From NCBI GenBank assembly GCA_038087875.1, contig CM075988.1, positions 7,938,001-8,002,000 on the forward strand: a stretch of 64,000 bases of DNA, written 5' to 3'. Below are positions 1-64,000 of the stretch, one piece after another. Every line of letters starts with the position of its first letter. Position 1 is the first letter of the stretch. Origin of the DNA: Malacoraja senta. Taxonomy: Eukaryota. The notes under the pieces were generated by a model. It had not been told where the DNA came from. It did no database searches and worked only from the letters and a program-made list of their open reading frames with translations. The position numbers were made by a program, and so were the translations under genes.

Positions 1-1199
1 TAAATCTTCAGTGGATGAGGGAGAGAAGGAAATAACTATCACTGTAAATGCCTCACTGGCGTATAGGAGCAAACACAGCAAATCTTGTTATAGTGGTTGT
101 AATATAATGAACGTGGCATTTACTGCTTCTTGTTCTGCACCAATCGTTAAAATTGAACAGGAGCACAGCCCGTGTCTGTGCTCCTGTGGTAACACCTTGC
201 TCTGAGTCAGTAAACTCAGGAGATTGCCACAGGAGTCACAGAGTCTATGTGAGGTTTAGGTGGGATGGTGGAAGAGCAGGTTTCAATGGGGCTAATAAAA
301 CAGTGGAGAAATGAAGCAAGAAGTGGGGAGTGAGTGTCGGAGAATGGAGGATGAAGGCTCCACTGTTATGGAGGGGGGGGGGGGGGTTGCAGGAAGTGTA
401 ACAAAGGCAATCATTGAAGCTGTTGAATGGGGATGGAGAACGGTGTGGGACAAGAGGAGGTAAGCTGCTGAGGGATTTATAACCCAGGCCGAGGATTTTG
501 AATTTAATTCCTTGTGGGAATATGCGACCATTATTTATACCTTTCACATTTTAATGAATGGGCTCATGTCTCTTTTCAATCTTTTCTCTCCATTGAAAAC
601 ACATTTGGTTCTAAGAGTGTTGATAATTTGAGTGTTAAGTCTCAGAATTTCCTTGTCATTTAGCTGAACCTCCTCTGGTACAATGACATTCCTTTTCAAT
701 ATATAATGCACATTATCGGGCCTTCCTACCGCCCCCGGAAGTTTACTGTGTGTAGAGACAAGGAACTGCAGATGATGGTTTACAAGAAAAAAAGACACAG
801 AGTGCTGGAGTAACTCTGCGGGTCAGGCGGCAACGCTGGAGAACATGGATATGGGACATTTCAGTGACATTGCTGTGTGTACCCGAGTCTTCTAGACAAG
901 GCCTGGTTCATTGTTAGGTTAACTGACTCTGGTTGAGTTTGCAATTGGATCTAGTCAGTGTCACTGGACAGGTAACCTACTAGAAAAACAATCTGGAGCA
1001 GATGAGTTGAGATCCCACTATGTTTTGTATTACAAATAGTCACTGGAAACTCAGAATACTCTCAGACCTGCTTCACAACAGCTGACTTCAGTACAACGTG
1101 GCAACATCTTGTCCTGTGTACTCTGATCCTGAGCAGCCTCTCGATCCCCAAAAACCCACTTAATGTTACAATCTCCCCAATGAACACAGAATGAAATCA

Positions 1200-1605
1200 G
1201 GTAGTTAGTTAGTTAATTTAGTTTGGTTTATTGTCTCATGTACCGAGGTATAGTGAAAAACCTTTTGTTTTTGCTATCCAGTCAGCGAAAGATTATACAT
1301 GATTGCAACCAAGCTGTCCACACAGTACAGATATAAGATAAAGGGAATCATGTTAAATGCAAATTGAAGATAGTTTGAAGGTCTCCAATGAAGTAGATGC
1401 TCTCTAGTTGGTGATAGGACAGTTCAGTTGCCTGATAACAGCTGGGAAGAAACTGTCCCTGAATCTGGAGGTGTGCCTTTCCAAACATCTGTACCTCTTG
1501 CCTGATGGGAGAGGGGAGAAGAGGGAGTGACTGGTGTGCGACTGGTCCTTGATTATGCTGGTGGCCTTACCAAGGCACTGTTAAATGTAGACAGAGTCAC
1601 TGGTC
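1200..1605 (-). mobile_element. Rex1/Babar-type LINE 3' end fragment
   Basis: (TTAG)n-like tail, then tttattgtc..tgtaccgagg..cagtgaaaa and cctgataacagctgggaagaaactgtccctgaatctggagg. Same module as 20098-20385 and 57935-58240, and related to the 3' part of the Rex1 ORF copy at 7136-7797. Confidence 0.6.
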
Positions 1606-2007
1606 AGTAGCCAGTGAACAAATGTAACCTAATTACTCCTTGTTTCCCCAGGAGGATTGTGCAGACTGAATATATTCAAGGCAGAATCAATAGATTTTTT
1701 TTACAGTGTACATATATGGGGTTAATGCAGGAAAGTGCTGCAGAGCTTAAAAATCAGCCGTGATCTTATTAACAAGGGGCCCAAAGGCCCACTCTTTTAT
1801 TTTATTACGTTTTCATGTTCTTCTTTGGCATTGAGTCTGATTTAATTCACCTCCATCATTTTATACAGTGGAAATTACTGTGTGTGTGATGTCCTTTAAC
1901 CCGAGGTGGTCATGTTGCACACTGACGACAGCAGGGGTTTATAGAGCAAGGTCATGGCCAATGGCAAGGATAGCCATGATGATCAGAGACTCTGCTGCAG
2001 CAACAGA

Positions 2008-2985
2008 GCACACTCACACACACCTACACACTCACACACACCTACACACTCACTGACTCGCACACGCACACGCACACACACACACCTACACACTCACACA
2101 CACCTACACACTCACTGACACGCACACACACACACACCTACACACTCACACACGCACACACACACACACGCACACCCACCTTCACACTCACTGACATTCA
2201 CAAGCACACGCACACACACACACACTCACACACACCTACACACTCACACACACCTACACACTCACACACACCTACACACTCACTGACACGCACACACACA
2301 CACACCTACACACTCACACACACCTACACACTCACTGACTCGCACAGGCACACACACACACACACCTACACACTCACACACACCTACACACTCACTGACA
2401 CGCACACGTACACACACACACACACACACACGCACACCCACCTTCACACTCACTGACATTCACAAGCACACGCACACACACACACACTCACACACACCTA
2501 CACACTCACACACACCTACACACTCACTGACACGCACACACACACACACACCTACACACTCACACACACCTACACACACCTACACACTCACTGACTTGCA
2601 CACGCACACACACACACACACCTACACACTCATACACACTCACTGACTCGCACACGCACACACACACACACACCTACACACTCACTGACATTCACAAGCA
2701 CACGCACACGCACACCTTCACACTCACTGACATTCACAAGCACACGCACGTGCACACGCACACACACACACACACACACCTACACATTCACTGACACGCA
2801 CACACACATGCACACGCACACACACCTACACACTCACACACACCTACACACGCACACACACACCTACACACTCACAAACACGCACACGCACATGCACTCA
2901 CCTACACGCTCACTGGCACACTCGCGCACACGCACACACTGACATGCACAAACATCCACACACACCTACATGCTCACTGACACGA
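2008..2985. repeat. Degenerate CA-rich minisatellite (CACACCTACACACT / CACTGAC units) with higher-order duplication
   Basis: Recurrent units cacacctacacactcactgac. The block cacccaccttcacactcactgacattcacaagc recurs about 260 bp apart (about 2170 and 2435). Confidence 0.9.
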
Positions 2986-3163
2986 ATGGCCTACTCCTAC
3001 ACCTATTTTCTATGTTCCTATGTTTGTATACACATGCACATAGCATCACGTCCTCAAACATGCTCTCGCATCCATTCACTCATGCACAAACAAAATACAT
3101 GCATGCACACTCACAAATACTCACAAGCACGCAGACACCCACTAAAGCACCTAATATATATTT

Positions 3164-3198
3164 TAAAAAAAAAAAATAAAAAAAAAAAAAAAAAAAAA
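3164..3198. repeat. Poly-A tract abutting the CA array
   Basis: A-run with a single T interruption. Confidence 0.9.
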
Positions 3199-5347
<2,149 letters not shown>

Positions 5348-6639
5348 CAGCTAGACACACTAACCAGAAGCAGGTGTACTCTGGCAACTCACACACAGGC
5401 ACGGTGCACACATTTGTTCTCATTTCCCCTCCATCAACCTTTGGTACTAGTTCCCACCCTCCAGTCTCCTTCCCCTCATCATCATCCCCCCCCCCTCCCC
5501 CCACACCCACTCAGTCCCCTCGCTGTCTTTCTCAGTCCCGCCATCCTCCAAATCCCATTTCTTCTTCACACACTTTCCTTTACTGGAAACTGACCTGCTG
5601 CCCACTCAGCACCAACCTTAGCAGAACTGTCTATCCCTGGGGATGGTATTGGGAACATCCCACCTCGTCTGGGCTTTGGTATACAAGAGTGAGTGAGGAC
5701 GTCCATCCCACAGTGCATGTAGCTTGGATGGCTCAGTGCCCCATCATTCACTGCCACACAACTCAGTCAAGTGCTTCACTTCTACACATTTGGCGAATAC
5801 AGAGAGCAAACACTACAAAAGACTTGCCATTTCTTTTGCTCTGTCACATCTCAGATATGCCCCAGTGTCTTTGCTAACATGGTGTTCGGTTGCTGATATA
5901 TGGTTGATATATGCTTCACCAGGGCCGTGCGTTCCTTTTCATATTCTGACTCTAACTCTCTAGAGTTCAGCCTGAGTTTAAATGTGTAAATCAGTTTTCT
6001 GGGCTTGAAGGGTCTCCTGTAAAGGCAACTTGCATGTTTTCTGAATAGGATAGTGTTGTGATATCTTCTGTGAAGGTCACTACTGAGACTGGACAGTGCA
6101 CTGTTTGTAGTAAACATACCGATGGATTTGTAAGCCAGCAGTCTCTGATGACAATGCACCTTTTGAAAGCTGTCACTTGATGCGATAGGTCACTAACTGT
6201 TGTGTCATTGATTCTAAGCGAGTGAACACATCGACACACTGACTGACAATCCCCCTGCTCCACACTGCAGCAGACACTCACTAAATCAGCAGCTAGACTG
6301 AAGAAGGGTCTCGACCTGAAACGCCACCCATTCCTGTTCTCCGGAGATGCTGCCTGTCCCGCTGAGTTACTCAAGCTTTTTGTGTCTATCTTCAGCAGCG
6401 AGACCAAGTCTGGACTTGATCTGGCTAATAATCAAATTAAATAAAACATTAAAACAGCTGACAGCTAAGTAGCCAAATTAATCGTCATTCATTGTAAGTA
6501 AGATTTATAATATTTGGGCAAACTAATTAACTTAAAAAACCCATTTATTATTAAATGATGATAATAAACTGTGTAATATTCCTCTGTCTGAAGAAGGGTC
6601 CCGACCCCAAAGTTCACCTATCCATGTTCTCCAGGAATG

Positions 6640-8475
6640 CTATTCTCTACTCCCAATTCCTCCGTCTATGCCGCATACTGGAACATTCGCATGTCCTCAT
6701 TCTTTAGGGAACGGCGGTTCCCCTCTCCCATCATAGTTGAGGCCCTCACTCGTGTCTCCTCGGTACCCTGCAGCTCTGCACTTGCTCTCCCTCCCCCTAC
6801 TCGCAACAGAGACAGTCGCCCTAGTCCTTACCTTGCACACCATCAGCCATCGCATACAACACATAATCCTCCAAAATTTCCGCCACCTCCAACGGGATCC
6901 CGCCACTAGCAACATTTTCCCATCTCCACCCCACTCTGCCTTCCGCAGAAACCATTCCCTCAGCAACTCCCAAGTTAATTCATCCCTTCCCACCCAAACC
7001 ACCCCCTCCCAAGGTACCTTCCCCTGCAACCGCAGAAGATGCAACAGCTGTCCTTCCTCGACTCTGTCCACGGACCCCGACAGTCCTTTTAGGTTAGGCA
7101 GAGGTTCAGTTGCTCCTCCTCCAACCTCATCTGCTTTTTATTTTTTTATTTTTTTTATTTGAATATAACTTTAATTGTCATTCAGGTATACACATAGACA
7201 CAGTGCACATTGAACGAAATTTCGTTGCATTGACTCTTCAAAGTAGCAGCAGAATATAACATTTATATCAGGCGATCAGTAAAAGTGCTTAGTGTATAGT
7301 TAAAAAAGGAAAGTTTTTTAAAGTGGCAATGTATAAGAAAGTTCTAGCATCGGTTTGATTGTGAGTTCAATAGTCTTATGGCCTGGGGGATGAAGCTGTT
7401 GCAGAACCTGGTTGTCCCGCTCTTCATGCTGCGGTACCTCCTCCCAGAGTTCAGCAGTGTAAACAGTCCATATTGTGGGTGTGTGGGGGCTCTGGTAATG
7501 CCCTTAGCTCTTGTCAGACAGCGTTTGTAACCAATGTCCATGATGGAAGGAAGAGAAGTCCCAATGATTTTTTCCGCTGTCCTCACCACTCTCTGAAGGC
7601 ACTTCCAGTCCGCAGCTGTACAGCCGCCGCGCCACATAGAGATGCAGCTGGTCATGACTGATTCAATCGTGCTTCTGTAGAATGTGGTGAGGATGGTAGG
7701 GTGGAGGAGGTGTGATCTTCTCATCCTGCGGAGGAAGTACAAACGCTGCTGTGCCCGTTTTACCAGAGATGTGATGTTTGTAGTCCAAGTTAAGGTATTA
7801 CTGTATCCATTGTTCAAGATGTGGACTCTTATACATCGGCGAGACCAAACGCAGACTGGGCGATCGTTTCGCGGAACACCTTCGCTCAGCCCGCGTGAGC
7901 CAACCTGATCTCCCGGTTGCTGGACACTTTGATTCTCCTTCCCATTCCTACACAGGCCTTTCTGTCCTCTGTCTCCTCCATTGTCAGAGTGAGGCTCAAT
8001 GTTATATGGAGGAAAAGCATCTCATATTGCTGCGGAGGGGTTTCGGCCTGAAACGTTGCCTATTTCCTTCGCTCCATAGATGCTGCCTCACCCGCTGAGT
8101 TTCTCCAGCATTTTTGTTTACCTCATATATTGCACTTGGGCAGCTTACAGCCCAGTGGTATAAATATTGATTTCTCTCACTTCAGGTAGCCCCGGCATTC
8201 CCTCTCTCTCTATCCCTCCCCCACCCAAGTCGCATGAGCTTCTCATTTTCACCCTACAAACAGCTTACAATGGCCTGTTTCCTTTATCATTGTTACTATT
8301 TTGCATATCTTTCATTCATTTGTTCTTTATCTTTCCACATCACTGTCTTTTTCTCTCGTTTCCCTTATCCCTAACCGGTCTGAAGAAGGGTCTCGACCCG
8401 AAACATCATCCATTCCTTCTCTCCACAGATGCTGCCTGTCCTGCCAGGTTACTCCAGCTTTTTGTGTCTATCTCC
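6640..8475 (+). mobile_element. Penelope-like element 3' part (RT C-term + GIY-YIG endonuclease + terminal module), decayed and interrupted
   Basis: Peptides LVLTLH..IQHIILQNFRHLQRDPATSNIFPSPP..GTFPCNRRRCNSCP, resuming after 7797 with YIGETKRRLGDRFAEHL. Homologous to 21903-23615. Confidence 0.9.
7136..7797 (-). mobile_element. 5'-truncated Rex1/Babar LINE (ORF C-terminus, DUF1891-type) inserted in the Penelope copy
   Basis: ORF 7344-7817: LTWTTNITSLVKRAQQRLYFLRRMR..FYRSTIESVMTSCISMW..LQRVVRTAEKIIG..SGRRYRS..SFIPQAIRLLN. T-rich tail at 7136-7160. Confidence 0.9.
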
Positions 8476-8498
8476 AGGTGTCTGTTGTGTCTGCCTGA

Positions 8499-8776
8499 CT
8501 TTAGACGTCAGAGATACAGCGTGGAAATAGGCCCTTCAGCCCACCGAATCCATGCTGACCAGCAATCACCCCGTACACGAACACCCATCCCATACACTAG
8601 ATTGTACTGAAGCCAATTAACCTACAAACCTGCACGTCTTTGGAATATGGGAGTGAACCAGCGCACTTGGAGAAAACCCAAAGGGAGAACGTTTAAACTC
8701 TGTACAGACAGCACCCGTAGTCGGGATCTAACCCGGGTCTCTGGCGCTGTAAGGTGGTAGCTCTACCGCTGTGCCA
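8499..8776 (-). mobile_element. tRNA-derived SINE (HE1/V-SINE-like, CR1-type tail)
   Basis: Minus strand reads ggcacagcggtagagctacc..ttacagcgccagagacccgggttagatccc (A/B box-like), then ctgtctgtacagagttt and a tail ending ctgtatct..ctaaa. Further copies near 11680-11855, 24339-24660, 28088-28380, 30057-30375, 40205-40510, 42510-42715, 47870-48190, 52985-53270, 60735-61170 and 63740-63985. Confidence 0.8.
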
Positions 8777-10346
8777 GTGTGCAGCCCCCAAACATTGCGT
8801 CCCTTGTTTTTGTAAACCAGTAAATGCAGATTCTAGTTTCTGTACAAGTACAGTTAAACAATACAATCAGTACAGTATATTCTGTACTGTGATGTTGCCC
8901 CTGTTAGCAGTGGTTCAGAGTAGTTCTGATGTCCAGAATACGATATTGGCTTCAGAGCTGGTCACCACTTTGTTGGAATACCAGGCAGTGGAGACTTTCC
9001 CGAGCAAAAATGTAAGTCCCAAAGTCATTTATCACACTTTAAGAATAGATGTCTGCCTGAGTTAGAGAAGTTTAGACACAGCTTAGAAGCCGCTCAACTC
9101 CACACCATTCCTTCAAGCATCAATCATCATACAGCTTCTCTAACACGGTAACATTTCCCAAGACACGTCACAGCAACAGCACACAAATAAAGTTTGACAC
9201 TCCAGCCGTGGTGAGGTTATGAATGTTGACAGAAAGCTTCAGCACAGTTAGATTTCAAGGAGCATCGTGGAGAGAAAGAAGAGCAGAGAGGAGGACATTC
9301 ATAATCTCAGGCACTACAATATCGAGCTTGACAAACTAATATTGGGGTACGAGCAACATCTGGCCTTGGTGTAAATGTGAACGCGGTGTTCTCCATCAGT
9401 TTGAGATAGTTGTCGTGAGTGACCCTTGTTGCCGTAACATTTACACAGGTCTTGCCAAACCAGACCAGGGGCATCAATGTGGGACAGTCTTCAGCAGTCA
9501 CGTAAATGAGATGATGAGTGGGGATCTGTGGGGAGAGTGTAGATGGAAGTGGGGCAGGAGTGCTCAAGGTAAATAGGGAGAATAGGGCTCAGGCAAGTGA
9601 GGTCTCTGGTGAGGTTTGGTATCAACATGCCCATTCTTCACATGGCTAGAGGCAACAACACCACATCTGGCCAAGGAGTGACACCGACAATGCCTGTGGG
9701 TGAAACACAGCCACAAGAGCAATGTTCATGTGTGGGTTTGATTCGTACGGGTGTCAGGGGTGAGTACGGTTTGATTCGATTAGTACGGGTGTCTGGGTTA
9801 TGGGGAGAAGGCAGGAGAATGGGGTTAGGAGGGAGACATAGATCAGCCAGGATTGACTTGATGGGCTGAATGGCATAAATTCTGCTCCTGTCCATTAAAG
9901 GATGACCTGCTGGTCGGCTCCTCCCATCCCAACTCCCTCCCCTATTATTCAGGAATAATTTTATTCTAATCATGGTCTCTAAACTTTCCTCAGACAATGA
10001 TACCGAGCCACATTGATGATCATTGATGTAGTCTCTGTTGTTACTCCGTGGGGAAAAAAGTAAGTGTTTGCTATTTTAAAGAGGCATTTCCATATTAAAT
10101 TTGCTAAAAACACAGAACAAAGTTAGAACTCTTGCATTTTGATAATAGCGATTCTGAAAGAGATTTGGTAAAAAAAATGATATGTATCAGTGGGGGAAGT
10201 ACAAATCTCAATGGCTTTCATTGTCAAGGGAGCTACCTGGGTTTCTGTCATGGCTGATGGATGTCATAGCTCAACAGCTCCAAAAAAGCGATGGGAAGAT
10301 TCAGTCAAAGTTCCTCGTGGTTACAGTAGCTTGTGATGCTTCAGAA

Positions 10347-10915
10347 ACACTGTTATAAGATCATAAGATCATGTGATAGGAGTAGAATTAGGCCATTCGG
10401 CCCATCAAGTCCACTCCTCCATTCAATCATGGCTGATCTATCTCTCCCTCTTAACCCTATTCTCCTGCCTTCTCCCCACAACCATTGACACCCAAAGAGG
10501 CCTGACATCTGAAGAAGGGTCTCGACCCGAAAAGTCACCCACTCCTTCTCTCCAGAGATGCTGCCTGTCCCGCTGAGTTACTCCAGCATTTGATTTAAAC
10601 CAGCATCTGCAGTTCTTTCCTACTCCTCTGACACCTGTACTAATCAAGAATCTGTCTATCTCTGCCTTAGCGATATACACTGACGGCCTCCACAGCCTTC
10701 TGTGGCAAAGAATTCCACAGATTCACCACCCTCTGACTAAAGAAATTCCTCCTCATCTCCTTCCTAAAAGAACGTCCTTTAATTCTGAGACTATGACCTC
10801 TCGTCTCCCACCAGTGGAAACATCCTCTCCACATCCATTCTATCCAAGTCTTTCACTATTCTGTATGTTTCAATGAGGTCCCCCCTCATTCTTCTAAACT
10901 CCAGTGAATCAAACG
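10347..10915 (-). mobile_element. CR1-family LINE 3' end fragment with a Penelope terminal module inserted (about 10500-10625)
   Basis: ttcaccaccctctgactaaagaaattcctcctcatctcc and tccagtgaatc motifs typical of CR1 ORF2 end and 3' UTR, plus a short-repeat tail (ataagatc). Confidence 0.8.
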
Positions 10916-12486
10916 CTCATCATATTTTGTCATATCACCGAGTAAGAAATGTTATAGCTGCCTCACGAGATCATAATCTCAGTCTGCTGTTTCTTAGAAC
11001 TTATGTTTATACTTGGTTGGGACTTACTGTCAGATCACCAACCTTGTATTTCAACAAGGAGCAAGCGGAAGGCAGGGTCACAACAAGCCCCAGATGAAGA
11101 TGCTGAACCTATGTCGAACTGATGTATCCTGAAGATGCCAGGATTCAACAGGACAAACTAACTCAGTCCAGTCCCGTGGTTTCAGGCGGAACATACAAAC
11201 TCCATGTAGACAGCACTGGCAGGGCAAGGCTGATCCTGGGATGGCTTGAAATATGAGTCAGTGGCTCTGTGTTTTTTTTAGTTTAGTTTTAGAAATACAG
11301 CGCGGAAACAGGCCCTTCAGGCTACCAAGTCCGCACCGACCAGCATTCCCCGTAGAGGTTTGACGTCTGAACACTGACTTGCCATGCAGGTAGCAAGTAA
11401 TTAGGAAGTCTAATAGACTTTTGGGCTATTGTTGCAAAAGTAATGGAGTGGAAAGGTAAGAAAATGTTGATGCAAGTTTATAGAGTGTTAGAGTTCTGAT
11501 TTTCATTTAGATTTTTATGTTTAACAAATAATATACTTGCAATGGATATAAAGCCGTCAGGGTTCACGAAGTTCATTCCTGGGACCTCGTGTAACCAGGT
11601 GTTCCATACACCCACAACCCTTTGTGTAAATAAATTACCCCTCTGGTTCCAATTAAATCTTTCCCGCCTCACCTTAAACCCACAAACCTGTATGCCATTG
11701 GCGTGTAGGGAGGAAACCGGAGCACCTGGAGAAAACCCATGCAGGTCAAAGGAAGAATGTACAAACTCCGTACAGACAGCACCCATAGTCAGGATCGAAC
11801 CCGGATCTCTAGCGCTATAAGGCAGCAACTCTTCTGCTGCGCCACCGTGCCGCCCTTCATTTTTTATTTTTTTTATTTTAATATTCACTTATAGTGTTTA
11901 ATGGAACTAGATATCCTGAAAGCAAACTCCAATCTTAATGAAAGAGGAATATAAAATCGTTTTTTAATTAAAATATAAATCTGGGGGGAAAAAAAAGTTA
12001 GTTCTGCCTCAAAGAGACTTCTGTGTTTTGCATTTAATCCTGTCGGAATGGATCCTTGATTTACACAAATGTGTCACTATCCAGTCTGTGAGAGACAGCT
12101 GTACAGAGAGAAGTTTGACCCTGAGAGGAGTTTGGCTTGTGGCTGAAGTTCCAAACACCAGTCATTTACTTAGCGATGAATCCTGCCTGCAGAGACCATA
12201 TCACGGCACACACCCAGTGAGTTAAGCATTTTGCTGCACGCCACAGCTTGGGATTTTTATGCATCATAGAGCCCAAATAGAGGAATAAGATTAATCTACT
12301 GAGAACTCAACAGAGCAACAATAACGAGGGAAAGCGGGTGTGAGATATTTAAAAAAATATATTTAAGGAGAGGACAAGAATGTTTCAATGAGGAGAGGAA
12401 AAAAAGAGAAGAAAGTTAAATTAAGAAAAGAAAAAAGAAAACTTATGCCTTGAAAATCAAATTCCAACTATTTCCAGAGTACATCA

Positions 12487-12846
12487 GGTTAGAGGTGTAC
12501 AAAATCACGAGAGAAATAGATCAGGTAAATGCACAAAGCCTTTTGCCCAGAGCTGGGGAATCGAGAACCAGATGGCATAGGTTTAAGGTGAGGGGGGAAA
12601 GATTTAATAGGAACCAGAGGGGTAATTTTTTTTACACAAAGGGTTGTAGGTGTGTGGAAGGAGCTGCCGGAGGAGGTAGTTGAGGCAGGTACTATTGCAA
12701 CATTTAAGAAGCATTTAGAAAGGTACATGGGTGGGATAGGTTTTGAGGGATATGGGCCAAAACCAGGCAGGTGGGACTAGTGTCGCTGGTCGGCATGGAC
12801 AAGTTGGGCTGAAGGGCATGTTTCCACTCTGTATGACTCTATGACT
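12487..12846 (+). mobile_element. CR1-family LINE 3' end fragment
   Basis: Peptide LEVYKITREIDQVNAQSLLPRAGESRTR..FKVRGERFNRN and (atgactct)n tail. Confidence 0.85.
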
Positions 12847-13095
12847 TTCCACGGTAGGTGTAGCCCCAGGGCCAAATCCAATCCCTAACAAATTGACCAC
12901 AATGTTAGTTAAAGTGTCACGTCAATGTTCTCACGTCAAAAAGCCTGGTTTGCAGTGGAAGAAGCAATACTGAGAATGAACATCCGTCCTTATCAGTACA
13001 ATCCCCTGGGCTACAGAGGCATGTAGGGAGGAGGGAGGCTGCTGGTAAGAGGACCTTTGCCCCCACCCTCAGGGTTAGTGATCCACTAAGAGTTA

Positions 13096-13733
13096 AGGGC
13101 CTGTCCCATTTGACCGTCATTTACACGACAGGCCGGTAGTGACTGACGCGCGACCGTCGCGCATGCCATCATGCATCCGCACAGCCATCTGGAGCGCGTG
13201 ACGGAATTTGAAGATAGACACAAAATGCAGGAGTAACTCAGCGGGACCGGCAGCATCGCTGGAGGGAGGGAATGGATGATGTTTCGGGTCAAGATTCTTC
13301 TTCAGTCTGAAGAAGGGTCTCGACCCAAAACGTCACCCATTGCTTCTCTCCAGAGATGCTACCGGTCCCGCTGAGTTACTCCTGCATTTTGTGTCCATCT
13401 CCAAACGTCTTGGCCCCGCTCTGGGAGTAGGAGTGGGGGCGGATCCGGATCCGCGACGGCCGTGAGCCCCAGGCCGAGCTCGGCGATCGTTTGCCTGCTT
13501 CTGCTGCTGTTGGAGGTGAGACGTTGCGCCGCGCCAGGGTCTTGGGCCTGTCCCACTTTGGCCGTCAGTTACGCGACAGGCCGGTGGCGCACAAAGATTT
13601 CGTGCAGGACGAAGTCCACACTCCACCACGCCACTCCATGCGCCCATGCTACCCACCCGCTACCCACACGCTACCCACACGCTAGCAGGTCACGCAAATG
13701 GCGTGCGAATGACGGCCAAGTGGGACAGGCCTT
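13096..13733. mobile_element. PIF/Harbinger-type MITE containing an inserted fold-back Penelope module
   Basis: TIRs agggcctgtcccatttgaccgtcatt / aatgacggccaagtgggacaggcctt. TTA on both flanks (13093-95 and 13734-36). An extra internal copy of the left end lies at about 13543-13587. Confidence 0.8.
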
Positions 13734-14873
13734 TTATGGTCCACATCCTGTCCTGTACTTTATTACCACTGCGGTGTTCATCGTAGCACCAAGTAGTTTC
13801 TTCCCATTAGGTGCATTCTCCAAAAAGTACCAGTTTGAGCACATTGAGCAAGTAGGGGCTTGAAAGGCTAGATGCAGACAAGATGTTTCCTCTGGCAGAA
13901 ATATCTAGGACAAGGGGGCAGAGTGTAAGATAAAGGGGTGAGCCATTTAGATGAGGAGACATTTCTGCTCTGCTCCAGTGGACTGAAGAGACACAGTGAA
14001 TTGTTCATTCAAAATGGAGAGCGCTAGGTTTCTGGCAGTAAGGGAATGAGACATGCAAGCGTGTAGGAAAGTGGTGTCGAGGTAAAGAAACAACTATCAT
14101 CTTGAAAGACAAAGTAGGCTTGAAGGGCCATTTGGCCTACTCCTGCTCCTATTTCTCGTGGAGAAACTAGGAACTGCTGATGCTGGCTTACCAAAAAAAA
14201 AAGGATATAAAGTACTGGAACATCTCAGCCAGTCAGGCAGCATCACTGGAAAACATGGATGGACAACGTTTTAGGTCAGGACGCCCGAAATGTAACTTAC
14301 AAATGTTCTGCAGAGATGCTGCCTGACCTGCCGAGTTACTCCAAAAATTTCTGGGCTTTCCCCCCCCCTTATTTTAAATGTTTTGTTGAGCACTTTGGAA
14401 GTTTAGTAAGCTCTCCCCAGTGAGCATTGGAGTTGCCTTTTGAAATATTTCAACACAGCAGAGTTGTTGCTCTGAAGCCAGAACCATAGTCCTGGACCTC
14501 TAGAGACCATTACAGGATGGTCGCAGAGCGGAGTGTGGCTGGAATTTGAGTCTCATGATTATTGACGTTACTGAATCAGCCAAGCTGCCATGAGTCACTG
14601 TTGGAAGTGCACAGTCCACTTTTGCAATTGTCACAATATTATAGAATAGTAAGATTAAACGAGAACTTACCAGTTTGAAGTTTGATCTTTATTTTATGAG
14701 GAGTTACGTTGGTGATTACGTGAAGAACCCCGTCAGGGCGCATGCGCGTCAATCTTCAAAGCAGCGGTATGAAATCACAGACAAAACCATAATTGAAGTA
14801 ACATATTAAGATGATCAACATGAGAACTACCATTATGACCTTTTTTCTATGAGAGAGGGTTGGGCGTGGCGGG

Positions 14874-14985
14874 CACGTAATCACCAACGTAACTCCTCAT
14901 AAAATAAAGATCAAACTTCAAACTGGTAAGTTCTCGTTTAATCTTACTATTTTACTTCGGAGTCACGTGAGTGACTACGTGAAGA
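14874..14985. repeat. DIRS internal complementary region (ICR)
   Basis: 14874-14950 is the reverse complement of 14646-14722. 14949-14985 is the reverse complement of 19426-19462. The two halves join at ctATTtt. Confidence 0.95.
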
Positions 14986-15194
14986 TTTTAAAGCTCTGTG
15001 ATTTTTATGCCGCAGATCAAAATCCCGGCTTCTCACTGCATCGATTGACTGAGTATCATCAATAATGCTGTAAACATGACATTGCATATCATGCAAAAAC
15101 AAAACAGTTTTATTTTTGGTCATAAAACAACCAATAAACCCTCTTAATGTAGGGCAACAAACGAAACAGAATGAAACAGTATTGAAAACAGACT

Positions 15195-16188
15195 TTAAAC
15201 AATAGCAACAGCACTCAATATTGAGTTAGCAAACAGCCCTCCATCGGCAATCGGCCGATGGTAGTATTGCTGAAACACAAGTTCATTTTTCCAACCTGCG
15301 GCTTTTAATATATGGTCGATGGGAACGTCCATCGCCCTGGCCGCGGATGTTGCTACTGCGCTAGTGGAATGAGATGTAAACACATAAATGTTAATTCCTG
15401 CCTGAACCAACTCTTGCTTTAACCACCTTGAGATAGTCTGAACTGCCACTCTTTTATGTTGGCTTTTTATAACTGACAAATAATCCTGTTTCTTCTTGTC
15501 TTAAAGCCCTTGTGGCTTCAATGTAATGTAACAAATGTGTCCTTACACATAAACATGGAGCTGTAGGATATGCTGAGAACACAATCTTAAAACCTGTCAC
15601 ACCTGGCCTGCTTTGTTTGAGCAGGTCAGAAATATAAAACAGAACATTCTCTGTATTCACTTCCATTCTCTCGAACTGAAGTTTTTTGGAAAATCTGCAC
15701 TCTCTGTACTGACACCAATGCCATTAGCATAGCCAATTTCATGGTTAATTTTAACAAAGTTATAGCCGTGACAGGGACCCAATGACGAAGTATGTTACGA
15801 ACAACGCTTACCTCGCAGATTACCATATACCTAGGCTTAGGCGGTTTGGAATTAGATTCCTTTCATCAACCTAGATATGAGAGGGTGAGAACCTATACTT
15901 TGTGTCCGTGTACCTATTACAAGATATGCGGACAAAGCACTTCTAGCTGTATTGATAGCAGTATAGCTAAGACCTTCATCATAATAAAGTGTAGATAAAC
16001 TCTAACACATTTTCAATAACTACAGTATCATATTGAATATTCTTTTGAACACAATATTGTTCCTTTTTTTTTTTTTTTTCATAAGTCATATACTGTTTTT
16101 GAGTACTCTTTCTCCAGACTGCAGCGAGTATATACACCGTTGGCCTAGAAAGTCCTCGACCAATGTAAGGCATTCTTGAAACCTGCAA
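15195..16188 (-). pseudogene. DIRS tyrosine recombinase, frameshifted
   Basis: Fragments ILAAVWRKSTQKQY; KLTMKLAMLMALVSVQRVQ; LLKQSRPG..CLCVRTHLLHYI; TISRWLKQEL..FTSHSTSAVATS..ILKAAGWKNELVFQQYY. Confidence 0.9.
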
Positions 16189-16329
16189 ACTAACAGATCC
16201 ATACCGTCACATAACGGATGAACTTAATGCGTTACTGGATGCTCCAGCAAATTCCTACTGTTTGGAATCAGCAAAAAGAGGTTGGATCGCTATCTGTAAC
16301 ATCAAAGGGAACCATGGTTGAATCAGGCA

Positions 16330-16490
16330 ATTTGGTATCACCAAAACCCCTGAAGCGGCATCCTGCTTGATTTTCTCAAACACCGACCTATGAGGCAGAA
16401 TGGTGGGAAAATGTACACAAACATATCATCCCAATTTAGTGAAAAAGCATCAATTGCCACTGCCCCTGGATCTGGTGCCTATGAAACATA
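16330..16490 (-). pseudogene. DIRS adenine-methyltransferase-like domain remnant
   Basis: Manual translation YVS*APDPGAVAIDAFSLNWDDMFVYIFPPFCLIGRCLRKIKQD..GVLVIPN. Confidence 0.85.
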
Positions 16491-16574
16491 TTTTGGCCTT
16501 CCATATAGAAGTACTATGTTCTTGAACACATCCTGGTTCCACATCCACTCTGTGTTATGATGGAATTTTCGTGA

Positions 16575-17763
16575 GCTGCCATCTGGTACTACATTAAGTT
16601 TCCCTGGCAGATAGATAGCTCCAATCCAAATCTCTTTATCCCTACTCCAGGTCCAATTGTATTTGCCAACCTGTCACATGATAACGATTCCACCCATGTG
16701 ATTCATATCAGCAACTGCTGTAGTGTTGTCTATTTTGCACTGCACATGCAAACTAGTTTAGTTAGTGCCATAAGCCTTGAGTCCATAAAATACTCTTGGT
16801 TAATTCCCCATGTATGCAGAAGCAATGTTCATCTGTCTCCACCGCTGGATCTTGTATCAGTAGCACCTTACCGAAGTGCTCTGACATCTGTCTGCAAATC
16901 ATGGAAGCTTGGTCCAATAACACTTTGGAACTACTAGTGGACACATGCTGAATCCACCATTGTACATCAGCAACAGCCTCTATTGATAGAAGCATAGGTC
17001 TATTATAATGACCCCAATGTATCCTCAATGCTTGTTCCTTTGACCTTTGTAATTGTAGATAATAAAGTGGCCATATTGAACTGCTGGAAATGCTGCCAGC
17101 CATTACCACAGCAGTCTTGTCACCTGGCTAATTGAAGGCTGTGTGTTAGCAATTAACTTGATATAGCTCTTAATTAGCTGTACCCTTTTTTGCCTGGGCA
17201 AGGTCACAATGATGTTGATTAAGTCCATTGTGAACCCAACTAGTCAATTTGTGTCACAGGTATAAATTTAGATTCCTCAGAATAGCTTATAAAGCCCAAT
17301 TAAAAATTGTTTTTTACCAACTGCCACTGATGCTTCAGCTGTTTCCTTTGATTGTCCTACAATCAAGATATTATCTAGCTAAACCATGATCACATGACCT
17401 TGACTTCTCTTCATGCGTAGAATAGGTTTTAACAACTTTGTAATCCCTCTAGGAGCTGAAGACAAACCATTAGGCAGTGGATTGTATTGGCATAATTCCC
17501 ATCCAGCTGAATTTTAAATCTTCTATCCTGCAAATGAACAGACACTGAATCCGCATCTTTCAGATCTCCTTCACAAACGTTTCTATCTTAAAATGTCTAT
17601 ACCGTACAAAAGGGTTAAGCCTATTCAGGTCTGTATAATTCTGCTTCCCCCCATCCTTTTTTGGTCTGGGAAAGATATTGGACACAACCTGATGGCTTTG
17701 GTAAACTGCCTTAGCAATTACACCTTTATTACATAAGGTTGCAAGTTCCAGCTGAACTTCCAA
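16575..17763 (-). pseudogene. DIRS reverse transcriptase / RNase H, decayed
   Basis: VVSNIFPRPKKDGG..DLNRLNPFVRYRHFKIET; LPNGLSSAPRGITKLLKP; YLDD box degraded to *LDNILIV; RNase H KIDNTTAVADMNHMGG and YLPGKLNVVPD. Confidence 0.9.
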
Positions 17764-17979
17764 TTATTCAGTGATACTGAAGTCAAACTCCTTTTTTGGA
17801 ACATGTTGTATGGGTAAATCAGAATTTGCATTTAAGCTTTATTCAATGCCCTTGAATAACCTTCAGTATAAACATATCTGAGGTAAACATTTAATTGTAT
17901 CACATTAGATCTGTCTACATGAGAACCAGACCCTCTTACCTCCTTACCACCTGGCATTCTTCGCCGGCCTTGAGCTGGA

Positions 17980-19280
17980 TATCTCACCTCCGTGGCGGTG
18001 CTACAGCCGAATGCCAACTGCGCTGCATCGTAGCTGGACTCGTCCCTTGCCCGGACCAGTCTGCTCCCTTATAGGGATACTTCCGCTTTGGTGAATATGT
18101 GGCTGGCTTCTCAGCCTCCTCCTCCAGCTCCTTCACCTGCTGTGTGAAATCCTCGCCAAACAGCTGTGCCGGTTGCACTGTGCCAGGCTGGCAGAGTGAA
18201 GCATATTTATCATTGATGGTTGGTCTAATCGCATCTTGCGGAGGCAGTTGATCTCAAAGTGGGCACTCCACAATAGCGCCTTTTGTTGTAATTTGTCATG
18301 GCCTCTCCATCTACCATCCTGGCAAAGCTCGTTATACCAGATGCCAGCAACTTTAAAATATGCTGGAGCTTCACATGCTCCTGGGCTTTCATTAGTATGC
18401 CCATCTTGCCCCAATTCTTCCTGTTCCCAACAGGAACTTTTAACTGTCCTCAGTTGATTGGGGCTTCATACTTCGTTACTGTCTCATCCATTGTCAGCTC
18501 CTGTAGCTGATGTGAGACTTGGTAATTTATGCTGGTGGCAAGTTCCTCACCCAGAGGCTCACCAGCATCCGACGACATGGCAAACCGTGCTGCACATGGT
18601 GTCAGCTCTGGCAGCTGCCTGCCCTCCCTTTGGATGTCGTCGGACTCAGGGTCAGAGCGTATCTGCCCTTTCTGCACTCACCTCTTGCAAAGAGGGTGCT
18701 TTCAAGCAGGCCTCTACTAGGCACTGCCAGCGGAGCCGTCCCCACGGCCTCCCGCCTGCACAACTCCTCCTGGAGTATGGCTTTATGAATCAGGCCTCTC
18801 CTAGGCACTGCCAGCGGAGCCTTCCCTAAGGCTTCCCGCCAGCACTACTCCTCCTGGAGTGTGGCTTTATGAAACAGAACCTCTCCTAGGCACTGCCAGT
18901 GGAGCCTTCTCTATGGCTTCCCACCTGCACTACTCCTCCTGGATCGTCTCTGTGGAGCAGCCCCTATATGAGCTGCTCCTTTTGGATAACCGCTGGGGAA
19001 CGGTATCCTGTCCCCGACGGGACTCTCGTGGCCCGACTCTACGGAGTCTATAGCCCTGACAGACTTGGCGTATGCCGACCGCCCGACTGGCCTTGGCTGT
19101 GTACCCGGCTGGGCACTTTGCCAAGTCTGTCGCCGCACCGCTACCGGCTTGCGACTCCCCCGAGGTGACAGGCTGCCTTTCAGAGACTGCGTCCCGCAGC
19201 TCTCTCTCTCCTTGTCGGCAGCAGCCTGCACCTTTTACTTGTTCCTGTCTATGGGGGAAAAAAAAAAGCAGCAGAAACAA
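17980..19280 (-). pseudogene. DIRS gag-like ORF1 remnants with internal 84-85 bp tandem repeat (18711-18943)
   Basis: Position upstream of RT. Fragments GEPLGEELATSINY..YEAPIN and QLFGEDFTQQVKELEEE. Three repeat units start at 18711, 18795 and 18880. Confidence 0.7.
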
Positions 19281-20385
19281 TTTATTTACTTTTTCCTAAC
19301 TCCTCCAAAGTCTCCCCGACTTTGGTGGAGCTGTATTTACTCACGTTGCAGAAGGAGCTCCAAGCTCCCGCTGCCGTTGTCGCCAATGCGTCCGACGTAA
19401 TGACGCGCATGCGCCCTGACGGGGTTCTTCACGTAGTCACTCACGTGACTCCGAAGTAAAATCTTAATTGCACACCACAAAGAGGCTCTTCTGCCCACCA
19501 TGTCCATGTCAGCCATCAAGTACCAACACATACTAATACCATTTTCCGGCACATGGCCTGCAGCCTTCGATGTCTTGGTGATTCAAATGCTCCTCTAGAT
19601 ACTATTAAAACTTGTGAGTGTCTCTGGATCTTCCCCTGAGTAGAATCCAACTGCCCTGTGGATGAAGAGATTCTTCCCCAGATTCTTTTTAAATCGCTTA
19701 TCCCCTACCCCATACCTGTGTCCTTTGATTTTATACACCTCTGCTCTGGGGAAAACCTTCTTGCTATCTAAGGTAGACACAAAATGCTGGAGTAACTCAG
19801 CTGGACAGGCAGCATCTCTGATGCTGCGTGTCCAGCTGAGTTACTCCAGCATTTTGTGTCTACCTTTGATTTAAACTGGCATTTCCAGTTTTTTCCTACA
19901 CTACTTGCCATCTAACTATCTATGTCCCTTGTAGATTTGCATATCTCACTATGGTCCCAACGCAGCCTCCTCTTCTCCATGGAGAATAAGCACAGCCTAT
20001 CCCGTTTCTCTTCATAACTGAAACAGTCACAGGCCCTAGTTAATGAACAAAGTGCTGGAGGACTTCAACAGGTCAGGCAGAATCTGTGGAGAGAATAGGT
20101 TTAGGATTGGATTTATTATTGTCACATGTACCGATGTACATTGGAAAGCTATGTTTTACATGCTATCCAATAAAATAACATAATACTATACATAAATACA
20201 ATCAAGCCAAATTCAAGGACAGTGCGTGGAGCAAAGGGGAAGATACAGATTGCAGCATATAGTTCTCAGCATTATAATGCACCAGTTCCATAGACAAAAT
20301 CCAAAGACCACAATGGGGTAGAGGTGAATCAGACAGTATCCTAGCTTATGGAAGGACCATCTGAAGGGCTGATAGCACAGGGACA

Positions 20386-20750
20386 TAATAATAATAATAA
20401 TAATAATGGATGGGATTTATATAGCGCCTTTCTAATACTCAAGGCGCTTTACATGGCATTATTCATTCACTCCTCAGTCACACTCGGTGGTGGTGAGCTA
20501 CTTCTGTAGCCACAGCTGCCCTGGGGCAGACTGACGGAAGCGTGGCTGCTAATCTGCGCCTACGGCCCCTCCGACCACCACCAATCACTCACACGCATTC
20601 ACACACATTCACACACATTCACACGCAGGCAAAGGTGGGTGAAGTGTCTTGCCCAAGGACACAACGACAGTATGCACTCCAAGCGGGATTCGAACCGGCT
20701 ACCTTCCGGTTGCCAGCTGAACACTTAGCCCATTGCGCCATCTGTCGTCC
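20386..20750 (-). mobile_element. tRNA-derived SINE with L2-type 3' tail (AFC/CORE-like), young-looking, nested in a Rex1 3' fragment
   Basis: Minus strand has gatggcgcaatgggctaag (A box), ggttcgaatccc (B box), gtgtccttgggcaagacacttcaccc, aaggcgctatataaatcc and a (TTA)n tail. Confidence 0.85.
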
Positions 20751-21902
20751 GTCAGCTTACATACTGTAAGCTGTTCCTGAATCTGGCAGTGTGCACATTC
20801 AATTTTCTGCCTAACAGGAGTGGGGAGAAGAACAAATGAGACATCTTCCAATAACAGGTGACATTTCAGGTCAGGATCCTTCTTCAATCTGAAACATCAT
20901 CTATCCATTCTCCCCACTACCTGGCCCCTGTGTTCCTCCAGCACCTTGTATTTTGCTCAAGATTATAGCAAGTGCAATCTCTTGTGTGCCCCAAGCAATG
21001 TCCTGGTAATGTTTGTCTCTACTCTCTTTGGTGCAATCATGTCTAGTTTTATACAGAAATGATTGCCAGAGCAATTTAATCCTGGTTAAATCGATTTTGG
21101 ATTAGATAATGCTGGAAAAAAAAAATCAACTTCTGGGCTCCAGGTCATATATTTTCCAGATTTCTGTGAACAATTCTTCGACTGAAGAATTTAACTTCAC
21201 AATTCCAATTCCAGACTGAATAGCTTGACAATTATCGCTTCGTTAAAAACGCACTTACATCACTAATTACCAAACTTAACTTCCTGCAGAGAGTATAATG
21301 AGCAATTCATGTGCAAATCCAGCAACAACTTTGAAATAAAAAGAGGCTAAAGTTCAGATATTTTATGTGCAAACCAAATGGCGGAAAAGCACCAGTTGAA
21401 CAAGTTCAGGTTTGCCACTCGGGGTGTATTCTACAATGCCTGATCCTGCTGATTGATTTGCATATTATTTGCAGCATATGTCATTAGGAAGCTGTTATTT
21501 TTCCAGCCAAGTTTCCCTTGATGGCAGAAAAGCTCTCAAACCAATTTTTAATTGTGCTCGTGCAGTCTGGCAGTCATACAGCATGGAAACAAGCCCAATT
21601 TACCCTTCGGCCCCAGTTGCCTAAGCTGACCAAGATGTCCCATATGTACTAATCCCACCTGCCTGCCTTTCGCCCATACCCTGCAAAATCCTTCCTATCC
21701 ATGCACCTGTCCAAATGCAATTTAAATGTTGTTATAGTACTTACCTCAACTATTTCTTCTGGCAGCTCATTCTGTATAGCCACTATGTGGAAAAATTGCT
21801 ACTCAGGTTTCAATTAAATCTTAGCCCTCGTACCTTAAACCTATGTTTCTTGACTCCCCGACTGCGTAAAAGACTCTGTGCATCTACCCTATCTATTATA
21901 TG

Positions 21903-23615
21903 TTATTCATGCCCCACCAAACTCATCTCCGCCTACCTCGACTCCATCCTATCCCCCTTGGTCAAATCCCTCCCTACCTATGTTCAAGACACCTCAGACA
22001 CTCTCCGTCGTCTGCGCGCATTCCACTCTCTAGGCCCTCACCCCCTCATCTTCACCATGGACGTCCAGTCATTGTACACCTCCATCCCCCACCAGGATGG
22101 TCTCGAAGCCCTCCGTTTTTTCCTCGACCGAAGAAGCAACCTATACCCGGCCACTGACACCCTCCTCTGCCTAGCGGAGCTGGTCCTTACCCTCAATAAC
22201 TTCTCATTTGACTCCTCCCATTTCCTCCAAATACAAGGCGTAGCTATGGGCACACGCATGGGCCCCAGCTACGCCTGCCTCTTTGTCGGGTACGTAGAAC
22301 AATCCTTGTTCAATACGTACCAGGACCCCATCCCCGACCTCTACCTCCGCTACATCGATGACTGTTTTGGTGCCACCTCCTGCACCCACACACAACTGAC
22401 TGACTTCATCCGCTTCACCACCAACTTCCATCCGGCACTCAAATACACCTGGACCATTCCCGACACTTCCCTACCATTCCTTGACCTCACTATCTCCATC
22501 GCAGGTGATAGACATCTTACCGACATCCACTACAAACCTACCGACTCCCATGGCTATCTGGACTACACTTCTTCCCACCCTGCTTCCTGTAAGGACTCCA
22601 TCCCCCACTCTCAATGCCTCCGTCTACGCCGCATCTGCTCCCAGGATGAGACGTTGCACACCAGGGCATCCGAAAAGTCCTAATTCTTCAGGGAACGGGG
22701 GTTCCCCTCCTCCACCATAGATGAGGCTCGCACCAGGGTCTCTGCCATACCCCGCAACACTGCTCTCTCTCCCCATCCCCCCACTCACAACAAGGGCAGA
22801 GTCCCCCTAGTCCTCACCTTTCATCCCACCAGCCGTCACATACAACAAGTGATCCTCCGTCAGTTTCGCCACCTCCAACGTGACCCCACCACTCGCCACA
22901 TCTTCCCATCTCCCCCCATGTCTGCCTTCCACAAAGACCGCTCCCTCCGTAACTCCCTTGTCAATTCTTCCCTTCCCTCCCGTACCACCCCCTCCCCGGG
23001 TACTTTCCCTTGCAACCGCAAGAGATGCAACACTTGTCCCTTCACCTCCCCCCTCGATTCCATTCAAGGACCCAAGCAGTCGTTCCAGGAGCGACAGAGG
23101 TTCACCTGCATCTCCTCCAACCTCATCTATTGCATCCGCTGCTCTAGATGTCAGCTGATCTACATCGGTGAGACCTTGGCGATCGTTTCGCCGAACACCT
23201 CCGGTCGGTCCGCAATAACCTACCTGACCTCCCGGTGGCTCAGCACTTTAACTCCCCCTCCCATTCCGTATCTGACCTCTCTGTCCTGGGTCTCCTCCAT
23301 GGCCACAGCTAGCAACACCGGAAATTGGAGGAAATGCACCTCATATTCCGCTTGGGCAGTCTACATCCTGGGGGCATGAACATCGAATTCTCCCAACTCT
23401 GCTAGCCCTTGCTGTCCCCTCCCCTTCATCAGCCCTCTGGTTGTCTCCTCCCATCCCCCAGCCCTCGGGCTCCTCCTCCGCATTTTTTCCATTTTTCCTT
23501 TCTTCTCCCCACCCCCTATCAGTCTGAAGAAGGGTTTCGGCCCGAAACGTTGCCTATTTCCTTCGCTCCATAGATGCTGCTGCACCCGCTGAGTTTCTCC
23601 AGCATTTTTGTGTAC
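21903..23615 (+). mobile_element. Penelope-like element, 5'-truncated (RT + GIY-YIG endonuclease + terminal module), inserted into a CR1 fragment
   Basis: RT motifs TMDVQSLYTSIPH, QIQGVAMGTRMGPSYACLF, YLRYIDDCF, LPFLDL, YKPTDSHGYL. Endonuclease motifs CNRKRCNTCP..NLIYCIRCSRCQLIYIGET. ctattatatg is duplicated at 21893-21902 and 23616-23625. Confidence 0.95.
23524..23551 (+). ncRNA. Minimal hammerhead ribozyme-like motif in the Penelope terminal repeat
   Basis: CTGAAGA-A-GGGT/TTCG/GCCC-GAAAC-GTT: both conserved core boxes flanking a 4-bp stem II with a tetraloop. PLEs are known to carry such motifs. Confidence 0.7.
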
Positions 23616-25386
23616 CTATTATATGCATCTATCAGATCACCCCTCACCCTCCTGCACTCCAACGCATAAACTTCTAGCCTGCTTGACCTCTTCCTTTACA
23701 TCAGGCTCTCAAGTCCTGGTAACATCCTTGTAAATCTCCCCTGGGCTCTTTCCAGCTTCACAAAATCTTTCCTGGAGCAGGGTGACCAAAACTGAACACA
23801 ATACTTCAAATGTGACCTCGCCAATGTCTTCTACATAACATCCCAACTTCTATACGCAATAACCTGACTGATGAAGGCCAATGTGCCGAAAGCCTATTTG
23901 ACCACTCTATCTACCTGTTGAAGCCACTTTCAAGGAACTGAGCACCTGCACTCCTAGATCCCTCTGCTCCACAACACTCCCCAGAGCCCTGCCATTGCCT
24001 ACACAATCTACCTATGGGTATTTATATTGGGAATTAGAGCACAGCTCCCTTGAGAGGGGAATCTGTGAGCATTGTAAAAATTTACATGGAGACACAAGGA
24101 GCAGCAGATGCTGAATTCTTGAGCGAACCAAAAACTGCTGAAGTAACTCAGTGTGTCTGGAGGGAAAGGATGGACAGCGTTTCCGATCAGGACTCTTATT
24201 CAGATTCCCTAGAAGAAATTACATCATCACTTTAATCAGTCATATTGATCGTTGCTTACTACTGAACCAAGTAGGGCACAACCAAGTTGGGTTTGATGAT
24301 GCTTGTTAGTTGGGCACTATAAGTGCAATTTGTGCTCACAGTGGCACAGCTAGTAGAGCTGCTGCCTCACAGCACCAGCGATCTGAGTTCGATCCTTACG
24401 TCTGGTGCTCTCTTTGAATTTGATCATTCTCCTCGTGACTGGATGGGTTTCCCTGGTGATCTGTTATTCCCCACTTCCAAAGGTATGTTGGTTGGTAGGT
24501 TGGTCACTATTGTGTTGGTGATTGGTGGAAGGGAGGTGGGAGAATGGTTAGCAGAGGTTGATCGGAATACGGGAGAAATGCTGAGGGAAAATTGGGAAAG
24601 TAGGATTGCCCTGTGTAGGCATTGACTTTATGCGCTCAAAGGACCTCCTCCCTATGCTGTATGCATATAGCACCACCTCCTATGAAATGTGTTGGAAGCA
24701 TCTTGGAGAAAGGATTAGTATCAATTAAGCCAGGAAGTAGCATATAAATACCTCAAGATTCAGGGACAGGTTCTCCCCAGCTGCTATCAGGAAACTGGAC
24801 GGTCCACTCATCAGTGAGAGTTCGATTCTGACCTCCCATCTACCTCATTGAAGACTTTTATCTTTAATCGCACTTTATCAGACTTTATCCAGACTACCTT
24901 GGTACACGTTACAATAATAAACTGCACTGCACTGCACTAAACCTGCGATAATGGCTGCCAAGTGCATGAATAGCAGATGGATCAGAACACAGCAACACCA
25001 TTTTGAAGTTCCATCCTCTTAACCAGCTCAGCTACAGGCTAAACAGCAGGAAACACAATCAACAATTACATGTAGATTAGTGTCTAACTGATAATCAAAA
25101 TCTGCAAATACTGGAAATCTGAAATGAAAATAGAAAGTTGTAGACACATTCAGAAGATTGTGCAAATATCAGTGGAAAGTGAAATTAAACATTTTCATTA
25201 ATAATGTCGTATCAGAATTTAGGGAGGAGAGAAAACTAATTAATTTAAAGTTGCAGAGAGGGTAATGGAAGGATGCATAGAAGAAAGGGAGTATCTCTGA
25301 AAGGGCGAGGACAGGATCGCTGTAGAGTTGTTGCTTTTTTGTCACAGTGTGCATTGGTAATGTGTATCGGCAACTCTAGAAAGTAA

Positions 25387-25774
25387 AGCCCCTGTCCCAC
25401 TTAGGAGACCTAAACAGCAACCTCTGGTGACCTTGCCCGCCACCCAAGGTTTCCATGAGGTCACCGGAGGTTTTGGTCACTCTCCCTAATGGTCGAAAGT
25501 GTTTTCCGCGTGGTCGAGGCTTCATCCAGGTTGCTGCTATTTTTTCATGTTTAAAACCGGCCTCGACTAGAAATAGGTCGCCGTTTTAAAAATCGATAAT
25601 TTTTTAGTCGCCGGTCTAGTCGAAGCCGGTTTTCTTCATAGTCGAGGAAGGTTTTCAACATATGCGTGGGAGGTGGTAGGAGGTTGCAGGTCACCTCGAC
25701 CTTGATTTTTTTTTGGGGGGGCGGGCAAGGTCACCAGAGGTTGCTGTTTAGGTCTCCTAAGTGGGACAGGGGCT
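25387..25774. mobile_element. PIF/Harbinger-type MITE with about 55-bp TIRs
   Basis: agcccctgtcccacttaggagacctaaacagcaacctctggtgaccttgcccgcc and its reverse complement at 25720-25774. Flanks TAA / TTA. Confidence 0.88.
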
Positions 25775-28700
25775 TTACATGTTGTTATTTCAGTTAACGG
25801 CCACATAACACGTATGTTTAATAACCATGTATACCTTTACCTTTTTGTAGAAAACAACCCAGTGTAGATATGTTGATGAGTCTGAAGAAGGGTCTCGACC
25901 TGAAACGTCAGCCATTCCTCTCCAGAGATGCTGCCTGTCCCACTGAGTTAATGAGTTACTACAGCATTTTGTGTCTATGATACGTTGCTGACGTCATCTT
26001 GTACAATGGTCAATGTGGTAGTTAGAGAACGACAATATAGAGTTATGGAGCAAAGCAGCACGAAAACAGGACCTTGGGCTCAACTCATCCATGCCTACCA
26101 AGTTGCTTAATGGAGATGGTCTCACATGCCCATATACTGGCCCATATACATCCAAACATTTCCTCTCAATGTCTTGAAAATTTAAAGTGAGATTTAATGT
26201 GGGCAAACGTTTTGCACAGAGGGTGGTAGGTATATGGAATGGGCTGCCGGAGGAGGTAGTTGAGGCAGGTACTAAAACAGCATTTAAAAGACAATTGGAG
26301 TAGTCCACGGACAGGAAAGGTTTAAGGGGATATGAGCAGTTAGGACTAATGTAGATGGGGCATCTTGGTTGGTATGGACAAGTTGGGCCGAGGGGCCTGT
26401 TTCCATTCTATATAAATTTATGACTGTGACTCAAAAATGTTACAATTGTACTTGCCTCCACCACTTTCTCTGGCAGCTCATTCCATGTAATCAAAAGCCA
26501 ATCTGCAAACCTGTACTTGCTGCAGGTTAGAAGGATGTGGGGGGACCTCATTAAAACATCAAATAGTGAAAGGCCTGGAGAGGGTGGATGTGGAGAGGAT
26601 GTTTCCCTCATGGGAGAGTCTTAGAAAGGAGATGAGGAGGAATTCCTTTAGTCAGAGGGAGGTGAATCTCTGAAATTAATTGCCACAGAAAGCTGTGGAG
26701 GCTATTTATGGATATTTTTAAAGTGGAGATTGACAGATTTTTTATTAGTAGTGGTGTCAGGAGTTATGGGGAGAAGGCAGGATAATGGAGTTGAGAGGGA
26801 AAGATAGCCATGATTGAATGGTGGAGTAGACTTAATGGGCCGAATGGCCTCATTCTGCTCCTAGAACTTACAAACTTAAGAATGTATGAACACTTTTCTG
26901 AAAATTGTAATTTATAAATATATTGAATGTGGATTAAAATGTTGTTTGACTGACATATCAGCTCTTCGAATATGGAATGGCTGCTTTGGTCTTTGCATGA
27001 TCTACCCTTAACTGTCAATAGGAACAACACAAGGCCATTCTGCTATTCAATTAGAGTCATAAGGCATGGAAACAGTAGCTCTCGGCCCATTGAATGCACA
27101 CTGACCACCAAGCACTCATTTACATGAAAACTACACAAATCCCGTTTGATTTTCCTGATTTGCCCATCAATTCCACCCGATTTTACTAATCACTATGTAC
27201 AAGAATCAATCTGCTGTGGTCAATTAACCTTATATTTTTGGAAGGAAACCAGAGCATTCTGGAAGTCCATGAGAAGAATATTTCGCTTGGGTAGCTTACA
27301 ATCCAACGGCATGAACATTGAATTCTCTAATTTGAAGTGATTTCAACTCACACTCCCTTCTGCTCCCCTCTCACTCCTTGCCACCTTCATCTAATTGTTT
27401 TACCAGCTCCACAGTTCTCCACATCGTTTCTCTTGAGATCGCACCTTCCCCAGCCAACAATGGACCTACCAGGTACCGCCATGCCTCAGGTCATTTGAGG
27501 CTGGCCCTGATTGGTCCTGGTCTTTTTTTGCCTCTGGCTCTTCACTCCCTGCCCCACCCCCTACTTGCAGTCTAAAGATAGGTCCCGACCCGACACATCA
27601 CCTATCTTTTTTCTCCAGTGATGCTGCCTGGCCCGCCGAGTTACTCCAGCACTTTCTGTCTATCTTAGGAGAATATATAAACGCTATGTAGACAGCACCA
27701 GAGATCAGGATCGAACCTGGGTCACTTGAACAGCGAGGCAGCAACGCTCCTCCTCGCTATGCCACTGTGCCACGTCGCCATGGCTCATTTATTTCCATTA
27801 GCCTGCCTTGGTTCCTTACCTCTAATACTCAAATTCAAATTAAAATCTCCCCATCTTTGTTTCAGGTTTTCAGCTGATCCTTGCCACAATTTGTCAGAAG
27901 CTCCCAATTTCCTCTGTCTCTGTCCATGGACAATGGCCATAGTTGCTCACACAACGAAATCTATTCATAGAACAAACTCTGGTCGTTACCGCTTCAAACA
28001 TTTTTTTGCTATTTTTCATTGCTATTAAAAAAATGTTTTATTGAACTGAATATAAGGTATTTCTTGAGATTTTTCTGTGAGAGATATGGGCGGCACAGAA
28101 GACACAGTGGCTAGAGTTGCTTCCTCACTTGTCTGTGTGGCGTTTGCACACCCTCCCTGTGACTGCATGGGCTTCATGCGGGTGCTCCGGATTCCTCCCA
28201 CATCACAAAGACATGCGGATTTGTAGGTTAATCGGCTTTCTGTAAATTTGCCCCAATTGTGGCGGGAGTGGATGAGAAAGTGGGACAACAGAATTAGTGC
28301 GGACAGGTGCTTCATTTTCGGTGTGGACTCGGTGGGCTGAAGTGCCAATTTCCATGCTGTATTGCTAAAAACTAAACTAAAAGATCTCAGTGTAATTGTG
28401 AATTACTTTCCAGTATTTATCCGGGGCTGCACAGTATTCAGAGCTAATGTCCCTTTAAAGAGCAAGGTTCAATTTGGACTAGCAGGGGAGAAGGTTGTTT
28501 CATTTGGGTTTGGTTCAGTTGCAATAATATTTCATTAAGGATTTGTTTAAGTGGCAGTGACTTGTGCTAATTTAGTGAGATCATTCCTGGGTTGGGCCGT
28601 GATTGGGAGGCTGTCGGTCAGCCCAGACTGTCTGTGTTCTGTGTTGAAACTATCATAGCTGGCACATGCCCAGAATCCTCATCACACAAACCCCCCCGAC

Positions 28701-28779
28701 CCCCCCCCCCCCCGTCCCCCCCTCCCCGACAACAACCACTTTATTTTCTTGCACATCACACGCTTCTGAGCGATCTGGG

Positions 28780-29600
28780 CTAATCAAGGCCTCCCTTCCC
28801 TCCGAGCAGCTACTTTCTCCCATAGTGGGAAAATAATTGAAACAAAGCCTGTTTTCAATGGCACGTCATTTCACATCGAGAGCCGCCTCTTTGTTTGACA
28901 GCCAGCTGGACGCGGTCTGCAAGGAGAGTGAAGCTCTGGGCTGGGGCCACCTCTATTGAACTCCAGTCAGGCAGAAGTCCATCATTGCCCAGCGCTCCTT
29001 TGTCTGAGCACAAAAAACACTTTCAGGCCCTCACATCTCCGATGTGCCTCCTTTTCTCTGCAGCTCCGTCGGAGTAGGATGTACTTTGAAATTAACTAAC
29101 TCGCAAACACATCCAGGGACTCCATTTTCGATTCAGCAGCAAAAGCCGAGCAACCTGGGGTTGGATGCTTGTACCTTGCAATTCTAAGGTCGAGGTCGTG
29201 TGTGGGCCACAGCTCCGTTCCGATCACCTGCCGAGCGGCAGGACAAAGGTTTTGCTTCTGGGGCCTCTGCCTCACTCCATTTCATGCATTGTCGGAGCTC
29301 AGCCTGTCAGGCTGGATCGATGGGATCCCGCGGCTCAGGAAAATGGTATCCCATAAGCAAGGGGGATTACAATGTGCTGTTTCCCCACAGGGATGATTAG
29401 GGTCCAATTTAAAGGTCAAATTGGGAGAAAATGGGCCCCCGCCGTTTGGGCCTGCTCCTGGACTACCTGACAGGCGAACGAGAGCGTGGCAGTCTTGCCC
29501 CTGCAGTGAGCAAGTCTTGCAGGTGAAGGATCAAACCCGCCAAGTGATAGCCTACATTCTGCCTTCCCTTGCAGATGTAAATGGTTCACTATTGCTGCGC
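28780..29600. promoter_or_regulatory. Candidate enhancer upstream of the first exon
   Basis: Repeat-free and CpG-retaining, with clustered AACAAAG/CTTTGTT (SOX/TCF-like), TGACAG and CAGCTG motifs at about 28840-28910. Confidence 0.3.
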
Positions 29601-30420
29601 TCACAGCTTCTTCCAATAGTATTTATCTCCTATTTATTACATGTTTCGTTACAGCACCATACAGCACAGAAACAGGCCATTCAGCCCACCATCTCCATCT
29701 TTAGTTTAGTTTACTTATTTTGCATATCTTTTATTCATTGTTCTTTATCCCTCTCCATCGTCGTCTATATCTCTTGTTTCCTTTATCCGTAACCAGTCTG
29801 AAGAAGGGTCTCGACCCGAAACATCACCCGTTCCTTCTCTCCAGAAATGCTGCCTGTCCCACTGAGTTACTCCAACTTTTTGTTGTCTATCAGCCTGAAG
29901 AAGGGTCTCAACCTGAAACGTCAGTCTGAAGAAGGGTCTCGACCCGAAATGTCGCCAAATTCCTTCTCTCCAAAGATGCTGCCTCACCCGCTGAGTTTCT
30001 CCAGCACTATTTGTCTACATTTGATTTTTCCAGCAGCTGCAGTTCTTTCTTAAACATGTTTAGTTTAGTTTAGAGATACAGCGTGGAAACAGGCCCTTCG
30101 GCCCACCGAGTCCATGCTGACCAGTGATCCCCGCACACTAAGACTATCCTACACACACTAGGGACAATTTACAATTTTACCAAAATCTTTGGAGTGTGGG
30201 AGGAAATCGGAGCACCCGGAGAAAGGTCATGCAGGTCACGGGGGAAATTCCATACAGCCAGCACATGTGGTCAGGAGAGAAACCGGGTCTCTGGCGCTGT
30301 AAGGCACCAACTCTACCACTGCGCCACCATGTAAGGCACCAACTGTAAGGCACCAACTCTACCACTGCGCCACCATGTTGGTCACTAAGCAATCAGCTAT
30401 ACTAATCCTGTTTACCTGCA

Positions 30421-30905
30421 GTTGGTAATTCAATCCTTGAGGAAATATGTTGTTAAACTGAAAAGAGTGCAGAGAAGATTGATGAAGATGCTGCCAAGGC
30501 TCGAGGATGTGAGCTATAGGGAGAGGTTGAGCAGGCTAGGACTTTATTCCTTGGAGGGCAGGATGATGAGGGAGGATCTTATAGAGGTGTACTGTATAAA
30601 ATCATGAAGCGAATAGATAGGGTAGATGCGCAGAGTCTTTTGCCCAGAGTAGGGTAATCAAGAAACAGAAATAGTAGGAATATGAGGGGCAACTTTTTCA
30701 CACAGAGGGTGGTGGGTAAATGGAATAAGTTGCAGAGGAGATAGTTGGGCCAGGTACTATAGCAATATTGAAAAGACATTTGGACACTTGGTACATTGAT
30801 AGGGAAGGTTTGGAGGGATATGGGCAAAACGCACGCAGGTGGGACTAGATGAAGCACTTTGTTTGGCAAGGGTAAGTAAGGCCAAAGTGTTTCCACACTG
30901 TAGGA
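30421..30905 (+). mobile_element. CR1-family LINE 3' fragment
   Basis: Peptide KLKRVQRRLMKMLPRLEDVSYRERLSRLGLYSLEGRMMREDLIEVY. Confidence 0.85.
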
Positions 30906-31499
30906 CGCTAAGTGCTTGTCCAGATACTTTTCAAATATTGTGAGAGTCTCTCTCCCTCCATCATCCACCTATTGTGAACCTAATGAACTTCAGACTGAGA
31001 GTCGGGGAGAGGGTGTCCAGTGATATGGAAGGGTAAGGTGTGAAAACGACAGATCACAGCAGACGATGATAAGGAAATGAAGAATGGTACATTGTTAGCT
31101 GAGGGGAAGGTGACAAGGAGGCATACAATCAGTAAAATTAATCAGAAGGACTGTCAGTGTGTAAGAAGGAACTGCAGATGCTGGTTTAAACTTCAGGACT
31201 GTCACCTCCTTATCACCTTCCCCTCAGCCAACAATGTATCATTCTACATTTCCTTATCATCGTCTGTTTGAACAGTCGTTTTCACACCTTACCCTTCCAT
31301 ATCTCTAGATTACTTCTTCCCTGAGTCTGAAGAAGGGTCTCATCCCAAAACATCACGCATTCCTGAAGAAGGGTCTCAAAACAAAACGTCACCCATTCCT
31401 TCTCTCCAGAGATGCTGCCTGTCACACTGAGTTACTCCAGCATTTTGTGTCTATCTTCAGTGTAAACCAGCATCTGCAATTCTTTCCTACACAGTCCTG

Positions 31500-32876
31500 C
31501 TGGGAATAGCCCTAGGTAGCAATCACCTAAGAGGATCGGCAAGAAGCTATAAATAATGGAAGTGATCCCATAAAGTGGTAAATCAGCGGGCAGAATGTAC
31601 ATTCCTGACAAACAGTGACAATTCAGAAAAAAAATCTCAGCATCACAAGCAAATTGAGATCACAGTCTTCACAATTGCAGATGGGGTTCTTGTCACTGTT
31701 TGACTCTCTCACGCCCCAGGATGGGAGAGCTATGTTGTACATTGCAATGGGGGGGGGGGGGGGTGGGGGGGGAGGGGAGGGGGGAACGTGAGACCCATCC
31801 TGGGCGGCATCACACTAGTTGTCTATCCACTTCCTTGACCTCGATGACGTCAACAGTATTGAATATCAGGTGATATGGCGGATTCATTAACGAACGTTAA
31901 CTGAATCCAGTCAAGTCTCATTTGTATTCCAGCTAAATCCAAATGGAAGCTGGTTCAGTAAAACAGGGTAATACTAAGCACATTCGGAACCACAGCCAAG
32001 CCCAGCTTCATTGGGCATGGTTAACTCGGCGCTACTGAACACAGCCACAGAACTAATTGAAAACCAAACATTGATTAGGAGTTCCAAGTGATTATTACGA
32101 ATGGTGAAATGTCTAGTAAATAAAATGTCATTTAGATTTTCTTTTAAAAACCCAGATACTTTTATTTGTATTTGAAGCTGCAATTTGTTTGGTTGGTGGG
32201 GGGAGGCATTGTCTGTTGCTACTGTTTTAGAATCATTTGGCATTCTTTGTAAACTGTTGCTCCTGCTTTCCAACAGTTCGAACTCAACAGAAACCTCACA
32301 AAGGCAGCGCAGACAGGCGGTAAAATCTATCACAGGATAGTCAATACTGTTTGAAAACAGAATTTCTAAAGGGCTGACATCCTTTATGTGACAATCTTTC
32401 AAGGATGGTAAACCTCTACCTCCCCGATCCTGGAGAGGAAGAAACCAACTCAGCTGGACAGAAATCTGTGTGTTTTTTTGCTGGTAAATCGCAGAAGCGA
32501 AAAAAAGAAATGCTGAGCATGCCCCTGTGTTTGGAAATGTTGCTTTTCTGACGGTGTAGTTTCGAGTGAGGTTTTACAAAGAGAATCTTGCTCTCTCTTC
32601 TTTCCCCCCTCTCTGGATTCCATAGATGTTGCAGTCAGCCCTGGTCCCCAGCTCAGCCCTTGTCCCAGCATGGTGCCATCAAGCCTTTCTGCCCCATTGT
32701 TCGACAACTTAGAAAAAGAAGAGGAAAAACACAAAAGCAGTTGCAAACATGCATGATAACAAATTCCAATAATTTACCAAGGGGGTGGAATGAGACAGGC
32801 ATCAGACTAAGTCGGTGCTGCTGATGCTGCCGTTGTTACCGGCCACAGTGGCAACTCTCCCCAGCACATTTCCTAC
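31500..32876 (+). promoter_or_regulatory. Putative promoter / 5' UTR of first exon A
   Basis: Part of a roughly 4.8-kb SINE-free island (about 31500-36350). Contains a G-tract at 31749-31784 and a CRE palindrome TGACGTCA at 31845-31852, and lies directly upstream of a signal-peptide exon. Confidence 0.5.
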
Positions 32877-33033
32877 ATGATGCCTTCCTTTGCTTTGCTC
32901 TTGCTTTACCTATACATTTTTGTCGAGGCAGAGAGCTCTAAAGTCTGCCGATGTCAATGTACCTGTCCGCTGGACAGGCCTCTGAGAGGGACGAGGCATC
33001 TACACTCCTTCAAGCCCAGCCACAGATCTCGAA
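32877..33033 (+). CDS. First coding exon A of a secreted or type I membrane protein: MMPSFALLLLYLYIFVEAESSKVCRCQCTCPLDRPLRGTRHLHSFKPSHRSR, phase-1 donor
   Basis: ATG preceded by an in-frame stop at 32808. Hydrophobic signal peptide with VEA cleavage-like site. Consensus donor GAA|gtaagt. 157 nt, in a repeat-free island. Confidence 0.75.
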
Positions 33034-36000
33034 GTAAGTACTAAACCTTCTTCACACAGACCCTTTACAATTGCTTTTCCTCAACAATCAAGGTTTGTAT
33101 AAGGCTCTCCAAGCATCTCTCTTCCTCTCTCATTCTGTCCTCAAATAAACACTTTTTTCCCTTCAATACAATAGGGGCTGATTACAAATTTTAATGACCT
33201 TTTTGATATGCATTTCCGCCTTTTCTCTCTTGACTCGAGTTAACTGCGTCTCTTTTTTACCCCCTAAAAAGAAATATGTAAAACTAGTTAAGTGTCTCTT
33301 TGTTGAGTCATTGGACCATCTTGTATAGAGATAACACTCGGGCGAGTCTCTTTCTATCAATTTACTATTGAAATGTAAGCACGGGTCAAAACTCAGACCT
33401 GATCTCCCAGGAGGAAAAACAAACAGAATTTTAATTAGCTTTATCTGAACCGCAATAGTCTTTGTGAAATGGAAATTATTGCGTGCAAATGTAAGTACAA
33501 TAAAATAACAAGTGAGGGAAAAAATGACAATAACTCCTTTTAAATATGTTCTCAACTTAAAGTTTGCATTGACTTCCATCAGTAACAAACGTTTTAAACA
33601 AAATCTTTCCATCCAAAATTCCTCCATCTCTTGCCATGACTTATCGTCGAAATTCTTAGTCACCTATGCCCACCCGTTTAATTAATTTATAGCTCCCTTA
33701 CATCTCCTGAAATCCCATTCAATTCCCCCTCCTCAATAATATTTCATAGCGTTAAACTACATAAAACTTGCCCTCACGATGTTAGTTTAAAAAAATAACT
33801 GAGCAATCCTACACAATCGCCGAAGGAGGTGAAAGCTATTTTATTAAGAGCTCCACGCAAAGCAAAATAAATAAGTAAACATCAGCATTAACTGTAATGG
33901 GAACCCGGCAACAATCCCTACAGTTTCTATTCACTGACTGTAACGTCGGTCAGGTATACCCATCCAACGCAAAGTACCAAGTGATCTATTTAGACCAGCC
34001 GTCCAAATGGTTTATATCTTAACAAGGCGAGCAGCGAGGTAGACATCGCTAACACAAAGGAAAGCTTAAGAAATATTAAAACAGCATTGTGCGTCATAAT
34101 TAATTTATTTGTTTAATGTAACTGTAACAAGGAGCTGACATATATCGCCATTGTAACTATAAGAACTTATGTGTATATGTTTCCGAGAGTTTACATTCAA
34201 TATTAATCTCCCTGTATGTCCATACATTTTGTGTCTATATATGTTCCATGGTTCCTTTATCATGTTTAATTAATTCAAGGTACTGTGAAATTCTTTAATT
34301 TTTACATATATGTCAATAAGATTATTGCCATAACTGTAGTTTGTGTCTATGGGATTACATTTAATCTTCCCCTAAAATATATATTTGAAAAATTAAAGGA
34401 ATAAAATGTAATGTTCTTGTAGGCAATAGTTGATCTCAGCATTAAATTATTTAGACCAGCTTTGGAAAGAAAGCTTATGGTCAATCATACACATAATTAC
34501 ATAACAATGAGCCACTCGTATATGCTCTTCTTCCAATTATGCCCCATCTCAATTATGCTAGTTTCTATCTCTTCAATTAATTTTAGTTCTGTTTCCAGCA
34601 TATTTTAGTTGAAAGTCTATTTTTTTGCTCAAAACACTAAGCAGGCTCACATAATATAATAGCCACAGACGAGCAAATAGCTACCGAAGAGCATATGCTC
34701 AGTAACGAAAGCTGAATGAATTCTCGCTAAAAAATCAATTGTTTCAAGGTGTTGCATAGCAGCATCAGCGGATTTAAAATTGTCTTTCAATGTTAATTTT
34801 GTCAATCGCTGTTAGCGTTTTGTAATGAATAATGCTCTGTTCATGCAAGTTTCATTGAATTGTGATTGTATTAAATTCCCAACAGGCCATGTCCCTTTCA
34901 TGGCCGCTCCCACTGGATCCCACTTCTTTCATGTCAAATTTTTATTGGATTTGTTTTGTGTTAAAATTCCATTAGGTTGGCTTGTTACACGTGTACCTTG
35001 CATTGGATTCCATCTATTTTGTGATTATTTGTTTCTCAGACATTAGTGCCTGTCCTTTCGGGACTGATCTTCTTGCATAGCTTGGCCTATATATGATTTC
35101 ATACTCCTACTGATTTGCTTGTCTGAACTGCCCTCTAAGCGGCTTGATTGGCAACAGAGTTAATGCAAACAAGGCAAAGATTGGACAATAAATGTTGACT
35201 TGGCCAACAATACCCACATCCTGAGATTATCAATTATTAACCTTTCCCTGTTGGTTTGCTGATTAATGCATCCCTTTGCAGTTATAATGTTATTTTACCA
35301 CAATCACTAATAAGGTTTAATGATAAAATTGAATACTGCAAGGAGTCACCTATATCAAGAGAGAAAACAGTAGGGATGTTGGTGGAGCCTGATGTAAGTG
35401 AGTTTATTTGCCTGATGGATTTAAGTGGCTCTCTGAAACATTGCTTTAGCAAAAGTCCAAATGCACGGTGCTGGAATCTGGTGATTTAAATATATTTTTT
35501 GGTGATATATTATAACAGTCAGGAAACAATATAACCCTATACCATTGGTTCATGAATCAATTCACTCAGTTTAATGCAGGAAAGTATATTGGTTCCTATA
35601 GTTATATCACCCCTAATAGAAAGTTGATTCATTTCAATTCTTGCATAATTCTGAATTTCTGCTGCTGCTGAAAATAATTGGATTTTATAAGTAAATTAAT
35701 TTTGAAACTTGAAGAAAGCATTCCTTGGAATTGTTTGTGCTGTTGCTCATTGATATAACAAATGACCAAGAAAACTTTGACTAGTTTAGAAAAAATCAAA
35801 ATTGAAATATGTGCCTATTAGAGAAGACTTCTATTCGAAACGCTTCACTGCTTCAACGCCAATGTTCACATTTCCACAGCCATTCCTTGATTTATGGAAG
35901 AAATGCAATTTAGAAAACATTTGTTGAAGTAAAATGTCATAACTTGAAAAAGCTATGTAAAATGCTTGACAGCTATGGTAAAACCTATTTGTCTGCATGG

Positions 36001-36667
36001 TGAGTGGTGCGTGATTAATCACAGTGAAAAATAGATATTTAATTTGAAGGCACCCCCACCACAAAGGGTCACCAGCGATGTATTAAAAATCCATAAATCA
36101 AACATTCATGAATTGAGGAATACCTGTATGCAGTTTATCTACAGGAAAACGATTCAGAGTGTATGCTAAGCGGAAAGGTGGGAAGCAAGTGTCACATCAG
36201 GTAAAATTAACACGTGACCGAAACCTTGAACAAACCAATGGGTTTTAAACAACATTTTAAAGAAGAAAGAGATAGAATTGGACAGAGCTGGGAAGGTTTA
36301 GGGAGGAAATTCCCAAACTAGTGATTTTGGCAAAAGAAGATGCAGTTTGTGTTAAATTTTATTGTGTATTGTGTGTTCTTTTTAAGTGTATCGCTGCTGT
36401 CAAATTCATTTCACTGCACCTTCGGGTGCATGTGGCGAATAAAATTGACGTTGATTTTGACTTTGACTTTGAAGCTAATAATGGAGTGAAATAAATAAAC
36501 TGAAAAAGAGTAGATTTGGAGAATTGCAGAGCACATGGAGTTCCTTAAAGATTATAGATGTGGAAGAGTGTCCATGGGGATGTCTGTGAGAAAAATAGGG
36601 AGGGATTTGAATGCACAGTCTTTAATTTTAAAACATCACAGAAAAACAGGCAATATAAATCACAAGT

Positions 36668-36695
36668 CTGAAGAAGGGTCTCGACCCGAAACGTC
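36668..36695 (+). ncRNA. Minimal hammerhead ribozyme-like motif (intact core) in solo Penelope-derived module
   Basis: CTGAAGA-A-GGGT/CTCG/ACCC-GAAAC-GTC. An identical copy is at 39034-39061. Confidence 0.65.
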
Positions 36696-37709
36696 ACCCA
36701 TTCCTTCTCTCCAGAGATGCTGCCTGTCCCGCTGCGTCTATCTTCAATATAAATCAAGTAAATGAAGAACTGTCCCCATCCAAAATGTCACCTAGCCATG
36801 CTCTCCAGGGATGCTGCCTGACCCGCAGAGTTACTCCAGCATGTTGTATCTTCCAATAAAAATCAATCTATCTTGTAATTAACTATTGGCATTTCAAGTC
36901 AGTTTTCCAGGAGTTTAGTCGACACAACTGTCACAGCATTTCGGAACTTAACTGTGGGCTGAGAGAAAATGCCTAAGTTTCAATTTACAGGACAACCAAT
37001 ATAAACTCCCATTCATGGCTGGGGTGTGAGGAGCGGAGCATAAACTACACACACAGAAGGTGAGATCATCAGTGTGAGTGGGCAGGCATCTCTCCCACAG
37101 AGATTATCAGCATGTGCCAGAAGCCTGGGGGCAAACTTATCCTCAGCCGACCGCACAAGATTAGGAATGAAATAAAATGAGATGAAAATATCAGTTGACC
37201 ATAATTCTTTATAATTTCTGTAAAAAATAAATGAAACTTGTGCATTGAAGCAAATGGAGCAACTTTTTTGGCTTGAAAGCAGTAAGTCCCACATTTCTCT
37301 TAATTGGCCAATTAACCACTCATTTTACACAAAATTAGTTGCTTTCATTATTTTTTAATGTGGTAATTTTTTTTTACTTCCGCTTGATAAAACCTGCCTG
37401 AAAGAGACTGTTTTGTAGCAGCGTGTGGTGTAATGCTCTTCCAGTGACTGAGTTTGTAGTGTATAGAGGCAGAAGCTGAATGCTCCCACTACTGGATGCT
37501 CTCACTAAACAGAACTATGATCATCCAAACATTCTTGCCACTTTGGTGAGTGGCAGATTTTATGGACTACTAGTCGTATTAATAGTTCGACCCACTTTTA
37601 GTTTACTTTCAGATGTAACACGGAGATTTGCCAGTGAACGAGAGGAGTTTATAAGGAGCATGGGCACCGAGCCTTGATGACTTGATAAGGTCGATGACAT
37701 TGGTCTGTG

Positions 37710-38750
37710 GAATGGGATATTTTCGGATTGGTTGCAGGTGACTTGTGGTGTTCCGCAGGGGCTCGTTTTGGGGCCATAAGTTTTCACGTTGTATATCTAT
37801 GACTTGGATGATGGAATTGATGGTGTTATGGTCAAGTTTGGTACAAAGATAGATGGAGGGGCGGGTAGTGTTGAGGATGCAGGTATTCTGCAGAAGGACT
37901 TGGATAGTGGGCAAAGGCGTGGCAAATGGAATAGAGCGTAGCAACGAGTACAGTCATCCACTCTGGCAGAAGGAAGAAATGCGTAGACTATTTTCTAAGT
38001 CGAAAGATTTCCAAAATCAGAGGTGCAAAGTGACTTGGGGGAACTGGTGCGGGATTCCCAAATGGTGAATTTACATATTGAGTCAGTTGGTAAAGAAGGC
38101 AATGCAATGCTAGCATTCATTTCAAAGTGGCTAGAATATGAACACAAGGGTGTAAAGCTGAGGCTTTATAAATTGCTGGCAAGGACACATTTGGAGCATT
38201 GTGAGCAGTTTTGGGCTCCAGGTCTGAATAAGGATGCATTGGCATGGGAGAGGGTCCAGAGGAGGTTTACGAGAATGATCCCTGGGATGAATGGGTTAAT
38301 GTATGAGGAGCGTTTGATGGCTCTGGGCCTGTACTTGCTGGAGTTTAGAAGGATGAGGCGGGGGGGATCTCATTAAAACTTAACAGATAATGAAAGGCCT
38401 ATTTGAGTGTAAAGGATGTTTCCAGTGATGAGAGAGTCGAGAACCAGAGGGCACAACCTCAGAATAAAAGGATTTACCTTTAGAATGGCAATGAAGAGGA
38501 ATATCTTTAGCCAGAGGGTGGTGAATCTGTAGAATTCCTTGACATAGACGGCTGTAGAGGCTAAGACATTGGGTATTTTTTAAAGTGGAGATTGACAGGT
38601 TCTTGATTAGTAAGGGTGTCAGGGGTTATGGGGAGAAGGCAGGAGAATGGAGTTCAGAGGGAAAAATAGATCAGCTATGATCAAATCATGGAGTAGACTC
38701 AATGGACCAAATGGCCTAATTGCACTCCTATGGTCTTATGGTCTTATGGA
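37710..38750 (+). mobile_element. CR1-family LINE ORF2 3' part, decayed
   Basis: VTCGVPQG..LGP, YIYDLDDG, LYKLLARTHLEHCEQFWAP..ERVQRRFTRMIPGM..LGLYLLEFRRMR, and (atggtctt)n tail. Confidence 0.9.
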
Positions 38751-39105
38751 CCTCGTGAATTTAGGAAGAGCTCGGGAACAATGTTCTGGCCATTTTAAAA
38801 GGTGTGAGAATCATGGCGCATTATTGATCTCTCTAACTTCAAGTAACCCCGGCATTCCCTCTCCCTCTATTCCTCCACCATCCAAGTCGCACAGGCTTTG
38901 TTTTCACCCAATAAACAGCTAACAGTGGCCTGTTTCCTTTATCGTCGTTACTTTTTGGCATATCTTTCATTCATTGTTCTTTATCTCTCTACACCATCAT
39001 CTACATCTCTCATTTCCCTTATCCCTAACCAGTCTGAAGAAGGGTCTCGACCCGAAACGTCACCCATTCCTTCTCTCCAGAGACGCTGCCTGTCCCGCTG
39101 AGTTG

Positions 39106-39787
39106 TGGGCCTGTCCCACTTAGGCGACCTTTTAGGCGACTGCAGGAGACTATGCGGTGGCCACATGGTCGCCACATGTTCGCAGGTGGTTGCCGGGTAG
39201 CCGCCTTCATGGTTGTGAGGAGTTCCCGCATTCTGGGAACTAGTTGCGGCCTCATTATGGTCGCCGCACATTTTCCAACATGTTCGAGAATTCTCGTGCC
39301 GTAGGTAGGTCGCCAGGAGGTTCTAGTGGGTTGCCAGGAGGTCGAAGGTCCTCGTAGGTTGTAGCCAGTGCTGACCGGTGAATTTCATTGGCTTACTGGG
39401 AAAAAAACCCATAAGCAGTAGTTTCCCGAACCAAGGATAACCGACCGGTAAGGTCTCCACTCCTTCTCCCCCTTCTTCCCCCATCTTCTCCCCCCTTTCC
39501 CCCCCCTCTCCCCCCTCTTTCAAAGGACGTGACCCCTCCCATACACTGTGCTTTCACCATCTTAATTACAGCGCCAACCTTCCTGTTCATCGCGGTGTGT
39601 GTCTGTTTCACATTGGCTTTGCACCGTGTGAATTTCACTCAGACAGCGCTCCCTTCGCTTGCCCTGTCCCCCGCCTGCATAACGGGCTGGTGAAGGAAGC
39701 GATGTGTGTGTGTGTGTTCCACTCTGACAGTCGCCATTCCGGTCGCCGGCAGTTCACCTGAAAAATCACCTAAGTGGGACAGGCCCA
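39106..39787. mobile_element. PIF/Harbinger-type MITE inserted in a Penelope terminal module
   Basis: TIRs tgggcctgtcccacttagg / cctaagtgggacaggccca. It interrupts ctgagtt|acttcaacattttgtgtctatc. Confidence 0.8.
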
Positions 39788-41267
39788 TAACTTCAACATT
39801 TTGTGTCTATCTTTGTGCTTGAAATTGAACCAGGTAAGCCAAATGTCAAATCGACAGAGTTTCTAACATGTCGATAGTGGATCATCAGATATTTACTGAA
39901 ACTGGTCAGCATCAATTGACTGTTTGTGGAATGCTAGTGTCTACATATTAACTCCTGTAATTCCTGTGCTACAATCACGCACCTTGAGGCATCATAGATT
40001 AGAGCCCACAGGTGCGTTAATATTACAATTCATGCTGCAAATGTTGACGATATAGGCAACCAGACTGAAGGCATTGGCATACCTCTCAGCAATGCATTGT
40101 CACACCATTCCTAACTCTAACATTCAATATACCAAGTATTGAATAAAAACAGAACTACTTAAATATGTTGGAACATTGCAGGAAGAAGCTTTAGGTCACG
40201 TTATTTTAGACTTTAGAGAAACAAAGCGGAAACAGGTCATTTGGCTCACTCAGTAAGTGCTGACTGGTGATCACCCCGTACTCCAACACTATCCTACACA
40301 CACTAGGGACAATTTATAATTTTACCAAAGCCAATTAACCTACAAACCTGCACATCTTTAGAGTGTGGGAAGAAACCGGTGCACCTGGAGAAAACCCACA
40401 TGGTCACAGAGAGAACGTACAAACATCGTTCAGACAGCACCCATAGTCAGGATTGAACCTGGGTCTCTGGCGCTGTAAGGCTGCAACTCTACCACTGCGA
40501 CGCCGTGATGCCCAATCTCCTAGTTGTGAACTTTTATAATGAACTGACACCCAAAGACACAAACAGCTAATGTCAGGAATGTCTAGTCCAGTGCCAAAGA
40601 TGTGTGCAATATTCTTTCTGTTGTTCTTGAAAGTGGGTGAGTCTAATTCCACTGAAGTTACCCTGGCTATTCTTCACAGCATGATGTGCACTGGAGTTTG
40701 TTACAGCCAACACGAAGAGGACCCGAATCTCAGGCGTTGATCTTATTACCTCTACAATCAACTGATGTCTCAAACAAAACACTCTAAACCAAGGTTTAGT
40801 TCAACTAACTTCTAACCCAGCATCTGCAGTTCTTTCCTACACATTTAGTTCAATTTAATCTTTATTAGCATTCAAGTTATTCCAGCACACATTCCACCAC
40901 TGACTTCTAATAACTGACAATTTAATGTATTATTCTGGCATTACTTCTTGCACTAAATCACAAGACTCATGACTTACACTCATATATTACCCACATGAAT
41001 GAATTGGCCAGATTCACTCCGATGGTCGGGTTAGACATTTCTGAGCTTCAGACGCGGGTCCCCCTTCCTGCGATGGTTGTTCCTGGGGTTGTTGCTTCTG
41101 ATGTCTCGGTCTGCCCTTATATATTATTTTATTTCCTTCAATTTCCTTCAATCTTCTAGAGAAAGCCTTTGTTTTAAGCCAGGGCTCTCCTGACGTCAAT
41201 CATTTCAATTTGTCACTCAACCAAGGGCTGACTAAACAAAACACATCTTCGTTCCTTATCAGTCTAG

Positions 41268-42005
41268 AGAGTGGTGTCACAGGTAGAAAGGGTGGTCAAA
41301 AAGGCTTTTGGCACATTGGTCCTCATCGGTCAGGTATTGAGTATAGACATTGGCAGGTCATGTTACAGTTGTATAATGCATTGGTGAGGCCATAGCTACA
41401 GTATTATGTTCAGTTTTGGTCACCATGTTATAGGATATTGTCAAACTGGAAAGCGTGCAGAGAAGATTCACAAGGATGTTGCCAGGACTCGAGGGCCTGA
41501 GCTATAGGGGGAGATTGAGCAGGCTAGGGCTTTATTCCTTGGAGCACAGGAGGATGAGGGGTAATCTAATAGAGGTGTACAAAATTATGAGAGGAAGTCT
41601 GAAGAAGGGCCTCGACCCGAAAAGTCACCCATTCCTTCTCTCCAGAGATGCTGTCTGAGTTACTCCAGCTTCTTGTGTCCATTTTAGATTTTAAAATATA
41701 GTCTTTTGTCCAGAGTTGTAGAATTAATAACCAGAGGACATAGGTTTAAGGTGAGGGAGGGTAAGATTTGATAGGAACCTGAGGGGTAACTTATTTACAC
41801 AAAGGGTGGTGGGTATATGGAAGGTTGCTGGAGGTGGTAGTTGAGGCAGGTACTTTCATAACATATAAGAGACAATTAGACAGGTACATAGATATGAAAG
41901 GTTTAGAGGGTTACGGGCCAAATGCGGGCAGTAGGACTAATATAGATGGGACATGTTGCCTAGCATGGGCAAGTTGGGCCGAAGGGCCTGTTTCTGTGCT
42001 GTATG

Positions 42006-42008
<3 letters not shown>
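41268..42008 (+). mobile_element. CR1-family LINE 3' fragment with Penelope module inserted at about 41595-41690
   Basis: QVMLQLYNALVRP; QRRFTRMLPGLEGLSYRGRLSRLGLYSLEHRRMRGNLIEVYKIMRG. Confidence 0.88.

Positions 42009-42085
<77 letters not shown>
42009..42085. repeat. (CT)n microsatellite at CR1 tail
   Basis: Direct reading. Confidence 0.95.
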
Positions 42086-42089
<4 letters not shown>

Positions 42090-43069
42090 TACATACACTT
42101 TTAATTACGAAAAAGTTTATTTTTGGGGAAGTAAAATGAAGGTTAGCTGACATTGGGCTGTAGGTGGCATTGTAGCAGAAAGTGCCCCTGTGTCCATACA
42201 TGTGCACTTCCAGTCAGAGGTCACTGGAGGTCAGCCATATAAGCCTTGGAAACAATGCAGTCAATTATATGGTTGCACCACTGTCCCATTGCAGGTCCAT
42301 GAATGTTAGTTAAAGTCTGCAACCATCATGTTCTTTATGATCCATTGCAACCTTGCACCATCTAGCCACTGAATAATCAGGCAAAGATCCACATCAACAA
42401 AGTTCAAACATTGCAGATTAACATGAAACATTTATTGCCATAGACTCAATGGACTGAAGAGCCTGTTGTATGACTCCATGGTTCTATTACTTTGGAAAAT
42501 AACTTTTGTCTTCAGACTTTAGAGATTTAGCATGGAAACAGGCCCTTCAGCCCATTGAGGCCACGCCGACCAGCAATCACCCCGTGCACTAGCACTATCC
42601 TACACACAAGGGACAATTTACAATTTTTACCAAAACCAATTAACTTACAAACCTGTACGTTGTTGGAGTGTGGGAGGAAACTAGAGCACTTAGAGAAAAC
42701 CCATAGGGAGAACGGAGAAAGCGAGTAAAGGCACCAAGGATACAACAAACATCAAGGATGTGTAAATCAGTCTACAATCTGCCTTGGCTTCTTTGTACAT
42801 CACAAGCTGTTCCTGGTTTGTGAATTTGGGAACTGCATTGGGTAGTTGAATGGAGAAACCCGATGGCCCTATCCTTTCAATATTATTTTAACAATTCAGA
42901 GATGCGAAATTTATTTCTACCAAAGTAGCTGTGGAATTTAAATTCAATCATTAATCTGAAATTTAAAAAAAACCTTGTCATTTCAAAACAGGTGGATTTT
43001 TGTAAGATCATATTTGGTTCACTGATTCTCCGCAAGAGAGTTAAACTTGCGTAGATGGGCATTATGGAT

Positions 43070-44030
43070 TAGACCCAGATAGAGTGGATGAAGAGAGGGT
43101 GTTTCCAGTAGTGGGAAAGTCTAGCACCAGAGGGCACAACCTCAGAATACAAAGACGTATGTGTAAAATGGAGATGAGAAGGATGGGGAAACCATGGAAT
43201 TCATTGTCACAGATGGCAGTGGTGACCAAATCATTTGGTATTATTGAAATGGAGATTGATAGGTTCTTGATTAGTAAGGGTGTCAAATTTTACGGGGAGA
43301 AGGCAGGAGAATGGGATTGAGAGAGAAAAACAGATCAGTCATAATCATATGGCGGAGCAGACTCGATGGGATGAATGGCCTAACTTTGCTTCTGTGTCTC
43401 ATGGTCTTATGGTTGGGCCAAAGGGCTTGTTTCTGTGCTGTGTGATCATAACTACACCATCTTTACCCAGTCCACACTGCATTTGATTCCAAACTGCTGA
43501 TAGCCAAGCAGTTTGCAGCAACTGATATGCTGTGACGGAGAAAGAGTTAAAGAAGGTGATCGTCTGGCATCGACCTGGAAATGAACAGTGAGGACACCAT
43601 CCATCGTGTTAAGTTACACCACAATGGGGCTAAACTCAGAACAGAGTTGACAGCTCAGAAACAGGGAGGACCTTATTGAAATGTACCGAATAGTGAAAGG
43701 ACTGGATAGAGTGGATATGGAGAATACGTTTCCACTAGTGGGAGAGTCTAGGACCAGAGGTCATAGCCTCAGAATTAAATGACATTCCTTTAGGATGAGA
43801 AGGAACTTCTTAAGTCAGAGGTTGGTGAATCTGTGGAATTCTTTGTCACAGAAGGCTGAGGAGGCAGAGATAGATAGATTATTGAATAGTACGGGTGCCA
43901 GGGGTAATAGGGAGAAGGCAGGAGAATGGGGTTAGGAGGGAGAGATAGATCAGCCATGATTGAATGGCGGAGTAGACTTGATGGGCCAAATGGCCCAATT
44001 CTGTATCTATCACTTATGACCTTATGACCT
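43070..44030 (+). mobile_element. Two CR1 3' end fragments (about 43070-43445 and 43665-44030)
   Basis: gtttccagtagtggg..accagagggcacaacctcagaat and ggagaaggcaggagaatggg..gatcagccatgattgaatggcgg modules. Confidence 0.8.
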
Positions 44031-44600
44031 TAAACAGGCAACCATGTGATGCCACTGCCCACAGGAACCACTGGGAACGCAGGGGAAGCAAGTCTGTTTA
44101 TTACTAATCCATTTCACAGGATGTGGGCAAGGTCAGCATTTAGTGCCCTTCCCTAACAGCTCTTGAACAAAGTGGCTTCTGAGACTATTTCAGACAATCA
44201 AGGGTGACAGCTTCCTTGCATTTTACCACTGTGATCACTCATTGCAATGTCATGTAACTGAGGACACCAGTTTTTGCATGGAATTAATTACTCAAAGTAA
44301 TTTGTTCAAAGACAAGAAAGAGTTTGCATTTTTGATAGTGCCTTTCGTGACTGAAGGACTACACTGAGCATTGTAGATGTCACTGAAGCATTGATTCAGT
44401 AGTTCCACTGCTGTAATGTTTGATACACCACAGCAAGTTGTTGGAGATCAGCGTCTCACACAGAACAATGGAAGATGACCAAGTGATCCTTGAAGAATAT
44501 GTTAAAAATACATTGAAAAAGCTGAGCAAGTATGGCCGCATCTAACAGGGCGGAGCAGGGAGAGAAGGCAATGTGTTTGATTCTCCAGCTGTGATTCTTT

Positions 44601-45017
44601 GGCCCCCTTCGGTCGTGGCTGACCATGGATGTCTCCAGGGTGCTATTCCCTATATGGAGGACACCTATGCGTGACTATGTTTAACGTGGGGAGACGGTTG
44701 CACAGACAGCCACCCCACGGTCCTTGACAGATCTGGGTCAGGATCCAGTGGAATGGAGTCCATGACGACCGGAGACCCTTTTCTGCTGCAGCCTTCATCC
44801 GCCTTCCCAGCCGTTGTGACGCTCCACTGAGGTCAGCCATCGTCCTCCGCCTGTTCCACCGTTGAGGTCCTGGTTGGATTGCTCTTTGTCAGAGACCTCC
44901 CCCTCTACCTTACCGCCATGGATGGCCCTACCAGGAGCATAGCTCCAGACGGCATCGCTCTCAGGATCTCAGGTCCGCACAAGCTTCTCCACCACGACAA
45001 GGTGACAATCCATGGAG
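44601..45017 (-). mobile_element. Short RTE-derived non-autonomous element (RTE-like 5' UTR joined to RTE-like 3' end)
   Basis: Minus strand starts ..gtcaccttgtcgtggtggagaagcttgtgcgg..gagctatgctcctggtagggcc, which resembles RTE/BovB/Expander 5' ends. It ends catggtcagccacgaccgaagggggcc, an RTE-type 3' end. No ORF. Confidence 0.6.
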
Positions 45018-45769
45018 AATCGGTGATTAGACAGATAATAATAGAGGCCTGTATACCAGCTGCCTAAATGAAGTGAAATCAAACAAAGCTGTTCCAGACT
45101 GAAGGTGTAAAGCTAATGTCTGCCTGATAGATTAAGTTACTATGTCAATTGCTTCTCCAGGCCTTCCATAGTTCACAGTGCAGTAGACTGAGCATCTCTC
45201 TGGCATTAGTAGAAACAAGGAACTGCAGATGCTGATTTACCACAAAAAAAGGACAAAGTGCTGGAGTAAATCAGAGGGTCAGGCTGCATCTCTGGAGAAC
45301 ATGGATAGGTGATGTTTCTGGTTGGGAGAAGGCTTCAGCCATCTGCCAAATGAATCAAGGGATATGGGAAAAAAAGCAGGAACGGGGTACTGATTTTGGA
45401 TGATCAGCCATGATCGTATTGAATGGCGGTGCTGGCTCGAAGGGCCAAATGGTCTACTCCTGCACCTGTTTTCTATGTTTCTATGTGTCCTCTCGCCTGT
45501 ATCCAGTTGCTGCCTGACCCGCTGAGTTACTCCAGCATTTTGTGTCCATCTTCGATGTAAACCAGCATCTGCAGTTCATTCCTACACATTTCCTCCACCT
45601 ATTACCTGCCACGCTTTGTGCTGCCCCTCCTTTTTCCAGCTTTCTTCCCACCCACCCCTTACAATCAGTCTGAAGAAGGATCCTGACCCAAAACGTCACT
45701 GAAACATTTCCTCCAGAGACGCTGAGTTACTCCAGCACTTTGTGTCCTTTTATGTAACCAACACCTGCC

Positions 45770-46139
45770 CAGGCACGGAAATCGCTGTCAAAACCTGCGG
45801 GGGACACAATGTCTTGGCAACCGCGCGCACACATGCGCACACATGCGTACACATGCGTACACATGCGAGGCTTCGGCCGTGGGGCTTGAATCGGCCCGTT
45901 CACGGGGTCTTTCATCGGCCGGCGGAGGCTTCAACATCAGGAGTCTCGATCGCCTTGATGCAGCAGTTTGATTTTAAGCCGCACCGGGCGCTGAAAGGCC
46001 CCACGAACGGGCCGATTCAGCCCTTAGATAGCGGCTGATAAAATCCGGATGACAAAACATGGGGGGGGGACGTCCCCCACCTCTCAAAGCAGTGGGGACA
46101 TGTCCCCCCTGTCCCCCCCCCCAGGATTTCCGCCCCCTG
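45770..46139. mobile_element. Candidate hAT-like MITE inserted in a Penelope module tail
   Basis: Imperfect TIRs caggcacggaaatc / gatttccgccccctg. Flanks cctgcc / cctgca. CpG-rich interior. Confidence 0.5.
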
Positions 46140-47329
46140 CCTGCAGCTGCTTGCTTCTACTAAATTTGAGCACCTCACTTGGTTGTTTAAATTCTCCACC
46201 CCATCCCTTCTCTAATTGCTCTGTCTGTGGTCTCCTGCACTGGTCTCCTGTGGTGCAAGCTTGAGGAACAACAACTCATCTTTCATTTAGTCACGTTGTC
46301 AGTTTGTCTATCATGTGTAGCTTGCTTTCTCTGTCAATATCAGCATTGGCCTCTTCTGCTGTAAATGATTGATCTGTGTTCTTGGCTCAGTTTATCATCC
46401 TCCATTGGCACAGCTTCACCTGTTGGACCTGTCCTACAGCACTGACATTAACACATGGAGCTTCTTTGTTTGTATCATCACCTTCCAACTACCTTTGTTA
46501 ATCCGCTTTTACTGGATGATCCTCATCCACATGACAAAATATTCCCTTTGTCCTATCCAAACCTTCACTTTCACCTTTGATGCAGTTACTCATTTCATTC
46601 TTTATTATCATTCCCATTCTGGCAAAAGATCTTCAACCTTAAATGTTAATATGTGTTTCTTCTTCCACAGTTGCTGCCTGACCAGCCGAGTATTTCCCAC
46701 GTTATCTATTTTTACATCAGATTTCCAGCAGTTTTTTAAAAATATGTTCCATTCCTCTAGTTTCTCATATATTGCTACTACTATCCAGATACTTTCTGCT
46801 CAACAATTTAGGGAAGATAAATCTAAAGATGTTCTTATCCTCTGGGTGAAGGATCATCTTCCCATCTCATTCATGAAGTGTGGACCACGTAATTGGAGAT
46901 ATATTTATTTGCTTCTGTACATTGTCCCTGGTGTATAGGATAGAACGAGTGTATGGAGGATCGTGGTTGGCGCAGACTCGATGGGCCAAAGGGCCTGTTT
47001 CCACCCTGTATCTCTAAACTAAAACTAAAGATGCTGGTTTACACAAAAGGACACAAAATGCTGTAGTAACTCTGCGGATCAGGCAGTATTTCTGGAGAAC
47101 GTGGATAGGTAACATTTTGGGCTGGGTCTCTTCTTCAGACTGATTGTGGTGAACCTTTGGTGTACTGTGCTATCACAAATGTCTCTTTCTGTACACATTT
47201 ACCAAAAAGTAACCTACAAATTATCTGAAGTTATTTTATCTTTCCCTTTCAATTAATTTTAAAGAAGCCAGATTGATCACCTATTCATTTTCCTTTTGTC
47301 CTCTAAATACCACCACCTCAGAGACATTG

Positions 47330-47640
47330 TTTGAGACATCAGGGTCTGTATTCAGTAAAGTTGCTGTTGTCTTTCTGACCACCACGTCCCTGCTTGACCA
47401 TGGTTATGCTGGTTAACTAACACCCAATATTGCCAGGACACCAACTTCTTACCATTGACAATGGGGAAGACTGAAACGATTGTCTTTGGTTCCTGCCACA
47501 ATCTCGGCTCCTGGGAACTTGTCTGAAGGTGAGCCAGAATGAGTTTGAGTTGAGCAGCCTTGTTTCTGTGCAGGTAAGGAGCTGAGCTTTCATCCACATG
47601 CCTGTTCCAGCTTCATCGGCAAGACTTGGCTCAGGCCCCA
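47330..47640 (+). mobile_element. Ancient L2-like LINE RT remnant
   Basis: Translatable as NFLPLTMGKTETIVFG, resembling the L2 motif NFLxLNxxKTE. Confidence 0.45.
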
Positions 47641-48919
47641 AACACTAGTTATTCTTCCACTCCCTCCACACTCACTCATCCAACATTCTGTAGCCCCTAT
47701 GGTAAGTTACTCCAAGTTCCATCATAGTTGTGCATATTGACCCACACTGGATCTCAATCGGTTCACAAATCTTCAGCCTTTTTCTTCCTCTGTGAGCAAC
47801 CAATCTCTCTCTAGCTACACCTATTGTGTGCGTCCACACCTTTTCCAAGCCCACAGCCTTCTTCAATTTCCACAGTGGTGCAGCATCTAGAGATGCTGTC
47901 TCTTGGGGTGGGACAGAGATCTGGGCTCGATCCCAACCTCAGCTGCTGGATGTGTGGAGTTTGCACGTTCTCCTTTATGATTGTGTCAGTTTGCACTGGG
48001 TGCTATGGTTTCTTCCCACATCCCAAGGATGTGCGGGTTTGTAGGTTCATTGGTCTTAGTAAACTGCCCCCAGTATTTAGGGGGTGGATACGAAAATGAG
48101 ATAACATGGATCTAGTGTGAACGGGTGATCGATGGTCAGTGTGGGCTCGGTGGGCCGAAGGGCCTGTTTTAAGCTGTATCTTTCAATCAATCAAACATTC
48201 CTCCAGCGTAGTGCCCTCGTGGCCTCAAGTTTAATCTCCATTCACAGTAACTTGACCCTAAATAGACACAAAAGCATTCAGCAGATGGGGCAGGAGGTGT
48301 TGAGTGCGAAACTGATTGAATATTTCAATTTTGTAAACTTCTCACCGGACGGTTATTGATCCGGGATATTAACTGTATTTCTCTCCCCATGCTACCTGAC
48401 CTGCTGAGTGTTTTGGGACATGTTACAGAATTTGGAAGATATTTCAGCTTTGAAACTATGAAAAATAATCTTTGGGACCAGAGGGTGGAATTGTTTTTAA
48501 AATGTTCATTATGCATCATTGATTTTTCAACACAATCGCATCAAGACAGAAAACTTCAGTAAGCGATTAGGGGAGAAAACAGATCCATTTAATAAAGAAA
48601 CAAAGAACTGCAGATGCTGGTTTATACCAAAGATAGACACAAAGTGTTGGAGTAAATCAACTGATCAGGCAGCATCTCTGGAGAAAAGGGACCCTTTTTC
48701 TCCAGAGATGCTGCCTGACCTGTTGAGTTACTCCAGCACGTTGTGACTATCTTTAGATCTATTTGATATGTCAAGCTCAGTAACTTCTCATCCCAAGGAC
48801 ATTGATCTGAAACACATTAATTGTGCTTCTCTGTCTGACCTGGTGAGTTTGGGGACTTTTTTTTCAGTTTTTATTCTCGGTGACTATAAATAATTTTTTG
48901 CTCCTCCATCGCCTTGAAG

Positions 48920-49243
48920 GAGTTAAATTACATGGGCGGGACTTGGGGGTTGGGAGAGCGGAGTGATAGAGGGCTGTCCCATCCGCACCCAGGCCGTGAG
49001 GGAAATGTCACGAAGCAGAGGGCAGGGGAAGGGACAACACACGGTGTAGTCAGTAACCTTTTTATTAACAAACCACAGCAAAGAGGGAGAGGGATTTTAA
49101 ACAAGAGTCGGCGAAGAAGAAAGGTTGATGGAAACATGAGGGGGGCGGGGCAGCACTAGAAGTTTAACCTTTGCAAAGAGTTTTCTGGGAGTTGTTTGAA
49201 GTTTGATGAGTTTGAGGGAGCGGGTTTCAGATGCTCAGCACAG
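48920..49243 (+). promoter_or_regulatory. Putative promoter / 5' UTR of first exon B
   Basis: GC boxes GGGCGGG at about 48934 and GGGGCGGGGC at about 49142. CpG-retaining unique sequence directly 5' of a signal-peptide exon. Confidence 0.5.
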
Positions 49244-49310
49244 ATGGACGTTGAGGCACGACTACTCTTCCGGCTTCTACTGCTTTGGAAACTCTCCGCT
49301 TCCTTGGGAG
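49244..49310 (+). CDS. First coding exon B: signal peptide MDVEARLLFRLLLLWKLSASLG, phase-1 donor
   Basis: 67 nt from ATGG to a near-perfect donor GAG|gtgagt. Hydrophobic core plus small-residue cleavage region. GC boxes upstream. Confidence 0.7.
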
Positions 49311-52300
49311 GTGAGTGCAGAAGTTGTTTCAACTAGTGACACCTCGGTTGTCATCTCAGATTTGTATGGAGCTTTCAGACAATTTTAGGTATTCTCACAC
49401 TGTGATTGTAAATGAAAGAAAACACAGTATCTCTGCGTTAGTTGCATTGGAACAACGTCGATTAAGTTGCAAGTTCTGTAGAGCCGGAATGAAATGCCCC
49501 AAAAGCAAACGGTAACGGGGTAGAAACAAGAAACTGCGGGTACTCCTTTACACATAAGGACACAAAGTGCTGGTGTAACTCAGCGGGTCAGGCAGCATCT
49601 CTGGGGAACGTGAGAAGGTGAAATGACATCGAAATCTGTTTCTCCCTCCACAGATGCTGCTTGATCAGTTGAGTGTTTCTTTATTTGCCTTTAATTCCCA
49701 TTTAACTTTGTACTGTTCAATATTTAGGTAAAACACCTCGTTAACTTTCTAGATAGACGCAAAGCGCTGGAGTAATTCAGTGGGACAGGCAGCATCCCCG
49801 GAGAAAAGGAGTAGGTGATGTTTCGGGTCGAGACCCTTCCTCGGACTTCTTGAAACTCTCTTCCTTCTCAACTAGTAGTGCAAAATTCCCAGAGCGTAAT
49901 GGGAACAGGAGTATTTCTAGTTTTATATGAAATTTAAAAAACCTGTCTCCTAATGTAGTCCCATCGTTAAATTGCATGCGTTTTCCAGAAGAGGTCGTAT
50001 CGACGAGTGCATGCGAATCTCCAAGTTTCATAAACATTGCTTTGAAGCTGCGAAAAACAAGCTTTTTGGAGTAGATGGTGGAATAGTTTAGTAAATGTTT
50101 CATTGTACATCTTTGCTTTTTTTAAAAAACATTCGCGTCTAGCCAGATAAACTTCTGTAAGCGTCGGGATAAGATACCAGATCTATTTGTAAAACGACCC
50201 TTCTTAAGGTGTTCATCCAGACACAACACATTTAATTTCCACAGAAATGCAGGAACTAACATGTGTCTGAGCCAGCCAGTAATTAACTTCATTTACATTT
50301 TTAAAAGAACATCTATTTAATTTGATTTCTTTTGTACTTTTGGAAACGCCGGAATGTAATCACAATGCCTCCTAAAGCCCTCCTTCACACAAATATTATT
50401 CCTAGCCCCCCAAAATTATACTTTACAGACACTTTGTAAAGGCTTTGATTCTGTGCCATTGTTTGATGTTGCTTTTTTGTTGATTTTGCCTATCCCAACT
50501 GATAAATGCACTAAAAGGACTTGGTCAGGCTGCACAGTTTGTTCTGATATCAGTCTTGATGGGCAGCGAGCCATTATTATTGGTCTCAGCACAATTGAAA
50601 GGAGAGAAATCGGTCTCTTTGGTCAGTGGTGCTGGAAAAATGTTCTTAAACGTCTGGGCATGTTGCTTTCCCCATTGAATAACAGCTTGTGTTTATATAA
50701 ACCCCTCTAAGACATTCACCGAGCTTGAAGATCAAACCACACAAGGAGATAATAGACAAGGCGATGAAAAGCTTGATCAAAGGGAAGGTTTTAAGGAATG
50801 CATTAAAGGAGAGAAGATGATATTGAGAAAGGAATTCCTAGTTCCGTACAGCAGCTTAGGGAAGGAGGTGAAGGGATAAGCCACCAACAATGAAGCCATG
50901 AATATGATGGTCCAAGTGATTAAAAACGGAGACACAAGGAACTGCAGATGCTAGAATCTTGCATAGAACACAAAATGCTGGGGTAACTCAACGGGTTTGG
51001 CAGCTCCTCCTCAGGATACGGACAGGTGACATTTTGGGTCAGGACTGTTCTTCAAACTGATGCTCATTCACCCCACCCCTCATCTGACACCCTTTTGTCT
51101 CCTTCTTTCCCTTTTTGTCTTATTTTCATCTTTAGCTTTTGTCCATCCATTTGCCAATATAATGTAAACCCTCGCCTTTATCCATCTATGTCCTGTCCCC
51201 AGCTCTTTTCCAGCTTTCTCCTCCTTCTACAATCAGTCTGAAAAAGGATCCCGATCCAAAACGGCTTGTCGCAGCCAACACCAGGGCTCTGTGGGGGTGG
51301 AGCACAGTCTAGAGCCCTTCCCCAGCAGGACATTGGGGAGGGGGGAGGGGGGTCGGGGTCTGGGGGAGATGCCCCTCAAACAAGGGAAGGGATCTCAACA
51401 AATGTGTCCATATGGCTGCTTGATGTAAGGATAGTTTGTGAACACTAACACAAATAACACTGATGAATGTATGTATAGATGCTGAGAATGTTGGTGGACC
51501 TTTGGCACTGTTCTTGGTTTGCATATATATTTTTTATTATTCTGAATAAAGTATTATCTCTGGAAATAAAATGTTCCCCAGAGATTCTACTTGACCCGCT
51601 GAGTTACCCCTACACTTTGTGCTCTGAACCAAAGCAGAGAAATACATATCCCTCAAAGAAATAAATTGTTTGTTTGCATTGGTACTGATGGAGAAAGCTT
51701 CATTAACAAACCAAACACTTGTGGCAGCACTTCAAGACAACACCATTGGGAATGTTCCAATGATATCAACCATTGCATTACACACAACTAATTTCCAGAG
51801 ATTTATTTTCTGCAGAGCATGTTATAATCTGGCATATGCAGCTTAAGATGATGGTAGTATCATATTAAGCAGAAATACCAGAGGGGAATTGGTTATTTAA
51901 AAGAAACTGAAGAAGAGCAGGTGATTGAGAAATTGAATAACTCTCTTAAAGAGCTGTTCTGGGCCTTGTACGTACCTTATGATCCTTTTGGTTGGATGGC
52001 TCCATAAGAATCAAAATAGATGTGAAACGTGTAATCTGTTTAATGCACATTCACACTTGCTTCAAAGGTAAATGGAAACCCTTGTATTTGTTGGGAAGAT
52101 GGTGGTGATAATAATTATATGACGGCCTACAGTCTGCTGGGAGAACAAAGAATGTTGAAGGAATTCATCGTTCCTCCTCTAAGCTACCTTACACATCAAC
52201 CCCTCGGCAAAAGGGATTTCACTTTAATTACTTTAGAATCATTGAGTTGTACTGCGTAGATAAGGGCCCTTTGGCCCATCATGTTCAGTCTCAAGAAGGG

Positions 52301-64000: not shown

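What the first reader, a model, noticed from the sequence alone, without database searches (positions are those of the whole stretch)
32877..49310. Two phase-compatible signal-peptide exons 16 kb apart: likely alternative first exons of one receptor gene (ROBO-like?)
Seen: both exons are on the + strand, start with ATG, encode a signal peptide, end in strong phase-1 donors and lie in repeat-depleted islands. Neither is in the ORF track. Exon A adds a Cys cluster (CRCQCTC) and a His/Arg-rich stretch after the signal peptide; exon B is signal peptide only. Known: ROBO genes use long (a) and short (b) first exons spliced in phase 1 to an exon beginning (G)SRL. From memory, fish Robo4 has a Cys- then His/Arg-rich N-terminal extension. 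The ROBO identity is only a hypothesis, and I found no convincing exon 2 in the window.
Basis: partly seen in the sequence, partly recalled or inferred. Interest (0 to 1): 0.7.

Follow-up and report, generated by a model that had tools for sequence, protein, structure and literature searches.

The report
Two ancient starts for skate ROBO4
A skate's blood-vessel receptor gene ROBO4 has two separate start exons 16 kb apart that a close relative's transcripts join to the same second exon, one of them adding a cysteine-rich, basic tag also present in gene models from sharks to lizards, so the single start reported for human ROBO4 is likely a later loss rather than the original state.

Summary
Confirmed: these are alternative first coding exons of ROBO4 in a skate. 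Exon A (32877-33033) and exon B (49244-49310) both end in phase-1 donors. Spliced contigs from a relative (one study) join each donor to the same next exon, which begins SRLRLDES and lies beyond the window. The peptides match the long and short N-termini of RefSeq skate models at 50/52 and 21/22 residues. The gene has 3 Ig + 2 FN3 domains and separates from ROBO1 at 100/100. Both forms occur in 33 of 51 hand-tabulated species, from sharks to lizards. The long form's CxCxCxC plus His/Arg tag matches no Pfam family and its function is untested. Human ROBO4 is reported to have one TSS, proposed to be a new promoter (PMC6389290). That argument rests on a human row that starts in Ig2, while the paper's mouse row is short-type. 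The isoforms are already in automated annotation, and two starts are known for ROBO1 and ROBO3. My ten searches found no paper describing them for ROBO4, and the scan holds no earlier ROBO note.

The parts
32877..33033 (+). ROBO4 distal first exon A, coding part: predicted signal peptide (about residues 1-20), CxCxCxC cluster (residues 24-30), His/Arg-rich tail; phase 1
   Evidence: 50/52 identical to Rhinoraja XP_078282906.1; 49/52 to Amblyraja and Leucoraja X1; joined to exon 2 in runs X1 and X2
32413..32876 (+). 5' untranslated part of exon A, as far as contigs reach; the true start is not mapped
   Evidence: contigs lie colinear at 32556-33033 (X1), 32559-33033 (X2) and 32413-32737 (X3), with no joints
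33034..33039 (+). splice donor GTAAGT of exon A
   Evidence: contig alignments stop at 33033 and run on into exon 2
49244..49310 (+). ROBO4 proximal first exon B, coding part: predicted signal peptide only; phase 1
   Evidence: 21/22 identical to Leucoraja XP_055516807.1; 20/22 to Amblyraja X2; joined to exon 2 in runs X1, X3 and X4
49014..49243 (+). 5' untranslated part of exon B, as far as contigs reach; the true start is not mapped
   Evidence: contigs begin at 49014, 49016 and 49025 and run colinear to the donor
49311..49316 (+). splice donor GTGAGT of exon B
   Evidence: the relative's contigs align to 49308, carry two further letters (one differing from the window) and then exon 2
48934..49148 (+). 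two GC-box (SP1-type) sites near the 5' end of exon B, at 48934 and 49142-49148; candidate promoter elements, weak
   Evidence: 3 pattern matches (2 sites) in 550 nt against a window mean of 0.21 and a maximum of 3; none near exon A
49311..64000 (+). intron continuing past the window end; the shared exon 2 (Ig1) is more than 14.7 kb from B and more than 31 kb from A
   Evidence: no exon-2 match in the window

Best explanation
These are two mutually exclusive first coding exons of one skate ROBO4 gene: a relative's transcripts splice each in phase 1 to the same Ig1 exon, likely from two promoters, giving one receptor body with either a bare predicted signal peptide (B) or a predicted signal peptide plus a roughly 30-residue Cys- and His/Arg-rich tag (A) that likely stays on as a flexible, disulfide-forming, sugar-binding arm. 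Shown: the exons, donors and phase; both junctions in a relative; ROBO4 identity; both forms in gene models across jawed vertebrates. Inferred: separate promoters with different tissue use; signal-peptide cleavage; loss of exon A on the line to mammals. Least certain (about 0.35): that the tag binds heparan sulfate through its basic His/Arg patch and links receptors or partners through its cysteines, which would change where ROBO4 is held and how it clusters while leaving the Ig, FN3 and cytoplasmic parts the same.
For: Junctions: exon A's donor runs into exon 2 in 2 of 4 runs laid (X1, X2), and exon B's in 3 of 4 (X1, X3, X4). The next-exon letters are the same in both, and run X1 holds both junctions. 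A is joined straight to exon 2, skipping B, and B's contigs extend 220-230 nt upstream of its ATG without a joint. RefSeq models of three skates and a sawfish hold both N-termini on one body. Identity: 3 I-set + 2 fn3 stretches, the layout given for zebrafish Robo4 (PMC10828313). In an Ig1-3 tree the 17 short-architecture proteins and 8 ROBO1 proteins are split at 100/100, and Heptranchias has one on each side. Depth: both forms in 33 of 51 tabulated species, including bichir, gar, eel, salmon, lungfish, Xenopus, axolotl, turtle and lizards. Tag: CxCxCxC in 26 of 40 long forms, at least CxC in 37 of 40; C26, C28 and R50 are conserved in 90% or more; 35-54% of the 26 residues before Ig1 are R, K or H. 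Residues 17-55 are low-confidence coil in the model. Robo Ig1-2 and Slit form a heparin-binding site (PMC10084454, PMC6620384). N-terminal isoforms of ROBO3 are said to differ in Slit binding (PMC5028924).
Against: No RNA of the window's own species was laid. The junction contigs come from one study of a relative (about 98% alike over exon A, 90-95% over exon B), and the runs are labelled 'RNA?', two of them 'probably DNA'; I take them as RNA because they skip the intron exactly at the donors. Contigs cannot show transcription starts or tissue. The tree has no ROBO2 or ROBO3 rows, and synteny could not be checked. 18 of 51 tabulated species were not scored as having both forms, including 14 of 22 cartilaginous fishes and both alligators; most rows are automated predictions. 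Amphibian and lungfish long forms keep only two or three cysteines, which weakens a strict four-cysteine mechanism. Nothing here tests sugar binding or disulfide pairing. No bird or mammal ROBO4 was among my hits, so loss in mammals rests on one paper's human CAGE result and its single mouse row.
Confidence: 0.9

Rival explanations
1. The exon-A tag is a propeptide that a furin-type convertase removes just before Ig1, so both isoforms end up nearly the same and the tag only affects folding, trafficking or latency.
For: A minimal R-x-x-R occurs in the last 26 residues before Ig1 in 37 of 40 long forms, and basic residues next to the junction are conserved.
Against: The full R-x-K/R-R consensus (recalled) occurs in only 3 of 40, and R-x-x-R is expected by chance in a stretch that is 35-54% R, K or H. 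None of the 12 papers listed for robo4 + furin + cleavage (of 15 found) had it as its subject, judged by title and abstract start.
Confidence: 0.25
2. Only the second promoter is under selection; the peptide after the signal sequence is a tolerated spacer.
For: The middle of the tag varies in length and sequence; the region before Ig1 is 61-80 residues long across the 40 long forms.
Against: The cysteine spacing and a basic tail are kept from skates to lizards, which a neutral spacer on an extracellular protein is unlikely to do.
Confidence: 0.15
3. Exon A arose in ROBO4 after it split from ROBO1, so the two-start layout resembles ROBO1a/b and ROBO3A/B by convergence rather than by descent.
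For: A profile of exon-A peptides scores at most 0.7 bits on the N-termini of 22 ROBO1-size proteins, while 88 of 265 held proteins hit at E<1e-3, none of them ROBO1-size. The database search with it returned 16 proteins, all of the ROBO4 architecture.
Against: ROBO1 isoforms in the same data also swap N-termini at the same G-S-R-L position, and signal exons diverge fast. This rival concerns the origin only and is compatible with the main explanation.
Confidence: 0.4
4. The gene is ROBO1 (as many NCBI names say) or another paralogue, or the two exons belong to different genes.
For: NCBI names the Rhinoraja, Leucoraja X1/X2 and most shark models 'roundabout homolog 1'. ROBO2 and ROBO3 are not in my tree.
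Against: 3 Ig + 2 FN3 rather than 5 + 3. Single full-length alignments to tetrapod ROBO4 (828-884 bits) against broken ones to ROBO1 (best piece 372-392 bits). The same sharks have a separate 1600-aa ROBO1. Both donors join the same exon.
Confidence: 0.02

Closest known systems
RefSeq skate ROBO4 models, e.g. Amblyraja radiata XP_032905895.1 (X1, long) and XP_032905897.1 (X2, short); Pristis pectinata XP_051895873.1 and XP_051895875.1
   Same: The same two N-termini on one body (49/52 and 20/22 identical to Amblyraja).
   Different: These are automated predictions, often named ROBO1; I found no paper that describes or tests them.
Human/mouse ROBO3A/ROBO3B and ROBO1 isoforms from alternative promoters (PMC5028924, passages; PMC6389290)
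   Same: Long distal and short proximal N-termini on a shared ROBO body, from alternative starts.
   Different: Different paralogue. No sequence similarity between the ROBO4 exon-A tag and ROBO1 N-termini. The CxCxCxC plus His/Arg tag is not in the ROBO1, ROBO2 or ROBO3 rows of that paper's alignment.
Mammalian ROBO4 (Magic roundabout; PMC6389290, PMC6620384)
   Same: Orthologous gene by architecture and tree position of non-mammalian ROBO4. The mouse row is short-type: hydrophobic leader, then Ig1, no cysteine cluster.
   Different: Human ROBO4 has one reported TSS and 2 Ig domains; the skate has two first exons and 3 Ig domains.

Membership tests
ROBO4 (non-mammalian type) | Three Ig and two FN3 domains instead of five and three | tested here: met
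   Pfam on the relatives' full proteins P0002 and P0005: 3 I-set and 2 fn3 stretches; the model agrees; zebrafish layout from PMC10828313. The window itself holds only the first exons.
ROBO4 (non-mammalian type) | Groups with tetrapod ROBO4 and apart from ROBO1 | tested here: met
   Ig1-3 tree of 25 rows: 17 versus 8 split at 100/100; unrooted, and no ROBO2 or ROBO3 rows.
ROBO4 (non-mammalian type) | Tail-to-tail cluster with ROBO3 | not testable with these tools
   No genome held; the 3' end lies outside the window. Feature from PMC6389290 section 7.
ROBO4 (non-mammalian type) | Cytoplasmic CC0 and CC2 kept, CC1 and CC3 lost | not tested
   Feature from PMC12308364. The consensus of alignment A2 shows a TYGYI motif and a proline run, but assigning them to CC0 and CC2 is recalled.
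ROBO receptors | Ig1 exon starting at (G)SRL and similar to ROBO1/2 Ig1-3 | tested here: met
   The junction reads SRLRLDESPP; top PDB matches of the Leucoraja protein are ROBO2 and ROBO1 (E 2e-177, 1e-130).
Alternative first exons (ROBO a/b type) | Each exon splices to one shared exon 2 in the same phase, mutually exclusively | tested here: met
   shown in a relative, one study.
Alternative first exons (ROBO a/b type) | Each has its own transcription start and promoter | not testable with these tools
   Contigs run 220-460 nt upstream of each ATG without a joint but cannot show starts; the promoter motif scan is weak.
Alternative first exons (ROBO a/b type) | Each encodes its own signal peptide | tested here: inconclusive
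   Hydropathy 2.79 and 2.64; helix at residues 2-17; no SignalP and no experiment.
ROBO1a-type long first exon | Sequence homology to the long N-terminus of ROBO1 | tested here: not met
   At most 0.7 bits on 22 ROBO1-size proteins.
Furin-cleaved propeptide | Conserved R-x-K/R-R before the mature domain (consensus recalled) | tested here: not met
   3 of 40 long forms; the minimal R-x-x-R in 37 of 40 is uninformative in so basic a stretch.

The most novel reading that the evidence does not exclude
Ancestral jawed-vertebrate ROBO4 was a two-promoter gene. The distal promoter makes an undescribed isoform with a conserved CxCxCxC plus His/Arg arm, used outside the endothelium, that clusters or tethers the receptor in place of the lost Ig4-5. 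Mammals became endothelium-restricted for ROBO4 by losing this distal exon and keeping the old proximal one, not by gaining a new promoter as proposed in PMC6389290. Fish and frog robo4 experiments would then have been mixing two isoforms.
Probability: 0.4. Interest if true: 0.62.

Novelty: new member of a known kind. Interest (0 to 1): 0.4.

Why it matters
ROBO4 is a textbook case of a neuronal receptor family member turned endothelial, and one published account credits a new, single promoter. Two first exons from sharks to lizards mean the short start is old and the single human start is probably a reduction. This can be tested directly in zebrafish or Xenopus with isoform-specific probes and promoter deletions. 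It also exposes a conserved, unnamed extracellular tag on a much-studied receptor, and flags that many shark and fish ROBO4 models are named ROBO1. The limits are that the isoforms are already in automated annotation, alternative starts are the norm for the family, and nothing here shows what the tag does.

Tried and rejected
None of these shows novelty. The exon-A profile search returned 16 proteins among 7983 candidates and missed many teleost long forms already in hand, so its lack of birds and mammals is weak evidence. The two-copy complex prediction of residues 21-162 gave no verdict (score 0.15, mark 0.32, alignment not used) and is not counted either way. No RNA holder was listed as on record; raw-read run X11 laid 0 reads and is no test. 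Run X2 had an exon-A contig but no contig over exon B, and X3 had B plus only part of A's UTR; contigs show presence, not absence, and tissues are unknown, so I do not count this as tissue-specific use. ETS, GATA, TATA and CpG scans of both upstream regions were near background; a hoped-for match of B's region to the human ETS/SP1 layout (PMC6620384) rests on two GC boxes only. The furin reading was not supported. Bedell 2005 (PMC1088354) is not held; neural and notochord expression of zebrafish robo4 is recalled, not read. In one search the rule mis-scored Discoglossus (long by eye) and Heterodontus (a model starting inside exon A); the count of 33 of 51 is left uncorrected. Species entered that table only if I had rows for them, and bony-vertebrate clusters were chosen by me, so it is not a random sample; species seen only as single representatives outside cartilaginous fishes (snakes, other frogs, turtles, teleosts) were left out.
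Full report
Observation. Exon A starts at ATG 32877 and runs 157 nt to a GTAAGT donor. Exon B starts at ATG 49244 and runs 67 nt to a GTGAGT donor. Both are phase 1, and 16.2 kb lie between A's donor and B's ATG. A lies in the longest repeat-free stretch of the window (5155 nt) and B in a 761-nt one, against 31.7% repeat cover by self-BLAST. A crude scan for such exons passes three donors on both strands (A, B and one at 40636), against 0.3 per shuffled strand, with the threshold set after seeing the peptides. The pattern alone is only modest evidence.

Identity. The exon-A peptide found 2 proteins among 13 candidates: a Rhinoraja model named ROBO1 (96%) and a Pristis model named ROBO4 (88%). 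Members of those and related clusters include models whose N-terminus is exon B. The window's peptides are 50/52 identical to Rhinoraja and 49/52 to Amblyraja and Leucoraja (A), and 21/22 to Leucoraja and 20/22 to Amblyraja (B), so the window is from a skate. The full proteins have 3 Ig and 2 FN3 domains, the layout reported for zebrafish Robo4 (PMC10828313, passages). In a tree of Ig1-3 from 25 chosen rows, the 17 short-architecture proteins and the 8 ROBO1 proteins separate at 100/100, and Heptranchias has one of each. Full-length BLAST favours tetrapod ROBO4 (828-884 bits, one piece) over ROBO1 (best piece 372-392 bits). ROBO2 and ROBO3 were not in the tree and synteny could not be checked. 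The NCBI name ROBO1 on many shark and fish models is therefore most likely a naming artefact.

Splicing. Contigs from four runs of one study of a relative were laid. At exon A, 2 of 4 runs laid (X1, X2) stop at 33033 and continue into a sequence that reads SRLRLDESPP; X3 covers only the UTR, and X11 (another organism) laid nothing. At exon B, 3 of 4 runs (X1, X3, X4) reach the donor and continue into the same sequence. X1 holds both junctions. A therefore skips B, and both exons extend 220-460 nt upstream of the ATG with no joint, as first exons would. The runs are labelled 'RNA?' and two 'probably DNA', but skipping the intron exactly at both donors is what cDNA does. No RNA from the window's own species was seen, and contigs cannot show starts or tissue. 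Exon 2 is not in the window.

Depth of conservation. Of 51 species for which I tabulated rows, a simple rule scored both forms in 33: 8 of 22 cartilaginous fishes, 17 of 17 ray-finned fishes and 8 of 12 lobe-finned fishes and tetrapods. The sample is hand-chosen and the rows are mostly automated models. All rows of both alligators were short. Among 40 long forms, CxCxCxC occurs in 26, at least CxC in 37, and 35-54% of the 26 residues before Ig1 are Arg, Lys or His; amphibians and lungfish keep fewer cysteines. Short leaders also share features: 23 of 30 have a Trp 6-11 residues before the junction and 20 of 30 end in EG or QG, which suggests exon B is one old exon as well. The exon-A tag matches no Pfam family or solved structure, is low-confidence coil in an AlphaFold model (residues 17-55), and does not resemble ROBO1 N-termini.

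How it most likely works. Two promoters (inferred) each supply a signal-peptide exon, and promoter choice decides whether the mature receptor starts directly at Ig1 or carries about 30 extra residues in front of it. I think the tag most likely stays on, with its basic His/Arg patch binding heparan sulfate next to Ig1 and its cysteines forming disulfide links to another receptor or a partner (about 0.35). This is inference from composition and from the known heparin site on Robo Ig1-2 and Slit (PMC6620384, PMC10084454, passages). A cleaved propeptide is the main rival (0.25): the full furin consensus, recalled, is present in only 3 of 40. A neutral spacer is less likely (0.15).

Comparison with print. 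Alternative promoters giving N-terminal isoforms are known for ROBO1 and ROBO3 (PMC5028924, passages). For ROBO4, PMC6389290 (passages, section 7, first part of section 12, supplement list, first part of supplementary file 6) reports one TSS in human FANTOM5 data. It argues that ROBO4 gained a new promoter because the protein is truncated by 186 alignment positions. In that paper's own alignment only the human row is truncated, starting inside Ig2, while the mouse row has a leader and Ig1 of the short type. The skate gene keeps Ig1 and the SRL junction shared with ROBO1. The stated basis for a new promoter therefore does not hold, although the paper's binding-site comparisons are a separate argument that I did not test. 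PMC12308364 (passages) notes Robo4 expression in mouse brain, so 'endothelium-only' is itself not absolute. Ten searches of the open-access library listed no paper on two first exons or a Cys-rich extension of ROBO4; the direct one, robo4 with 'alternative first exon', returned 0. Subscription papers, including the original zebrafish work, were not searchable and may mention isoforms. The other eight listed supplements of PMC6389290 were not read. The scan's own notes hold no ROBO finding.

Verdict. This is a real and correctly guessed feature: alternative first exons of skate ROBO4. It is already in automated gene models and is of a kind known for the family, so it is a new member of a known kind. 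The interest lies in the deep conservation of an unnamed tag and in the likely secondary loss in mammals, which rests here on one paper's human and mouse data and a weak negative search. Interest 0.4; 0.62 if the loss-of-distal-promoter account is right (probability about 0.4).

Noticed in passing
window 40570-40636 +: A third ATG-to-GTGAGT stretch between A and B, also 67 nt, phase 1 and hydrophobic (hydropathy 3.26), just outside a repeat. No skate model in my rows starts with it and no reads were laid; it may be chance (0.3 expected per strand).
   Followed up: partly
window 32413-32876 and 49014-49243 +: Both leaders hold upstream ATGs (9 in A, 4 in B); the one at 49206 opens an out-of-frame ORF that overlaps B's coding part up to the donor. 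Possible translational damping.
   Followed up: no
window 14986-19400: Pieces of a probable DIRS-type retroelement on the minus strand; a tyrosine-recombinase-like frame at 15198-15500 hits Phage_integrase at E 2e-4, below the curated cut-off. The DIRS label is recalled.
   Followed up: partly
window 21625-23379 + and 7784-8098 +: Reverse-transcriptase (E 4e-6) and GIY-YIG (E 5e-4) frames, both below curated cut-offs, consistent with Penelope-like elements.
   Followed up: partly
window 7347-8021 -: A frame matches Pfam ALKBH8_N (E 4.5e-18); from recall this family is a LINE-derived segment, so this is probably a retroelement piece and not an ALKBH8 gene.
   Followed up: no
window 2008-5345: A 3.3-kb CA-rich array, including about 2.1 kb of nearly pure CA repeat.
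   Followed up: no
proteins P0022, P0023, P0170: Cetorhinus, Carcharodon and lungfish models splice the short leader straight to Ig2, skipping the Ig1 exon in frame. A recurring Ig1-less ROBO4 form may exist.
   Followed up: no
proteins: Many shark, ray and teleost ROBO4 models (about 1100-1240 aa, 3 Ig + 2 FN3) are named 'roundabout homolog 1' in NCBI.
   Followed up: partly
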